Shown: positions 1-64,000 of the stretch, one piece after another
How positions within the stretch are numbered: position 1 is the stretch's first letter
Layout: each line of letters starts with the position of its first letter
IMG/VR virus record: IMGVR_UViG_3300045988_076196
Location: 32,242 to 96,241 of that record
From: a virus
Length of the DNA stretch: 64,000 nucleotides
Direction: 5' to 3' (one strand)
Translations under genes and position numbers: made by a program
Notes under the pieces: model-generated
Seen by the model: only the letters and a program-made list of their open reading frames with translations
Database searches by the model: none
What the model was told of the DNA's origin: nothing

Positions 1-12
1 ATTAACACATCC

Positions 13-143
13 ATCTGCATATACATTTACATATTCATATGCAGATATATCTACATCATCATGCACATAAATGATGTAGATGCCAGTACACATGATATAG
101 ATAGATATATTTATAGATAATACGCGCCTTTATGTCTATAAAT
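13..143. repeat. three consecutive ~10-bp inverted repeats (hairpin-capable)
   Basis: atctgcatat 13-22 / atatgcagat 37-46; atctacatcat 49-59 / atgatgtagat 71-81; atttatagat 109-118 / gtctataaat 134-143 (one G-T pair). Confidence 0.85.
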
Positions 144-202
144 ATAAACATTGCTTTCATGCACATATCACGATTTATATTAGCATCAAAGCCAACATCA
201 TT

Positions 203-276
203 CACATTTTTCATATGAATATTCGCTCACATATCACATTTTTCGTGGGAGATTCGTGTACATTCACACATTTTTC
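203..276. repeat. three direct repeats cacatttttc phased at exactly 32 bp (iteron-like)
   Basis: cacatttttc at 203-212, 235-244 and 267-276; no credible ORF covers them. Confidence 0.8.
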
Positions 277-932
277 CATCGTAAAATAATGTGTGATTGT
301 TAGTTGGCGGCTTGGCTATATGATATAAGGCGCGCAATCTGTGAGCGCAGATTTCACCATAGCCATATCACGCCACCTGTGCCGATTTGAGCCAAGTTTA
401 TATCCACCTTAAGCAAGATATGCCAACAGCCGATTCAAACCGCCACGAGCCAGCAAAGCCGCCATATCCGTTTGTGCCGCGCGACCCTATTATATATATG
501 CACATATTTGCCCGGGAAAATGATGATACTGTAATCCGCACACGCACACATGAGAAAATCAAGCTCGATTTTTTTCGCGCCAAGTCAGTATATGTACTGT
601 ATATTGCTGGGAAAAATATAAAAATTGTAAGGTGCGATTGTGCTTATGCCCGCTCGACACATCGATTTTTCACTTCATTTGAGCAAAGCATGGTGGGAAA
701 ATGTGGTAGTTAAAGCTGTCTAACCGTATCTGTAAAAAATGGAAATGGCCTGAAAAGTTAGAATTTGTGCAGATTGCACAATGTAAGCCCGTTTCGGTTG
801 TGCATATTATATAATGTCAGTCTAGCAGCCCTGACGGCTTTATGCGGCGCAAACTATACCGGGGATATAGGAACATAGGAAAGTAAAAAGCCCGTAGCGG
901 TCAAACTACAGGCTTTAGGGTTGCTATTCGGT

Positions 933-1244
933 TCATGGCAGCAAATCATATCTATCATATCGAGCCGACACAATCACATCATCATGCACGTCCTGAGTTC
1001 CCATATCGCAGAAAATACAAGTGATATCGTCCCCGGTCTCATAGTCTCCCGCGTCTGTATCAAACGCATAGACCATACCACCCGAAGTCTGAATGGAAAC
1101 GCGCTCCGTGTCTTGGTCTACTGTTTCAATCGCAATACAACGGCTTGCGTCTGCATAGATTCCATATTTTAGGATATTAACATTCTTTTCTTTAGTGGAA
1201 AACAGTGCAGAAATTAACATTGCAATAGTGATAATGGCTTTCAT
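933..1244 (-). CDS. small exported or membrane-anchored protein, function unknown
   Basis: 103-aa ORF; GGAGT RBS upstream of the ATG; N-terminus MKAIITIAMLISALFS looks like a signal peptide. Confidence 0.5.
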   Translation of the reverse strand: MKAIITIAMLISALFSTKEKNVNILKYGIYADASRCIAIETVDQDTERVSIQTSGGMVYAFDTDAGDYETGDDITCIFCDMGTQDVHDDVIVSARYDRYDLLP

Positions 1245-1351
1245 TTTATGTTACTCCTTCCATTTCTCAGCTGCTCAGCGCCTTTCTACGGGCTTTTCAG
1301 CGCGTCCGGCTATGTTTACTTGTCTTTTTTGTTTGCGGCGTGGCGGGCTTG

Positions 1352-1666
1352 CTATGCCGTCTCACCCGGCCAGAGTTCGCCTTTTACGTCATGCCATGAA
1401 ATAAACACGTCGTTTATATCTTCCGTCCTAAAATAACGCGCGGGCGTTGTCTCCGTGCCGTCCGGCATGATAACAGATTTATTGCTATACTTCCCCCAGC
1501 TATCCGCCATTGCTTCGCGTTCCGTTTTATATACACGGTTCACAATAATAGATTTGTGATATATATATGTCAAATTGTCCGACATCACGCGCGGCGTTCC
1601 GTGTTTTTCTTCGTCATATGCGCAAATATAGCGCCGCCCGTTCTCATACTTTCCATAAAATAACAT
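1352..1666 (-). CDS. hypothetical protein
   Basis: 104-aa ORF preceded by aaggaggattttaca-ATG. Confidence 0.5.
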   Translation of the reverse strand: MLFYGKYENGRRYICAYDEEKHGTPRVMSDNLTYIYHKSIIVNRVYKTEREAMADSWGKYSNKSVIMPDGTETTPARYFRTEDINDVFISWHDVKGELWPGETA

Positions 1667-1681
1667 TGTAAAATCCTCCTT

Positions 1682-1912
1682 TTATTTATAATTTTTTACA
1701 ATAAAATCCATTGCTTCTTCTTCTTCTTCAGCGTCAAATGTCTTTACCTTATTTTTCCAGTTTTTACAAGTGTATGGATTTCCCGCCCATGCGACATAAT
1801 AAGTTTGTTTAACACCTCTGCAATGCTTTTCCAAGATCCCGATATAACCGCCTTTTGCATGAATATAATACGTATCAAAATAAGAGTTTCCTTGTCTATA
1901 AATCTTTTCCAT
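1682..1912 (-). CDS. hypothetical protein
   Basis: 76-aa ORF preceded by agggaggattttacc-ATG. Confidence 0.5.
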   Translation of the reverse strand: MEKIYRQGNSYFDTYYIHAKGGYIGILEKHCRGVKQTYYVAWAGNPYTCKNWKNKVKTFDAEEEEEAMDFIVKNYK

Positions 1913-1928
1913 GGTAAAATCCTCCCTT

Positions 1929-2138
1929 TCAAATTTTACAATTTTTAACAGATTGAACCCGGCTTGCCACCTTGTAAAAAAGTGGTAGAATCTCGACGGG
2001 TGCAGGCTTGTTTTTTGACGCTGGCAATAATTTACAAATTTTCAGATAGTCGCTATCACTGTCAATATGGTAGTTTATGGAATCTGCCACTTTCTGAAGT
2101 TGGTAAAGTTTGGAATCCCAATATTTTACAGTGTGCAT
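1929..2138 (-). CDS. hypothetical protein
   Basis: ORF track starts at GTG 2153; ATG at 2138 sits 6 nt after GGGAGGG, so it is preferred. Confidence 0.45.
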   Translation of the reverse strand: MHTVKYWDSKLYQLQKVADSINYHIDSDSDYLKICKLLPASKNKPAPVEILPLFYKVASRVQSVKNCKI

Positions 2139-2168
2139 TCCATGCCCTCCCACGTCAATTTACTATCA

Positions 2169-2360
2169 TTATTTTCCACCCATGCGAAAGCCACGGGGAG
2201 CGCTCCGTTTGTAAATTTCTGGAGCATGCCAGCCCTGCCAGTTGTCCCAATATTCCATATTTTTCCGAGCAAGGCGTTTTGCTCCGGTCAGTGTCGGAGT
2301 AAATCCATAACAATATGACGCATACTGGCCGCCAATAATTGCAAAATTATTCTTTTTCAT
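2169..2360 (-). CDS. hypothetical protein
   Basis: 63-aa ORF preceded by tgggaggtaaaaatt-ATG. Confidence 0.5.
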   Translation of the reverse strand: MKKNNFAIIGGQYASYCYGFTPTLTGAKRLARKNMEYWDNWQGWHAPEIYKRSAPRGFRMGGK

Positions 2361-2376
2361 AATTTTTACCTCCCAT

Positions 2377-2496
2377 TCAATTTACAATTTTTTCTATCAG
2401 ATACGGAATCCAAAACAAGCTAGAAATTGCTACCAGACCGCCTAAAAACTGGAACGCCCAATATATAGGATTCAAACGGCGATTTTTCTTTTTCAT
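2377..2496 (-). CDS. 39-aa membrane peptide (below the ORF-track cutoff)
   Basis: MKKKNRRLNPIYWAFQFLGGLVAISSLFWIPYLIEKIVN; AGGGG RBS; fills the gap between flanking same-strand genes. Confidence 0.35.
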   Translation of the reverse strand: MKKKNRRLNPIYWAFQFLGGLVAISSLFWIPYLIEKIVN

Positions 2497-2511
2497 AGTT
2501 TGCGCCCCTTT

Positions 2512-2691
2512 TCAATATGCAATTTCATTCGCTGAAATGATACGAACATACGCTTTTCCAGCGCTTGCATCTGCAAATATTTTAGCAAGTTGGCAGGCCG
2601 TTTCATAGTCGCAATCTAGCCACTGTTCGCCCATATCCCCGCGCCCCGTTTCTTTTTCGTTTACCCACGTCAACAAATAAGTAACTTTCAT
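2512..2691 (-). CDS. 59-aa hypothetical protein (below the ORF-track cutoff)
   Basis: MKVTYLLTWVNEKETGRGDMGEQWLDCDYETACQ...; aagaggtttacaatt-ATG. Confidence 0.35.
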   Translation of the reverse strand: MKVTYLLTWVNEKETGRGDMGEQWLDCDYETACQLAKIFADASAGKAYVRIISANEIAY

Positions 2692-2775
2692 AATTGTAAA
2701 CCTCTTTTCATGTTTTTTTTGTTCATGGAATAGGGCTTTTTTAGCGGAAACCCTTTGGAAACCGCGCGGAAATGT

Positions 2776-3114
2776 TCAGCGTTCCATTTCCATATATTCT
2801 GCAATAATACTTTCAAGTTCGTCGCAGGCGTCCCAGTCAAGCGGATATTCTTCCCGGTCTCCGCCCCATGCGCAAACTACCGCGTGAAGTTCCGTATCAA
2901 CATAGCAAGTCGGGCCGCCAAGCGTGACATATAGCCGAATGGCTTTAATCGTTTTTGTACTGGTTAAAACAACCTCAAAATCAAGCGCGTCTGCTACATA
3001 GTCGTATAGACTCATTTTTTCTCTATCATCATTTTCTTCTTCCGTCGTGCCGTTGTAAATGGCTTCAATCTCTTCTGCTACGCACTGCGCGTATTCTCTG
3101 CATTCTTTTTTCAT
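2776..3114 (-). CDS. acidic small protein, function unknown
   Basis: 112-aa ORF; ttaggaggaataaaaa-ATG; D/E-rich. Confidence 0.55.
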   Translation of the reverse strand: MKKECREYAQCVAEEIEAIYNGTTEEENDDREKMSLYDYVADALDFEVVLTSTKTIKAIRLYVTLGGPTCYVDTELHAVVCAWGGDREEYPLDWDACDELESIIAEYMEMER

Positions 3115-3156
3115 TTTTTATTCCTCCTAAAAAATGTTTTTTTTGTTTGTGTCTTA

Positions 3157-3185
3157 AGTATAACCGATATTTTTTATAATGTCAA
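3157..3185 (-). promoter_or_regulatory. sigmaA-type promoter for the leftward cluster 3114->933
   Basis: minus strand reads TTGACA-17 nt-TATACT about 40 nt upstream of the RBS of 2776..3114. Confidence 0.45.
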
Positions 3186-3421
3186 TCGGCATATTACACA
3201 AATTTTAATTTGTTGTTTTGTTTATTTTTTTATAGCTCGGCGGGATTGCTCCCGCCTTGCTAGTTACTGTCTATCAATCCATTCTCTCGCGGCTTTCTCC
3301 GTTTCCGCCTTGATCACGATTTTGCCGCTTGCGTCCCGGATATAATAGACGTTTTCGGATTCTTGGATCAAAAATCCTTTGTACTGTTCTTCCGTGGTGT
3401 TCACCTCCCTTGCATGGTTAT

Positions 3422-3450
3422 ATGATAACGCAGAGTCCCGGAAAAGTCAA
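3422..3450 (-). promoter_or_regulatory. second leftward sigmaA-type promoter
   Basis: minus strand reads TTGACT-17 nt-TATCAT. Confidence 0.35.
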
Positions 3451-4545
3451 CCCGTCTAGTATAAAAATATTGCACAAATAAACGCGGCTGATTTTATACA
3501 AATTGACGAAACGGATATTATATATATTATAGTATATAATAGCTGGACAACGGCAAAAAGTCTATAATGCCACTGTGAGGCCGTACAAGCCATGTAGCGC
3601 CGTTTTTATGTCAAGACGTGCAATCATACGGCAAATAAAAGTATTCCGTTATACTCTTTTTATACAGTTTCAATATTCACTGTTTTAATAGTAAATAGCT
3701 ATGATATACGCTTGAAAAGTTAGAATATACGATATTCTATTGATTATTGTATAGTTATTCTATGTATATACTGTATAAATATTCTTACTGTATATTGTTA
3801 GGAATGATTCCTATTATTATATGTTTTTATCGATAGATTGTATCGGTATAATTAGCTATATAGTGTACTGATTAGAATAGTTACAATATTATTATAAGTA
3901 GTTACATAGTAGTAACAGTATTTGAATATCGATAGAATTGTATTGAATGAGAGAATATGGAAGATTGTAAAGATATGGGAAATGGTAGTAAATGCGGTTT
4001 ATTGGTATGGTAAATAGTGTTTACCAAAATGCGCATAATATGTAACGCGCGTTATATAACAGTCGTTATATATCAATTGATTTTATCGTAGTAGTTACTT
4101 CGATTTTTTGAAGCATGGCCCGAAAACGGGCTATAAATGTTACAAAATTGTTACAAAATTCAAATATCGGTGGAAAAGTGCTATTTTCAGGTGTTTTTGC
4201 TACTGACAGCATTTTCCATACCGGGGGCTAGGATATGGATGAAAATGGTAGAAATGGAAGAAACTGGCATTTAGCACAACAAATCACAGACCTTGTAATG
4301 CCTTATACATTTCAACAATATATACACCTCATAATATCTCACATATATAATTAGCAGCAAACCACATAATTATCAATCCATTTTAACTCAAAGCCAGTAT
4401 ATTAACTTTCTCAAAGTTAAATAACAAAATCAAAGTTATAATAATTTACAATTTGTTAACAAATAGCAAATCAGAATGTAGTATAATTAGATAATGAGAA
4501 TATGGCGATGTTGAAAATTGTCATATTTTATATAGGCAAAAGAGA

Positions 4546-4573
4546 CTTGTACTTTCCGTGAATGTAATATAAT
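4546..4573 (+). promoter_or_regulatory. possible promoter of gene 4673..5713
   Basis: perfect TATAAT at 4568-4573, with cttgta/ttgtac 15-16 nt upstream (weak -35). Confidence 0.3.
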
Positions 4574-4598
4574 ACGTTAGTATTATCTAAGTGTCACG

Positions 4599-4632
4599 CA
4601 AAGTACAACTGAACGACCCTCAAAGTACAACT
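4599..4632 (+). promoter_or_regulatory. 12-nt direct repeat caaagtacaact x2 (candidate operator in the 5' UTR)
   Basis: copies at 4599-4610 and 4621-4632, 22 nt start to start, 40-70 nt upstream of the ATG at 4673. Confidence 0.5.
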
Positions 4633-4672
4633 CTGTAACCATTTTGCAACTATTTAGAAAAGGAGAAAAAAC

Positions 4673-5713
4673 ATGCCAAATAAACCAAAATATATGCCGT
4701 CCAATGAAGATGGCAAACTAATCAAAGCGCTGATTAGTATAGAAGGACGCGAATTGAAATATCCAGAAATATGCAAAGCGCTCGATATCCCAACCAAAAG
4801 CGGCAACACCAAAATATCTCAGCTAGACAAAATTCGCAACTACTGTCAATTAGATACAGTAGATAATGTCTACCCAACTCGCTATATCGTTCAAGAGGTC
4901 TATCCTGAAGCAGACGCACTTATCAACGAGCTAGACAAAGATTCATATCAAGCCGCATTTGAGGCCGCCCTTTATCAAATATTCTTAAAGACAAATTGCG
5001 CCACCATATATGCGTCAACTAGCAACTTACTCAGAATGTTCCAAGAGGTCAATGATAATTTCAGCTATACATATAGTCAAGCTGTAGAAAATTCAGAGCA
5101 TTATGGATATATGAGCTTAGTCAACGGAATTGTATATAACATCCTAGCTCAATGGACAAGGCGCAAATTGCTTATCATGAAGAACCGCTACGTCATTGAT
5201 CTAAATAGGGGTTATCGGCTCTATAAGCAACGGTTTAATCCAGAAGGAAAAGAAACATGGCTCGAAGCTTATGATGTGCCAGAAGATAGCGCAGATCATC
5301 AGACCTGCCTATCTATCTATTCTAAAGCCATCAACGAGATAATGCCGCCAAATTGGGGCAAGGTTATAGATAATAGAGTCTATAAGCCATATGTATCAAC
5401 AGAGACATATAAAGCATTTGAAGCGCGACTTGCCCAATTAACCCAAGAGGCATTTGGCGGCGAATATGTTAAAGTCAAAGAGGTCTATATCATTAAGCCA
5501 GCCACAAAAGAATGGATTGCTAATCGGCTCTTAGATGTCTATGAGCATTATCCCAGCTTTGAGAAAATCAATAAAGAGGCTTGCACCAAGATTATTCAGA
5601 CCAGCCAGCTTAGTTGTATTACAGGCAAACAGCGGCGCGAATTTGTTGACATCAATATGAGCAACAAGCAGAGCGACAGGCTCAAGGATTTGGTTACTAG
5701 TGAAAAGCAATAA
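4673..5713 (+). CDS. hypothetical 346-aa protein; possibly a DNA-binding or replication/regulatory protein
   Basis: aaaaggag RBS; isolated transcription unit next to a 1.2-kb AT-rich repeat region; followed by a strong terminator; no motif recognised. Confidence 0.6.
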   Translation: MPNKPKYMPSNEDGKLIKALISIEGRELKYPEICKALDIPTKSGNTKISQLDKIRNYCQLDTVDNVYPTRYIVQEVYPEADALINELDKDSYQAAFEAALYQIFLKTNCATIYASTSNLLRMFQEVNDNFSYTYSQAVENSEHYGYMSLVNGIVYNILAQWTRRKLLIMKNRYVIDLNRGYRLYKQRFNPEGKETWLEAYDVPEDSADHQTCLSIYSKAINEIMPPNWGKVIDNRVYKPYVSTETYKAFEARLAQLTQEAFGGEYVKVKEVYIIKPATKEWIANRLLDVYEHYPSFEKINKEACTKIIQTSQLSCITGKQRREFVDINMSNKQSDRLKDLVTSEKQ

Positions 5714-5714
5714 A

Positions 5715-5764
5715 AAATCTGCCCCAATTTATTCCCTAAATATATAGGGTATTGGGGCAGATTT
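5715..5764. terminator. bidirectional rho-independent terminator
   Basis: 14-bp stem aaatctgccccaat / attggggcagattt with an inner cccta/taggg stem; A-run before and T-rich after; lies between convergent genes. Confidence 0.65.
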
Positions 5765-5768
5765 CTAT

Positions 5769-6071
5769 TTATTCTATTGCATTCCAAGTTGAATTTTCAT
5801 TATTATAAATGGCTGGTGGGTCGCCTGTGGTCACATATGTTAATCCATCATACTCATATTTTTGACCAGTACAAAATTCGGTGCTTCTCCAGTTTGTTGC
5901 ATACTGCTTATATTTACAACTCATCTCAATATCTAAGTATTGAGTCCATGCGCCTTTATAAAATTCTGCTAATTGTTTTTCTCTATCCTGCGCTTCTTCT
6001 TTGTATTTGCAGATATCACAATTCGAGCAACTATCACATACTGATACAACAACTTTATCATTTAGTGACAT
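5769..6071 (-). CDS. Cys-rich hypothetical protein
   Basis: ORF track starts at 6089; ATG 6071 follows GAGGATGG by 8 nt; CDSCSNCDIC motif. Confidence 0.5.
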   Translation of the reverse strand: MSLNDKVVVSVCDSCSNCDICKYKEEAQDREKQLAEFYKGAWTQYLDIEMSCKYKQYATNWRSTEFCTGQKYEYDGLTYVTTGDPPAIYNNENSTWNAIE

Positions 6072-6321
6072 ATAATGTACCATCCTCATTTAATCTTGGC
6101 GTGATAGCAGCGCCTCTAGGACGAGCATATGCTTCACCACCCACGACAATATAATTAACACCTGTTTCTTCATCTACTACTGTCAGCACATCATATAAGC
6201 CATTGGTGTTCTCAGCCCAAATCTTGACTGGACGATTCTGTTCTGCACCAACCATCGTAATGCTGCAAGCACCAAGAACGATACATAAAACCATACAAGC
6301 GATAATTGCAATTCGTTTCAT
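6058..6321 (-). CDS. putative lipoprotein
   Basis: MKRIAIIACMVLCIVLGAC has a signal peptide plus an LGAC lipobox; aaaggag RBS. Confidence 0.6.
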   Translation of the reverse strand: MKRIAIIACMVLCIVLGACSITMVGAEQNRPVKIWAENTNGLYDVLTVVDEETGVNYIVVGGEAYARPRGAAITPRLNEDGTLYVTK

Positions 6322-6588
6322 CTATTCTTTCTCCTTTCGCTTCTCAATCACTTTCTTTACTTTATCCTTACATTCATCAGGCACTCTATATTCATCTGCA
6401 AAGCCGCCCATTTCCATTAGATTATCTGGCTCGTCTCTGAACATCCTGAGAAAAGCCATATAATCCTTTCCGGTTGTTAGCTTATATGCTTTCATTTGTT
6501 GTTCACGACGCTCCAACCAATCCACTATATCACGCAACGCTTTACGATATGCTTTGATGTATTGCAGTGGGATTTCATCAGTATTCAT
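6322..6588 (-). CDS. hypothetical protein
   Basis: 88-aa ORF; ATGA start/stop overlap with the upstream gene. Confidence 0.55.
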   Translation of the reverse strand: MNTDEIPLQYIKAYRKALRDIVDWLERREQQMKAYKLTTGKDYMAFLRMFRDEPDNLMEMGGFADEYRVPDECKDKVKKVIEKRKEKE

Positions 6589-6929
6589 ACTGGTTTCATC
6601 AACATCAATGTTCCGCGCAAAATTCCATTATCCTCATATTCATATTTGATACAATTTCTATCTTTGATACCTTCCATCAAGTCGTTGAAAATATGTGCTT
6701 TAGCCAGTTCTATGCTAACTTGTAGGTCGATATGCCCAATAGAATCAACACAATATTGTGATCTAATCATTTCAACAGGTCTTGTTATTTTAATAAGAGT
6801 TCGCTTATATTCATTACATTTGATACATGGCGCGACATAACCGCCCAGTTTTCTAATCATCCAACGTTTGAATTTAGTCCACATTTTTCTATACTCTATA
6901 GTTACAAAATCCACTTGGTTTAGGGTCAT
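6585..6929 (-). CDS. hypothetical protein (alternative start ATG 6884)
   Basis: 114-aa ORF; the 6929 start would overlap the upstream frame 6889..7128 by 41 nt; MWTKFKRW at 6884 begins 4 nt after that frame's stop. Confidence 0.5.
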   Translation of the reverse strand: MTLNQVDFVTIEYRKMWTKFKRWMIRKLGGYVAPCIKCNEYKRTLIKITRPVEMIRSQYCVDSIGHIDLQVSIELAKAHIFNDLMEGIKDRNCIKYEYEDNGILRGTLMLMKPV

Positions 6930-7128
6930 CTAGTCCAAATCTATTAGAACAATACGGTACGTTTTCATCGTTCATCCCAAAATATTCACAATCCTTACAC
7001 CTAACAACTGGAACAGCGTCAACGGTCGAGCAATTTCACAGAAAGTTGAGGATGCTGTGTCGTTCTTTTGCATCAAGAATGTGTTCGGACACCCACTTGG
7101 CTTCTTCGTCAGCATCAATCAGCCGCAT
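6889..7128 (-). CDS. small conserved-looking phage protein with one in-frame TGA (codon 31)
   Basis: MRLIDADEEAKWVSEHILDAKERHSILNFL-TGA-NCSTVDAVPVVRCKDCEYFGMNDENVPYCSNRFGLDDPKPSGFCNYRV; the ATG overlaps the Lar stop (ATGCGGCTGA). Confidence 0.45.
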
Positions 7129-7322
7129 TTATCAACTCCCCTATTCCATGCTTCGACCGCTTCAAGATATGCGTTCACGTTCCATGCCGTTTTCAGCGAA
7201 ACGGATGTCCCGCATTTTCTACATTTTACTTTAAGTAGCATAATTTTCTTGCCGAAATTACATGAACCTCCTATTTCGTCTACCTCCCCACCGCAAAACG
7301 GGCATGGTTTTAATTTAGCCAT
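7119..7322 (-). CDS. lar: Lar-family restriction alleviation protein
   Basis: MAKLKPCPFCGG ... CRKCG ... AVEAWNRG, the typical Lar zinc-ribbon pattern. Confidence 0.7.
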   Translation of the reverse strand: MAKLKPCPFCGGEVDEIGGSCNFGKKIMLLKVKCRKCGTSVSLKTAWNVNAYLEAVEAWNRGVDKCG

Positions 7323-7338
7323 TCGTCAATCAATCCTT

Positions 7339-8016
7339 TCAGCAATCAAACTCAAATACGATGCGCACATCATCTTCTGTGCCGCCATCTGGAATAAGCT
7401 GTCTCAGCCCTTCCATCGTTTCATCATAGAACCAAGACGCGCATTCTCTATATGTAATTGGCGCAAAATAGCAAGCGGTATAATATTCCTTTGATTCGTC
7501 TCTTGGGTATTCACCATTGATTAAATCAACCATTTCTGGCTCGGTTAATTTGACAATGTTGCGTCCCCATATATCACCACTATAAGAATTTGGTTGCTTT
7601 CCTTTCATAATATAATCACGGTATGTGGCTTCGTCAACATAACCGTATTTTCTGTGCAACTGCTCCCAATCATATTCGTGCAACTCTCTCAGTGTAAGCC
7701 AAGAGCCATAACCATATTCATCGCTAAACAACACGTCATTTTTAGACATATCATCAGGATAACCCTTTAACTTCGAGATCGGCTTGAACCGTTCACCGGT
7801 TCTACATCCAGCAAATCCTTCTCCATTTCTAACTCCTGCCAAAATAGCAAACAAGTTATAATTTCTACTATCATCAGGTTTACTCATATATTCTTCTGTT
7901 GCCCATTTCTTATCTGAAGCTGGGTTATAATATGGATTCTTAAAGACTTTGAAAGTTGATAGCTCCCATGCACCATTACGCCGCACCTCGGCAATCATAT
8001 TAATATCTGTTCCCAT
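7339..8016 (-). CDS. hypothetical 225-aa protein
   Basis: long ORF in an operon; no motif recognised. Confidence 0.6.
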   Translation of the reverse strand: MGTDINMIAEVRRNGAWELSTFKVFKNPYYNPASDKKWATEEYMSKPDDSRNYNLFAILAGVRNGEGFAGCRTGERFKPISKLKGYPDDMSKNDVLFSDEYGYGSWLTLRELHEYDWEQLHRKYGYVDEATYRDYIMKGKQPNSYSGDIWGRNIVKLTEPEMVDLINGEYPRDESKEYYTACYFAPITYRECASWFYDETMEGLRQLIPDGGTEDDVRIVFEFDC

Positions 8017-8433
8017 TTAATCAATCCTTTCTTCAGCAATTCCATCAGCCGTACTATAACAAATATGCTTAATTCCCAATTCTTTTATATATTTCATACA
8101 AGCAGGACATGGACGCGCCATTGCTTTATTACCATTTGCATATTCACGATATACATATAGCGTCGATTTGCTAAAATCAATATCCAGATATTTTACTTTG
8201 TTCAATGCCCTGATTTCAGCATGAAGCGAATTTACCACGCCACTTTGATTTGGATCAAATTCACGCTCTGCATTAAGCCGCTTCTGCAACGGGCTTGTTT
8301 TGGTACTATTGCATCCAGTAGCAAGCAATATGCCCTTATAATACAGAGCTGCGCCAAGGTGGTATCTTGGAAATTCAGATTCTTTGCTTGCTCTACAAGC
8401 TGATTCAATGCCGCGCTTAGTTCTCTGGTTCAT
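8017..8433 (-). CDS. dCMP (deoxycytidylate) deaminase
   Basis: zinc motifs HAEIRAL and PCPACMKYI. Confidence 0.85.
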   Translation of the reverse strand: MNQRTKRGIESACRASKESEFPRYHLGAALYYKGILLATGCNSTKTSPLQKRLNAEREFDPNQSGVVNSLHAEIRALNKVKYLDIDFSKSTLYVYREYANGNKAMARPCPACMKYIKELGIKHICYSTADGIAEERID

Positions 8434-8894
8434 TCCTTTTCTTCCAATTCTCTAATCAATCTATCAATATACCATCTTGCCTTTTTTACATCTTCAATCC
8501 CATTCTTTTCTTCATAGCGCCAAAGATATTTAATGACATTGGCTGTGCATACTGCCTCAATCCCCGTCTTACTTACGGTTGCGGCTTTGAGTGCGTCAAT
8601 ACATTCAATACCGCCCTGAGTGTAGTGAGACGGATGGTTGACCATATCAGCATTTAGCTCTTTGCCACAGTATTTAGCTTCAGCGTTTTCATAAGCTGTC
8701 AATTTAAGCTCTTTATACCAGTTATAGCATTTGTTAAGCATATTGTCGCTCATTTCATCAAAGACACAAGCATATGTATCTGTATATTCATCAGTTTCTT
8801 TATCGTATTTCTTTGACAATGGACACTCCGTGCAATTAAATGTTTTATCGTCGCAATAATTGTAAAGAACAGTTTCTTTTTCTTTTCTTGTCAT
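8430..8894 (-). CDS. DUF3310-domain protein (T7 gp1.7-like)
   Basis: HPSHYTQGGIECIDA ... KYLWRYEEKNGIEDVKKARWYIDRLI. Confidence 0.7.
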   Translation of the reverse strand: MTRKEKETVLYNYCDDKTFNCTECPLSKKYDKETDEYTDTYACVFDEMSDNMLNKCYNWYKELKLTAYENAEAKYCGKELNADMVNHPSHYTQGGIECIDALKAATVSKTGIEAVCTANVIKYLWRYEEKNGIEDVKKARWYIDRLIRELEEKE

Positions 8895-8910
8895 ATTTAT
8901 TTATCCTCCA

Positions 8911-9126
8911 TCAATCATTCAGCATTATATTTTCAATATTCTCATACATTGTCCAATCTTCATCAAGTTTGGCTTTAACTGGTTTGAATGGGCGATATTC
9001 AACGCCGTCTTTTTCTTCATACTGCCAGTCACAATTTAGACAAGCCCATACATCAATAGGTGGAAGTGTGCAAATACAAGTATGGTAAATATCGCCACCA
9101 CATTTAGGACAAGTATAGATAATCAT
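8911..9126 (-). CDS. zinc-ribbon small protein
   Basis: CPKCGG ... CLNCDW. Confidence 0.55.
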   Translation of the reverse strand: MIIYTCPKCGGDIYHTCICTLPPIDVWACLNCDWQYEEKDGVEYRPFKPVKAKLDEDWTMYENIENIMLND

Positions 9127-9128
9127 AT

Positions 9129-10271
9129 TTATTCATCCTCCTCATTTTCATCACAATCTGCATTTACGAAATGGACATCTACGTTAAAAATTTCTTTCAA
9201 TACATCAATAGCCTCTTTTGGCTCGATGCGGAAAAATTCTCTATCGGGGTTGACCCGCTCTTTGTCAAAATATTTGTGGATATTATTTTCTAGCTCAAAG
9301 CAATCATCGCTAAATACGAAGCAATGAGCATGATATGGCTCTGGCAAGCTGCTAGAGCTGAGTTCGCGAACCCTCAATGCAGGATTCAATCTTCTGGTGC
9401 AACCTAGCTTTACCAATCCGGGCAAACTTGGTGATGTGATTACATATAGCCAACCAGCTTTACTATGTGACTCACGATAAGCAATAGAATCAAGTCGCTT
9501 ATCAATACTAGCTAATTGAGATTTAATCCTATTACGCTCATCATCTGTTAGTGCTTTATCAAAGGCAATATTCATTGCTTTCTTTTCTTCCAACAATTTC
9601 GCGCGTTCTCTAGCAATATCAGCAAGCAACTGCTCCTGTTCTCTTAATCTGCGCTTTTCTTCACGGATTCGCGTCTTTTCTTCTTTTTGCTTAACTTTAA
9701 TAGCCAAGTTAATATCAAGCATATCAAGCCGCGCTTTTACATACTCAGCATTAAGCGCCAATCCGACTTTATTTGCTTTAGACTGATAAGAATTAAATTT
9801 ATTCTTAATCAATTCTTTACTTTTAGCAATATTGCCTGTTGTTACAGATTTTTCTTTACTGTCAATATATCCGGACATTGCGTAGCACAAGCCTCTACCG
9901 TACACGTCCTGCATTTCTTTGCCACGTCTATTTGAACCATTTAGAGTGTATCCTTGCTCTATACGATATAGTCCAGTACTTACGGCAGATTCGATTTTGT
10001 CTTGTAACTGATAACGCCGATGTTCGAGTTCATCCAATGAATCTTGGTAATATGGAATATTATAATCCTGCATTTCTTCAATGGTATGAATTTTGCCATT
10101 TAGAGCATCAAGGACAGATTGAGCTGCTTTTGCAGATCGCATGGTGTTTTCATATTGATACGCCGCAATTTGCCGATGTTCGTCATAGTTATCAATCTCT
10201 GCTTGTATACTAGAAATATCTGCTTTAAGTTGAGCAATCTGTGCTTCAAGCTCTTTCTTTTTCTTGTTCAT
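9129..10271 (-). CDS. DUF4041 coiled-coil plus T5orf172 (GIY-YIG-like) domain protein
   Basis: C-terminal GWLYVITSPSLPGLVKLGCTRR ... REFFRI; ATG 10271 chosen, track start is TTG 10310. Confidence 0.65.
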   Translation of the reverse strand: MNKKKKELEAQIAQLKADISSIQAEIDNYDEHRQIAAYQYENTMRSAKAAQSVLDALNGKIHTIEEMQDYNIPYYQDSLDELEHRRYQLQDKIESAVSTGLYRIEQGYTLNGSNRRGKEMQDVYGRGLCYAMSGYIDSKEKSVTTGNIAKSKELIKNKFNSYQSKANKVGLALNAEYVKARLDMLDINLAIKVKQKEEKTRIREEKRRLREQEQLLADIARERAKLLEEKKAMNIAFDKALTDDERNRIKSQLASIDKRLDSIAYRESHSKAGWLYVITSPSLPGLVKLGCTRRLNPALRVRELSSSSLPEPYHAHCFVFSDDCFELENNIHKYFDKERVNPDREFFRIEPKEAIDVLKEIFNVDVHFVNADCDENEEDE

Positions 10272-10476
10272 TTTGAAAATCTCGAACACGTCTAGCTGTC
10301 TCCTTGTCAAAAATCTTGTCTATATTCTTATCAAAATCTAATGGATTGCTGCTCTTTGCTAAAATCTGCTTGGTGCTGATATTATATAGCTCGAATTGCC
10401 CATTGCCGCAATCATTGATAATCCAGCCAGTATCGTCATATTGGACTACGGCGTTAATTTTCTTTGTTCTTGGCAT
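10246..10476 (-). CDS. hypothetical protein, first gene of the leftward early operon
   Basis: 76-aa ORF; aggtgaaataa-ATG RBS; consensus promoter about 25 nt upstream. Confidence 0.5.
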   Translation of the reverse strand: MPRTKKINAVVQYDDTGWIINDCGNGQFELYNISTKQILAKSSNPLDFDKNIDKIFDKETARRVRDFQNEQEKERA

Positions 10477-10496
10477 TTATTTCACCTCATGCTATG

Positions 10497-10525
10497 ATTA
10501 TATCACATCAATTTGCACTTGTCAA
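10497..10525 (-). promoter_or_regulatory. consensus sigmaA promoter, leftward early operon
   Basis: minus strand reads TTGACA-17 nt-(TGa)TATAAT. Confidence 0.65.
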
Positions 10526-10556
10526 GCATAATTTTTGAAAAATTGATTTTTCACAT

Positions 10557-10606
10557 CAATTTAACTATTATCTACGAATGTATATGAGTAGATAATAGTT
10601 AAATTG
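10557..10606. promoter_or_regulatory. perfect 18-19-bp palindrome arms with a 12-bp spacer (operator candidate)
   Basis: (c)aatttaactattatctac 10557-10575 / gtagataatagttaaatt(g) 10588-10606; sits between divergent early promoters. Confidence 0.6.
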
Positions 10607-10682
10607 TAATTATATATTATATACTAGATATTATATCATAGAAAGTATGTAATGTCAATAGAAAAATTTTTTATTTTACCAC

Positions 10683-10711
10683 TTGACAAAGTGATGAATA
10701 TATGGTATAAT
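10683..10711 (+). promoter_or_regulatory. consensus sigmaA promoter P1, rightward
   Basis: TTGACA 10683-10688, 17-nt spacer, TGgTATAAT ending at 10711. Confidence 0.65.
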
Positions 10712-10721
10712 AATATAGTAA

Positions 10722-10783
10722 ATAAGTAAATACGTTAGTATTTACTTATACATTGTTTCTTTCTTTTGCTTCTTTTCTTTCTT
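10722..10783 (+). terminator. 12-bp AT-rich hairpin plus T-rich tract just downstream of P1 (attenuator or short-RNA terminator candidate)
   Basis: ataagtaaatac-gtta-gtatttacttat followed by acattgtttctttcttttgcttcttttctttctt. Confidence 0.4.
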
Positions 10784-10808
10784 AGAGAGTTATATATGAA
10801 AATAATAC

Positions 10809-10837
10809 TTGACATATCTATCATAATATGATATAAT
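10809..10837 (+). promoter_or_regulatory. consensus sigmaA promoter P2, rightward
   Basis: TTGACA 10809-10814, 17-nt spacer, TGaTATAAT ending at 10837. Confidence 0.65.
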
Positions 10838-10866
10838 AGCATTAAGCTCAAGGAGGTGGTAAGAAA

Positions 10867-11010
10867 TTGTGGAGCGAAATGAGCTATAACTGGTATGTAT
10901 CGGAAGATACAGAACCAGAAGTATGGGATGATGAATATGAGCCAACTGAGCGCGATTGGTCGCTTTGGATATATGGTAGTTCAGAGAATGATTTAGAGGT
11001 GATTTTTTGA
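10867..11010 (+). CDS. 47-aa acidic, Trp-rich leader ORF
   Basis: aaggaggtggtaagaaa-TTG (or ATG 10879); its stop overlaps the TTG start of the polymerase gene (TTGA). Confidence 0.4.
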   Translation: MWSEMSYNWYVSEDTEPEVWDDEYEPTERDWSLWIYGSSENDLEVIF

Positions 11011-12890
11011 GCCTACAGACGCAAGTTTATTTGCATTCAGTAGATACGTCATGCTTTTATGATGACAACGAAATGACGCTACATAGACGGCTTGTTCGGT
11101 TATATTCTTTGCGTAAGCGATGGAAGGATAGTGATAAACCAGATTGGCGTATCAAGTCTGTAAATCGTTTGCTTAAAAAAGAAAAGGTGCGACTATCTGA
11201 ATTGCTCGATGATGCAGTGAGACGAAATGAAACTAGAAAATTGCGTCAAGATGCTGTGACCGATAAAACGGTTGTTAATCTATTTGAATCTGACTTAACA
11301 CGCAGCTTAGGACTTGACCCGTTCAAGTTGACAGATGAGCTGTTCATCATTAACGTATTTTTCTTTCAGGTATTTAATAATCTAGTTCATCAAGGATTTA
11401 TTTACAATGGTGAAAAATATGTGTTCCTTACAGCATCAGCTGGACAGATAAGAACGAAAAGAGCCGTATTCGTTAAAGAATCGTCGTTTAAGCGCATTGA
11501 GCAAAAATTGATGTGCGGCTTGACCATAGACGAAATCAATGAGCGCGGAGGCATGAATCAGAATAAATTCCTTGCATATTTGGCGCTTATGAACTCTGCC
11601 ACAGATGTTTGGGAAGATTTTGATATTGACAAATCAATCGTAGTAGATGATTGGGAAACGGCTGTTCCGGGATTGGTTGATCATATTGATGGCGTATCGT
11701 ATGAGATTCGGCGCGAAATGACAGAGACGATTATTCCTCATATGGACGGATGCGGTATTATGCTCAATGAAACAACAAGAATGGTGCGTATGCCATGGGT
11801 AAAGGGATTACTTGTTACATTTCCGTTTGATAAGTTTATCAAAGAAAAATGCGGTGGCGAGGCAACAGTAACGGATATTTATGGCAATGAGCATAAAATT
11901 ATAGAGGAAGATATACGGTATATATTCACAAAAAGCCAATTCAAGCTATGGAAATTTTATGATTCGTGGAATTGTTATAAGGCGCGATTCAAAAATTTTG
12001 GATGCAATGCTTGTTATTGCAACATAGAAGAACCGTATATTCCAAAGAGCCGCATCAATTATCAGATGCTTCAAACCTTGAGTGATATGACTGATAATGA
12101 GATTGATCGCATTATTTCTAAGACTGCGCAAGAGATTGACGATGTTGGTAAAGATTATCAAGTTACTATGCGGTTACTTGGCGCAACAGAGAACAATCGT
12201 TATAAATCAGCTATGCAAGAGGCGTTGCTGATTTATCCTGAATTATTCAAAGATTCATATAATCGAGAAATTCTGAAGCAGACTAAAAAGAGCCTAGTTA
12301 AACAAGCCAAAGGTGGGCGGCTTAGAGTAAATGGGAAATATTTATTCTTAGCGCCTGACTTGTATGCGTTTTGTGAATGGCTGTTCCTAGGTGAGCAGAA
12401 TCCACAGGGACTGCTTGCAGATGGTGATGTATATACTAATCAATATCGTGATGGTGATGAATTAGCTTGTTTGCGTTCTCCGCATTTGTATAGGGAATGG
12501 GCAATTCGGACAAATAGGCGTAGCTTAGAGCTTGATTATTGGTTTGGTGGAACTAAGTGTATATATACTAGTTGTCATGATTTAATAACAAGGATAGTTA
12601 TGGCGGACTGCGACGGTGATAAATTATTGGTTGTAAAAGACCGAACATTGACAAATTGTGCGAAAAGGAATATGTCTGATATTTGTACTTTGGCATATGA
12701 TCTCAAAAAGGCGAAGGGAGGTTTGGTAAATTCAGATAGCTTATACGAAGGAATGATTAGAGCATATACCGGTGGCAACATTGGTATTTGGAGTAATCAA
12801 ATAACTAAAATTTGGAATAGCGGGAATATTACTAAGGAAGAATTGGACGTTGTAAAATGGTTGTGTTTTGAGAATAATGCAGTAATTGAT
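11007..12890 (+). CDS. YonO / cellular-RdRP-like single-subunit RNA polymerase, exon 1
   Basis: FLTASAGQIRTKRAVF (about 11424-11471) resembles the RdRP FLxFSxSQLRxxxxWF motif; LRSPHLYREW ... ADCDGD (DCDGD at 12606-12620) matches the DxDGD metal-binding motif; the frame stops at TAA right at the intron start. Confidence 0.6.
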
Positions 12891-13930
12891 TAAATGATAG
12901 TCCACTCATGCGGCAACGCATGATGTGAATGATGGTGAACTCGTAAATGCGAGGTGTGCGGAGAAATCCGTGCTAACGGTAAAACCCTAAACGTATGAAC
13001 GCATGGCAATACCGTGGCAAGATTGTGTGATAAATATTAAGATGAAAGGAGGGACAATATGAGAAAGATTAGTTTGATTGGCAAGAAATTTGGGAGATTG
13101 ACGGTTTTATCTGATGCTGGAACAAAAGGTGGTAGAACATATTCTAACTGTCTATGCGATTGTGGTAAAATGGTGGTAGTTAGTAACAAACATCTAAAAA
13201 GTGGGCATACAAAATCTTGTGGATGTTATAAAAACGAAATTATTGGCGAAATTGGTAAAATAACCGGCAAGACAAATATCAAGTATGCGCAAAAGCAAGC
13301 ACATGAAAATAATAGAAAACATGATATGTCTGGAACAAGATTGTATAGAATTTGGTTACAGATGAAACAGAGATGTCACAACGAGAAGAACGACAGGTAT
13401 CAATATTATGGCGGTAAGGGCGTTTGCGTTTGTGATGAATGGAGAGAAGATTTTCAAGAATTTGAACAATGGTCGAATAACAATGGATATAGAGATGACT
13501 TGACCATTGATAGAATAAATTCTAATAAAAATTATGAACCGTCTAATTGTCGTTGGATATCTCAAAGTGAAAATAGCGCAAGAATACATCGTGATGTGAG
13601 ATACTGGTGTATTGATGTACAAGGCGGAAGATATGCAGAATTTGACAATATTAGAGAATTTTGCAGAAATAATCCTGAGATCGCAAATGAGAATCATGTG
13701 AGATACGCTGTTAGCGGAAAATGTGAAAATCAAGGCGATATTATATTTGGCAAGTTTTAATATTTTATCACACAATAAGCTGTAACGACTAGCCCATTAG
13801 GGCGTAGCTTGTAGGTGAAATTCCTACTCGCAAAGTGCCATCCATCTCTATGAGATGAAGAGATAGTCTACTCCGACTGTTTGAGCAGTGTTAAAGTATC
13901 TCGAAAGAGACGGTATGAAGGTATGCTAAG
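12891..13930 (+). mobile_element. group I intron (td-like, IA2-type) carrying an HNH homing endonuclease; 3' boundary +/-30 nt
   Basis: begins taaatgatag after an exon-terminal U (T4 td begins taattgagg); aaatccgtgctaacgg, taacgactagcccattagggcgtagc and gagatagtctactcc closely resemble T4 td core elements. Confidence 0.7.
13059..13760 (+). CDS. intron-encoded HNH homing endonuclease
   Basis: gaaaggaggg RBS; CxC...HTKSCGC zinc cluster; DRINSNKNYEPSNCRWISQSEN (HNH_3-like); paralog of 63280..63951. Confidence 0.8.
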   Translation: MRKISLIGKKFGRLTVLSDAGTKGGRTYSNCLCDCGKMVVVSNKHLKSGHTKSCGCYKNEIIGEIGKITGKTNIKYAQKQAHENNRKHDMSGTRLYRIWLQMKQRCHNEKNDRYQYYGGKGVCVCDEWREDFQEFEQWSNNNGYRDDLTIDRINSNKNYEPSNCRWISQSENSARIHRDVRYWCIDVQGGRYAEFDNIREFCRNNPEIANENHVRYAVSGKCENQGDIIFGKF

Positions 13931-14611
13931 ACGCAATGGTTGCCAGAACGACCAAAACAAATCAATAATACAATTAAACAATATACAAAAGCCCGTGTTC
14001 CAAATTTCTTTCAATATGCAAAAGACAAAGACCCAGATACCCAAGTTGAGCCAGCCAACAATTCAACCATGAATCGTATCTCAGCTAAAATCCCTACTTC
14101 CAGAATCCGCTATAACAATAAGATTGGGAAATTTGACTGGACTATGCTGATAAATAAATCGGTCGATTATACTACTAGAGAAAATTCTTCAATCATTGAG
14201 CGGTATAATTGGTGGATATGGAATCAGCGCCGATTTGATTATGGCGATGACCCGCATATCAATGAGGATGATTTATATAAATATCGCTGCATTGCACAAG
14301 ATATAGTAGAATATAGCAACGAGCCACTAGATATTGTGGTGAATAGCCTAGTTGCTTATCTATACACAGTTAAAAAATCAAGTAATAAGAAAATGCTATG
14401 GGCTTGTTTTGGTTGGACGATTGTAGAAAATTTGAGAATCAATACAGCGCAACTTAATCCAATCTGTTCCATTTGTGGCAAGCGGTTTAAGCCGAGAGAT
14501 GTATGCCAGCATTATTGCTCAGAGGAATGTTACAAGAAAGCAGATAATCAGCGGCGCATTGAGTCGCGTGAAGCCCCACCTGTCCGCACGGGGGACATGT
14601 TAAAACAATAG
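13931..14611 (+). CDS. YonO/RdRP-like RNA polymerase, exon 2 (start approximate, 13904-13940)
   Basis: the frame is open from 13895 with no RBS and no ATG; C-terminal CSICGK...CQHYCSEEC zinc finger. Confidence 0.5.
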   Translation, partial: TQWLPERPKQINNTIKQYTKARVPNFFQYAKDKDPDTQVEPANNSTMNRISAKIPTSRIRYNNKIGKFDWTMLINKSVDYTTRENSSIIERYNWWIWNQRRFDYGDDPHINEDDLYKYRCIAQDIVEYSNEPLDIVVNSLVAYLYTVKKSSNKKMLWACFGWTIVENLRINTAQLNPICSICGKRFKPRDVCQHYCSEECYKKADNQRRIESREAPPVRTGDMLKQ

Positions 14612-14636
14612 GAAATATATGGATAAAATGAACACA

Positions 14637-14652
14637 CCACAATATATTGTGG
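14637..14652. promoter_or_regulatory. perfect 16-bp palindrome ccacaatatattgtgg
   Basis: seen directly, 25 nt after the polymerase stop codon. Confidence 0.5.
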
Positions 14653-14680
14653 TAGACTAATAGGGAAAGGAAAGATATAA

Positions 14681-15100
14681 TTGCATAAAAATAAATATCC
14701 TCGGCTTGGTAAAGCTGACATGAGTAAAGAGTTGCGGCGGCGCACAGGTGTTGATTCTAAGATTATTGAGCTAGTGTTAAGAAACTATCATGACATTATT
14801 CGTGAGACACTACAACATGGCGTGGAATATTCTTTGCCCGATATTGGTGTTATTACATTTCGCGACCACCCACCAAAGCCAGCTGGCGAATATTGGAACG
14901 GATTCCAAAAGCGGCGTATGTACTATCCTGACAGAATGGGATATTATCGACTAGAGTTTAAGGCTGAGAAACATATGGCAAGTGCTGTTAAAGGTGGCAC
15001 ATTGTATGGGAAAGGCGCAACTAAAGAGGAATATGATGCTTGGGTATTGGAGAATTATCCTGATAATCCCAAGTTTATGAAGGAAGAAGAAGATGGCTGA
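14681..15100 (+). CDS. HU/IHF-like DNA-binding protein
   Basis: MSKELRRRTGVDSKIIELVLRNYHDIIRETLQHG...LPDIGVITF matches the HU-fold pattern; alternative start ATG 14720. Confidence 0.6.
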   Translation: MHKNKYPRLGKADMSKELRRRTGVDSKIIELVLRNYHDIIRETLQHGVEYSLPDIGVITFRDHPPKPAGEYWNGFQKRRMYYPDRMGYYRLEFKAEKHMASAVKGGTLYGKGATKEEYDAWVLENYPDNPKFMKEEEDG

Positions 15101-15656
15101 ACATAATAAGCTGAATCAGGAATTTTATGTTTATGCTGGTGGATTGCTCAATGTATCGCCCCAGACCGCCAAGAAATACTGGATGGGGTTTGTTGATACT
15201 ATTATTCATATTCTTCATTTTGATGGCAAGTGTCAAATGCCAAGCATAGGCACATTTACGTTAGAAGAATTGCCTGAGCGCAGAGTGATGGCTAAGAATG
15301 AGCAGGGTGAACTTGTTGAGCAAATCAACCCTGCTTGGTTTAAGATATTATACAAATACAATGAGGATTTTCTTAACAATGTCAATGGGCGTGGCGTTAC
15401 AAAGAAATATCGTAGGCGCGTCCGTGAACGTAAATTAACACCAAACGATCTCAAGCTAATTACTCAAGCAGAAGCAGAACGAACAGCAAAGCGCACGTTG
15501 AAACAGATGCAAGATGACCGCATTGAGCAAGCAAGGCAACAGAGCTATGATGATTTTATCAATGTGATCAACAAGAAAAAAGAAGACTATGAACGGAAAA
15601 AGAAGGAAAAGGAACAGAAATTGAATGAATCTACAGAAGATACGACAAGCGACTGA
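15093..15656 (+). CDS. HU/IHF-like DNA-binding protein with a K/E-rich tail
   Basis: SPQTAKKYWMGFVDTIIHIL...MPSIGTFTLEELPERR...NPAWFKILYKYNEDFLNNVN; ATGGCTGA overlap with the upstream gene. Confidence 0.55.
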   Translation: MAEHNKLNQEFYVYAGGLLNVSPQTAKKYWMGFVDTIIHILHFDGKCQMPSIGTFTLEELPERRVMAKNEQGELVEQINPAWFKILYKYNEDFLNNVNGRGVTKKYRRRVRERKLTPNDLKLITQAEAERTAKRTLKQMQDDRIEQARQQSYDDFINVINKKKEDYERKKKEKEQKLNESTEDTTSD

Positions 15657-16824
15657 GCTGCTAGATAGCAAGTTGATTGACTTGCAAGAATGGACGGCTC
15701 GTTGTCTTGGTGAAGATTATAGGGGTGTCTGGTCAGAGGAATATTTACGTCGATGTGCTGTGTTTGTAAGAAATATGCTCAATAGTGCAGACGATTGTGA
15801 ATCAGACGAAAAAGACACCAATATTCTATCACAACTCAGAGAGGCTAAGCAGGAACTAGAGAAATCACGTCTTAAACTGCGCACAGAAAATCTTGAATAT
15901 GCGGCAAATATGCGCGAGGTGGCACGACATGATATGCTTAATGAAGAAATTGTCGCAGCTATCAATCGGCTTGAACCAATCAAGTTTAGTCGTAAATTCG
16001 AGCCAGACCCAATTAAAGAGCAAATTGGTGTGTTGTGTATTGGCGACGAACATTATGGCACAATGATTGATATGGATTCATTATTTGGTGAAAAGGTTAA
16101 TGTGTATAATCCTGACGTATTCAAGGCGCGAATGGAAAAGCTGATGAATAATATCGAGGATGACGCATATTCCGTATCAGCATTCAGCCGTTTGGTTGTG
16201 TTTGATATGGGGGATTCCATTCAGGGCGCACTTAGATTATCAGACCTTATGAAGCTCAAAGCTGGTATTGTAGATAGTGCTATGCAGTATGCCGAATATA
16301 TCAGTCAATGGCTAGTTGAATTGAGTGAACGTCTACAAGTGCCGATTGAATATATCGCAGTTGGTGGTAATCATAGCGAATTGAGACTACTCAATGGCAA
16401 GAAGGGCGATTTCCAAGAAGATAACATTGCTAAGATCATTACACAGATTGTGCAGTTGCGACTTAAGGACAATCCAAACATTGAGGTTGCACCATATGCT
16501 GAATGTGGGTTTAAGTCAATTCAAGGTGTGAATATCCTAGCATATCATGGTGACGATACCAAAGATGTAACTAGAGAAATCGCGTTCTTTGAGGATTATC
16601 ATCAGATTGATATTGACATTCTACTACTTGGACATTTCCATCATCTTGAGCAACAGTCAGTTGGTATTGGTTTGAATACTGAAAAAGAGGTCATTAAATG
16701 TCCGTCCATTGTTGGTATTGATGATTATAGCAAGAAATGCCGCAAGTTGTCAAGAGCTGGTGCATTGCTCATGCTGTTTGAAGATGGGCAAAAGACGTGG
16801 ACTAAGAAATATATTTTGAATTGA
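15625..16824 (+). CDS. calcineurin-like metallophosphoesterase (possible Mre11/SbcD-type nuclease)
   Basis: motifs IGDEHYG, MGDSIQG, GGNHSE, YHGD, GHFHH in the canonical order. Confidence 0.75.
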   Translation: MNLQKIRQATELLDSKLIDLQEWTARCLGEDYRGVWSEEYLRRCAVFVRNMLNSADDCESDEKDTNILSQLREAKQELEKSRLKLRTENLEYAANMREVARHDMLNEEIVAAINRLEPIKFSRKFEPDPIKEQIGVLCIGDEHYGTMIDMDSLFGEKVNVYNPDVFKARMEKLMNNIEDDAYSVSAFSRLVVFDMGDSIQGALRLSDLMKLKAGIVDSAMQYAEYISQWLVELSERLQVPIEYIAVGGNHSELRLLNGKKGDFQEDNIAKIITQIVQLRLKDNPNIEVAPYAECGFKSIQGVNILAYHGDDTKDVTREIAFFEDYHQIDIDILLLGHFHHLEQQSVGIGLNTEKEVIKCPSIVGIDDYSKKCRKLSRAGALLMLFEDGQKTWTKKYILN

Positions 16825-17321
16825 TTCATTCTCTGCTAGGTGATAGCTAGTTTAGCTGTGTTAATCATGCTTGTGGGGCGATTGACCTATCTAGTAGAGT
16901 TGAATATATCTCATGTACCATGCGTACAAGGAGTTTTCAGAGCCGTGTATGGCGGCCCTTGTAAGACAAAAAAACATAACAGAGGGTGGCGCTAGATGCC
17001 CGATGGCGCTTGATAAATGGGGTTTTAATAGTTGTATCTAGGTATATACTGTAACTGCCTGTCGCTATGCCCATTGGCGGCTATGAATATCCGAAAGGAG
17101 GTCACTATTCTCTTGAATTATCCACTGGTTTATCCGAAGCATAATTAAAGAAAGGATGGTGGTCAGAGCCAATCGGCTCATATCTACAATAAGCCCAACT
17201 CAATGGGAACTGTTGTTTAACTGAATATTGAACCTTGACAAATACGAAGCAGCTGAGAGCAATCTTGGCTGCTTTGTCATATTTATAGGAAAATAAACGG
17301 AAAGGAAGGAAGTAGCAAAAT

Positions 17322-18146
17322 ATGTTTTGCCCATATTGCGGCAAGGAAAAGCAAGATAGCCAATTCTATAAAAGCCCAATTAAAACGGGCGAATATATTA
17401 AACCATGCAAGTCATGTGTAACTGAGCTATACAAACAAGCACTTGAAGCCACTAAAGACCAAGGCGCGGCATTATGGTCAACTTGTATGCAGACTGGTAT
17501 TCCTATGCGACGGGCTGAATATACCGCTTGTCTTGATACACTAGAAAAGGCGGCTAAAGGCAAAAAGCCTAGTCTATTTATGTTGTATCATACATACTTA
17601 TCAACATCACCGGATAAATTGACTGGTGTATGGGATAGCGATATGGAGCTGTCTAATTTCAAGGATTTGGGCGATGTGGCTAAGAGCGAAACGGATGAAG
17701 TTGCATTAAAGGCAAGATGGAATCGTCAGTGGGGCGTTGATTATGAAGAATGGGAATATCAGTGGCTTGATGACATATTTGATAGATATACGGAAGAAAT
17801 TCTTGATATGGACACAGCTAAAGAGATGACATATAGGAATCTGTGTCAAGCCAATCTGCGTAAATTCAAAGACCCAACAGATAAAGACGCTGGGGATGAA
17901 ATTCTTAAATTGATGAAGGTACTAAAACTAGACCAGTTTAAGGAAAATAAGCAGAGCGATACAGAAAAATTCATTGAGCGCATGGCTTGGAATATTGAAA
18001 ATACAAAACCGTGTGAATGTGAGGATTTGAATAAATATAAGGATTTTAGTGGATTTGAGCTGACTTGGAATCATATTATGAGAAGTTTGAAAAATCTATG
18101 CGCCGGATCAAAAGACTATCCAGACATCCCTGTTGATGAGCGATGA
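17322..18146 (+). CDS. possible small terminase subunit (by position only)
   Basis: 274-aa ORF immediately upstream of TerL; N-terminal CPYCG...CKSC zinc finger; no diagnostic motif. Confidence 0.3.
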   Translation: MFCPYCGKEKQDSQFYKSPIKTGEYIKPCKSCVTELYKQALEATKDQGAALWSTCMQTGIPMRRAEYTACLDTLEKAAKGKKPSLFMLYHTYLSTSPDKLTGVWDSDMELSNFKDLGDVAKSETDEVALKARWNRQWGVDYEEWEYQWLDDIFDRYTEEILDMDTAKEMTYRNLCQANLRKFKDPTDKDAGDEILKLMKVLKLDQFKENKQSDTEKFIERMAWNIENTKPCECEDLNKYKDFSGFELTWNHIMRSLKNLCAGSKDYPDIPVDER

Positions 18147-18162
18147 TTGGTGGTGATATGAA

Positions 18163-20007
18163 ATGAAGAGTCAAATGGGAGGACTTCGTAGGAAGTTTAT
18201 GTCCAACCACTTAATCACGACCGAGGCATGGTCTGGTAAAAGCAAATCGGAAGAGAAAGAGCAAAACGCAATAGAGTGGCTGACTCTTTTTTAGTTCCGT
18301 AGGAATTGGCACATATATGTAGATATGGTGCTTGGTATTAAGCTAAGGCCATTCCAGATGGTTATGATATATTTAATGGGTATATCTCCATTCTTTTATG
18401 CAATCTGTTCTAGAGGTTTGTCAAAATCATTTATGGCTGGACTTGGAGCAATATGTAAGATGAATCTATATCCGTATAGCGAGATTGTTATTACATCGTC
18501 TACTGTTCAACAGGCTAATAAATTAGCTGATAAAAAGATACGCGATGAAATAATTAAGAAGCTCTCAAGTTATTTGTTATACATGTACGAGCATGAGTAT
18601 ATAGTTATAACAAAGCCGGATGATGGTACAAAGATAGAAAATAAGTTAAATGGCTCAACTATTGTTGTATTGCCGTGTACTGAGGCAAGCCGTGGTGAAC
18701 GTGCAACACTGCTTATTTATGAAGAGGTGCGTTTGCTTAAAAAGACAATTCTTGATGCGGTCTTTGAAAAGATGCCACACCCAAGACAGGCCAAATATAT
18801 GGATAATCCTGTTTATGGGAATAATAAACGATGGATTGAAGAATGCCAGCGTATCTACATTACGTCCGCAAGATATAAATATGAATGGTTTTGGCGTTCT
18901 TTTAAGAATGTGTTCACTCAGCATTTTATAGACAAGCGCGTCAATCATAATGTTTTTGCTGGTGATATATTTATGGCAATAGATAATCGCTTAAAGACGT
19001 GGGCTGATTATCGCAAAGACAAGGCGGAGTCTGAGATGGATTGGAAAATGGAAGACCTCAACCAGATGATAGGCGAGGCTGAGGATGCGTTTTTCACATA
19101 CGAGCAATTTAAGACAGCGCAAATTTTACAGCATTGTTTTAGACCTCTTACATACCTTGATTTCTTCTCTGGTGAACAGGTTGATTTTCCAGAGAAAAAG
19201 GAAGATGAAGTGCGACTCGTTGTGGTTGACTACGCATTTTCCAACACTACTGGTTGTACAAAGAACGACAATACCATTATTACGCTCATGTCGGCGCATT
19301 GGGATAAAAAGAAAAATCGGTTTGAACGTCATATTGATTATATAGAGGGACATGATGCTTCTGACACAATAGGCGCATCTGATAGAGCGAGATACTTATG
19401 GTGGGTATATGATGCGGATTATCTATGTCCCGATGGACGCTCTGGTGGTGAAGTTCTATTCAATCATATGACAGAGCCATTGTCTTGGCCGGAATTAGGA
19501 CTTAGGTGGAATAAGCACGGATTAGGTCTTGCAGATAAATACCAGATGGTTCCACAAGCAAAATTGGATGATTATAGAAGTCGTGTCGTTGACAAAGATG
19601 CAGTTCCAGCTATTATACCCGTGATAGGCACACCAGAGTTGAACTCTACTGGTTGGTTGTCACTGCGTAAACAGCTTGAAACTAACAATATGAAATTCCT
19701 TATTTCTATGCAAGATTATCAGAATGAGCTAACAGATAGTGGTGAATATTATAAATATACTGCTGAAGAATTAGTTAATCAGCTTGAGCCATACGGACAG
19801 ACAGATATGACAATCATAGAGGCAGTTAATCTAAAGACGGTTATTAAGCAAGATAAAATCAAACTAGAAGAACCGCGCACAGGAACTAAGGATAGAATTG
19901 TAACCATTATGTATGGAAATTATATTATTGACTTGATTGAGAACGCATGGCAACAACAGTTACAAGAAGATGAGTTTGATGTTGATTCGATTCAATTAGT
20001 ATATTAG
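18163..20007 (+). CDS. terL: terminase large subunit, with an in-frame TAG at 18292-18294 (uninterrupted ORF is 18325..20007)
   Basis: Walker A-like CSRGLSKS, Walker B LLIYEEV, nuclease VVVDYAFS...DNTIIT; the upstream 43 codons are in the same frame and have a GGTGGTGA RBS, whereas ATG 18325 has no RBS. Confidence 0.75.
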
Positions 20008-20157
20008 TATTTGCCTATGAAGCGGTAGCTATGTTGGTGTGTTGCCGTGGAGGCACTATTAGGGTTGTGTGGAATCCAAGTTCCAACTGAGGCTTAATCA
20101 AAAAAAGTTGAAAATAAAAACACTCAAAAAATATAAAACAAGGAAAGGAGGTTGAAG

Positions 20158-21735
20158 ATGCCAAAAAATAATGAAGATGTGAAGCTGTCTAAAAATGACC
20201 TTCAGGATATTATTGATTTTAGTGCAGGTCTGATGGCGGTTGATAATTTTTACTCACCATTTCTGAGCAACCAGCTATTGACCAATCTAAACAATAATCC
20301 TCGTCTACCTAATGCAGAGGCGGTAAAAAAGGCGCTCAATGATTATAAGAATAGCGGCGCCGATTTACAGGGTTTTGTAGAATTTGCATCAGCGTTTGAT
20401 ATGATTTTCAAGCGCACTTTATATTCTTATGCAAATGCGCTATCTTTCGACCTTCAGATAACGTGCAAAAATGCATATACAAAGGGCGACTATGAATCAG
20501 AGGAATATAAGAAAGACCGGCAGACAGTAGATAATTTCTTGACCAATTTTGATTACAAGAAAGAATTTTATAATGTTCTGCTAAATGTCTTAAAGCGCGA
20601 CTCATATTTTACTTGGTTTAGAAAGACTAAGAGCGGTAATCGCGGCAAGATGAAGTATGCTCTACAAATTATGCCACAAGATTATTGTATGCTTACGGGG
20701 TACTTTGAAAAAGGGTTGCTGTGGTCTTTTAATGTACTGTATTTTATGCAACCGGGCGTAGATATTGAGGGATTTGACCCAAGTCTCAAAAAGACATATC
20801 TTGATGCGATTGAAAATGCTGAGTTAAATTACAAGCCGTCTGCGCCACTCGATAAACGTAATGGTAGTTATGCTCTATGGGCAGATGTATCACCACTTAA
20901 TGGTGCTTATGCTTGGAAATTTTCTACAGATAACTTTGCTAACAATCCATTCTTATCGCCATATGTAGCAAATGTTTTACGTAGTGATGAGGTTGGAGAA
21001 TTACAGTATAACAAAGATCTTATCTCTGCGGCTGGTATTCTAGCTGGTGAGATTAGATTATTTGATTCAGCCAAGTCAGGCACGAAGGCGAATCAGTTCG
21101 CCATTGATCCGAAAACGCTTGGTGCATTTATGCAAAAGGCGGCTAATGGACTAAAGAATGCTGCCAAACTAGCAGCTATACCACTTGAGAATATTAAATA
21201 TTTCCAATTTGAGGATAAGAACCCAAATAGCTATACAAATGAGCTAACTACAACAGCTGGTATTGGTACTGGCATTAGCCGTGTTATCTATTCATCCGAT
21301 AAGATGAGTAATGCTGAACTAGAGGCGGCGCTTAATGAGGTCTATCAGACCATGAAGCCAATGTATGCTCAGTTCAATAATTTCCTTGATTTCTATGTGA
21401 ATCAAATGACAAGCAAATATAAGTTTAAGTTTGAGTTTGTTGGTTCTAACTATCAATTTGAGCGCGATGCTAGATTTGATAAGATGATGAAAATGGCTGA
21501 TAAGGGGCTTGTACTCAATTCATCTGCATGGGCTAGTGCTGTTGGTATGAACCCTGTCACATTTGATAGGATGCTTGCTGAGAGTAAATATACTGGATGG
21601 ATTGATAAGTATTCGACCATGATGCTTAACGCTAATACATCGTCTTACAAAGATAATAAGGGCGGGCGTGAACGCAAGAACGCTAGAGATTTGACCGATT
21701 CAGGCGAAGCAAGCCGAGAAACATTAGAGGAATGA
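20158..21735 (+). CDS. portal protein (by position and size)
   Basis: about 525 aa directly downstream of TerL; GGAGG 6 nt before ATG 20158. Confidence 0.6.
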   Translation: MPKNNEDVKLSKNDLQDIIDFSAGLMAVDNFYSPFLSNQLLTNLNNNPRLPNAEAVKKALNDYKNSGADLQGFVEFASAFDMIFKRTLYSYANALSFDLQITCKNAYTKGDYESEEYKKDRQTVDNFLTNFDYKKEFYNVLLNVLKRDSYFTWFRKTKSGNRGKMKYALQIMPQDYCMLTGYFEKGLLWSFNVLYFMQPGVDIEGFDPSLKKTYLDAIENAELNYKPSAPLDKRNGSYALWADVSPLNGAYAWKFSTDNFANNPFLSPYVANVLRSDEVGELQYNKDLISAAGILAGEIRLFDSAKSGTKANQFAIDPKTLGAFMQKAANGLKNAAKLAAIPLENIKYFQFEDKNPNSYTNELTTTAGIGTGISRVIYSSDKMSNAELEAALNEVYQTMKPMYAQFNNFLDFYVNQMTSKYKFKFEFVGSNYQFERDARFDKMMKMADKGLVLNSSAWASAVGMNPVTFDRMLAESKYTGWIDKYSTMMLNANTSSYKDNKGGRERKNARDLTDSGEASRETLEE

Positions 21736-21739
21736 TATT

Positions 21740-22252
21740 ATGATGTTATCAGAAAGAACAAGTGAAGCCCTAGATATTCTAGTTGGGCAGTATTTCCAGT
21801 TGAATCGCACGTTTGATCGTTGCGTATCGTGGATGGAAGTAAAATTTGCTATGCCAAATGCGGCAAATATTATCCATCACAAATTAGCGCATCTCTGGCC
21901 GCTTATGGCTGATACTGTAAGTGACTTTAAGCATCAGTGGAACATTACTACATACTATCCTGAGACGCGCGGCGATAAGCGTGAATATGACAATCTTGAG
22001 CAAATGATGGATACTATGCTTAGAGAAACGCTTGATCTATATCAAGTCATCAAGCAGACGTATTATATTGCAAAAGAAGAAAAAGATTTTAACGCAAACG
22101 CTATGCTACAAGATTTGATGGAAGATATGAATAAAGTTGTAGCACAGATTATTCTATTGGATGATAAAGCCAAACAGATGCCAACAGCATATGATGAATA
22201 TGATCGGCACATTAATAGTTGGGGCATTGTTGGCTTGGAGGATTATCAATGA
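21740..22252 (+). CDS. hypothetical protein, probably helical
   Basis: 170-aa ORF translationally coupled to its neighbours. Confidence 0.5.
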   Translation: MMLSERTSEALDILVGQYFQLNRTFDRCVSWMEVKFAMPNAANIIHHKLAHLWPLMADTVSDFKHQWNITTYYPETRGDKREYDNLEQMMDTMLRETLDLYQVIKQTYYIAKEEKDFNANAMLQDLMEDMNKVVAQIILLDDKAKQMPTAYDEYDRHINSWGIVGLEDYQ

Positions 22253-22425
22253 TTATCCTTGGAATCCCCAAGAATCCAGAAGATTATTTTATTGCTGATG
22301 ATGCGCTTGCTTGGGAATTAGATAAGGCTGGCTTTTCAGCTAAATACCTAGACGAGGATGCGCATTATTATAAGCGCAACGCAAAATTACTAAGATGGCT
22401 TGATAAGAATGGAATAGAAGGATAA
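22249..22425 (+). CDS. hypothetical 58-aa protein
   Basis: GGAGGA RBS; ATGA overlap with the upstream stop. Confidence 0.45.
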   Translation: MIILGIPKNPEDYFIADDALAWELDKAGFSAKYLDEDAHYYKRNAKLLRWLDKNGIEG

Positions 22426-22450
22426 TACGCTAGAAAGGAGGAATCTATGA

Positions 22451-22870
22451 TTGGAAACAGTCAAGAATATTGCCGCAATTTTAGGAGCAATCCTTTCTTT
22501 GTCAGCGGTTATTACCTTATGTTGCAAACCTATTAAACTATATATTGCAAATGCTCTAAAAAAATATCAGAGCGAACAAGATGATAAAGTAAAACAAAAT
22601 ACCCTTAAAGCGACGCTCAAGCGAATTGAGAGTAAGCTAGATGCAACTATAGCATATACAACTGAGGCGTGTCGTGGTGAAATCAAAAATATGTTCTATA
22701 AATATATAGATAATAAGACATTGCCATATTATGAAAAGATGCACATGATACAGATTGAGGATATTTATGTAAATAAGTTGCAAAAGAATCATTATACTAA
22801 GGGGCTTATTGAAGAAATGAAAACGTGGTCTGTTGACTATAGTGGTGTTGATTCACAAAATGTCAATTAA
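22451..22870 (+). CDS. membrane-anchored hypothetical protein
   Basis: TTG start 9 nt after AAAGGAGG; N-terminal hydrophobic helix IAAILGAILSLSAVITLCC. Confidence 0.5.
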   Translation: METVKNIAAILGAILSLSAVITLCCKPIKLYIANALKKYQSEQDDKVKQNTLKATLKRIESKLDATIAYTTEACRGEIKNMFYKYIDNKTLPYYEKMHMIQIEDIYVNKLQKNHYTKGLIEEMKTWSVDYSGVDSQNVN

Positions 22871-22961
22871 CCATAAATTGGCGGCTTGGGCATAGCGCTC
22901 TTTGGGTCACCGTAGACGGGATGAATATCTCGTTATATCCTTGCAGAAAGGAGGAAGATAA

Positions 22962-24635
22962 TTGGAAAAAATTGTATCATTGGCTGTTGATGATGTCCAA
23001 AAAATTGACTTTGATAGCTATTCTGATGATGAATTTGCTATAGCCAAAATGGGCTTTCTATCAACTAGACCGAACGCGCACAATTTAATCATTGATGAAG
23101 ATGTCTTACGTGAATCTGCGTCATCTGCTTTGAATAAATGGGTCGTTGCAGATATGTTTATGGGAGAACCCACCACTCATACAAAGAATGAGCATATAGT
23201 TGGTAGAATCCCAAGAAGCCAAAGCGTTGAATTTGTCTATGATGATGATGGATACCTTAGAGCATATGTAGATACTGTTATCTCTAAAATTTACGCCAAG
23301 GATTTTTGCAAGGCGTTTGAGCAAGACAAGAATCGCGCTGTTTCTGTAGAAATGAAAATTTTTACAGATGGGGAAGATGATAATATTGTTCAACGTTTTA
23401 ACATTATGGGCGTAACAGTTTTGGGTAAAAGCATAAAACCGAGTTGTCCCGAATCTGATATAGAATTTGTCAGATTTTCAGAGGAGGATGCAGATAAGTT
23501 CTTCGAGAAACAGTCTGACTCTTTATCACAACTCAAGAATTTTGTTGAGGAGCGTAAACAATCAATGGCTGAAAAATATGTAAACCATCCTATCAATACA
23601 TCTAAGGATGCTGTATATACAGGTGAATGGGATGGTGATGAAGCAAAGAAAAATTTAGTCAAAGAGAAAAACTATAAGACTCTAGCGCCCAAGGTATGCC
23701 TCAGACTTGAGGAAGGTTGGGAAGATAGAGAGGTAACCAAACTGGGCTACCCCGTCATGGGACTATATGACGGTGAATGGCGTTATTCAACTAAAGCTCT
23801 ATCATCTGCACTAGCCTATGCAAAGCAGAATGATGAGACTGAGGTTGTAAATAAAATTGAGGCTATCTATAAAAAGTTAGACCTTGATGACGATTCTGAA
23901 AGAAAGGAGGACAAGAAAATGGCTGAAATTGAATTTAGCGCGGTTGATATTGGCGATATGTGGGGTAGACTATATAGCGCCATGCGCGAAGCTCGTAATT
24001 GGGAATATGGTATTCAGGGTATTTATGAGGAGGACAATAAGAAGTTTGCAATCCTTATTGATGATGCTAAGAAGCTATATCGGCTCGATTTTAGTCTGAC
24101 TGAGGACGGTCTTACTCTTGCAGATGAGGTTGTTGAGGTAAAGCAGGAATTTACTGAGACAGACAACATGAAGAAATTTGCCGAACCAGAGAATGTTGCT
24201 GAATATCGTCTAGCTGAATGTGACCATGATGATGACGAAGAAGATCATGAGATGTCTGCTGACGAAATGAAAGCTAAGATGGCTGAACTCGAAAAGGATA
24301 TTGAATCCCGTGATAATATCATCATGGAAAAAGATGCAGAACTAGAAGAACTGCGCAAATTTAAGGCAGAAGTTGAGGAACAGCGCAAAGCTGCAACCGT
24401 TGAATCTATTATGGCTGAATGCAAGGAATATATGTCTGATGAGCAGTATAAGGAAATGCGTGAAGAAGGCATGGCTTGCAAGATGGCTGAGATTGATGGT
24501 TGGACAAATAAGGTCAAGGCTGTATCTTTCTCTGCTGTAAAGAAGAATGTAAAGAAAAATAATGATGGGCTGTTCCGCTTTGCGGCTCCTATCGACAATA
24601 ACAAGAAATCAAACTCTGTTTGGGATAGAATTTAA
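22962..24635 (+). CDS. putative scaffolding / prohead-protease fusion protein
   Basis: lies between portal and capsid genes; C-terminal half is acidic coiled coil (EELRKFKAEVEEQRKAA). Confidence 0.35.
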   Translation: MEKIVSLAVDDVQKIDFDSYSDDEFAIAKMGFLSTRPNAHNLIIDEDVLRESASSALNKWVVADMFMGEPTTHTKNEHIVGRIPRSQSVEFVYDDDGYLRAYVDTVISKIYAKDFCKAFEQDKNRAVSVEMKIFTDGEDDNIVQRFNIMGVTVLGKSIKPSCPESDIEFVRFSEEDADKFFEKQSDSLSQLKNFVEERKQSMAEKYVNHPINTSKDAVYTGEWDGDEAKKNLVKEKNYKTLAPKVCLRLEEGWEDREVTKLGYPVMGLYDGEWRYSTKALSSALAYAKQNDETEVVNKIEAIYKKLDLDDDSERKEDKKMAEIEFSAVDIGDMWGRLYSAMREARNWEYGIQGIYEEDNKKFAILIDDAKKLYRLDFSLTEDGLTLADEVVEVKQEFTETDNMKKFAEPENVAEYRLAECDHDDDEEDHEMSADEMKAKMAELEKDIESRDNIIMEKDAELEELRKFKAEVEEQRKAATVESIMAECKEYMSDEQYKEMREEGMACKMAEIDGWTNKVKAVSFSAVKKNVKKNNDGLFRFAAPIDNNKKSNSVWDRI

Positions 24636-24642
24636 CTAAATT

Positions 24643-24675
24643 TATAATTAAAGGAGACTATTTAATTATGGCAAA
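24643..24675 (+). repeat. 33-nt translation-initiation cassette, copy 1
   Basis: tataattaaaggagactatttaattatggcaaa, identical to 25182-25214. Confidence 0.9.
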
Positions 24676-25153
24676 GAATCATGCTATTTTCAATGGCACA
24701 CACTGCGCTTTCTGGGATGTGGATGCTTACAATCTAGTTGGTATCGCTGCTACTGATATCGACAACGCTACTTTCCTAACCCTAGGCGATATTAAGCTCA
24801 AGACAGATGGCGGCTATGAGTTTGCTGTTACTGCTGATGCTACTGATGGCGAGTACATTGCTGGCACTCCTACAGTTGGTTATGGTGTCGAGGCTCAAAT
24901 TTTTGAAGACCCTCGCTATTTTACTAATGAAGCTGGTAAACCTATCTCTGTAAAGCATCTAGTTAAGGGCGATTGCATTGAGGTTGATATTAAGGCGTTT
25001 AGTGCAGACCCCACCACTTCTACTTATGCCAAGGTTGCCGCTGGCAAGCTGACTGGCTCTACTACTGCTTCTGACCCATTCAAGATTCTTGGCACTCACA
25101 CTATTGATATTGGTGGCGAACTCGTTAAGACTTGGATTCTCATGAAGCAGTAA
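24668..25153 (+). CDS. putative head decoration or auxiliary capsid protein
   Basis: 161-aa ORF directly upstream of the capsid gene; shares the capsid gene's RBS cassette. Confidence 0.4.
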   Translation: MAKNHAIFNGTHCAFWDVDAYNLVGIAATDIDNATFLTLGDIKLKTDGGYEFAVTADATDGEYIAGTPTVGYGVEAQIFEDPRYFTNEAGKPISVKHLVKGDCIEVDIKAFSADPTTSTYAKVAAGKLTGSTTASDPFKILGTHTIDIGGELVKTWILMKQ

Positions 25154-25181
25154 TATCCAAACAATTACTATATAAATAAAA

Positions 25182-25214
25182 TATAATTAAAGGAGACTAT
25201 TTAATTATGGCAAA
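25182..25214 (+). repeat. 33-nt translation-initiation cassette, copy 2
   Basis: identical to 24643-24675. Confidence 0.9.
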
Positions 25215-26307
25215 TATTATCACCCCAGAACTAGTTCAGTTTGCCAAGGGCAATGCTGATTTTTATACCGCTTTCGCTGATTATCACAACCATAAGGCCG
25301 CTACTGAGTGGGGCAAGTCTATGGGAGCATATGACCAGTCTGTTTCTCTAACTGAGAAGGCTGAAAAGGTTCGCAATGCCTACTTTGCAGAGATCGAAAA
25401 GGTTTCCAACTGTCCTCTAACTGCTGAGAATCGTGATGCTTGGATGGCTAATCCTGTTGTCCAGTGGGCTAATTTTGCTGTCATCAACGCGACTGTTAAT
25501 GTCGTTCTACCCGGTTATGTTACTTCCACCTTTGCGCCTTTCGTTGATTTCCGCACTGTCGGCTATGCTGATATCGTTAATCTGGCTATTCCTCCCAAGA
25601 CTCTATATACCGTGTCTAAGGGCGCTAAGGGTGAGCGTACCAGCTTCCGTCAGAAGAAGTATAGGGGCAATGTCATTCTAACCCCAATCGAGCACATCAT
25701 CACCACCTACGTTGATATGGCTCGCGTATTTGCTGGTAAGGACGATCTAGCTGAGGCTGTTCGTGCTATCGTTGTTTCTATTGAGCTCGATATGAACAAG
25801 GAAATTGTCTCTGCTCTATCCACTGGTCTTGGCGATGTCAATTATCCCTCTCAGTTTGTTGAGAATGGTGCATTTGATGCCAAGAAGCTCGTTCAGCTTG
25901 CACAGCGCGTTCAGGCTTATAACCAGATGGCTAAGCCCATCATCCTTGGAACTGCAGCTGCTCTAATGAATGTTCTACCTGATAGCGCCCTTGGCTATCG
26001 TATGAACATTGATGGCAAGGAAGGTGTTGTCTCTTATGTCAAGAACTTCTACGGTTTTGATCTGTATGAACTACCTCAAGCTCCTACTGGCGGCGCTGAC
26101 TTTGGTATGGCTCTAAATGATAATGTTCTATATGTTATCAGCCCAGCAGTCAACAAGGCTATTGCTGGTGTTATGAGCACTTCTATGACCAACTCCAACC
26201 AGTTCTATGAGAATGCAGATATTAGCCAGAACTTCACGATGCGGAAAGCATACGACTTCCAGTTCATCACGGCAGCATACGCCGGTATGTACACCATCAC
26301 TGACTAA
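25207..26307 (+). CDS. major capsid protein (by position, size and expression signals)
   Basis: 366 aa; strong RBS; followed by a strong terminator. Confidence 0.6.
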   Translation: MANIITPELVQFAKGNADFYTAFADYHNHKAATEWGKSMGAYDQSVSLTEKAEKVRNAYFAEIEKVSNCPLTAENRDAWMANPVVQWANFAVINATVNVVLPGYVTSTFAPFVDFRTVGYADIVNLAIPPKTLYTVSKGAKGERTSFRQKKYRGNVILTPIEHIITTYVDMARVFAGKDDLAEAVRAIVVSIELDMNKEIVSALSTGLGDVNYPSQFVENGAFDAKKLVQLAQRVQAYNQMAKPIILGTAAALMNVLPDSALGYRMNIDGKEGVVSYVKNFYGFDLYELPQAPTGGADFGMALNDNVLYVISPAVNKAIAGVMSTSMTNSNQFYENADISQNFTMRKAYDFQFITAAYAGMYTITD

Positions 26308-26321
26308 TAGTAAATATCTAT

Positions 26322-26353
26322 GAGAGGGGTTAGAAATAACCCCTCTCTATTTA
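26322..26353 (+). terminator. rho-independent terminator after the capsid gene
   Basis: gagaggggt-tagaaata-acccctctc followed by tatttat. Confidence 0.7.
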
Positions 26354-26383
26354 TAACGGAAACAAGAAAGGAAAATAAAAGGA

Positions 26384-27037
26384 ATGGCAAACACTACTAA
26401 TAAATCTACTATGACTACATCCAAGACAACTACTAAGAAAGAAGCTGCGCCAACTACACCAGTTGTAGATACAGAGAAGGAACAGCTAAAAGCACAACTT
26501 GCGGAACAGCAGAAGCGTATGGAAGAAATGATGGCGCAGATGCAAGTTCTTATGCAAGCACAGAGCAATTCTACAACGTCAATCAAATCTGTTAATTCTA
26601 ACAAACAGATTGTATTTATCAATATGACTTCTGGTGGCTTGAATCTCAAGGGGACTCGTATGTATCACATTGACAATCAGTTTGGTACTAAGAGCGTACA
26701 GGAATCTGAGGCTCGTGTCATTGTGGCGAATATGCCCAACACTATTGCTGATGGATATGTATATATTCCAGATAATGAGTTCCTAGAATCTTGTAACATG
26801 GGCGGCGTATACGACGGTATGCTCAATGACGAGCAGATGAAAACGCTACTTAATCAGGACGCGAATTATGTCTGTGATGTATTTGAAAATGCAACAGATT
26901 CTCAAAAGCGCATCATTATTGATATGGTGTCTGATAGACAACTTAATGGTAAGCCTGTTGATGCCAATATTCTAGTTCGTCTTGGCAAGCTGACAGGAGT
27001 AGATTTCTTAAATATTGAACCCCTCGAAGAGGAGTGA
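26384..27037 (+). CDS. hypothetical structural-module protein
   Basis: 217-aa ORF; T/K-rich N-terminus and a coiled-coil segment. Confidence 0.5.
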   Translation: MANTTNKSTMTTSKTTTKKEAAPTTPVVDTEKEQLKAQLAEQQKRMEEMMAQMQVLMQAQSNSTTSIKSVNSNKQIVFINMTSGGLNLKGTRMYHIDNQFGTKSVQESEARVIVANMPNTIADGYVYIPDNEFLESCNMGGVYDGMLNDEQMKTLLNQDANYVCDVFENATDSQKRIIIDMVSDRQLNGKPVDANILVRLGKLTGVDFLNIEPLEEE

Positions 27038-27043
27038 TAAATT

Positions 27044-27484
27044 ATGGCAACATCATTTGATGTTATTGGACAAAGAGCATTAAACGTAATTGATGACTAT
27101 AAACTGCGCAAACTATATGACGCAAACATTGAGCTGTTTCACGACAAGATTGATGGGTGGATTATTAGTTCAGCCGCAAAGTTTATAGAATGTGAACAAC
27201 CTCTAACATATGATTCAGAGCTTAGACAATTTGACGCAGATTTAACAGATTTAGAGATTCAGATTCTTGCCGAATATTGGGTTATATACTGGTGGCGCGG
27301 CGAGACGGACGTAGCAACACAGATTGCACAAAAACTTAAAGTTCCATCCTCTTTTCAGATGGATGGCGTATCCTCACAGAATTTCAAGGAAAAGCAGAAC
27401 GTCATTGATAAGCTAGAAGAAGATGTAGATAGGCTCATCCACGACAAATACCAGCTCTTATATCTATCCTCCTATAATTATTAA
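27044..27484 (+). CDS. putative head-tail connector protein
   Basis: 146 aa; call based on position only. Confidence 0.35.
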   Translation: MATSFDVIGQRALNVIDDYKLRKLYDANIELFHDKIDGWIISSAAKFIECEQPLTYDSELRQFDADLTDLEIQILAEYWVIYWWRGETDVATQIAQKLKVPSSFQMDGVSSQNFKEKQNVIDKLEEDVDRLIHDKYQLLYLSSYNY

Positions 27485-27498
27485 AGAGGGGTGGATAT

Positions 27499-27765
27499 AT
27501 GAGTAGAACAGATAAGCAAGATAAAATTCATGCTTTATATAAAGTCCTATTGCTGTTTGAAGATTTGACCAGTCTTGAGCCGACCATCGAAGAAGCCGAC
27601 TATACAGCATATTGTGAGCGGCTATCTGTGCGATTTAGGGCGGTTGATGGTGAAATCGCTGATACATTGGCAGGATTAAGCAAAATGGGGCTTGAGCTTA
27701 CTCATCCTATTATTCGTTCATGTGTATTGCGCATGACGAACAGAATTGAAAGGATGGGTGATTGA
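27499..27765 (+). CDS. hypothetical protein
   Basis: 88-aa ORF with a GAGGGGTGG RBS. Confidence 0.45.
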   Translation: MSRTDKQDKIHALYKVLLLFEDLTSLEPTIEEADYTAYCERLSVRFRAVDGEIADTLAGLSKMGLELTHPIIRSCVLRMTNRIERMGD

Positions 27766-27766
27766 T

Positions 27767-28519
27767 ATGGCGTATGAAATGTTCCAATATCAACCAAGTC
27801 CCAATGATTATTACCGCGATTTGACGCAGGAATATATTTGTGCGCAATGGGATAACACGTCTGCTAAAACGCCGGAGAATGGCGGCGAATTGCTAGAACA
27901 AAATGGAATAGGGTCTAATGAATATAGTTGTGTTCAAGCGTGGGTTGCGCCTACTGTTGCAACCACATCGACTGGACAAAAGGATACTATAGATTTTCTA
28001 CAGCTAATATTCAAGAATATTGACCATTTTGTTGTGCGCGGACTGTATTATAAATTTGATAGCAATGTGTGGATTGTTCACGATTCGGGTAAATTTGATG
28101 GCTTGCCCCGTGCTGTTGGGGTGCGTCGTTGTAACAATGTTATGCGGATTAAAGATGAGATCAATGACACAATCTTTAGCGCACCATGCGTTGTCGACTA
28201 TGATATGCAATCACCATCAGCACAAGTCAGTACGCCTATTATTACGCCAAACAACCATGCTGTTGTTATGGTTCAGGGCAATGAGGACGTATATAGGCTA
28301 TTCAAATATAACACACGTTATATGTTAGGCGGCAGACCATTTAAGCTGTTATCTTATCAGAATGCTATTAATGCTTATGGCATGAGTAAGCCAACATTGT
28401 TCACGCTTGAACTATATCTTGATGAGGCTCACGCTGGCGATGATATTGAGAATCAACTTGCGGATAATAGCTCCGTTGATTATCCAATGGACGAAAATGC
28501 GCCATTTCCAATGGGCTAA
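27767..28519 (+). CDS. hypothetical neck/tail-module protein
   Basis: ATG 27767 begins 1 nt after the upstream TGA; track start is 27746. Confidence 0.5.
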   Translation: MAYEMFQYQPSPNDYYRDLTQEYICAQWDNTSAKTPENGGELLEQNGIGSNEYSCVQAWVAPTVATTSTGQKDTIDFLQLIFKNIDHFVVRGLYYKFDSNVWIVHDSGKFDGLPRAVGVRRCNNVMRIKDEINDTIFSAPCVVDYDMQSPSAQVSTPIITPNNHAVVMVQGNEDVYRLFKYNTRYMLGGRPFKLLSYQNAINAYGMSKPTLFTLELYLDEAHAGDDIENQLADNSSVDYPMDENAPFPMG

Positions 28520-28536
28520 AGGAGGGCGGTTAGATT

Positions 28537-29115
28537 ATGTATAATTCTTTAAGTCGCTTGCCGACAATACCATACAATATTATGGTATATCTAGCAAAAT
28601 CGACCGACCCTATTGCCGATGTCTTTTGGAAAATGTTGGCATATAAAGACTACAAGGCGTTGAGCCATGAACCACTTACATTTCAACAGAAAATGAAATT
28701 AGTGTGGTCATATGGCAAGCAGGATACATATAATGTATTTTTAACTAATCTGATTGAAGATGTCATGGCTGAATCAAAGCAGATTATTAAGATATATCAA
28801 TACTATATTCATGCTTCTGAGCTATATACTAGTACAGTAGTATATGCGTTTGATTGTCTATATGGCGGTCAGATGAGCCTAGTTGAATATAACGGCATTC
28901 CTGTTAATCGCGGTGATTTATTCATTCATTGTATATTATATTTACTTAATGGTGCAGAAGTAGGCGGTGTTGGTAAACTCATGTTCTTAGATGATATGAG
29001 CCGATACAGCGCGGCACGTTCGACCATTGGCAATAATAAGACATTCACAGGTGTTCAGCTATATATGGCGGTCAACGTTGGAGATTCTGGCAAGGTGATT
29101 GATTGTGGCGATTGA
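28537..29115 (+). CDS. hypothetical neck/tail-module protein
   Basis: 192-aa ORF with an AAGGAGGG RBS. Confidence 0.5.
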   Translation: MYNSLSRLPTIPYNIMVYLAKSTDPIADVFWKMLAYKDYKALSHEPLTFQQKMKLVWSYGKQDTYNVFLTNLIEDVMAESKQIIKIYQYYIHASELYTSTVVYAFDCLYGGQMSLVEYNGIPVNRGDLFIHCILYLLNGAEVGGVGKLMFLDDMSRYSAARSTIGNNKTFTGVQLYMAVNVGDSGKVIDCGD

Positions 29116-29929
29116 TATTGAGGTCCTAGAAAAAGGATATTTTTATTTCGATAAGCCAGTTCCTTACAAATTGTCGGACACGACCCATGTTGATATAACG
29201 CCTATATCAGTATATGACAGTGAGGTCTTTTTGTCAAGTTGTGATATTCTCCAAATAGATAAAAACGCGCTTAATTCTGTTGAGATAATTCAGATGAGTT
29301 ATCTTGATTTTTTGCTGAAAGTCATGTTGCCTACAGATAAATCTGGTCTATTGCTAGATAAACTGAGCAATATTTTTAGATTGTGTCTGGGTATGAAGAC
29401 TTGGAAATTAAAAGTAAAAGAGAAACAGAAATTAAGTATAGTTGCCCCAGATGATTCTTTTGAAATCACAGGTAAGCAATTTGATGATATTAAGCGCATT
29501 ATATTGTATCAGAATGTGCCGCATTACGATGATACATATATCGACCCAGATTTGAAAAAGATGATGGGCGAAGTGGATAGGCTTAAAAGTCAAGGTATTA
29601 GTACACCTAACCTAGAGCGACGCATGGCCATCATTACGGCTCATTGTGGCATTAATAAACAAACATTGATGCAGTATACAATGCGGTCATTACAGTTGCT
29701 ATTTGAAGAATGCGCAGGTGAGGTTGAGTTTACAACTTTGCGTCCTATTATGTTATATGCTGGAAAAGCTAAAGAGCTTGAGCATTGGATATACAAGAAA
29801 AAGAAAGATAGGCTTGATGGGTATGTTACATCTGTTGAGTCGTACAATAAATCTATGGGTGGAGATGGCGTAGTTAAACAAGCCAACTCCGATATGATAA
29901 AACAAATAAATAATATTGTAAATCAATAA
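29099..29929 (+). CDS. hypothetical tail-module protein
   Basis: 276-aa ORF; start uncertain (TTG 29099 or GTG 29105). Confidence 0.5.
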   Translation: MIVAIDIEVLEKGYFYFDKPVPYKLSDTTHVDITPISVYDSEVFLSSCDILQIDKNALNSVEIIQMSYLDFLLKVMLPTDKSGLLLDKLSNIFRLCLGMKTWKLKVKEKQKLSIVAPDDSFEITGKQFDDIKRIILYQNVPHYDDTYIDPDLKKMMGEVDRLKSQGISTPNLERRMAIITAHCGINKQTLMQYTMRSLQLLFEECAGEVEFTTLRPIMLYAGKAKELEHWIYKKKKDRLDGYVTSVESYNKSMGGDGVVKQANSDMIKQINNIVNQ

Positions 29930-29943
29930 GGAGGAAATCTTAT

Positions 29944-30078
29944 ATGAGAAAGTTCCTAGCTGGCGTTGGCGATGCTATTCTCCTTAAGGGTCAGACTATC
30001 ATCGGCTTTGCCAAAACTCTAACAGAATCAACCTTTGGCTTTACTATTTCTAGTGAAGAAATCCGTGGCGGCAAGGGT
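29944..30078 (+). CDS. major tail protein, exon 1 (45 codons)
   Basis: aaggagg RBS; MRKFLAGVGDAILLKGQTIIGF...EEIRGGKG; reading on gives a stop after 6 more codons. Confidence 0.6.
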
Positions 30079-30285
30079 AAAAATTGCCCTCTGCGTTAAG
30101 TAATTAGCGTATGACTTCGGGTTAAATGCTTTGAATCCCTAAAGCCCACATACCTAAACAGTAGTTGGAAACGACAAGCTGAATGGTTACGAAAGTAGAA
30201 AAAAGTTGTGGGATGGCTATACGGTTAAATCCTAAGTAGCTTATACCGATAAAATGGGTGTTTAGCAGAGAAGTCCCTAAATATA

Positions 30286-30314
30286 TTGACATATTTATAA
30301 CAATGTGATATAAT
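30286..30314 (+). promoter_or_regulatory. consensus sigmaA promoter inside the intron
   Basis: TTGACA-17 nt-(TGa)TATAAT; 25 of 29 positions identical to early promoter P2. Confidence 0.6.
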
Positions 30315-30526
30315 ATACATGGGAAACTTTCAACGAATATCTCCTTGTGGGAGAAGTAGAACCTCAAGCATATGGAGGAAGAAAAATCCGACCCCTATAA
30401 AATAGGGTGAACATATATTCTACTCTCATGTGAAAGCATGAGCAGACTGCTAGTAATAGTAAGTCGATATTGGCGTTGCGAACCAATATGAATACAAAAT
30501 ATTTTATACTAAAAGGAATGTTATGT

Positions 30527-31600
30527 ATGTTGTTATCAAAAGTTGTTAAGTTGAAATGGAACACAAAGAATAGAAAACATTACGAAAGTATTGGATATAT
30601 ATTTACTAAATATGGTGATGAATTTGATGTAAAAGTCGAAGATTTGACACCTTCTAGTAAAGTTGTTGTTGAGGTTGAATGTGACTTTTGTCATAGCGTT
30701 GTTGTGAAAAAGAAATATCAAACATATAATATACAGCATCACGAAAAATATGGGGATTGTTGTGCATCATGCCAATCTAAAAAGAATAAGTTGATATGTA
30801 TGGATAAATATGGCGTTGACAATGGTTCTAAGACAGAATATGCCATTGAAAAAATAAAACAAGTTAGTATGGAGAGATATGGTGTAGATAACCCATCTAA
30901 GATAAGCGATGTAAGACGCAAGTTAAGCGAAATAGCTAAGGCTAATTCAGAAGATGTTATCACTAAGAGAAATCAGACCATGCTAGAAAAATATGGCACG
31001 ACATCACCAATGGACTTAGATATTGTCAAAGAGAAACAACGTGATACTCTATTGAAGAATTATGGCGTTGAGCATCCAAAGCAAAGTGAAGAAATAAAAA
31101 TGAGAGAACGTCAACGGAATATTGAGAAATATGGTGTTGATAATCCTATGAAACTTAAATCCGTAAGAGATAAGATAAAGGCAACGTGTCTTGAAAAATA
31201 TGGCGTTGAATGCTCATTAAGCTCACCAGATGTTAGAGCTAAAATTAACAAAACATTACTTGAAAATGGTAATGTAAAAACATCTAAACAACAACTTCAA
31301 CTACAACAACTATTAAAAGAAATATATGGAGATTGTGACTTAAACAAGCCGTGTGGTTCATGCTTTCTTGATTGTGTAATTGAATATAATGGTGTCAATA
31401 TAGATATTGAATATGATGGTGAATATTGGCATCAAGATACACAACAAGATAGGCGTAGAGACGAATTTGTCAAATCACAAGGATATAAAATTCTGCGCAT
31501 TCGTGGAAGATATGACATTCCAAATAAAGAACAACTTGTGAAACATATTGAAGAATTGGTAAATTCACAACATACATTCGATATAATTAAAATGGTATAA
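30527..31600 (+). CDS. homing endonuclease: six KYG-type repeats plus a C-terminal Vsr-like PD-(D/E)XK nuclease (I-Bth0305I-like architecture)
   Basis: repeats (E/D)KYGV(D/E)NP..K about every 23 aa; C-terminal DIEYDGEYWH...RDEFVKSQGYKILRI; track start 30470 has no RBS. Confidence 0.7.
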   Translation: MLLSKVVKLKWNTKNRKHYESIGYIFTKYGDEFDVKVEDLTPSSKVVVEVECDFCHSVVVKKKYQTYNIQHHEKYGDCCASCQSKKNKLICMDKYGVDNGSKTEYAIEKIKQVSMERYGVDNPSKISDVRRKLSEIAKANSEDVITKRNQTMLEKYGTTSPMDLDIVKEKQRDTLLKNYGVEHPKQSEEIKMRERQRNIEKYGVDNPMKLKSVRDKIKATCLEKYGVECSLSSPDVRAKINKTLLENGNVKTSKQQLQLQQLLKEIYGDCDLNKPCGSCFLDCVIEYNGVNIDIEYDGEYWHQDTQQDRRRDEFVKSQGYKILRIRGRYDIPNKEQLVKHIEELVNSQHTFDIIKMV

Positions 31601-31613
31601 AATATAATTAGGT

Positions 31614-32549
31614 AATGCACTAATCGGTAAATATTATCATGATTCTGGTCTAACTGTTCAGATTACTGACTCTTGCTTCAAGCTAGAGTATATTGCGGCC
31701 AATCTTGGTGTTGATCTACAGAAGGGCGGTCTTGGTGTTTATCAGGGCGAACTGGTTGTTCAGACTGCTGGTAAGGTCACTCTACCACAGGCTCCAACCG
31801 CCGTTGCTGGTTCACTAATTGGTTGGTATCGCACTCCTAGCGAGAAGGATTATACTGTTGGTACAATTACTGAGGCGTCCGGTGTATACACAATGGAAAT
31901 TGCCAATGCTAAGGTTGGCGAGAAGTATTGTGTTATGTATTTCTATCAGAATGCTAATGCTGATAGCATTATCATTCCAGTTGACTATGTACCAGACGAG
32001 CTTCACGTCATTATTATCAATGACCTGTTCAATGCGGATATTTCCACTACGAACAATGCAACTAAGGTTGGCCGTCTAATTACTGATATTCCTAGACTAC
32101 AGCTTGATGGCGCACAAGACCTTAATCTTACTGCAACTTCCGCAGCTACTGTTTCTCTGTCTGGCTCTGCTCTAGCAGTTGACTCCACTGACTCTTGCGA
32201 GAATGAGTCTTACTATGGTACTATGACCGAGGAAGTCTTTGGCGCAAAGTGGCAGAACGAAGTAAAGGCTATTGCATTTGAGGATGCTGATATTAGCCTA
32301 AAGGCAGCTGGTAGCCAGACTCTAGTTTGCTATGTTCTATTTGACGGCAACAAGGCTCCTAAAATTGTTGACAATGCCAATTTTACATTTGCTGTCGAGG
32401 ACGGAACTGAGAATGTGTCTGTCAATGAAAGTGGCGTTGTGAATGCAATCAAGGCTGGTACAGCACATATTTCCGCAACTCTAAAGGGTGCTGACCCAGA
32501 GGTCAACCCAAGTGTTGTTGGTTATGCTGAGGTCACTGTAACCGCTTAA
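31614..32549 (+). CDS. major tail protein, exon 2 (C-terminal Ig-like Big_2 domain)
   Basis: NALIGKYYHDSGLTVQ... continues from exon 1; C-terminal VNAIKAGTAHISATLKG...GYAEVTVTA. Confidence 0.6.
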   Translation, partial: NALIGKYYHDSGLTVQITDSCFKLEYIAANLGVDLQKGGLGVYQGELVVQTAGKVTLPQAPTAVAGSLIGWYRTPSEKDYTVGTITEASGVYTMEIANAKVGEKYCVMYFYQNANADSIIIPVDYVPDELHVIIINDLFNADISTTNNATKVGRLITDIPRLQLDGAQDLNLTATSAATVSLSGSALAVDSTDSCENESYYGTMTEEVFGAKWQNEVKAIAFEDADISLKAAGSQTLVCYVLFDGNKAPKIVDNANFTFAVEDGTENVSVNESGVVNAIKAGTAHISATLKGADPEVNPSVVGYAEVTVTA

Positions 32550-32565
32550 TCTATTTAATTTTAAT

Positions 32566-32599
32566 GGGGAGAGATATTCGTATCTTTCCCCATTTTATT
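32566..32599 (+). terminator. rho-independent terminator after the major tail gene
   Basis: ggggagagata-ttcg-tatctttcccc followed by attttatta. Confidence 0.7.
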
Positions 32600-32625
32600 A
32601 CGTTCAAATAAAGTAGGTGAAAATA

Positions 32626-32946
32626 ATGGATTGTCCATATTGTAATGTAGTAAATTACGACGAAATCCCAACTTGTAATAAGCAAGAGGAGCATCCCGTT
32701 TGCCCTCATGTTAGGCGGTGTATTGAGCATCATATGTGGAAACCACTAAATTTTATGGCTAGTTGCCCAATTAAATCTGCGCCAACTGGTAATGTGCAGT
32801 TTGAGCGGCATGGCTATTTGTACGTTAAAGTTGGTGAACAAATCATTAAGGTGGAAAACCCATATGATTATATCCCAGACAATGTAGAATTAAGGAAATA
32901 TAAAGGAAATTATAAGGTAATTAAAGAAAAGGAGAATAAGGAATAA
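32626..32946 (+). CDS. zinc-finger small protein
   Basis: MDCPYCN...CNKQEEHPVCPH; AGGTGA RBS 5 nt before ATG 32626. Confidence 0.5.
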   Translation: MDCPYCNVVNYDEIPTCNKQEEHPVCPHVRRCIEHHMWKPLNFMASCPIKSAPTGNVQFERHGYLYVKVGEQIIKVENPYDYIPDNVELRKYKGNYKVIKEKENKE

Positions 32947-33347
32947 TGAAGGATTTTAAGGAAATGGAAAGTATTGAACTCAAGGATTTTGGCATTCGTG
33001 TCAACCCATATTTAACTTATGCACAAGTTCAGGCTATTGCCAATAGTGTTTACACCCTAAAGAGCTGGGCAGAGCGTGAACAGAACATTGATATGCTACT
33101 ACTTATCTATGCAACTAACCTAACGGCTGAGGAAGTCAATAATTACAATCATGAACATTGGCTTAAGTCCGGCCTGATTGACTGTGTTAAGGCAAATGTA
33201 CTAAATTTCTATGATATCGATAAGGCTATCAAATATGAGGAAAGTCCAATGCGCACTCTCATGAAGTTAGCTAATGAAATGCCGGAATTTAGCAAAAAGC
33301 TTAACGAATACTTAGAGGTGGCAAAGAATGCCAACAGCAAGAAGTGA
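32946..33347 (+). CDS. possible tail assembly chaperone (by position and size only)
   Basis: 133-aa ORF between the major tail and tape measure genes. Confidence 0.35.
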   Translation: MKDFKEMESIELKDFGIRVNPYLTYAQVQAIANSVYTLKSWAEREQNIDMLLLIYATNLTAEEVNNYNHEHWLKSGLIDCVKANVLNFYDIDKAIKYEESPMRTLMKLANEMPEFSKKLNEYLEVAKNANSKK

Positions 33348-33879
33348 AGTTGAATTGCGTCGAATGCTGAAAGACCCCTTGCAAAAAGCTGTACAATATG
33401 TCGTTCAAAAGATATGGAATGAAAATCGCGAAGTAGTACGACTTGTTGTCTACGAGGTCTATCAGCCAACAGAATATGATAGAACTATGGGTTTTCTTAA
33501 TGCGTGGGACTTTACAGGCGAATATTACAATCCACCAAGCATGAACTCTGTAGCACATGGTGAATTTTATTTCAAGCCCAGTGAAATGCCACTTGGCAGC
33601 ACAGACCCAGAATCAGGAAATTATGCGCAACATATTGGTATTGCTGGAAGTTATAAGGGCGCAGATGCTCGTGAGTATCTGGCTGATATTATTTACGGTA
33701 ATATAAAGTGGGGTTCTGGTTTTGGCATTGGAGATTGGCAAAGAAAGCGTGACGCATGGACTGAGTTAAATAAGCGCATAGGCAGACGCAAGATGAAACA
33801 ATGGATGAAAGAAGGCATGGAGGCGGCTGGGCTTACTGTACAGATGCACAATACGCCGCTTCATGTCGAGGAAAGTTAA
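33328..33879 (+). CDS. hypothetical protein
   Basis: 183-aa ORF with its own ATG, overlapping the upstream gene by 20 nt. Confidence 0.5.
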   Translation: MPTARSEVELRRMLKDPLQKAVQYVVQKIWNENREVVRLVVYEVYQPTEYDRTMGFLNAWDFTGEYYNPPSMNSVAHGEFYFKPSEMPLGSTDPESGNYAQHIGIAGSYKGADAREYLADIIYGNIKWGSGFGIGDWQRKRDAWTELNKRIGRRKMKQWMKEGMEAAGLTVQMHNTPLHVEES

Positions 33880-33880
33880 T

Positions 33881-34396
33881 ATGGTTATATGTGGACTTGA
33901 TGCAAGCACCTCTTGCACTGGATGGTCTATATTTGATAATGGTGAACTCATTGCATATGGCGCAATCAAGCCCAAGGGTGATGATTGGCACGATAGGGTA
34001 ATGGGGCTTACTATGGAATTATCAAAAATATTTAGACAGTATCAACCCACCATTATCTATGCAGAGGAAGTGCCATTAAAAAAAGGCGCATCTACTATAG
34101 AAAAATTGGGCGCAGTGCAAGGCGTGATTTTAGCATTATGCGCTGGCTTCAAGATAAAGCCATGCTTCTTGATGCCAAGTAAATGGCGTGGCGACCTTAA
34201 TCTCTTTGATGGCACAAGAGCCGGATTACAAAGAGATGTTCTGAAGAAAAAAGCCATAGAGATGGCGAATGAAGAATTTGGCCTCGAATTGGCATGGGTT
34301 GCCCCAAGTAGCAAAAAGAATGAGGATGATTGCGCGGAAGGAATCCTCATAGCCTACTCACAAATTAAGAAAAAAGGGAGTGTGATGAATGGCTAA
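33881..34396 (+). CDS. RuvC-like Holliday junction resolvase
   Basis: ICGLDASTSCTGWSIF, IIYAEEVP and DDCAEGILIA correspond to the RuvC catalytic acidic motifs. Confidence 0.75.
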   Translation: MVICGLDASTSCTGWSIFDNGELIAYGAIKPKGDDWHDRVMGLTMELSKIFRQYQPTIIYAEEVPLKKGASTIEKLGAVQGVILALCAGFKIKPCFLMPSKWRGDLNLFDGTRAGLQRDVLKKKAIEMANEEFGLELAWVAPSSKKNEDDCAEGILIAYSQIKKKGSVMNG

Positions 34397-34766
34397 AAGT
34401 TCAAATTACTCGATACTCGTTGATGCTGAGTTAGACTTAAAACAAATCACACAAAAACTTAATTCACAGAAATATAAAATAGATGTAGAAGCTAATATGA
34501 CTGGTGATGCGGCAGACAAACTAAGAAATACAAATTCTGCCACTCGGTCATTAGAGGAATCTACAGTGGATCTTACTCTTACATATCAGCAATTTAGACA
34601 AGTACTTGATTCTGTTATTGATGTAACGAGTAAAATGTATGAGCAAGTCAAGGCGTTAGACACAGCACAAACGGAGTTTAAGAAAGTCTCGGACTTGTCT
34701 GGTCAAGCACTTGATGATTATACAGATAAACTTGCTCAGATGGGCAAGACAGTTGGCCGCACCGGT
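34389..34766 (+). CDS. tape measure protein, exon 1 (126 codons)
   Basis: typical TMP N-terminus ...LDTAQTEFKKVSDLSGQALDDYTDKLAQMGKTVGRTG; reading on gives 15 unrelated codons and a stop. Confidence 0.65.
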
Positions 34767-35104
34767 AAACCAAATCGGTCTGAGCCGGTATGTACAAATG
34801 GTAAATGTGCATAGAGAACAGCCCCTAAACCCTTGAAAGCCTCAAGAGCCTTATCACTACAACATGAGGATGAGATAAGCCTGAGTGTGATTATTAACAA
34901 TGAATCAGCGCGAAAGCAGAAAGACGATAAGGATGATTCCATGGTTGAAAAACCTAAAGAATCTGTCTTAAATAATGTATGATATTTGAGACAAAAGGGC
35001 AGATTGGGCGCGAAGCCGTGATGAGCGGTGTGTCAATCGAATATACAGGGCGACCCTCCAATTATATAGGGTGAAGAAATATTCAGGAAGGGATTAAAAA
35101 CCCC

Positions 35105-35133
35105 TTGACAAATTATCTAATATGTGCTATTGT
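35105..35133 (+). promoter_or_regulatory. sigmaA-type promoter inside the insert
   Basis: TTGACA-17 nt-(TGc)TATTGT, 27 nt upstream of the ATG at 35160. Confidence 0.45.
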
Positions 35134-35159
35134 ATAGATACTTAAAGGAGGTATCTATT

Positions 35160-35384
35160 ATGTTCTTATCTATCGTATTTGCAATTTTTGTTTGGCCTGC
35201 CATTGCCATTGCTGGGTTGATTGCATTAGGTAAAGAAATTGGGAGATTGTTTCATAACTCAAGCGATTCAACCAAGCCGACCACTATACAGTCACAACGT
35301 AATATTCATTATGAAACACCTAAAGAAGAAGAGCGACGTACTAATTATTGGGGCATGGATGATGAAAGGTGGGGCAAATTGTAA
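35160..35384 (+). CDS. 74-aa single-pass membrane protein
   Basis: aaaggagg RBS; MFLSIVFAIFVWPAIAIAGLIALG followed by a hydrophilic tail. Confidence 0.5.
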   Translation: MFLSIVFAIFVWPAIAIAGLIALGKEIGRLFHNSSDSTKPTTIQSQRNIHYETPKEEERRTNYWGMDDERWGKL

Positions 35385-35464
35385 TGAATAATCTAGCTAC
35401 AGTGTTCATCATTGGATGGTTCGTTTACATCATCTTATTTACAATTAGTTGTGTGAGGAAGTAA
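35384..35464 (+). CDS. 26-aa hydrophobic peptide
   Basis: TAATG overlap with the upstream stop; MNNLATVFIIGWFVYIILFTISCVRK. Confidence 0.35.
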   Translation: MNNLATVFIIGWFVYIILFTISCVRK

Positions 35465-35466
35465 TT

Positions 35467-35583
35467 ATGGAAGATGTATATATTGTAGCAATCATCGCAA
35501 CGGTAATCGTATTTGCCATCCTTATTTATCTTTGTTCCATGAGTGGCTATACAACAAAGCGCAAAATCCAGATGATTATATAG
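35467..35583 (+). CDS. 38-aa hydrophobic peptide with a basic tail
   Basis: GAGGAAG RBS; MEDVYIVAIIATVIVFAILIYLCSMSGYTTKRKIQMII. Confidence 0.4.
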   Translation: MEDVYIVAIIATVIVFAILIYLCSMSGYTTKRKIQMII

Positions 35584-35679
35584 ATATTAATAGAAAGAAA
35601 CGAGATAAGGATATAGCACAGGTCAAAGCCCAAGAAAAGTATGACAATGATTGGGGATATATTAGATAATTTATAACCG

Positions 35680-38600
35680 TCAGAGATGGTTGAAGCCGCA
35701 ACGGAATTTCGCAAGAATAGTTTTAATGATTCTGATTCGGCAACGCTAGCAAAAGTAGCGACAATGTTTACTAATGTAGCAGATGAATCTATGTCTGCTG
35801 CTGATAGCGCATCGTTTATTATAGCTCAGATGAAGGCATTCAATATAGAGGCTGATGATGCTTATAGGATCATCGATTCTGTGAATGCTGTGTCAAATAA
35901 TTATGCCGTTTCATCTGGGCAATTAGCACAAAATCTAGGTAATATGTCTGCTGCAATGGCAACAGGCAATAATACATTTGAACAGTCTCTTGGTATGCTC
36001 ACGGCTATGACTGAAATCACGAGGAATGCACCCAAGGGTTCAAGAGCGCTTATTACTGTACAGGGACGTCTGAATCAGGTTGTAGACGAATCCTCAGATA
36101 CGGGTAAGGCGTTAACAGCATGGTATCAAGAACACGCCATCGCTATTAAAGATGATGAAGGTCAAGTTCGTAGTCTATATGAAGTATTGACTGATGTAGC
36201 AAAGATTTGGCCTAAATTAACCAAGAATGAGCAGATGTACTATCTGCAACAGCAAGCAGGAACCACACAAACACAGAATCTTGCTGCTCTTCTAAAAAAT
36301 TATCAAACAGCTATTGATGCAACCAATACAGCGCTAGAATCCAATGGTTCTGCCATGAAAGAAAATGAAGCCTACATGGAATCAATTTCTGCGAAGGAAC
36401 AGGCTCTTGCAGCTGAATTTGAGGATTTTGCAAATCGTGTTTTATCTAAAGAGTTGGTTGGTGGATTCTTGGATGCTGGTAAAGCTATGCTTGATTTTGC
36501 CAACAATGATGTTGGTGCGGCCATTACTAGGATCACTGGATTCTCTACTACTATTGCAAGCTTAGTTGGTATTGCAGGTACGGTTATTGGAAAACTAAGT
36601 GAGATGAGAACATTGTTCTCAGCGACAAATGCAGCTGGCGGATTAGCGTCTATTTTAACCTCACCAAAGACATTACTTATTATTGCAGGAGTAGCAGCAG
36701 CTATTGCTGGAATAGTTGAAGTTGTACAAGCGTTAAATCAGGCAGCAGAAAATAGGAAATTTGAAAATCTTGTAAAGAATTTTGAAGAACTTGATAAACA
36801 AGCCAAAGACGCTGCTGATAAGCTTGAAGACGTCAAAAAGCGACTTGATGAGTTAAATGATACTCCTGCAAAAGATAGAGGTCAAGATTGGCAGAATGAA
36901 ATAGACAAACTTGAGACATTAAAGCAATATTATGAATATATTGAACAAATGCTTCAAAAACAAGCTGCCGCTGCTCAAGAAGCTGCTTATAACGCTCCTC
37001 GTACTGTTGGTGTATCTGTTGATAAGAAAGTTGTTGAAACAGACGAGTATAGTAATAATTTTCAAACATATATAAAAGAAATCGGTCAATATAAGACTGA
37101 ACAGGAAGCTGTATATGCTCTTGCTGCTCAAGAGAGTATATCTTTTACAAATGAGCAAACAGAGGCGCTATCAAAGTTGTATGATGAGACAGAGATAGCC
37201 GCACAGGGTTATGCTTATTTGAAACAAAACCTAGAAGATATTGGCTATACGTTCTCCAACAACATTCAGACTGCTTCTGAATATGCATTATCTCAAGGCT
37301 CTGCTATGAAGGGTTTGGCCGTACAGATTGAAGAAACTAAAAAATATAGCACAGAGCTTACACAGGCACAACAAGAGCAATACGATGCTTACATAAAGAA
37401 TAATCAAGGACAGTATGAGTATCTGTCAGGTCTTCATAATTTAACAACTGAGCAACAAGCGTTCGTTGATGGATATAAAGCCATGGTTGATGCCATGGGT
37501 GATTATTCAGTTAATGTCGAAAATGTAGCTAATGAAGTTGAAAATATATCTAATTCGTTTGCGTATTATAATGAAATTGTAACGAACTATCAGGATGCAA
37601 TGAATGGTGTAACCGGAGCTTCTGAAGCATTCGTTCAATCTCTGTTTGACCAAAATGGACAATTAACTACAACAGCTCAAACGGCGCTAACCACAGACAG
37701 TGCGATGGCGAGTTACGCTACTTCTATCATACAGGCGCAACAAGCACAGTCTCAGGCTAACTTTAATAATCTTATTCAGCAGATTGCATCAGTTGGACAA
37801 CAGGCCACAATAACTTCCGAACAAATTGCTAATATGATGGTGATGGCTGGTGTTCAAATTGGTGCTGGTGGTAGCGCTGAGCTTTCTAGGAATCTACAAC
37901 GTACATACGAAGCTAAAACTGGCAAGAAAGTATCGCAGGACAAAGCTGCGTACAAACAATGGTTACAAGATACCGCCTACCAAATCGGTCAAAATCAATG
38001 GAAACGTCAGCAAGAGGAATATGCGAAACAGCTTGAAGCCATAAAAGATTATGTCCCAGCAGAAAAAGCCGCCGAAGAAGCAGAAAAGCAAGCTAAGAAA
38101 GCCCAAAAAGCGCAAGAAAAGGCGGCTAATGAATCTCAGTCGGCATATGAATCAGCCGCAAAATCAGCAGAGCAAGCCGCGCAAGAAGCAGCTCGTGCCG
38201 CTGAACAAGCCGCAAAATCAGCAGAGCAAGACGCGCAAGAAGCAGCTCGTGCCGCTGAACAAGCCGCTGAGGAAGCCAAGCAGAAAATTCTTGATTCTAT
38301 CCAAGAACTAAAAGACGCATCTGATGATTTCTGGGATAGCAAAACAGACGCTGTTGAAGAAACCAACAAAGAGCTAGACCGCCAAAAGCAACTTGAAGAA
38401 AAGCTCAAAGCGCTAGAAGAAGCCAAACAAAAGAAAATCCTACTCTATAAGAACGGCCAGTTCCAATATGACAAGGATTATGGGACGATTGCTAAAGCTC
38501 AAGCTGATTATGAAGAAACCCGCGACAAGATTCAGCGCGAACGTGAGCTAGAGCAGCTTCAAGAGATGAAGGATAACGCCACTAAGATATTCAATGAAAT

Positions 38601-40758
38601 GAAGGATATTGTTCAGAATGGCGGCAATGTCACTCAAGAGATGATTAACAGTTGGCTTTCTCAGATGCAAGCCGATGGGGCTGATTATTATGATAGCAAC
38701 AAGAAAATGCTTGGTGAATGGCTGGATTGGGCTAAGGGTGCTATCAATGAAATTAGCAACCAAGTAGCATCTGCTACTGGAGGTAGCGGAGGCGCTAGTG
38801 GTGGTTATGGTTCCGGTAGTGGCAGTGTTTCTGGACAATGGAGTCATCAAGACGAAACAAATCCATATGTTGCTTTTGGACAAGATACAATCCAAGAGAT
38901 GCTTGAATGGATAAAAAAGATAGATAAATATCAAGACGATGAAGAGTTTATGAATGAGATAATACGAAGAGCTGCTAGTGCTGGATATATTATTCCATCT
39001 AATGCAGGACTTCGTGGCAATCTAAAAATGAATCTTCTTGAAGCTCTTCAAAAAATTCTAGCGCCATATCAAAATCTAATTGAAACTAACACATCCAGCC
39101 CGTATGTTTATGCATGGAAGGGTTTATTTAAGGGTGAACTTCAGAGAGGTACTGACCTAGGTAGCAACACTGTATTTGCAGGATATCAGAACAAACTTTT
39201 GTCTGGCGCTATCGATGACCCATATGAAGAGCAGGAATATTATCAACGCAATCAAGCCATAAAAGCTCTATACAATGAATACAAGAAAATAACAGACCAG
39301 CTTGGCTATATTCCAGATTATCTGAAAGATTTTATGGATATGGGGTCACAAATGCTCAACAATGTTGACCTTGTTGCTAGAAAAATGGCTGATAATTACG
39401 ATAATTTGTCTGCTAGTGGTAAAAGCCTGTTGGATTCTCTCATATCTGGCGAAGAGGACTATGAGGCGGCTAATAAGATGCGCATTGCATATCTAGCCGA
39501 GAATTATAGTCCAGAGCGTCTTAGATATATGAATCTAGTCCGGGTGGCTGGTTCTTCCAGAAATGCAATGCAGTTGATGAATCAACGCACAGAGGAAGAT
39601 AAAGCCCGTGATGAGGCACTGTATGGCGATTGGCTAAATGAGCTACGAGATAAGATAGACAAAGCTGGCGGTGTTGTAACAGATGAGATTTACAAGTGGT
39701 ATCTAAAAACAGCTGGTGGAGCATTAGGTGCTTATGGAACTGGCGACGCTCAGCTATATACAGATGTGTTTGCTGGTGGCGGCAAATATTTATATCGTGA
39801 TCAAGAAGAGCTAGAGAGGCTTGGTTATCATGGATTCTTAGGTAATTTTGGCAACATCAGCGAAGGCGGGTTGTCTGATGTAACTAAGAATCTTGTTAAG
39901 AGCAAAATCCTAACGTCTACCACAGAAACAAACATTGATAAGCAAAAAGAGCAGATAACTCAGAATAATATCAAAGGCATTAAAGATACTCTTGAGAAAT
40001 ATCAAGAGGGATATGGCGCAACTCAACACTGGATTGATGATGCAACCAAATACATCACTGATACTCTGAATAAAAACAACGAGGCGTTGTTGACAGCTGA
40101 TGCAGAAACAAGAAAATCTTTACTTGCTCAAAATGAAGAGCTTGTGGGTATTCGTGATTCTCTTAGTGGTGTTGAGGCTGATGAAGATATTAACAAATTA
40201 CCCGGCTCAACAACTGCTTACAATGATTGGGAGTTCAAGATTGATAACCCAACAGATGAAGAACTTGCGGCAAAAGCAGAACAACGTGCGCAAAAGTTGG
40301 CAGAACAAATGGCGGCAAATTCAGAGGCATGGTGGAACGCTAGTTCTAAAGCAGAGCAAGACGCTTTACACAAAGCAAACGAGGAGCTTGCTAAGAAAAT
40401 CAATGATTTGACTGGTAGTAATTTGACATATGAGGGGTCGACTGGCACATGGTCAAAGAACGCCTCTGGTACTCATAATTTCCGTGGTGGTCTATCCTTA
40501 GTTGGTGAGCGTGGCCCAGAGCTTAGAGTTCTTGGGCAAGGTGATAGTATCATTCCAGCTTATCAAACGGCAAACCTATGGAAATGGAGCGGTACAACAC
40601 CTGAGAGTATGCTCAAAACGCTTGAATTGAGAAAAGGCGATGGGCGAAATTCTTACGTATTCAATGTGTCTAAGCTCGAATTACCAAATGTTAACAATGC
40701 AAAGGAATTTGTGGCTGGACTAAAGAATTATGCGCTACAGTATAGTTATAAACGTTAA
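35680..40758 (+). CDS. tape measure protein, exon 2 (about 1692 codons)
   Basis: very long alpha-helical / coiled-coil ORF; EAATEFRKNSF... and C-terminal GGLSLVGERGPELRVLGQGDSIIPA are typical of tape measure proteins. Confidence 0.85.
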   Translation, partial: SEMVEAATEFRKNSFNDSDSATLAKVATMFTNVADESMSAADSASFIIAQMKAFNIEADDAYRIIDSVNAVSNNYAVSSGQLAQNLGNMSAAMATGNNTFEQSLGMLTAMTEITRNAPKGSRALITVQGRLNQVVDESSDTGKALTAWYQEHAIAIKDDEGQVRSLYEVLTDVAKIWPKLTKNEQMYYLQQQAGTTQTQNLAALLKNYQTAIDATNTALESNGSAMKENEAYMESISAKEQALAAEFEDFANRVLSKELVGGFLDAGKAMLDFANNDVGAAITRITGFSTTIASLVGIAGTVIGKLSEMRTLFSATNAAGGLASILTSPKTLLIIAGVAAAIAGIVEVVQALNQAAENRKFENLVKNFEELDKQAKDAADKLEDVKKRLDELNDTPAKDRGQDWQNEIDKLETLKQYYEYIEQMLQKQAAAAQEAAYNAPRTVGVSVDKKVVETDEYSNNFQTYIKEIGQYKTEQEAVYALAAQESISFTNEQTEALSKLYDETEIAAQGYAYLKQNLEDIGYTFSNNIQTASEYALSQGSAMKGLAVQIEETKKYSTELTQAQQEQYDAYIKNNQGQYEYLSGLHNLTTEQQAFVDGYKAMVDAMGDYSVNVENVANEVENISNSFAYYNEIVTNYQDAMNGVTGASEAFVQSLFDQNGQLTTTAQTALTTDSAMASYATSIIQAQQAQSQANFNNLIQQIASVGQQATITSEQIANMMVMAGVQIGAGGSAELSRNLQRTYEAKTGKKVSQDKAAYKQWLQDTAYQIGQNQWKRQQEEYAKQLEAIKDYVPAEKAAEEAEKQAKKAQKAQEKAANESQSAYESAAKSAEQAAQEAARAAEQAAKSAEQDAQEAARAAEQAAEEAKQKILDSIQELKDASDDFWDSKTDAVEETNKELDRQKQLEEKLKALEEAKQKKILLYKNGQFQYDKDYGTIAKAQADYEETRDKIQRERELEQLQEMKDNATKIFNEMKDIVQNGGNVTQEMINSWLSQMQADGADYYDSNKKMLGEWLDWAKGAINEISNQVASATGGSGGASGGYGSGSGSVSGQWSHQDETNPYVAFGQDTIQEMLEWIKKIDKYQDDEEFMNEIIRRAASAGYIIPSNAGLRGNLKMNLLEALQKILAPYQNLIETNTSSPYVYAWKGLFKGELQRGTDLGSNTVFAGYQNKLLSGAIDDPYEEQEYYQRNQAIKALYNEYKKITDQLGYIPDYLKDFMDMGSQMLNNVDLVARKMADNYDNLSASGKSLLDSLISGEEDYEAANKMRIAYLAENYSPERLRYMNLVRVAGSSRNAMQLMNQRTEEDKARDEALYGDWLNELRDKIDKAGGVVTDEIYKWYLKTAGGALGAYGTGDAQLYTDVFAGGGKYLYRDQEELERLGYHGFLGNFGNISEGGLSDVTKNLVKSKILTSTTETNIDKQKEQITQNNIKGIKDTLEKYQEGYGATQHWIDDATKYITDTLNKNNEALLTADAETRKSLLAQNEELVGIRDSLSGVEADEDINKLPGSTTAYNDWEFKIDNPTDEELAAKAEQRAQKLAEQMAANSEAWWNASSKAEQDALHKANEELAKKINDLTGSNLTYEGSTGTWSKNASGTHNFRGGLSLVGERGPELRVLGQGDSIIPAYQTANLWKWSGTTPESMLKTLELRKGDGRNSYVFNVSKLELPNVNNAKEFVAGLKNYALQYSYKR
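38155..38262 (+). repeat. 54-bp tandem duplication (2 copies, 1 mismatch) within the tape measure gene
   Basis: gccgcaaaatcagcagagcaag(c/a)cgcgcaagaagcagctcgtgccgctgaacaa at 38155 and 38209. Confidence 0.9.
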
Positions 40759-40772
40759 ATTTTAATCAAATT

Positions 40773-40803
40773 GGGAGGGTAGGTGACTGCCCTCCTATAT
40801 ATC
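40773..40803 (+). terminator. hairpin terminator after the tape measure gene
   Basis: gggaggg-taggtgactg-ccctcc followed by a T/A-rich tract. Confidence 0.5.
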
Positions 40804-40823
40804 TATATGGAGGAAAATATAGA

Positions 40824-41405
40824 TTGGATAAGAAGGAAAAATCCCCAGAACAGGAGCTAGTGGAATCTATCGGCTTGATGGTTGATAATGGCATGTCTAG
40901 TTCTACTAAGATATATTCTGGGATTGTAAAAAATAGCGATGGTAAAACGGCGCAAGTTACAATGAACGGGCAAGACCAAAATGTAGCTGTGTCTCCATCT
41001 GATTTAGGCATTGGCTCGATTGCGCGTGTGTTTGTACCGGGTGGCAATATGTCTAACGCATTCATATTAGGCTCTGTATCTGGTGGTGGTGATACTCCAA
41101 CACCAACTAAAAAGAATGATGGTGTTGCTGGGAGCTATCAAGGCAATGGGGAAACGTCAAAATCTTTAACGTTTGAATTTGAGCCTAGATTTTTGATTGT
41201 TATGGGCGTAGCTACAAGTGGTTCTTCTGCTACACTTGATGAAATTGGTTTTATGGTGAAAGATTGCCCGTTTGCATATATCGTTACATCATATTCAACC
41301 GATCGTTATACATCTGTTACATGGGGTTCAAATTCTGTCAGTTGGTTTAATAGTAGTAAATTTCTAAATGGTAGTTATGCAAAATACTATTATTTTGCAA
41401 TTTAA
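40824..41405 (+). CDS. hypothetical tail-tip module protein
   Basis: 193-aa ORF; TTG start after GGAGGAAAA. Confidence 0.5.
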   Translation: MDKKEKSPEQELVESIGLMVDNGMSSSTKIYSGIVKNSDGKTAQVTMNGQDQNVAVSPSDLGIGSIARVFVPGGNMSNAFILGSVSGGGDTPTPTKKNDGVAGSYQGNGETSKSLTFEFEPRFLIVMGVATSGSSATLDEIGFMVKDCPFAYIVTSYSTDRYTSVTWGSNSVSWFNSSKFLNGSYAKYYYFAI

Positions 41406-41420
41406 TATAGAGGTGATATT

Positions 41421-42083
41421 ATGACAGCAAATCAATACAAATCAATGGCTGAACTACGTAGGGCTTTACAGTTATTTGCGGCGACATTATACGATAAAGA
41501 AGAGACAGCCGTTGAACTTGCCACCCTATATCCTGTATGGGCGGCAGATAAGCAATATAAGGCTAATGACATTATCTCATATGGAACAAATAGCGTAGGC
41601 GACCCACAGCTATATCTAGTGCTACAGGCGCACAAGTCACAATCCGATTGGCTACCTGATGCAACTGCAAGCCTATATAAAAAGATGGGTATTAGTGAAA
41701 GCGGCTATCCCATTTGGACACAGCCCCTATGCGCTGTAGACGCTTATAATCTTGGTGACATTGTAAGCTATAATGGCAAGTTGTATAAATCCATTATCAA
41801 TGCTAATGTATGGGCACCAGATGCATATCCTGCCGGATGGGAAGAATATACTGAATCAACAAGCGGAGGCGATTCAGGAGAAACAGGTGGTAGTGGGACT
41901 ACAGAACCAGAAACGCCCCCAACCGAAACAATCCCAGATTTTGTACAGCCAACCGGCGCACATGACGCATATAAGAAGGGCGATAAAGTGAGATTCGAGG
42001 GAAAAATCTATGAGAGCCTAATTGATGCTAATACATATAGTCCATCTGCTTATCCTGATGGTTGGAAGGAAATAACAAAATAA
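41421..42083 (+). CDS. carbohydrate-binding (CBM5/12-like) repeat protein
   Basis: two copies of AYxxGDxVxYxGKxYxSxIxxNxxxPxAYPxGW; paralog of 55154..55552. Confidence 0.55.
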   Translation: MTANQYKSMAELRRALQLFAATLYDKEETAVELATLYPVWAADKQYKANDIISYGTNSVGDPQLYLVLQAHKSQSDWLPDATASLYKKMGISESGYPIWTQPLCAVDAYNLGDIVSYNGKLYKSIINANVWAPDAYPAGWEEYTESTSGGDSGETGGSGTTEPETPPTETIPDFVQPTGAHDAYKKGDKVRFEGKIYESLIDANTYSPSAYPDGWKEITK

Positions 42084-42108
42084 AATTTAATAAATAAGAG
42101 GTGATATA

Positions 42109-43233
42109 ATGGCACTAACAACTCCTATTTTATATACTCAAGTGGCATTTGATGCCTCTAAAGATCAAACATTCAGATTTAATGTAATAGGTGGCGACCA
42201 AGTGACAGGGTCGACTATTGTCATTAAAGATAATGCGACTCTATCTCAGGTATATACGACCACTGTAACAAGCTATGCTTATAGTATCACTGTGCCAGCT
42301 GGCTCATTGACAAATGGCAAGTATTATCAAGCATATGTCACAACACATAACGCGGCAGGCGAAACATCAGAGCCGTCTAATACCATTCAATTCTATTGTT
42401 ATACAAGTCCATCATTTGAATTTAGCAATTTACCAAGTACACACATTCTAAATAATGCATCTTATATATTTAGTGTTACATATAATCAAGAGCAGAAAGA
42501 GCCGTTGAACGCATATAAATTTGACCTATATGATAATACTGGCATTTTGCTGTCTACATCCAGCACTAAATATACGAGTACAACATCTGTGCCAATTACG
42601 GTGTCTTGGGCATTTAGTGGATTTGAAGATAAGACGGTATACAAGATTCAATGCACAGGCACAACTTCAGAAGGTACGCTTGTTGACACTGGGTTAATTA
42701 CTATTACAATTCAATATTCTGGTGTTCGTAACTATAGTAATTTATATCTTACAAACAACTGTAACGATGGTAATATAACTATTGAATCTAATGTATTGGC
42801 GATTGACGGTGAAGCGAATCCGGCTAATCCAACATATATTGATAGTAAAGAAATTGACCTTAGAGCAAATGGCTCATATGTCAAATGGCAACAAGGATAT
42901 CAATTACCAAACGATTATACAATGCGTATATGGGGACGCGCTTTTAACGCAAATACAGAGGTAAGTGGCGACCCAAATAATCTACTGGAACTAATGAATG
43001 CAAATGGCGATATTGTATATGTGTCATATTGGGAAGATACGACGAATGCATGGTATGAGATGAAAGTAAAGGATGTTGGCTCAACATGGGCATATGTGAT
43101 TAAATCTACAACAATTCCTAAAACAACAGATAACGACTATATATTCATGTGGCTGAGATGTGATGGTGGACTGTATGATCTAAAAATTGAGAATCTTGGC
43201 GCAAATTGGAACGAGGAGGCGGCTGGCACATGA
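42109..43233 (+). CDS. putative distal tail / baseplate protein
   Basis: 374 aa; call based on position downstream of the tape measure gene. Confidence 0.4.
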   Translation: MALTTPILYTQVAFDASKDQTFRFNVIGGDQVTGSTIVIKDNATLSQVYTTTVTSYAYSITVPAGSLTNGKYYQAYVTTHNAAGETSEPSNTIQFYCYTSPSFEFSNLPSTHILNNASYIFSVTYNQEQKEPLNAYKFDLYDNTGILLSTSSTKYTSTTSVPITVSWAFSGFEDKTVYKIQCTGTTSEGTLVDTGLITITIQYSGVRNYSNLYLTNNCNDGNITIESNVLAIDGEANPANPTYIDSKEIDLRANGSYVKWQQGYQLPNDYTMRIWGRAFNANTEVSGDPNNLLELMNANGDIVYVSYWEDTTNAWYEMKVKDVGSTWAYVIKSTTIPKTTDNDYIFMWLRCDGGLYDLKIENLGANWNEEAAGT

Positions 43234-44138
43234 TTGGATTACTAGGATATAATTTTTGTTTAGACGGTAATTGCGTTGACCCCATGCCGACTTCTGCAAA
43301 TAAGATTACGTCAACCACATTAAAAAATGGCGTGTTTTCTCATATGAATGCAAGTTCAGATGTGAGTGGAGAATATAACAATACAGTTCCAACGTCATGG
43401 GATTTCAATACTATCATGGATTGTAATTTCAATGAGAATGTCGGCGCTGGTAACTTAGGTGAAATTACTAAGAATATCACATCTGTGCGTATCAAGCGGC
43501 GAGAAAAAGGCACATTCGACTGGATTACTATAAAAGAAATTCAAATCAATACGATTGAAGATTTCTCATTTATTTTTACTGACAATATAGCCTCTAATTA
43601 CACGCAATATGAATATGCATATGTGCCAGTTATTCAGCAAACAGAAGGTGCATATACAGTAGATGAAATTTACTCCAGATTTAACGGTGTCTTCTTATGC
43701 GATCTTGACACTATATATAAATTCTATGCGGACATTGAATATGGAGCAACGAATAGAGTACAGAAAATCGGCACATATGAGCCGTTTGGTAGAAAGTATC
43801 CTGTCATGATAAGCAATGGATTGCTTGACTATGACCAAGGAACGGTGAGCGCCCTAATTATTCCTAAGAATTTTACTGAGACAAATGTAATTGATAGACA
43901 GGCTGTTACAAAGGAACGCAATGCGTTGTTTAAGTGGCTGACTAATAAAAAGCCAAAAATGTTGAAGGACTGGAATGGCGGAGAGTGGATTCTTTGTATC
44001 GTAGGTAATCCACAGACTGACTATGAAACCAATTATGGCATGGGTATTCAGCGCATGACAGCAGACTGGACGCAAACAGGCGACCCTAAAGAAAAGGCTG
44101 ACTTGTATGCAAATGGGCTAATCCCACGGGAGGATTAA
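43230..44138 (+). CDS. putative baseplate protein
   Basis: GGAGGCGG RBS; ATGA overlap with the upstream stop. Confidence 0.4.
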   Translation: MIGLLGYNFCLDGNCVDPMPTSANKITSTTLKNGVFSHMNASSDVSGEYNNTVPTSWDFNTIMDCNFNENVGAGNLGEITKNITSVRIKRREKGTFDWITIKEIQINTIEDFSFIFTDNIASNYTQYEYAYVPVIQQTEGAYTVDEIYSRFNGVFLCDLDTIYKFYADIEYGATNRVQKIGTYEPFGRKYPVMISNGLLDYDQGTVSALIIPKNFTETNVIDRQAVTKERNALFKWLTNKKPKMLKDWNGGEWILCIVGNPQTDYETNYGMGIQRMTADWTQTGDPKEKADLYANGLIPRED

Positions 44139-44141
44139 CAC

Positions 44142-45596
44142 ATGATTAACATAACTGCTGAAGATTATAACGTCTTAAAACAACAATATATAAAAAAATA
44201 TATGAAGCTTGAGCTACTTGACTTTCAATATAATGTAGTAGATGAGCTAAGTGGCAATATGATTAGTTGCAGTATCAATGTTGATTCAAATAGTGATTTG
44301 CGGCGTTCGTGTGATTTAACATTTGTTGTCACTACTAGTACATTTGATATTAAATCAGGGCAGAAATTATGGTTAGATAAATTTGTCCGTCCGTATGTTG
44401 GCTATGAAAATATGCGAACTGGAAAAATCCAGTGGTATAATCAAGGTATATACCTAGTTAATAATCCGCAATGGTCATATGATGCGGCAACAAATGAAAT
44501 CTCTATGCAGGCTCTTGATTTAATGAGTAAGCTAACCGGTTTGCGCAATGGTAATCTTGAGGGAATACCTACTAAAATAGCTAAAGATGAGAATGTACGT
44601 GAGGCTATTATTAGAACGATTGAATTGGGCGGATTTACCAAGTACGTATGCGAAGAATGTAAAACAAATGACGGCACGATAACGCCTGTTCCATACGATA
44701 TTGAAATTGATGTGGGTGGCACAATATATGACATTTTATCTCAGTTACGTGATATTATGCCCAATTATCAAATATATTTTGATGTAGATGGGGTGTTTCA
44801 TTATGAGCCGATTCCGCTTGCTAAGGACGACCCTGTTGTAATAGACGATGATTTATGGCCTTATTTGCTTGTATCAGAGAATATTAACACAGATTTTGAG
44901 AGCGTCAAGAATTATGTGGAGGTATATGGCCATACTTGGGACGTTAGTTATTACAGCTCATCTGAAGACACCACGGTTGAAGGAAGAACCATCACGCCGA
45001 AATTTGCAGATTTGAAGGAATTAGCAAATGATACTGCAATAGGCATTACGTTACCAACAGCAATATCAAGCACAGAGCCAGTGTTGATAAATTTCTTAGG
45101 TACATTCATGGTGTTAGATATTGACAATAAAAATGTTACTAATTTAGATGCTGACACAGAGTATATTTTTCAATATGTGATACCAAAAGATAGTAGCGGT
45201 AATTTTTGGCGTTTTATGGGGCATCAGCAAGCACAAGCTATATCATATGATAACAATCCCTCTAGCCCGTTTTATGTAGGCGACCCGATAGGCTCTAGTT
45301 CAATAGGCCGAATCCGTATAGTGCTATATGGTGGTGAATATGATAATATTTACTCAGATAATTTGGCTAAGCAAAGAGCGGATTTTGAAATATATCAGCG
45401 GTCACGGCTTAATGATAGCATTTCAATTGAATCTGTCCCAATTCCGTGGATAGACGTAAATATTGTTATATCACATAGATTTGGGCAAAAGATGGAGCAA
45501 TCAAAATATATAATCAAATCGTTTAATATTGATTATTCAACAGGTGGTACTATGAGTATTAACGCTATTACATGGTATCCATATTATCCAGATTAA
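44142..45596 (+). CDS. putative baseplate / tail-tip structural protein
   Basis: 484 aa; N-terminus ...LELLDFQYNVVDELSGNMISCSINVDSNSDLRRSCDLTFVV resembles phage minor structural proteins. Confidence 0.45.
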   Translation: MINITAEDYNVLKQQYIKKYMKLELLDFQYNVVDELSGNMISCSINVDSNSDLRRSCDLTFVVTTSTFDIKSGQKLWLDKFVRPYVGYENMRTGKIQWYNQGIYLVNNPQWSYDAATNEISMQALDLMSKLTGLRNGNLEGIPTKIAKDENVREAIIRTIELGGFTKYVCEECKTNDGTITPVPYDIEIDVGGTIYDILSQLRDIMPNYQIYFDVDGVFHYEPIPLAKDDPVVIDDDLWPYLLVSENINTDFESVKNYVEVYGHTWDVSYYSSSEDTTVEGRTITPKFADLKELANDTAIGITLPTAISSTEPVLINFLGTFMVLDIDNKNVTNLDADTEYIFQYVIPKDSSGNFWRFMGHQQAQAISYDNNPSSPFYVGDPIGSSSIGRIRIVLYGGEYDNIYSDNLAKQRADFEIYQRSRLNDSISIESVPIPWIDVNIVISHRFGQKMEQSKYIIKSFNIDYSTGGTMSINAITWYPYYPD

Positions 45597-45613
45597 AATA
45601 GGGAGGTGCTTTA

Positions 45614-45928
45614 ATGGCAACAAAATACCCTAACGAAATTCAGACATTCCCGACAATGCAGGATATTATAGCTGAAGATGCAGTAGCTGTCGTTGCATAT
45701 CAGAAAGCAATGCAAGATGGTGATATCAACGCGGCGCAAGTTGCATTGTCTGGAATTTCTAATTATAACACAAAAATAATTACAGCAGACCTTATTAACA
45801 CCATTCTTGATACATGCACAGAAGTGCAAAAATATTATACGGCTCGATATAGCCCCGCATATATTGTATCCTCTACTCAGCCGATAACACAGCAACCTAC
45901 AGATTTTTGGTTTGAGGTGACGGCATGA
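45614..45928 (+). CDS. hypothetical protein
   Basis: 104-aa ORF with a GGGAGGTG RBS. Confidence 0.5.
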   Translation: MATKYPNEIQTFPTMQDIIAEDAVAVVAYQKAMQDGDINAAQVALSGISNYNTKIITADLINTILDTCTEVQKYYTARYSPAYIVSSTQPITQQPTDFWFEVTA

Positions 45929-46416
45929 AATACCAAGATATTCATCTTGAAGATAAGGCGTTATGGACTCAATTTCAAACTGAATGGAATAACGGGAATT
46001 ATGCAACGGCTATTGCACTATTAAAAAATGCGGCTTTAACCAATAAGCAACTAAATGCCGCAGTTATCAACGATATTACAACTGTAATTACCGCATTAGA
46101 AAATCAGAAAGATGATTCATTCAAGACCGATAAAATCAAGGTTGCAACAGAGCCACCAAGCGGTATGTCTATTGGAGAGATATATTTCAAGATGCTCAGT
46201 GCAATCAGCGATTACAATATGCCTGATTCATATTATATCGACCCAACGGAAAAGACGGCAACAGGATATGATTCAGTCAAATTAAAGGCATTAGCCGATA
46301 AAACATATCTTACTAATAATACAGCTCAATTATTTGGAGAAAGTTGGCCCAATCTAAATGTAGATAAGGCACTATTTGATTTAGAGACAATGTTGCTAAA
46401 TATAAAACAGGCTTGA
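45925..46416 (+). CDS. hypothetical protein
   Basis: 163-aa ORF; ATGA coupling to the upstream gene. Confidence 0.5.
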   Translation: MKYQDIHLEDKALWTQFQTEWNNGNYATAIALLKNAALTNKQLNAAVINDITTVITALENQKDDSFKTDKIKVATEPPSGMSIGEIYFKMLSAISDYNMPDSYYIDPTEKTATGYDSVKLKALADKTYLTNNTAQLFGESWPNLNVDKALFDLETMLLNIKQA

Positions 46417-46432
46417 TAGGAGATGATAGAGA

Positions 46433-47569
46433 TTGGCAGATAAAAAGGAAACATTGCATCAAAAAACAAGTAGCGGCGCATATGATACATTGTATGTAAA
46501 TACGACCGCAACACGCACCTTTGTCAGCTCTAGCATTAACACTAAGCTAGGATTGACAAATGGCAACATTGACCAAGCTATAGCACGAGTTGTAAGCGAT
46601 TTGAAAAATACAGGTTTAATTCATATTCGTGTAACAGATAATAGCGGTATACCTATAGTAGGGGCTGTTATTACAGGATTAGAAAACACAGTTACAACTG
46701 GTGAAAACGGTGAGGTATTTGGGAAAATTGGCAATGCTACGTCTATGACCGTAACTCCGCCATATGCTGATTTTTTACCAAAAACAGTATCGCTTAGCAC
46801 CTATGTGTCATCTTTTAGTATTTTTGTTGTGAGACTCGATAGGATTGCAGATAATACAATAAATAGATATAGCAGCTCTACTACTCTAAGATTTTCAAAT
46901 AATGTTGCATCGGTTGACGTTTGTTGCGTAGCAGGCGGCGGCGCTGGAGGCGGATATACAGCATATAGCCAAAATGGTGGCGGTGGCGGTGGCGCTATTG
47001 TAAATTCTTATAATATTGCCGTCACTCCTGATACTGATTATCCGCTAATTGTTGGCTCTGGTGGCTTATATGAAAGAAGTGTAGGAACTGGTGGTGGCGG
47101 TTCAGCTTCTGCGGCAGATGGCGGTGAAACGTCATTTATGGGAGTAGTTGCGGCTGGTGGCAAAGGCGGTCAAGCTACTGCTGGCGGTGCGGCAGGTGCT
47201 GAAGGATGCGGCAATGGTGCTCATGCTGCGAATGGTGAAGCAAGCACTGTAGCAGAATTTGACGATACCAGTGCTGTACCACTACGATATTCAGGTGGAG
47301 GTGGCGGTGGATATTCAAGTAATGCCAACTTAAACCCACCACAAGAAATACCATACTATGCTGGTGGCGAACCAAACGGCGCAGATGGCGCAGCTGTAAG
47401 ATATATAATGGGTAGAGAAGAAACCAGAGTCGCTAGTGTAGCCAGTATTGGCGGTGGTGGAGGCGGCATGGCTGTTAGTCCAGCCAGTTCATCTACTAGT
47501 ATTAGAACAATAATTGACGGCTCATCTGGTGGTAACGGTATAGTTGCAGTTCGCATTCATTTTAAGTAA
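46433..47569 (+). CDS. glycine-rich tail fibre / receptor-binding candidate, paralog A
   Basis: TTG-GCA-GAT-AAA start; runs of GGGGG; C-terminus GGNGIVAVRIHFK. Confidence 0.55.
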   Translation: MADKKETLHQKTSSGAYDTLYVNTTATRTFVSSSINTKLGLTNGNIDQAIARVVSDLKNTGLIHIRVTDNSGIPIVGAVITGLENTVTTGENGEVFGKIGNATSMTVTPPYADFLPKTVSLSTYVSSFSIFVVRLDRIADNTINRYSSSTTLRFSNNVASVDVCCVAGGGAGGGYTAYSQNGGGGGGAIVNSYNIAVTPDTDYPLIVGSGGLYERSVGTGGGGSASAADGGETSFMGVVAAGGKGGQATAGGAAGAEGCGNGAHAANGEASTVAEFDDTSAVPLRYSGGGGGGYSSNANLNPPQEIPYYAGGEPNGADGAAVRYIMGREETRVASVASIGGGGGGMAVSPASSSTSIRTIIDGSSGGNGIVAVRIHFK

Positions 47570-47586
47570 AGGAGGGCTGATGAATA

Positions 47587-48765
47587 TTGGCAGATAAAAA
47601 TATTACAATTCGACAATTGAATAATGATGAAAATTATGACAAATTATATCCTACGACTATAGCTGAGCAGTTAAAACTCAGTGCTAATACATCAGCTCTA
47701 TTTGGCACATCTGTTAAGGATGCCGATGCCGCAATGGGTGTAATATGCGACCAGCTTGCAGATTTGAAATTTGTAACGATTAAAGTTGTAGACCGCACAG
47801 GAAATGGGTTGGCGGGCGTTCCTATTCAGGGGCTTGCTGGCACACCCAAGACAGGTAATGACGGTACGGTTCGAGGCGTATGGATTAGTGACCCTGTTAC
47901 AGCTGTATCACCTTATGTTGATTTGGCTAGTATATCTGATAACGCAGAATCATATGCTGGCACATTTAATGTGTTAACGCTTACATTGCCTTCTCTTTCC
48001 AATAATACAACTATTGATTATAAATCATCTACTACAGTCAGATTCAGCCGTAATGTAAAGAACATAGATGTATGTTGTGTTGGCGGAGGCGGTGGCGGTG
48101 TTTTACCATCTGATTCTACAGGCTCTCTTGGCGGAGGTGCAGGTACTGGTGGTGGCGGTGCTGGCATCGTAAATGCTATCGGCTATTATCCTCCAATTAA
48201 CACTGATATCTCAATTATAGTTGGCACTGGTGGAGCAGTGGAAACCGCTTGGTATTATCTTAAAAATAGCGGTGTTCGTGCTGGTAATTCAAGTTTTGGT
48301 GATATTGTCGCATATGGCGGCACTAGTGGCTATTATACAGAAGTTGGAACTGGTAGATTTATATACCATGGTGGTGTTGAGGGAAGTTCTGGGTCTGGCA
48401 ATGGCGGCGGATTTAGTTCTACTGTTGTCACTGAAGAGGATGGTAACGGCAAGGCAAACACCACTCTTTCAAAATTTAATGAAGGCGTAACATTCTATTC
48501 TGGCGGTGGCGGTATAGGCTATTATAATCCTGTTCAAGATGCATATGGACAAGAATATTATCAGAGTTTTTCAGGCGGAAAGCCGAATGGCGCAGATGGT
48601 GGCGAAGTTCGTAAAAGATCTGGTACAGGCTATGATGTAACTGATGCAACAAAAGCTGGTATCGGTGGCGGTGGTGGTGGAGGCTATTATCATACTTCCA
48701 CAGATTATGCAAATGCATCTGCTGGTGGTCAAGGGCTAGTATCTATCCGCATTCACTTATATTGA
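47587..48765 (+). CDS. glycine-rich tail fibre / receptor-binding candidate, paralog B
   Basis: same TTG-GCA-GAT-AAA start; same architecture; C-terminus GGQGLVSIRIHLY. Confidence 0.55.
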   Translation: MADKNITIRQLNNDENYDKLYPTTIAEQLKLSANTSALFGTSVKDADAAMGVICDQLADLKFVTIKVVDRTGNGLAGVPIQGLAGTPKTGNDGTVRGVWISDPVTAVSPYVDLASISDNAESYAGTFNVLTLTLPSLSNNTTIDYKSSTTVRFSRNVKNIDVCCVGGGGGGVLPSDSTGSLGGGAGTGGGGAGIVNAIGYYPPINTDISIIVGTGGAVETAWYYLKNSGVRAGNSSFGDIVAYGGTSGYYTEVGTGRFIYHGGVEGSSGSGNGGGFSSTVVTEEDGNGKANTTLSKFNEGVTFYSGGGGIGYYNPVQDAYGQEYYQSFSGGKPNGADGGEVRKRSGTGYDVTDATKAGIGGGGGGGYYHTSTDYANASAGGQGLVSIRIHLY

Positions 48766-48782
48766 TAATGAGGTAATATGAT

Positions 48783-48995
48783 ATGAAATATTGTATTGTA
48801 GAAAATGGTATTGTAACAAATATTATCCTATGTGATAATGAAGAATCAGCAAATAAATTAGGAGCGGTGGCATATTACGATGGGGCAAAAATCGGCTCAA
48901 AATATGACCCATATAATTATTATGCTCTACAGGAATTACGCCAAAAGGTAGCCGACCAAGAGGAATTGATTGGGCTACTAACTGGCACAGTATAA
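48783..48995 (+). CDS. hypothetical 70-aa protein
   Basis: ORF with a GAGG RBS. Confidence 0.5.
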   Translation: MKYCIVENGIVTNIILCDNEESANKLGAVAYYDGAKIGSKYDPYNYYALQELRQKVADQEELIGLLTGTV

Positions 48996-49018
48996 AAATG
49001 GATTAGGAGGAATAATAA

Positions 49019-49348
49019 ATGAGTGCAGAACAAATTGTTAATCTAATTGTAGCGGTATTGGCTGGTCTAGCTACGTGTATTCCACTTGCTATGAAGCTGA
49101 TACAGTATGTCAAGAAGGCAACTCAAGAAAAGAATTGGGCTGGCTTGCTTGACCTAGTTATGAAGCTAATGGAACAAGCTGAAAAGAAATTTGCTGATGG
49201 CGCGACCCGTAAAGAATGGGTCATGGCTATGGTTCAGACTAGCGCAGAATATGTACAGTATCCAATGGACGTTCAGGCTCTTAGTGACATGATTGACCAG
49301 TTGACCAATTTGACTAAGAATGTCAACGTAAAGAAGGAGAGTAAGTAA
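49019..49348 (+). CDS. holin (LL-H-like, one N-terminal transmembrane segment)
   Basis: IVNLIVAVLAGLATCIPLAM transmembrane segment, then a charged helical tail; immediately upstream of the lysin. Confidence 0.55.
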   Translation: MSAEQIVNLIVAVLAGLATCIPLAMKLIQYVKKATQEKNWAGLLDLVMKLMEQAEKKFADGATRKEWVMAMVQTSAEYVQYPMDVQALSDMIDQLTNLTKNVNVKKESK

Positions 49349-50040
49349 TGGGCATTATGACCAATCTTGAACTTGCAAAGAAGCATGAGGAAGTAGCTAA
49401 GAAATATAAGACGATTTATGCTTGGGGCTGTTTTGGTATGCCATGCACTCAGCAGATTCTAAATGAGAAGAAGGCGCAATATCCAGATTGGTACACTAGC
49501 CGTTGGAATATGTATCAGCAGAAAGTTGGTACAGGCACATTTCTGTTTGACTGCGTGAATCTTACGAAGGGTATTTTGTGGGGCTGGAATGGTAATAAGA
49601 ATGCTTATTATGGTGGAGCAAGATATGCCGCAAATGGTGTACCTGATGTAAGCGCAGATGGTATGATTGCCAAATGCAAAAACGTGTCCAACACAAATTG
49701 GGATAAGATGGCTATTGGTGAAGGATTGTGGTTGCCGGGGCATTGGGGTCTATATATTGGCAATGGTCTAGCTGTGGAATGTACGCCAGCATGGAATAAC
49801 TGTGTTCAAATTACGGCTGTTGGCAATATTGGCGCAAAGGCTGGTTATCCAACTAGAAAATGGCAGAAGCATGGTAAGCTACCTTGGATTGATTATGTAG
49901 AATCCGAAGACGATAAGGAACATGCTGCAAATAAAGCCAAAGTAAAGAGCCGCTTTGGATTTGACGATAAGACAATCGAGTTCCTAGATGGCTACAAATG
50001 GAATAAGGCGCTAATGGAAAAATTAGCGACCAAGCCATGA
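49348..50040 (+). CDS. endolysin candidate (NlpC/P60- or CHAP-like cysteine peptidase)
   Basis: FDCVNLTKGILWGW (Cys) and GHWGLYIGNGLAVEC (His); flanked by holin-like genes. Confidence 0.5.
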   Translation: MGIMTNLELAKKHEEVAKKYKTIYAWGCFGMPCTQQILNEKKAQYPDWYTSRWNMYQQKVGTGTFLFDCVNLTKGILWGWNGNKNAYYGGARYAANGVPDVSADGMIAKCKNVSNTNWDKMAIGEGLWLPGHWGLYIGNGLAVECTPAWNNCVQITAVGNIGAKAGYPTRKWQKHGKLPWIDYVESEDDKEHAANKAKVKSRFGFDDKTIEFLDGYKWNKALMEKLATKP

Positions 50041-50294
50041 TGAGGCTTAGTTATAAGCGAAGATGGAGTAAAGGGCAGATGAGCAAAACAATCGTTCTGT
50101 ACTGCATTAGGGCAATTACCCTAATTGCAGTATGGGCGGTTGCCGTAAAGACATATGCTGTGTTCAAATGGGGTGCAACTGATATTAGTGATGTACTGAT
50201 ATTCTCTGCAACAGCATTTGGTGGTGAATTGCTCTTACTGGCCTTTAAGCGCGTCTTTGCTAAGAAGAATGAAAATCCAGATGATTACAATTAA
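50037..50294 (+). CDS. two-transmembrane holin / antiholin-like protein
   Basis: two hydrophobic helices (IVLYCIRAITLIAVWAVAV, VLIFSATAFGGELLLLAF). Confidence 0.45.
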   Translation: MMRLSYKRRWSKGQMSKTIVLYCIRAITLIAVWAVAVKTYAVFKWGATDISDVLIFSATAFGGELLLLAFKRVFAKKNENPDDYN

Positions 50295-50310
50295 ATAAAT
50301 AAGAAAGGAG

Positions 50311-51021
50311 TTGGTAGAGGTGAATATAACATTAACTGGTACTAAAGTATCTCTTGATACACATACTCTTGCGTTTGCAAAGAATAATCTTGTTAATGAA
50401 ATTATATGCACTGTAGACACCGATGAGTCATGGACTTATAGAATTGATGTCCTATACTCACAAACAGATTGCTCCGGAAATCCGTTGTATAATATTATCA
50501 ATTTGAATAGAACGGGCAATGTATGCTCTGCACTACTCACAATTGCTATGTTGCCATTTAGCGGCAAATATACTATGCAGTTGCGTAGCATAAAAGACCA
50601 ACAGATATATCATAGTGATATTTTTGAAGTGTGGGTTAAGTATAGTATTGACCCTAGTAACGTATATGACCCAGTTCCTAGCGAATTTTATCAAATTGAA
50701 GATAATATTATTGAGATAAACAATCATCCTCCTTATCCTGATATTAGTGGATTCTGGATGATATGGGATCCAACTACGCATCAATACGAGCTTAGTACAA
50801 TTCCGGTTCCTACTGAAGCTGGTGGAGATAAGACATATATTCATAAGCAGGTCATTGCCTCTAACACATGGGAAATTACGCATAATTTATATAAATATCC
50901 ATCTGTATCTGTTGTGGATACAGGTGGCAATGTTGTGATTGGTGATGTGGAATATACCAGCTTGAATACATTGGTAATAACATTTACAGCTCCATTCAGC
51001 GGAACGGCGTATCTTAATTGA
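50311..51021 (+). CDS. hypothetical structural protein
   Basis: 236-aa ORF; start may be GTG 50320. Confidence 0.5.
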   Translation: MVEVNITLTGTKVSLDTHTLAFAKNNLVNEIICTVDTDESWTYRIDVLYSQTDCSGNPLYNIINLNRTGNVCSALLTIAMLPFSGKYTMQLRSIKDQQIYHSDIFEVWVKYSIDPSNVYDPVPSEFYQIEDNIIEINNHPPYPDISGFWMIWDPTTHQYELSTIPVPTEAGGDKTYIHKQVIASNTWEITHNLYKYPSVSVVDTGGNVVIGDVEYTSLNTLVITFTAPFSGTAYLN

Positions 51022-51045
51022 TATAAATAAGGAGGACAATATTTT

Positions 51046-52740
51046 ATGCAATTTTTAACTAATCTAAATCTTTTGTCCAATGAATTACAAAATGCAGTCA
51101 TTCAGGTATTGGCTACAGACCCAACTAATAGCAAAATTGGACAAATTTATTATAACAGTGCAGATAAGGCACTAATGCAATATGATGGCACACAATGGAA
51201 AAAAGTAGGCGTTGTGTATCAGCAAGGCTCTACTACTGGTGCTGTCATTACTGGACTTGATGATACTGGTAATGTAACCACCACAAACGTTGTAGGGCTT
51301 ACCCTAAATGGGTATGAGCCTGTTGAAGGCGGCTATGTTTCTGATAAGATGGCGCTAGGCGCGGCAATCAAAGCCCTAGATACAGCTGTTCAAAATGCTG
51401 TAGCTGGTGGTGGTGAAGTTAACCAAAACGCATGGAGCAATATCAGCGTTAAGAAACAAAGCACGGCTACTACAGCTGTTACAGGGGCTACGGCTGATAC
51501 TACGATTCAGGCTAGTACTAAGACTGATACATTTGCTGTTGCATCTGGTAACAAGTGGGTCGATATTGGCTCTGATGATAAGCAAATTAATATTGGGCAT
51601 AGCTTGAGCGGCGTTACAGCTGGTACTACAGGTGCGGCCAATTCTGTCCCTGCTATTACAGTGGATGCGGCTGGTCATATTACTAAGGTAGAGGCTAAGA
51701 CAATTACCCCAGCAGCTATTGGTGCAGCTACCACAGCACAAGCAGAGGCGGCACAGAATGCGGCTGAAGCGGCACAAGCTAGTGCTGATGCGAAGGTGGC
51801 ATCTGTTGGTGCTGCTTCTAACGGTGGTATTGCTGTTGGTGGAACTGCTACTGCACCCACTGTTGGCATCAAGCTAGATCCAGCAACAGGAAATGCAGCT
51901 ACCCTAGGTGCAGCTGGCCTTATGGTTACTATCCCAGAAGTGAAAGTACCAGTATATGATATTGTAAAAGATGCTGATAGCGGCGATTATGCGGCTATTT
52001 ATCATCTGACAAAAGATGGCGTTAACACTGGCGCAGCAATCAATATCCCAAAAGACCTGTTTGTTAAATCAGGTGAAATTGTGGATAATCCTGCTGGTCA
52101 ACCAGCGGGTAAATATATTGAGCTAACCCTACAAAATCAGACTGAGCCAATTTATATCAACGTAGCTGACCTAGTTGATGCTTATACGGCTGGCAATGGT
52201 ATTACTATCAGTGCGACCAATGAAGTATCCGCAAAGGTTGTTGCGGCTAATGGTCTATCTGTTGGTGCATCTGGTATTGCTATGGGGCTTGCATCTGCCG
52301 ACGCAAACGGTGCAATGTCTAGTGACCAGTTTACTAAACTAGCAGGTATTGATGAAGGCGCAACAGCTGATACCATTACGCTCAATGGCACAGCAACTAA
52401 AACTCCTAGCTTCTATGCTCCAATTGCGGCTGGCACTAATGGGCAGCATCTAGTATCTACTGGAACAGGTGCGCCTACTTGGCAGGATATGCCTACTATT
52501 CTTAAGAAATATACGGCTACTAATGGCGCTCTTACAGCAACTGGCGGCGCATTTACTTGGAATATTCCTGCGACAACTCATGGTGTCACAACCCCTGCTA
52601 CTGTTCAGCTATTTGAGGTTGCCAGCAATGAACAAGTAATTGCTAATGTGGCGATTGCTGAGAATGGCAACGTGACAATTACAATTAACGGGAATGGCTC
52701 TCTTGCCGCTGATACATATAGAGCAGTAATTATTGGGTGA
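51046..52740 (+). CDS. tail fibre protein
   Basis: N-terminus ...VLATDPTNSKIGQIYYNSADKALMQYDGTQWKKVG is a common fibre N-terminal motif; Ala/Gly/Thr-rich shaft. Confidence 0.65.
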   Translation: MQFLTNLNLLSNELQNAVIQVLATDPTNSKIGQIYYNSADKALMQYDGTQWKKVGVVYQQGSTTGAVITGLDDTGNVTTTNVVGLTLNGYEPVEGGYVSDKMALGAAIKALDTAVQNAVAGGGEVNQNAWSNISVKKQSTATTAVTGATADTTIQASTKTDTFAVASGNKWVDIGSDDKQINIGHSLSGVTAGTTGAANSVPAITVDAAGHITKVEAKTITPAAIGAATTAQAEAAQNAAEAAQASADAKVASVGAASNGGIAVGGTATAPTVGIKLDPATGNAATLGAAGLMVTIPEVKVPVYDIVKDADSGDYAAIYHLTKDGVNTGAAINIPKDLFVKSGEIVDNPAGQPAGKYIELTLQNQTEPIYINVADLVDAYTAGNGITISATNEVSAKVVAANGLSVGASGIAMGLASADANGAMSSDQFTKLAGIDEGATADTITLNGTATKTPSFYAPIAAGTNGQHLVSTGTGAPTWQDMPTILKKYTATNGALTATGGAFTWNIPATTHGVTTPATVQLFEVASNEQVIANVAIAENGNVTITINGNGSLAADTYRAVIIG

Positions 52741-52755
52741 TGGAGGTGCTAACCA

Positions 52756-53979
52756 ATGAAATATGTTGGCACCTATAGCGACCCTAAAGATATTGTTACT
52801 AAAGATAAGCTAGAAGCTGTAGCATCTAGGGTTTCAACCAATGAGGATAATATCGCTATGGCTGAAAGTGATATAGAGGGGCTACAGACTAGTGTAGGCA
52901 CATTACAGACAAATGTAGGAAATATCCAAACAGCTCTAACTAGCAAACAAGATACTGTAGTAGGTGCGGCTAGTACAATTACTGAGGATAATTTAACTGC
53001 AAGTCGCGTATTGGTATCTAATTCATCTGGTAAGGTAGCTGTATCTGATGTGACCTCAACCGAGCTTGGCTATCTTGATGGCGTAACAAGTAATGTACAG
53101 ACACAATTAAGTGGTAAACAACCAACTATATCCGTGTCCGGTATTCTTAAAGGGACAGGCAATGGAAATATAGAAGCGGCAGTGGCTGGCACAGATTATC
53201 TCGCCGAATCTGACCTGTACATCTGTACAGTTACTGCATCCGGCACGAGCTATACTGCTGATAAGACGCCGATAGAACTGCTGACAGCTTCGAGAGCTGG
53301 AAAACTCGTAGTAGCTAAGCTCAATGAAGCTGTATATTTTTTCGATGGCGGTAATTCTCAAATGGCGCTGTTTACGCGGGTACAAGATGCGAATGTTTAT
53401 GGTCTGCGAGTTACAATTGGTGGAACGGTAATCTTAGCAACGACCAAATTGCAAGAAGCCGCACTTATCACCAACCTTGAAGCTAATAAGGATAATAACA
53501 CATCTTATCCATCTGCAAAAGCTGTCTATGATGCAATTCCTCATCCTGATACTAAAACAGACGCTCAAACACAAGCAGTTGGTGTTGATACAGATGGTAA
53601 GTTGTGGACAAATGCCTCACCGGTTATAAGCGTTAATAGCAAAACAGGCGTAGTTCAGCTCAATGCTAGTGACGTTGGGGCGCTTTCTGATACTACTGTT
53701 GTCCCAAGTAAAACAAGTCAACTTGATAATGATAGTGGGTTTATTACATCTGCTCCTGTAACAAGTGTCAATGGGCAGACAGGCGCGGTTACACTTACAA
53801 AGAGCGATGTAGGACTGAGCAACGTCGATAACGTATCCGTAAACGCCCGCCTGAACCGTACAACGAACGTCGCTACGGACGACGCGAATTATACAAACTA
53901 CATGGCCCGTGGCGAGGCATTATTTTCTTATGAACATATTCCATCTGTTAATGGAACTATTGCATGGCAATATGAGTGA
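52756..53979 (+). CDS. tail fibre protein
   Basis: coiled-coil N-terminus; SAKAVYDAI and GVVQLNASDVGA fibre-type repeats. Confidence 0.6.
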   Translation: MKYVGTYSDPKDIVTKDKLEAVASRVSTNEDNIAMAESDIEGLQTSVGTLQTNVGNIQTALTSKQDTVVGAASTITEDNLTASRVLVSNSSGKVAVSDVTSTELGYLDGVTSNVQTQLSGKQPTISVSGILKGTGNGNIEAAVAGTDYLAESDLYICTVTASGTSYTADKTPIELLTASRAGKLVVAKLNEAVYFFDGGNSQMALFTRVQDANVYGLRVTIGGTVILATTKLQEAALITNLEANKDNNTSYPSAKAVYDAIPHPDTKTDAQTQAVGVDTDGKLWTNASPVISVNSKTGVVQLNASDVGALSDTTVVPSKTSQLDNDSGFITSAPVTSVNGQTGAVTLTKSDVGLSNVDNVSVNARLNRTTNVATDDANYTNYMARGEALFSYEHIPSVNGTIAWQYE

Positions 53980-53988
53980 GGTGGCAAT

Positions 53989-54750
53989 ATGGCTGAAACA
54001 TGGGTATTAAATACAAGTGTTACATTCTCGTCTTCTGTTGATACTGAAATAAACTTCACATCAAATGGGACTGCTTTTGTATACTTCAGGGTAGGCCTTC
54101 CAGAAGTATATTATTGCACTTCGACAAATCCGTTTTCTGGTTATGTAACTGTTTATAATCGAAATAGTGGCTGGGTAAACGAGGCTTATCGCACTGTTGT
54201 ATTTGATACTGCACCGACTGGCAATCTTCTGATATGGTTACAAGCCAATGGCACTAAGCAAGTCGACCCTGAACCAACGACACCTAAGCATGCTTGTTTA
54301 ATAGATGGTACAGGATATTCTATTAAGCGGGGGAAGGTGTCAATTGGTGGTACTGGGTACGATATCAAAAATGGAAAAGCATTGGTCGATGGCACAGCAT
54401 ACGATATCCCATTCACACCGAAATCATATGTTGTTACAGTAACATTAAGTAGCTATACTCACGTTATATATAATGACACACTCTATAGCTACGATACGGT
54501 TCTTTACGTCGCTCCGGGGGATTCGGTGCGATGTGTGGTTAGTGCTGCACTGCGATACGGTATGACTGACGTAGCCGTTAGAGTAAACGGAACTAAGGTT
54601 AAGACATCAAGTTTTGCGGGGCCTCCCCCACATAATCTGCCTCAATATAGTTATTACTACGATTTTACGCCTGAATCTGATGCAACAATCACAGGAACGA
54701 CAGTAGGGGGCGGTAACAGCAGTCACGGGGAAATTGATATTACAACGTAA
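53989..54750 (+). CDS. hypothetical protein (fibre module)
   Basis: 253-aa ORF with a GAGGTGG RBS. Confidence 0.5.
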   Translation: MAETWVLNTSVTFSSSVDTEINFTSNGTAFVYFRVGLPEVYYCTSTNPFSGYVTVYNRNSGWVNEAYRTVVFDTAPTGNLLIWLQANGTKQVDPEPTTPKHACLIDGTGYSIKRGKVSIGGTGYDIKNGKALVDGTAYDIPFTPKSYVVTVTLSSYTHVIYNDTLYSYDTVLYVAPGDSVRCVVSAALRYGMTDVAVRVNGTKVKTSSFAGPPPHNLPQYSYYYDFTPESDATITGTTVGGGNSSHGEIDITT

Positions 54751-54764
54751 AACAGGAGGCAAAA

Positions 54765-55157
54765 ATGACCTATTTCAAAGCAAACAATATAGAACATTTA
54801 GCTAATATAATTGGCAAAAGAGCAGATGGCGATTGGGACAACCGCGAATCCAAAGCGATTACGCTTGAAATGACATATGCAGAGGCCGCACAGCTCTTTG
54901 TCGATGGCCTGAGCTGGTTTATTGTTCAGAGGGATACTGTGCCAGTTTATGACGAGAGCGGAAATCCAACCAGCGAAACGACTGAACAGGTGCAGGAATG
55001 GGACAATTCTGATTACAATGTAGCTGGCTCTATTACAGACAATAGAAATGGCACTTGTACTTGTAAAATGGGTAAAAAGACTCGGCTTGAAACAGAGCAA
55101 GAATTGAGAAAAGATGCTGAAACAGCCGCCAAGATTCTATTAGGAGAAGAAGCATGA
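54765..55157 (+). CDS. hypothetical protein
   Basis: 130-aa ORF with a CAGGAGG RBS. Confidence 0.5.
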   Translation: MTYFKANNIEHLANIIGKRADGDWDNRESKAITLEMTYAEAAQLFVDGLSWFIVQRDTVPVYDESGNPTSETTEQVQEWDNSDYNVAGSITDNRNGTCTCKMGKKTRLETEQELRKDAETAAKILLGEEA

Positions 55158-55552
55158 CATATACAGAAAGGGCTAGAGCATTACGCCCATACATTGAAAA
55201 AGCGGCCATCAGCCTAACTGATGAAGATGCACTACAGGCAGTAGAGCTATTTCCACAATGGGTAGTTGGACACGCTTATGTGGTGGACGAACGGCTACAA
55301 TATAAGAATGTGCTATATCGTGTGGTTCAAGCGCATACCTCACAGAGCGATTGGACACCTGATATTACACCAGCGATGTTTGTGGTCGTATCACTAGATG
55401 AATGGCCTGAATTTGTACAACCTACTGGCGCGCATGATGCGTATAAAAAGGGTGATAAGATTACATTTGAGGGTAAGCATTATATTAGCTTAATCGACGG
55501 AAATGTATATTCTCCAACAGCATATCCGGCTGGTTGGCAAGAACAGGCGTAA
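55154..55552 (+). CDS. carbohydrate-binding (CBM5/12-like) protein, paralog of 41421..42083
   Basis: EFVQPTGAHDAYKKGDKITFEGKHYISLIDGNVYSPTAYPAGW versus DFVQPTGAHDAYKKGDKVRFEGKIYESLIDANTYSPSAYPDGW. Confidence 0.55.
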   Translation: MTYTERARALRPYIEKAAISLTDEDALQAVELFPQWVVGHAYVVDERLQYKNVLYRVVQAHTSQSDWTPDITPAMFVVVSLDEWPEFVQPTGAHDAYKKGDKITFEGKHYISLIDGNVYSPTAYPAGWQEQA

Positions 55553-55560
55553 ACGAAATG

Positions 55561-55605
55561 ATATCCTCTATGGCTCGTATTGGGTTATAGAGGATAAATT
55601 TTAAT
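55561..55605 (+). terminator. hairpin terminator
   Basis: tatcctctat-14 nt-atagaggata followed by aattttaat. Confidence 0.5.
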
Positions 55606-55626
55606 CTAATTAGGATGTGATAATAT

Positions 55627-56439
55627 ATGGCAACAATCAGAGCCGCAGATGGTGGCTATCTATTAAATTCAGACCAATTTAATTATACCAAAGATGCGCA
55701 GGGTCGACCCGTGCTTAATGTGAAAGGCTTGACAGGTGTTGTTGGTGCGTCAGGCGATTTCAAGTCAGATGGCACAGTGCCAATGAGCGGCAACTTATAT
55801 ATGAATGGTAATAACATCATGGGTGTTAAATCCATTAGTAATACAGATAGCGGCATGGCTATTGAATCAGAGGTCAGCTTGAATAATCATAAAATCACTG
55901 ACCTGCTTGACCCAACTGCTGACCAAGATGCGGCGACTAAGGCATATGTAGATGGACATAGTCTACTTGGTGACGATGGCATGGTTGATAGCGACCTAAA
56001 TATGAATGAGCATGGTATTGTCAATGCGCATAGAATCAGTACGGACGGTCCAGCTCCATTATATATTGGCTCAACTATTGAGCCAACAGGCACAACTGCG
56101 CCTAGATTGACTGGCTCTAATGATGGTACAGCGGCATTCGTCAAGGCTGATACACAGGCTACTTATGTGCCTGTCAGTGTAGGTGCGCCAACATCAACAA
56201 ATCATGCTACTACTAAAGAATATGTAGATGGCAAGACAGGTGCAATTCAAGCTAGTGCAATCCTTAAATCAGGCGGCACTATGGTAGGCAAGCTCAAACT
56301 AACTGCTGAACCAACTGAGGACAATGATGCAGTTGATAAGGGGTATGTTGATGCTATTCTACCAGCATTTACGGCTGCTGATGATGGCAAGGTGCTAGGC
56401 ATTGTAAACGGCGCATTAGCATGGGTTGCTAAAGCATAA
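55627..56439 (+). CDS. tail fibre / receptor-binding-like protein
   Basis: three copies of the fibre motif (DAATKAYVDG, HATTKEYVDG, DAVDKGYVDA). Confidence 0.55.
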   Translation: MATIRAADGGYLLNSDQFNYTKDAQGRPVLNVKGLTGVVGASGDFKSDGTVPMSGNLYMNGNNIMGVKSISNTDSGMAIESEVSLNNHKITDLLDPTADQDAATKAYVDGHSLLGDDGMVDSDLNMNEHGIVNAHRISTDGPAPLYIGSTIEPTGTTAPRLTGSNDGTAAFVKADTQATYVPVSVGAPTSTNHATTKEYVDGKTGAIQASAILKSGGTMVGKLKLTAEPTEDNDAVDKGYVDAILPAFTAADDGKVLGIVNGALAWVAKA

Positions 56440-56459
56440 TATAGAGAGGAGAATGAAAT

Positions 56460-56993
56460 ATGGCTAATTGGTGCGGAGGCATAAGACTAGATTCAACCAC
56501 ACTTAAACTCATTAACGGGGTGATTTGTGATGCAAATGCAGCAACTGTTGATAGAAGCAAAGCAGTATCTACTTGCGGTCAGCTCTGGGATGGTGCATTA
56601 TTTACCGTTGCTAAAATTGGCGGCGCTGGTTATATCACTCTACATGGTTCGGAAGGCGAAGAAGTTGGTACGCCTATTATGGGTAGGGGCAATTGCGGTG
56701 TTGGTCTTGATGGACGCTTTTTCAAGATTGTAAAAGGCGCTGTTACACTACAGGATGGATTCTTACTTACTGTTAATGCAACGCCTGATACTGCAAGCAT
56801 TAAAGTAGTAGATGCTGATTCTGTTGAAGTTACACCTGTTGCTGGAAAAACCAATGTGTTCTTACTTAGTGATATTGGTGACAAATATGGTGTTAATGTT
56901 GAAAAGGAAGGCTATACCGGTAAGCACTTGACCATTACCAATGATAAAGACCAAACACTTGATATTCAGCTTGAGGAGACACCTCAGACGTAA
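56460..56993 (+). CDS. hypothetical protein, last gene of the rightward block
   Basis: 177-aa ORF with a GAGAGGAG RBS. Confidence 0.5.
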   Translation: MANWCGGIRLDSTTLKLINGVICDANAATVDRSKAVSTCGQLWDGALFTVAKIGGAGYITLHGSEGEEVGTPIMGRGNCGVGLDGRFFKIVKGAVTLQDGFLLTVNATPDTASIKVVDADSVEVTPVAGKTNVFLLSDIGDKYGVNVEKEGYTGKHLTITNDKDQTLDIQLEETPQT

Positions 56994-57035
56994 AATTTTT
57001 ATAAAAGGCATATTATAGAGACTAATATAAATTTA

Positions 57036-57084
57036 TGGGGAACATTGGATAGATTATTACATCTACCATGTTCCCCATTTTTTT
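57036..57084. terminator. bidirectional terminator between the convergent blocks
   Basis: tggggaacat(t)gg ... ccatgttcccca followed by ttttttt. Confidence 0.7.
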
Positions 57085-57397
57085 ACTTTATTTCGTCTTT
57101 GCCTAAAGCGTCTGCTAATCCTCGCTTGTATCCAGCGGCATATCCTTCATCATAACCTGCGTCATATCGTTCTTGAGAGGTTTCTTCCTTACCGTCTTCA
57201 AGACCGTTTAAGTACGCTTCGTCACAACTTACAATATTAACATCTAACTCATCATATTTAGCAATTTCGGCATTATGCCTATTGCATAAATCCTCTAATG
57301 TGGCGACCATAATAGAATCGAGTCGTTTACATAAATATAGTGTCTCTACTCCGTCTAGCAATTCATAATAATCACCAATGCGCCTAAATTCCCACAT
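57083..57397 (-). CDS. acidic small protein with a GYxxGY motif
   Basis: 104-aa ORF; RYDAGYDEGYAAGYKRG. Confidence 0.5.
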   Translation of the reverse strand: MWEFRRIGDYYELLDGVETLYLCKRLDSIMVATLEDLCNRHNAEIAKYDELDVNIVSCDEAYLNGLEDGKEETSQERYDAGYDEGYAAGYKRGLADALGKDEIK

Positions 57398-57620
57398 CTA
57401 GTCCTCCTCCTTCCTCAAAATCTTGGATTGCATCATCATATCCCACACCATATCCATCGCCATACGCTTCTAACACTGTAGTCAATAGCTCAAAGAATAC
57501 CTCTGCCGTATCATCATTTGTTTCCATTTGAAAAAGGGAATATGGCTCATGTGGATAAGCAGGGTCAACTAGGTGGATACAGGATTCGTCGCCGTCAATG
57601 TGTAGAGTAGGAATAATCAT
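57384..57620 (-). CDS. very acidic 78-aa protein with no Lys or Arg
   Basis: about 18 D/E and 0 K/R residues; YGDGYGVGYDDA motif. Confidence 0.5.
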   Translation of the reverse strand: MIIPTLHIDGDESCIHLVDPAYPHEPYSLFQMETNDDTAEVFFELLTTVLEAYGDGYGVGYDDAIQDFEEGGGLDVGI

Positions 57621-58114
57621 ACGCCTGTAGAGCCAAATCCTGCTAGACCGCGCTCTGTTTTATCTAGTTCATCAACTAGCTCAAATTCAGCTTGGTCATA
57701 TTTGCGTAGTGCCATTTGAGCAATTCTATCACCATTGTTGATTTTGATACAATCATCGGTTGTATTGAGTAGGATAACAACAACCTCTCCAGTGTAGTCC
57801 TCATCTACAATACCACCAACACAGATTAAGCCTTTACTAGCCAGACCCGAACGCTGTAGCAACTGGAGCATATACCCCTGTTCTGGTTGGAATGCCCACC
57901 CCGTAGGGATTTTTACTGTTTCATGTGGGCTGACATACACCTGCTCAAAATGGTCTGTATTGACTTCCATATGCTTAAAATCTGCATCTGGATTTAACTC
58001 AATACATTTATCTACACGCAAATCACAATAAATATCCGCACAAGCTGCTTTTTCACTACCATAAGTAGGTAGCTTGGCGGTGTCTGATAATCGCTTTGCT
58101 TTAATCTTCAACAA
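57617..58114 (-). CDS. dut: dUTPase (trimeric type)
   Basis: GGIVDEDYTGEV (motif III) and C-terminal RGLAGFGSTG (motif V). Confidence 0.85.
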   Translation of the reverse strand: MLKIKAKRLSDTAKLPTYGSEKAACADIYCDLRVDKCIELNPDADFKHMEVNTDHFEQVYVSPHETVKIPTGWAFQPEQGYMLQLLQRSGLASKGLICVGGIVDEDYTGEVVVILLNTTDDCIKINNGDRIAQMALRKYDQAEFELVDELDKTERGLAGFGSTGV

Positions 58115-58431
58115 CTCAAGTCCTCCTCATACATCGTATCAATGCCATATTCAAGAGCGCAATCATGCTCAATCTGACATCCTCTAGCTGTCTGCCAACC
58201 ACCACAGAAGAATACAACATCAGCTTCGCTCATTAGTTTAATTGACTCACCTAGATACCATAGGGGTTTAGCGTCATGCGGCGTGTTTCTAAAAAATGAA
58301 TAAATAATGTCAATACACTCGTTTTCTCTGGCAAACTGTGTTGCTAGTTTATCAATGATAGAATCGCGTTTATCCTCAATTTCTTCAGTTGTCTTTCCGT
58401 TCATCGGCTGAGAGATAAAAATTTTAGGCAT
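58108..58431 (-). CDS. DUF4406 / nucleoside 2-deoxyribosyltransferase-like protein
   Basis: KIFISQPMNG ... VVFFCGGWQTARGCQIEHDCALEYG. Confidence 0.55.
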   Translation of the reverse strand: MPKIFISQPMNGKTTEEIEDKRDSIIDKLATQFARENECIDIIYSFFRNTPHDAKPLWYLGESIKLMSEADVVFFCGGWQTARGCQIEHDCALEYGIDTMYEEDLSC

Positions 58432-58972
58432 TTGATTTCTCCTTGAATTTCTTATTATAACCGCATGGGTGGAACTCGGTACATAATCCGCCTCTATATT
58501 CGCATAGTGGCACTAGATCATCCTTAAACTCAGGATTGGTTTTAATCACCTCATCGACAATCTGTTGCATAACAGCTCTTGTCTCAGGTGAGGCTTGATT
58601 GCATAGGCGCTTATGAGCCATATACACAAGCTGCTGACCATTGATTGACATAACATGGCTTACTAGCTCATCTTGTGGTGCTTTGTTGCGGTCATACTTA
58701 TTTTGTCTATCATTGCGCTGAGATTGGACATAATGATTGCATCCTACATGATGACGAACAAAATGAACTGATACCCAATAGGGAATGACCATGTGAATGC
58801 CAAACCATAGCTCTCTAAGTGGACTATGCTCAGATGCAACTAGCTTGCGTTTCCATTCATCAGAGGGAAGAGCTGTTACACTCTTCCCCACTGTGTTTAA
58901 CGTACAATATCTACACCAAGCCCAGTCATCATCTGTCGGATGTTTGATTAGTTCAACAAGATAATTGGGCAA
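58424..58972 (-). CDS. thyX: divergent ThyX-like (flavin-dependent thymidylate synthase family) protein
   Basis: SEHSPLRE... and VRHHVGCNHYVQSQR versus the canonical RHRxxSxxxxSxR; only 182 aa. Confidence 0.55.
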   Translation of the reverse strand: MPNYLVELIKHPTDDDWAWCRYCTLNTVGKSVTALPSDEWKRKLVASEHSPLRELWFGIHMVIPYWVSVHFVRHHVGCNHYVQSQRNDRQNKYDRNKAPQDELVSHVMSINGQQLVYMAHKRLCNQASPETRAVMQQIVDEVIKTNPEFKDDLVPLCEYRGGLCTEFHPCGYNKKFKEKSNA

Positions 58973-59239
58973 TTAGTAGTCCTCCTCCTCATCATCAGCA
59001 TATTGAGCTAGAACGTCCTCTGTAATATCGTGGCATTCAATATCTACTAGGTATAGTTTGTCACCATTATAGCAATCAGGGGAATATGTCACCATATCGA
59101 CCTCTACACAGGTGTTATCATCGACCCATACACGCTCACCAATGCGAGGGATAATCATACGTGCGGCATGGGTATATGACCATACACGCCCTTCACAGTC
59201 CTCATTGCCATCAATAAAATATCTTAGTAGAAATTCCAT
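58973..59239 (-). CDS. hypothetical protein
   Basis: ATG 59239 lies 9 nt after GGGAGG; track start 59299 would overlap the upstream gene by 56 nt. Confidence 0.45.
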   Translation of the reverse strand: MEFLLRYFIDGNEDCEGRVWSYTHAARMIIPRIGERVWVDDNTCVEVDMVTYSPDCYNGDKLYLVDIECHDITEDVLAQYADDEEEDY

Positions 59240-59243
59240 TCGT

Positions 59244-59468
59244 TCAATCCTCCCAATTATATGGTTTGCAGAAATAGCTAATTTCATTTGGCGCAACATA
59301 TTTCTGTAGAACTACATACATTTCCTGTTCATCTTCTTCAGCATTGATAGGTAGATATACCAAATCGCCCTTATTTGGTTCGCCCATTAGGTCTAGTTCA
59401 TCACATGAACAAATCCAGTCCTCATTGCCTAGTCTACCAAGATAAAAATTGATACGATTTTCTGTCAT
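59244..59468 (-). CDS. hypothetical protein
   Basis: 74-aa ORF in the operon. Confidence 0.5.
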   Translation of the reverse strand: MTENRINFYLGRLGNEDWICSCDELDLMGEPNKGDLVYLPINAEEDEQEMYVVLQKYVAPNEISYFCKPYNWED

Positions 59469-59469
59469 T

Positions 59470-59895
59470 TTAGTTTACTCCTTCCATAGTTAGTTCTGCC
59501 TCATTCATTAACTGTTTAATCATATTATCGAGATCGGACTTGTTTGCACCTAGCTCAAGGGATAGCAAGATTTCATCTTTTTTCTGTTGTTTCAATTTAT
59601 TTCTTTCTCGTATGTCTGCATCAGCTTTACGATACAACGCCGTATCGTAACTTGAAAATTCTGCATGGTGAATACCGTGCTTTATATGAAAATTAAAATC
59701 ATCTGGAATATTATACTTAGTTTTGATTTCTGGCAGAATAGAATCTGCATATTCCTCAACCATCTTATTAAATTCTGCTAAGGCATTATTCGCTTTGTTA
59801 CGTTGTTCGTTTAGTAATTTTTCGCTGTCTGGCTTAGGATAACAAGCGTTAACTGTTTGTTCTACATATTCACGAATTAACTTAGTTACTTTCAT
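59470..59895 (-). CDS. hypothetical protein
   Basis: 141-aa ORF with an AGGAGGAC RBS. Confidence 0.5.
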   Translation of the reverse strand: MKVTKLIREYVEQTVNACYPKPDSEKLLNEQRNKANNALAEFNKMVEEYADSILPEIKTKYNIPDDFNFHIKHGIHHAEFSSYDTALYRKADADIRERNKLKQQKKDEILLSLELGANKSDLDNMIKQLMNEAELTMEGVN

Positions 59896-59905
59896 TTAGT
59901 CCTCC

Positions 59906-62206
59906 TTATTCACATTTTGTCCAGCCGCACGACTTACAAATTTTGCAACCGCCCTCAAACATTACTGGTTCACCACATTCAGGGCACAGCTCTGCTGGAA
60001 TTGCAGATAATGTTTCGCTTAGCTTCTCAATACTTGCAGTAGCTTTATTAAATGCATTGGATAAGCCCTTAAAGCTACTAACAGTATCATCTTCTTTATC
60101 ATCTAGTTCACTCTGCATCTCATTATACATCTCTACTAGAGCATTGCCAATAGCCATAGGACAACAAGAGCCTTTGCTTGTATCATGGTGAGTTGCCTTT
60201 CTAGTAGCATAGGACGGGCATACACCAGTTGAATCAAGTTGGTCTTTGATGGTCATAATATCCACACCAGCACGACATAGTAGGCTGACCATGCGGCTTA
60301 GACCTGTCATGAAATTAGCGCATCCGCCTGTCGAGCCTTTATTGAAATATACTTCTTGTAGATTACCATCAATAGGGTCAAAGAATGCTAGAACATGAAG
60401 TGAGCCGCATCCTGTCTGAATTTTGCGCTTTTTGCCAATCAGGTCATTACTTGGTTCGATGATTGAGCCGCGAGGTAGAGTAAGAGATGTGGGTTCAGGC
60501 TTTGATTCATTGTCTTTCTTTGGTTCAGCATTTAGAATACCAGCCCTCTTGCATCCGGCACGATATACTGTAATACCCTTTAGATGCTTTTCCCAAGCGT
60601 ACATATATAGGTCTTTTACATCATCTACTGTTGCTTCATTTGGTAGATTGACAGTTGAGCTAATACTTGCATCAATATGTTTCTGCCATACTGACTGCAT
60701 ATCAATACGCCGCTTGATAGGAATGGTAGCAGATGTGACGAAATAGGGAGGTAGCCCAAGTTCGTCTTTAATACCATGAGCATCCATATATTCCTTGACG
60801 ATTGGTGTATATACCTTATATACCTCATCATGCCCATGCAAGGATTTTGTAGTGCGCTCATAATAGTTAGCAAAGATTGGCTCAATGCCACCTGATACGC
60901 CAATCATTGTACTGATAGAACCAGTTGGAGCAATGGTTAATAGCTGGCTATTACGCATACCGTTCATATCAATAGATAAATGAGCTTCAATATCGTCTTC
61001 TTTGATGTGCTCTGTAAAAAATGGAGATGCAGCCACCTTATATACATCCCACTTTTCGTAACATCCTTTGTCTCGTGCCACATCAGCACTAGCTACAATA
61101 GCATTACGAGCCATAGAATAGCCAATGGAATTGCATAGAACGATAGAATCAGGAGAGCCGTATTCAATACGTAGCTTGATTAGCATATCGGCTAGTCCCA
61201 TGATGCCAAGCCCAATTTGCCGCCAATCCCTAACCGTCTTGCGCTGTTCAGCTAGTGGATGCCGCTCAAGCCCCTCATCCAACACATCATTTAGTGCTTT
61301 AACTGCAATACTTACAGTTCTGTTAAAATCGTCCCAATCAAACTTACCATTACGGACAAATTCAGCTAGGTTGATTGCGCCAAGTAGACACGAGCCTCCT
61401 GCTGGTAGTGGTTCTTCTGCACAGGGATTTACACCAGCATATTCAAAATCCTTATCATTGCTTACTAGGTTCCAGTTGGTAATTCTATCCCAATAGAGAA
61501 TACCCGGTTCAGCATAGTCCCAATTATTACGGCATAACAGGTTAAAAATATCTCGCGCTTTTACTGTTTTCTTGATTTCTTCGCCTGTTTCATTGCGCTT
61601 ATAGTATAGTTCCCAATCTTCATCATTTTTAACTGCTACCATAAAACGGTCTGTAACGCGAACTGAGATATTAGCAGATGTTACTTTGCCCAAGTCGGAT
61701 TTGACCGCAATGAATTTTTCGAGGTCTGGATGGGTACAATCAATACTAATCATCAATGCACCGCGTCTACCATTCTGACCAATCTGTTCTGTTACTTGAC
61801 TGAATGTGTCCATAAAGCTGACTGCGCCAGATGTGGATTTGGCTTGATTATTGACCTTTGCGCCACATGGAGCAAGTTTACTGATGTCGATGCCGCAGCC
61901 TCCTCCATAACTATAAGTACGAGCCAGTTTTTTAGCAGTATCGTAAATTGACTCGATATTATCTTCTGGTGGTGAAATAACATAACAGTTACTATATGTT
62001 ACCTTTTCGTCATCAATGCCGCGATTGCTCAAGATGCGCCCACCAAATAAGAATTTCTTATCAGCAATAAGCTCTGCTACATCTGCATCGCCACCACTTA
62101 CACGATCAAGCCAATTTTCAAAAGATTCCCCATTACGTTGGTATTTCTTCTTCCAGATGTCAATACCAAGCTGATTTTCTTTACCTAGCCATTCTTCAAC
62201 AAACAA
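59906..62206 (-). CDS. nrdJ: class II (adenosylcobalamin-dependent) ribonucleotide reductase
   Basis: VNPCAEEPL active-site loop, TIAPTGSIS, C-terminal CPECG...CKICKSCG zinc ribbon; no beta-subunit gene nearby; TTG start 7 nt after AAGGAGGA. Confidence 0.85.
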   Translation of the reverse strand: MFVEEWLGKENQLGIDIWKKKYQRNGESFENWLDRVSGGDADVAELIADKKFLFGGRILSNRGIDDEKVTYSNCYVISPPEDNIESIYDTAKKLARTYSYGGGCGIDISKLAPCGAKVNNQAKSTSGAVSFMDTFSQVTEQIGQNGRRGALMISIDCTHPDLEKFIAVKSDLGKVTSANISVRVTDRFMVAVKNDEDWELYYKRNETGEEIKKTVKARDIFNLLCRNNWDYAEPGILYWDRITNWNLVSNDKDFEYAGVNPCAEEPLPAGGSCLLGAINLAEFVRNGKFDWDDFNRTVSIAVKALNDVLDEGLERHPLAEQRKTVRDWRQIGLGIMGLADMLIKLRIEYGSPDSIVLCNSIGYSMARNAIVASADVARDKGCYEKWDVYKVAASPFFTEHIKEDDIEAHLSIDMNGMRNSQLLTIAPTGSISTMIGVSGGIEPIFANYYERTTKSLHGHDEVYKVYTPIVKEYMDAHGIKDELGLPPYFVTSATIPIKRRIDMQSVWQKHIDASISSTVNLPNEATVDDVKDLYMYAWEKHLKGITVYRAGCKRAGILNAEPKKDNESKPEPTSLTLPRGSIIEPSNDLIGKKRKIQTGCGSLHVLAFFDPIDGNLQEVYFNKGSTGGCANFMTGLSRMVSLLCRAGVDIMTIKDQLDSTGVCPSYATRKATHHDTSKGSCCPMAIGNALVEMYNEMQSELDDKEDDTVSSFKGLSNAFNKATASIEKLSETLSAIPAELCPECGEPVMFEGGCKICKSCGWTKCE

Positions 62207-62221
62207 TAAATCGTCCTCCTT

Positions 62222-62392
62222 TTAATTTTCCTTAACGTAGATAACAATATTTAGCTCATCATCTACATTGATTGTTGTGCCAATGTGGTTAATATCATAA
62301 AATAGATTTCCGACGACGACACGAACTTCTGACGTATCTTTTGCTATTGTTCTCATTTTTGACAAATAGTTAATCAGTTGCTGTTTTGTCAA
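62222..62392 (-). CDS. 56-aa hypothetical protein (below the ORF-track cutoff)
   Basis: TTG start 8 nt after GGAGG; MTKQQLINYLSKMRTIAKDTSEVRVVVGN... Confidence 0.35.
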   Translation of the reverse strand: MTKQQLINYLSKMRTIAKDTSEVRVVVGNLFYDINHIGTTINVDDELNIVIYVKEN

Positions 62393-62414
62393 TTACATTA
62401 CCTCCTTGTCATAT

Positions 62415-62443
62415 ATATTATCACGATTCAGTTGATTTGTCAA
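62415..62443 (-). promoter_or_regulatory. sigmaA-type promoter upstream of nrdJ
   Basis: minus strand reads TTGACA-17 nt-(TGa)TAATAT. Confidence 0.45.
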
Positions 62444-62618
62444 GTGGCTTTTTTAAGCCTTCGATATAGTGATAAATAGAATTGGCACAATCTGAGCATA
62501 CGTCCTCAACGACCTTAAAATATTCAGCTTTTACACAATCATTGTCAATGCTGACAGAATATCTGTCTCTAATGCTTATAATCTCTTTGCCACAAATATC
62601 ACATAGCCATTTAATCAT
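62421..62618 (-). CDS. zinc-ribbon small protein
   Basis: CDICGK ... CSDC. Confidence 0.5.
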   Translation of the reverse strand: MIKWLCDICGKEIISIRDRYSVSIDNDCVKAEYFKVVEDVCSDCANSIYHYIEGLKKPLDKSTES

Positions 62619-62953
62619 TCCTCATCCTCCTTATCCATCAATTTATTAACAGCATCAACAAGCTCATTGATTTTACTTCGTGCTTCAACGAGTTTATCAA
62701 TAAGCCAACTATTAGAACCATAGTCAATAGTTGATGTGACACAAGGCAAATTCTCAATCTTCTTTTCTTTCTTAGTGAAACTATGTGTGCCAATACGGAC
62801 AAAACATCTATCTTCCTGTGGCAAATAATAGCCACATCTATCATTGTCCTTGTCGACAATTATGATATAATTATTATCTTTGATATCAGAAATCCAGCCA
62901 ACAAAGCCGCCAATGGTTTCAACATAATCCCCTACATGAAATTCATAGTTCAT
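62615..62953 (-). CDS. hypothetical protein
   Basis: 112-aa ORF, coupled to its neighbours. Confidence 0.5.
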   Translation of the reverse strand: MNYEFHVGDYVETIGGFVGWISDIKDNNYIIIVDKDNDRCGYYLPQEDRCFVRIGTHSFTKKEKKIENLPCVTSTIDYGSNSWLIDKLVEARSKINELVDAVNKLMDKEDEE

Positions 62954-63279
62954 CTGCGATGTCTCCTATTTCCAAATTTTTCATCAATCAAATCTTGTAG
63001 GTACATAGCTGCCTCATATTCATCAAACGTATGTGGAGTATAATCGGAGCTATAAGCCGTAAACCATCTTGGCGCACCTGTTGCCATTCTCTCAACGCAA
63101 TCTCCGATACAATGTACTACAAAGACAGACAACCAATCTTTCACATCAATATTTTCTATATCCTCAAGTTCACCAATTTCTTTCTTTTCTTTTACTAAAG
63201 CGGCATATCGTTCTATCTCTTTATTGTATTCTGTGTCTAAGTCGCTGATGCCACATAATTGCGGTGTTGGATAATTCAT
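62950..63279 (-). CDS. hypothetical protein
   Basis: 109-aa ORF, coupled to its neighbours. Confidence 0.5.
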   Translation of the reverse strand: MNYPTPQLCGISDLDTEYNKEIERYAALVKEKKEIGELEDIENIDVKDWLSVFVVHCIGDCVERMATGAPRWFTAYSSDYTPHTFDEYEAAMYLQDLIDEKFGNRRHRR

Positions 63280-63951
63280 TTAATCAACATCTCCTTTAAT
63301 TCTAGGACTTCTTTGTTCAACTGGTGTTGTTAGAGCTTTTTCCACATCCCATTTATAAGTATCGATTCTATTATATATAACTCCTCTTTTTATACCCACC
63401 TTTTCACTCCACTGAGCAACATTCATTGTTTCCCCAAACGCTGTTAACAATCTATTTCTAGTGGTATTGTTATTTTGAGTTTTTATATCAGCCCATCTAC
63501 AATTTTCAGGGCAATAATTCCCATTGACGTCAATTCTATCTATAGTAAGATTGTCTGCATAACCGTTGCTAATAGCCCATTCTCTAAATGGAATAAATTC
63601 TTCCCATTCTTGACAAATCGTAATACCTTTACCACCATAATGTTTATAGTTGCAAGTGTTTGGATTATTACATCTATTTTTCATACCATGCCAAATTCTA
63701 TAAAGCCTCGAATTACAATCATTATGAATCGCCCGTTCTTTGTCTCTGTTCGTGATTATTTCTTTTCTTATACATCCACATGATTTTGTGTGCCCGTTTA
63801 TCAAATTACTACTTCTAACGTTCACTATATTTCCGCAATCACATTCGCATTGCCAAATTACACTTTTACACTTATGTTCACAGTTCTTTACTATTTTAAC
63901 CGCTATTAGTTTTCCAAATCTCATTCCTGCCAAATTTTTGAATTTGCCCAT
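63280..63951 (-). CDS. free-standing HNH homing endonuclease, paralog of the intron-encoded 13059..13760
   Basis: FGKLIAV...CECDCGN...HTKSCGC...YGGKGITICQEW...DRIDVNGNYCPENCRW; AAGGAGAAA RBS. Confidence 0.8.
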   Translation of the reverse strand: MGKFKNLAGMRFGKLIAVKIVKNCEHKCKSVIWQCECDCGNIVNVRSSNLINGHTKSCGCIRKEIITNRDKERAIHNDCNSRLYRIWHGMKNRCNNPNTCNYKHYGGKGITICQEWEEFIPFREWAISNGYADNLTIDRIDVNGNYCPENCRWADIKTQNNNTTRNRLLTAFGETMNVAQWSEKVGIKRGVIYNRIDTYKWDVEKALTTPVEQRSPRIKGDVD

Positions 63952-64000
63952 AACATATATTTCTCCTTATCTTAGAAAATATTAAGGTAGGAGAACGAGA

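Follow-up and report, generated by a model that had tools for sequence, protein, structure and literature searches.

In the window, which here means the whole analysed stretch of 64,000 nucleotides from an approximately 96-kb human-gut phage, the tape measure gene is split by a predicted group I intron, and this intron carries a host-type promoter together with conserved genes for tiny membrane proteins and no homing endonuclease (Table 1). The initial annotation had described at this place a ribosome binding site followed by three coupled open reading frames (ORFs) of 74, 26 and 38 amino acids, all of which were recovered at the positions given for them. When the anatomy and the expression logic are taken jointly, the region 35105-35583 is probably the cargo module of the intron at 34767-35679 of the tape measure gene.

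Table 1. Features of the interrupted tape measure gene and of the intron cassette (positions are those of the window)
Feature	Position	Strand	Remarks
Tape measure protein, exon 1	34389..34766	+	ends ...GRTG; last base T34766 is the U of the P1 U.G pair
Predicted group I intron, 913 nt	34767..35679	+	exon-1 frame stops at TAG 34812-34814, inside P2
Ribozyme core, P1-P9	34767..35106	+	helices assigned by hand from the alignment
Internal guide sequence	34779-34789	+	P10 strand TCTGA and P1 strand GCCGGT
P2	34790-34812	+	
P3	34821-34824 / 35048-35051	+	
P4	34830-34834 / 34995-34999	+	
P5	34849-34855 / 34926-34932	+	
P6	35003-35037	+	
P7	35039-35044 / 35079-35084	+	
P8	35053-35072	+	
P9 hairpin	35088-35106	+	
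Sigma-A-type promoter, extended -10	35105..35133	+	TTGACA 35105-35110, 17-nt spacer, TG 35125-35126, -10 TATTGT 35128-35133
Long-range helix, 5' strand (P9.1-like)	35110..35125	+	coincides with the promoter spacer
Shine-Dalgarno (SD) hairpin	35134..35158	+	ATAGATACTT-AAAGG-AGGTATCTAT; 5' arm begins at the first base after the -10
Ribosome binding site AAAGGAGG		+	strong SD; ends 8 nt before ATG 35161
ORF1, A-type protein, 74 aa	35161..35384	+	N-terminal transmembrane (TM) helix, charged tail ending ...DDERWGKL
ORF2, 26-aa TM-only peptide (C-type)	35384..35464	+	TAATG overlap with ORF1
ORF3, B-type gene, 38 aa through a 1-nt deletion	35467..35583	+	2 nt after the ORF2 stop; GAGGAAG 5 nt upstream
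Frameshift site	35563..35566	+	A4 run; A5 in relatives (one extra A in the L054 alignment)
Out-of-frame B-type remainder (NPDDYIDINRKKRDKDIAQVKAQEKYDNDWGYIR, then stop)	35565..35669	+	79% identical to L005 (tblastn), in frame with the ORF3 part there
Long-range helix, 3' strand	35657-35672	+	last codons and stop codon of the last ORF
Intron 3' end ATAACCG	35673..35679	+	CC pairs with GG of J7/9 (P9.0); G35679 is omega-G
Tape measure protein, exon 2	35680..40758	+	first bases TCAGA pair with intron TCTGA (P10)
Predicted spliced exon junction			GGCCGCACCGGT joined to TCAGAGATGG, also given as GGCCGCACCGGT joined to TCAGAGATGGTTGAAGCC

Each of the three ORFs contains one 19-residue segment with a mean Kyte-Doolittle value of 2.4-3.0, preceded by no lysine or arginine and followed by such residues, which agrees with the single TM helix per ORF that had been predicted. 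The exact ORF1 protein is present in public data (P0001) and its homologs occur in other introns; ORF2 is conserved in L052, L054, L004, and L057/L059, and both ORF2 and ORF3 were missed by gene callers in public assemblies. For ORF1 the ratio pN/pS amounts to 0.13-0.27 in the coding frame, whereas the other frames give about 2 and contain stop codons. For ORF2 13 synonymous and 5 nonsynonymous differences were counted (pN/pS 0.10, again frame-specific), and for the B-type remainder compared with L054 the numbers are 10 and 3. Over the coding ORFs as a whole pN/pS is 0.05-0.27 in frame and about 1-5.6, with stops, out of frame; the indels between L001 and L002 are in frame, and at identities of 36-50% the ORFs have retained their length and architecture. 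Judged from these substitution patterns, ORF1, ORF2, and the B family are under frame-specific purifying selection, and the comparison of homologous introns that the initial annotation had put forward as a possible refutation thus came out in favour of the ORFs.

The third ORF is a special case. The intact B-type form of 67 aa is found in L054, L052, L047, L005, and others, and the B family comprises 869 clusters at 90% identity, nearly all of 67 aa among those listed. ORF3 is a 1-nt-deletion allele of this protein, and its basic tail TTKRKIQMII is therefore a product of the frameshift; of what had been claimed for the third peptide, the ORF and its sequence are present as described, and the tail turned out to be the frameshifted end of a 67-aa gene. 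The A4 allele is identical in L049, L050, and L051, which represent three samples and independent assemblies, so that a sequencing error can be dismissed and the allele considered real. Programmed frameshifting was rejected on inspection of the A-run, since there is no X XXY YYZ motif, a -1 slip of AAA onto CAA mispairs, and a +1 slip leads to a stop; transcriptional slippage was also set aside, as four A's seem too few. A second B-type protein (P0146) was truncated independently. Most native proteins of the cassette possess a charged tail of about 40 residues, predicted to be cytoplasmic, with a conserved acidic-W-G motif at the C-terminus.

The placement of the cassette inside a tape measure intron, which had also been part of the initial annotation, is borne out by the anatomy of the splice sites, by the covariation of P2-P9, and by gap-free restoration of the reading frame. 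In P1 the exon sequence ACCGGU pairs with the intron sequence GCCGGU (34784-34789), and the U.G pair is the same in all 16 sequences compared; in P10 UCUGA (34779-34783) pairs with UCAGA (35680-35684), with a G.U variant in L001, and omega-G directly precedes exon 2. Over 16 introns and 82 pairs the P1-P10 fold is 98.8% paired, a percentage inflated by the derivation of the fold by hand from the same sequences, which leaves the counts of compensatory changes unaffected. Such changes were found in 15 pairs, against 7.1±1.2 in shuffles (none of 500 reached 15) and 0-2 in slid controls, and they are distributed over P2, P3, P5, the P5 extensions, P6, P7, P8, and P9, in line with the P3-P4-P5-P6-P7-P3'-P8-P7' core topology and its P3/P7 pseudoknot. 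When the intron is excised in silico, the PF10145 match becomes contiguous over profile positions 2-198, the spliced protein aligns without gaps with uninterrupted homologs, and the reading frame is restored. According to these data the segment 34767-35679 could fold as a canonical group I intron and is predicted to be self-splicing. A group II intron, an intein, and a moron inserted between two genes were ruled out by P1, P10, and omega-G, by stops in all frames, and by the split of a single Pfam domain. Neither with the gathering threshold nor with E<=10 did Rfam, including its Intron_gpI model, give an intron family match on 34600-35850, and the model may be insensitive to this intron. A scan of IMG/VR with the spliced junction returned 28 matches, none of them with tape measure homology.

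Downstream of the core the cassette forms the 530-nt terminal loop of a long-range intron helix, whose two strands are complementary with 14 perfect pairs. The duplex has a predicted energy of -13 to -21 kcal/mol in 22 introns and covaries, being 89% paired as compared with 33-49% in slid alignments, with 7 double-change cells as compared with 2.0 in shuffles. The SD hairpin has an energy of -8.6 kcal/mol (z of -4 to -5), and only -0.7 for an RNA beginning 7 nt downstream of the -10. Its stem is kept, with differing loop lengths, in L033, L001, and L057; in the divergent introns L018, L027, and L004 the hairpin is weak or missing. It shows little covariation of its own because it is nearly invariant within the main clade. 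This arrangement, with the SD enclosed in a hairpin that follows the -10, resembles the regulation of T4 I-TevI. The initial annotation had not noticed that the spacer of the promoter and the terminal part of the last ORF make up the two strands of one intron helix, nor that the SD is part of a hairpin.

The sequence TTGACA-17-TGcTATTGT that had been pointed out at 35105-35133 was confirmed. The unique homologous introns, 56 of 56, retain both of its hexamers 17 nt apart, with a TM ORF after them. It thus has the -35, the 17-nt spacer, the TGn, and the TAnnnT of a sigma-70/sigma-A extended -10 promoter, all of them conserved in homologs. Seven -10 variants occur across the 56 introns, all of the form TAnnnT, with variation confined to non-critical positions. 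The 55-nt stretch from promoter to ribosome binding site contains no substitution in comparison with L052 and L054, while its flanks are 9-24% diverged. The promoter is kept in L027 despite different P9 and spacer sequences, and likewise in L003, outside the set of 56. Part of this conservation could stem from a role in the RNA, where the spacer forms one strand of a helix; also the -35 overlaps the P9 3' strand by two bases. In the window the motif TTGACA-N14-TGnTAnnnT occurs 7 times against 0.07 expected, an approximately 100-fold enrichment that none of 100 shuffles reached, and its other sites include a divergent regulatory region at 10.5-10.8 kb and the upstream region of a homing-endonuclease gene at 30.3 kb. 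The natural reading of this promoter is expression by host RNA polymerase independently of the late tail operon, and the prediction made to this effect in the initial annotation is in keeping with the use of the same promoter class in that regulatory region and at the 30.3-kb gene. A second intron-like insertion was observed at about 30.1-31.6 kb of the window, where the same promoter class serves the homing endonuclease.

The relatives, which were reached via the tape measure protein and the 5' 26-mer of the intron, carry their insertion at the identical site. The 56 unique homologous introns have a length of 590-1104 nt; all of them keep TTGACA-17-TAnnnT and 1-4 small TM ORFs, at least one ORF with an SD is retained in each, and none possesses an ORF of at least 150 aa. 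A further pair (L003/L038), outside this set, has an intron of 1723 nt in which a B-like TM ORF and then a 264-aa ORF lie downstream of the same promoter class, the latter with weak sub-threshold hits of PD-(D/E)XK type (DUF2726/DUF559). In the ORFs of the tape measure intron of the window no nuclease domain of the LAGLIDADG, GIY-YIG, HNH, His-Cys, or PD-(D/E)XK kind was found. Megablast and blastn searches against GenBank phages gave nothing useful, a scan of IMG/VR with back-translated ORF1 gave no match, and the intron had no match in GTDB genomes, so that neither the host nor a prophage state could be inferred.

Searches of Pfam, PHROGs, NCBIfam, and PADLOC with all cassette proteins returned only sub-threshold noise, for example DUF3139 and PspB, and assigned none of them to a family of toxins, holins, defence proteins, or anything else. 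Among 1.84 billion representatives a profile search yielded only 11 clusters at 50% identity, all of them close relatives or frameshift variants. In profile-profile comparison the A and B families match over a C-terminal stretch of 9 residues (E 0.057), and because the match is limited to this stretch a common ancestry of the two is not supported. The AlphaFold model of ORF1 consists of two helices with pLDDT 64, which is too poor for a fold search. The cassette proteins are lineage-restricted, and whatever function is assigned to them here is one that we infer.

These elements can be combined in a model of how the expression of the cargo may be kept apart from splicing. In the unspliced late transcript of the tape measure gene, the 3' splice site would be brought close to the core by the long-range helix, and the hairpin that follows the -10 would, to judge from T4 td/I-TevI, mask the SD, with the ORFs poorly translated and the intron spliced. 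Host RNA polymerase would also start at the internal promoter, putatively at ~35139-35142 inside the 5' arm of the hairpin. An RNA of this origin lacks the ribozyme, the helix, and the hairpin, and for this reason its SD would be open. From such RNA the peptides would be made independently of the tail operon, probably early. The proteins are predicted to insert in the cytoplasmic membrane with their N-termini facing outward and their C-termini inward, and the exposed charged tail with its conserved acidic-W-G-x-(I/L) end presumably docks on a host or phage partner.

The analogy drawn in the initial annotation to type I toxins, holins, and superinfection-exclusion peptides found no family-level support, and the charged tail of about 40 residues is unlike the toxins cited; proteins of superinfection exclusion are not a class that a sequence family would define. 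A related explanation, that the cassette encodes membrane-damaging proteins similar to type I toxins or to holins and antiholins, which act as an intron addiction module or in lysis timing, is unlikely. It would account for small single-TM peptides with lysine or arginine just past the helix and for the maintenance of TM-only versions, namely ORF2, which is under strong purifying selection, and the truncated ORF3, to which the independently truncated P0146 may be added. However, no toxin, holin, or defence family was matched, and the tail and W-G motif of most members point to the binding of a partner and not to pore formation. As regards a type I toxin-antitoxin pair, no conserved antisense promoter or terminator was found in the cassette: its minus-strand promoter-like sites reach only 9/12, with conservation judged by eye, and the count of promoter-like sites in the region (17) is only modestly above that in shuffles (10.5±2.7). 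As regards a holin/antiholin pair, the site lies inside a tape measure intron, with no adjoining endolysin and no lysis gene nearby or among the ORFs scanned.

It is quite improbable that RNA structure alone accounts for the conservation of the promoter-like sequence, with no independent transcription and with any translation of the ORFs taking place on the pre-mRNA or the excised intron. The sharing of two bases between -35 and P9, the role of the spacer as a strand of a covarying helix, and the possibility in some introns of pairing part of the -10 near the 3' end would be expected from such an arrangement, but the two hexamers and their spacing persist in 56 of 56 introns, including L027, and also in L003, the -10 varies only where a promoter tolerates it, and the motif, which is enriched in the window, also sits in a divergent intergenic region and upstream of a homing-endonuclease gene. 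There is very little probability that the membrane proteins help the intron to move, for instance in partnership with an endonuclease, and do not serve the phage: to our knowledge no homing mechanism needs a membrane protein, and the cassette is present in all 56 introns, none with an ORF of at least 150 aa, while the one arrangement that favours this explanation, a B-like TM ORF preceding the 264-aa weakly endonuclease-like ORF under the same promoter, is limited to L003/L038. Least credible of all is the idea that the ORFs yield no protein and represent remnants in decay or chance reading frames of AT-rich intron DNA. The frameshift of ORF3 in this phage and the absence of ORF2 and ORF3 from gene calls would fit this explanation, which is already contradicted by the substitution patterns of ORF1, ORF2, and the B family, as well as by the architecture kept at 36-50% identity, the hundreds of full-length B-type clusters, and the SD-bearing ORF in every intron.

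As to the cargo module itself, our best guess for the specific function of its proteins, offered tentatively, is an accessory, moron-like role at the membrane that benefits the phage, for example in host takeover or in the exclusion of competing phages. Such a role would explain the fixation, in a phage clade, of an intron that has mostly lost its endonuclease. More doubtful is a broader proposal, in which the widespread, endonuclease-less intron is a mutualist or weapon, its early mini-proteins made from their own promoter would act at the membrane against competing phages or take over a host membrane process, and selection for the cargo, not homing, would fix the intron. This proposal includes the co-evolution of the intron RNA and the expression signals, with the same bases serving as promoter spacer, ribozyme helix, and coding sequence; for the weapon, interference with tape-measure-mediated DNA entry by intron-less relatives is a possible route.

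Phage group I introns are textbook selfish elements that carry a homing endonuclease if they carry any cargo. An entire intron family of human-gut phages departs from this, with 56 unique copies at one tape measure site and a different cargo. If its proteins serve the phage, the family would be a clear example of introns kept for the sake of their cargo and a new source of early-expressed phage micro-proteins overlooked by gene callers. The SD hairpin and the triple use of the same bases, as promoter spacer, as strand of a ribozyme helix, and as last codons, provide a compact and testable model for the separation of cargo translation from splicing in bacteria, and a gap in Rfam is exposed, as a canonical P1-P10 intron goes undetected. 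In our searches of the literature we came across neither this intron family nor any phage group I intron with membrane proteins as cargo. The cargo is an array of mini membrane proteins in an otherwise known kind of element, i.e., a group I intron with an ORF under its own promoter.

Several known systems share parts of this organization. In the T4 sunY intron, as in the present one, the ORF follows the catalytic core on its 3' side and the 3' splice site is far away, and both td/I-TevI and nrdD(sunY)/I-TevII of T4 have in common with it a phage group I intron, an ORF in a peripheral loop, an intron-internal promoter, a hairpin at the ribosome binding site, and an overlap of the ORF end with a helix. 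A hairpin sequestering the ribosome binding site of I-TevI, the overlap of intron helices by an ORF end ("core creep"), and a splicing defect that results from ribosomes in the intron have been described in a review (PMC3073962). In contrast to the T4 introns, the cargo here is 1-4 tiny membrane proteins and not a homing endonuclease, the promoter is of the host sigma-A extended -10 type and not T4 middle or late, its spacer also serves as one strand of the helix that closes the loop, and the ribozyme is not recognized by Rfam.

Phage morons, which are autonomous promoter-gene units in late operons, for example of lambdoid phages, are likewise small accessory genes with their own host-type promoter within a late structural region and are expressed independently; the present cassette differs in being nested in an intron and not between genes, in having no terminator after it, and in being fixed in its clade and not sporadic. 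With the type I toxins Fst, TxpA, and BsrG, with holins, and with T4 Imm, Sie2009, Ltp, and SPO1 gp56 the cassette proteins share the size range and a single TM helix followed by positive residues. Unlike these proteins, to which they have no sequence or family relationship, most of them carry the long charged tail with the acidic-W-G end, and in distinction from the toxins and holins no antisense RNA partner or endolysin neighbour was found. The membrane roles of small phage and prophage proteins during infection would fit the cassette. Finally, group I introns of fungal mitochondrial rRNA genes carry rps3, a cargo other than an endonuclease, and represent, as the present family may do, a group I intron with a gene useful to the host genome. 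Those introns are organellar and contain a housekeeping gene translated from the host transcript, whereas here a phage intron combines an internal bacterial promoter with novel mini-proteins.

The tape measure gene of the window is divided by a 913-nt insertion that carries the promoter and the small ORFs of the cassette. Exon 2 alone matches the Pfam profile PhageMin_Tail from profile position 20, while the conceptually spliced protein matches contiguously over positions 2–198 and aligns without gaps with uninterrupted homologs (junction GRTG/SEMVEAATEF in the window, KTG/TEMIDAATAF in L006, and YTG/KEMIQSATLF in L007). IMG/VR relatives either miss the insertion (L006, L007, and L011–L015) or possess a homologous one at exactly the same site; no intron-less allele sharing the window's exon junction was found in the IMG/VR scan, and the intron was absent from the scanned GTDB genomes. 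A scan with the first 26 nt of the intron revealed 33 viral and 48 metagenome loci with 56 unique complete introns of 590–1104 nt; the 1723-nt intron of L003/L038 is outside this set.

Coordinates of the intron, its RNA elements, and the cassette
Feature	Position	Strand	Description
Tape measure gene, two parts	34389–34766 and 35680–40758	+	split by intron
Group I intron	34767–35679		913 nt
Ribozyme core	34767–35106		
Promoter	35105–35110 (-35) and 35128–35133 (-10)	+	TTGACA; 17-nt spacer ending TGC; TATTGT
AAAGGAGG	between -10 and ATG at 35161	+	
SD hairpin	35134–35158		ATAGATACTT-AAAGG-AGGTATCTAT
Long-range helix	35110–35125 with 35657–35672		14 perfect pairs and two more
ORF1	35161–35384	+	74 aa; ATG at 35161
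ORF2	35384–35464	+	26 aa; overlaps ORF1 in TAATG
ORF3	35467–35583	+	38 aa; starts 2 nt past ORF2 stop, behind GAGGAAG

Despite the silence of Rfam, where the intron had no match even at E<=10, a canonical group I fold could be derived from the intron alignment. It includes P1 (exon ACCGGU with GCCGGU, U.G at the splice site), P10 (UCUGA with exon-2 UCAGA), P2, P3 (GCCC/GGGC), P4, P5 with GAAA-capped extensions, P6, P7, P8, and P9, with UAAA as J3/4, a P9.0 of 2 bp, and omega-G at 35679. Counted across 16 introns, the fold was paired in 98.8% of cells, and both-sided changes occurred in 15 pairs versus 7.1±1.2 in shuffles (0 of 500 reached 15) and 0–2 with slid partners. These comparisons indicate a real group I intron, with the ribozyme core entirely 5' of the promoter.

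More insertions were observed 3' of this intron's site in the tape measure genes of five relatives (L004, L007, L008, L003, and L054), where the exon-2 tblastn matches are broken into two or three pieces, with a 269-aa ORF between the pieces in L054; in the window, exon 2 runs through without a break. This gene seems to be a hot spot for introns. Directly 5' of it, overlapping its start within the structural module, is a RuvC-like Holliday junction resolvase gene (33863–34396, +). A second intron-like insertion was found within 29944–32549: the gene from 29944 (MRKFLAGV...RGGKG) is broken near 30075, where AAGGGT is followed by AAAAATTGCCCT with P1-like pairing, and its frame resumes near 31612–31627 and continues to 32549, the splice sites being approximate. 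This insert contains a promoter (TTGACA-17-TGaTATAAT, 30286–30314), a segment (30389–30420) that shares 79% identity with P8/P7' of the tape measure intron, and a 376-aa homing endonuclease ORF (30470–31600; phrog_12131, E 3e-38). A drum RNA (RF02958; 20012–20128, +; 49.7 bits versus a gathering score of 43), is placed between a 560-aa ORF ending at 20007 and the portal gene starting at 20152.

The promoter and three coupled ORFs described in the initial annotation at 35105–35583 were recovered on re-reading of the sequence. In a simple promoter scan the cassette site was among the region's best, with 10 of 12 matches and TG. The window's 64 kb contain the stricter pattern TTGACA-N14-TGnTAnnnT 7 times versus 0.07 expected from shuffles: four times at 10.5–10.8 kb in a divergent intergenic region, once at 62.4 kb, once in the cassette, and once 5' of the homing-endonuclease ORF at 30.3 kb. 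The first four are perfect extended -10 promoters (TTGACA-N14-TGnTATAAT), two per strand within ~340 nt (10497–10837), flanked by divergent ORFs at 9129–10310 (-) and 11007–12893 (+); this is probably a phage early control region.

All 56 unique introns keep TTGACA, exactly 17 nt, and TAnnnT, with seven variants of the -10 (TATTGT, TATAGT, TATGTT, TATGGT, TATGAT, TATTAT, and TAGTAT). Between the window and L054 and L052 there are 0 substitutions in the 55-nt stretch that begins with the -35 and leads up to the start codon, while core, ORF1, ORF2, and ORF3/4 diverge by 9–24%. This conservation could also stem from RNA structure, since the promoter spacer is complementary to the intron's 3' part, with a predicted duplex energy of -13 to -21 kcal/mol across 22 introns. 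The helix is paired in 89% of cells versus 33–49% in slid controls, and its 7 double-change cells versus 2.0±1.1 in shuffles show covariation; ATCTA/TAGAT is replaced by ATTTA/TAAAT, TTCAA/TTGAA, or TTAAGA/TCTTAA, and in L027 the sequence is wholly different. In L027 and L003 (the latter outside the 56-intron set) the P9 hairpin and spacer sequences differ, with hexamers and spacing unchanged. The helix would account for some of the conservation but not for the hexamers, and the promoter sequence is, by this comparison, conserved as a promoter.

The cassette ORFs are, judged from their substitution patterns, genes. Between the window and L052/L054 the pN/pS of ORF1 is 0.13–0.27; that of ORF2 is 0.10 (13 synonymous and 5 nonsynonymous differences), while the other two frames give about 1–5.6 with stop codons. 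ORF1 is identical to the public protein P0001 and has relatives at 85–91% and 55–57% identity and looser homologs (36–50%) in other introns; peptides of the ORF2 type (C-type), 25–28 aa and TM-only, recur in L004, L052, L054, and L057/L059. ORF1, ORF2, and ORF3 each contain one strongly hydrophobic 19-mer (mean Kyte-Doolittle 2.4–3.0) with K/R absent before and present after it, which by the positive-inside rule suggests an N-out/C-in topology.

The ORF3 ending TTKRKIQMII had been read as a basic tail, an interpretation that does not hold. In L005, L047, L054, L052, and many others the frame runs on into the window's -1 frame to give a 67-aa B-type protein (MED/NVY...CSMSGYTTKRKNPDDY...IAQVKAQEKYDNDWGYIR), and the window has AAAA at 35563–35566 versus AAAAA in L054. 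Since the 67-aa form is the rule among relatives and listed clusters, the ending is not a designed tail but the frameshift product of a truncated gene. The repaired protein has a pN/pS of 0.10 versus L054, and its search gave 869 clusters at 90% identity, almost all of 67 aa among the matches listed. The AAAA allele is real, because L049, L050, and L051, three assemblies independent of one another, have it too. A programmed frameshift was considered and rejected, as no slippery site was seen. The public protein P0146 is a B-type truncation independent of the window's allele; it and the B-related entries P0137 and P0143 include variants frameshifted near the same TTK(R)K/A run, where mutations may be concentrated; alternatively, TM-only forms may be tolerated. 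Among 1.84 billion representatives, the B family accounts for only 11 clusters at 50% identity. In L056 (Logan ERR11638675, 1–967) a divergent B-type ORF (P0142) and the intron 3' end, TAATTTGATTTAACTG followed by TCAGAG, run straight into a GC-rich NfeD gene of bacterial appearance, either through chimeric assembly or because the 3' part of the intron was inserted ectopically.

The introns contain 1–4 ORFs. A single ORF is of the ORF1 type (A-type) in 18 unique introns and a non-A one ending in W-G, including B-type, in 17 and in a further 4 introns of the L027 type. The combinations are A+B, A+C, A+C+B (window and L054), A+C+A'+B (L052), and A, B, and a two-TM B-like protein (L025/L035), and L003/L038 has a B-like ORF and then an endonuclease-like one of 264 aa, whose PD-(D/E)XK-like matches are weak. 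Nearly all cassette proteins follow one layout, in which a TM helix at the N-terminus precedes a charged tail and (D/E)-x-x-x-W-G-x-(I/L) stands at the C-terminus; the A and B profiles match in this W-G motif only. Since the motif is retained in internal ORFs and its Gly codon varies in the third position, the constraint acts at the protein level.

No significant match to the cassette proteins was found in family libraries, and AlphaFold predicted for ORF1 two helices only, with low confidence. The toxin or holin function proposed in the initial annotation is possible, though nothing specific supports it. The promoter class, the topology with the conserved motif in the tail, and the fact that a mostly endonuclease-less intron is fixed favour instead an accessory function early in infection, anchored in the membrane and involving a cytoplasmic partner, in host takeover or competition/exclusion.

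In summary, the observation is real, with more support behind it than the first reading could reveal. The literature search gave no description of such an intron-borne membrane-protein array in accessible literature. The element belongs to a known kind, group I introns whose ORF module is expressed independently, as is probably the case here; new are the cargo, which consists of arrayed micro membrane proteins, and the unusually tight overlap of promoter, ribozyme helix, and coding sequence. The 3' strand of the long-range helix is formed by the final codons and stop codon of the last ORF, 7 nt (ATAACCG) before the splice site, and, the 5' strand being the promoter spacer, the -10, the SD, and all ORFs lie in the terminal loop that this P9.1-like helix closes. 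The hairpin holding the SD begins at the first base past the -10 (-8.6 kcal/mol, z about -5) and cannot form in RNA starting 7 nt past the -10 (-0.7 kcal/mol); its stem is kept in L033, L001, and L057 with 9–16 nt loops; in L018, L027, and L004 it is weak or missing. In late pre-mRNA the long-range helix and the SD hairpin would fold and splicing would follow, while RNA from the internal promoter, being without ribozyme, long-range helix, and hairpin, would be translated. In phage T4 the transcripts from the intron-internal promoter are without the RBS hairpin. The I-TevI RBS of T4 is sequestered by a hairpin, entry of ribosomes into the td intron causes a splicing defect, and the ORF end overlaps an intron helix, termed "core creep" (PMC3073962). 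The window's intron shares this overlap and fits the RBS-masking logic, and the separation of splicing from cargo translation is, by analogy, probably organised in a T4-like manner.
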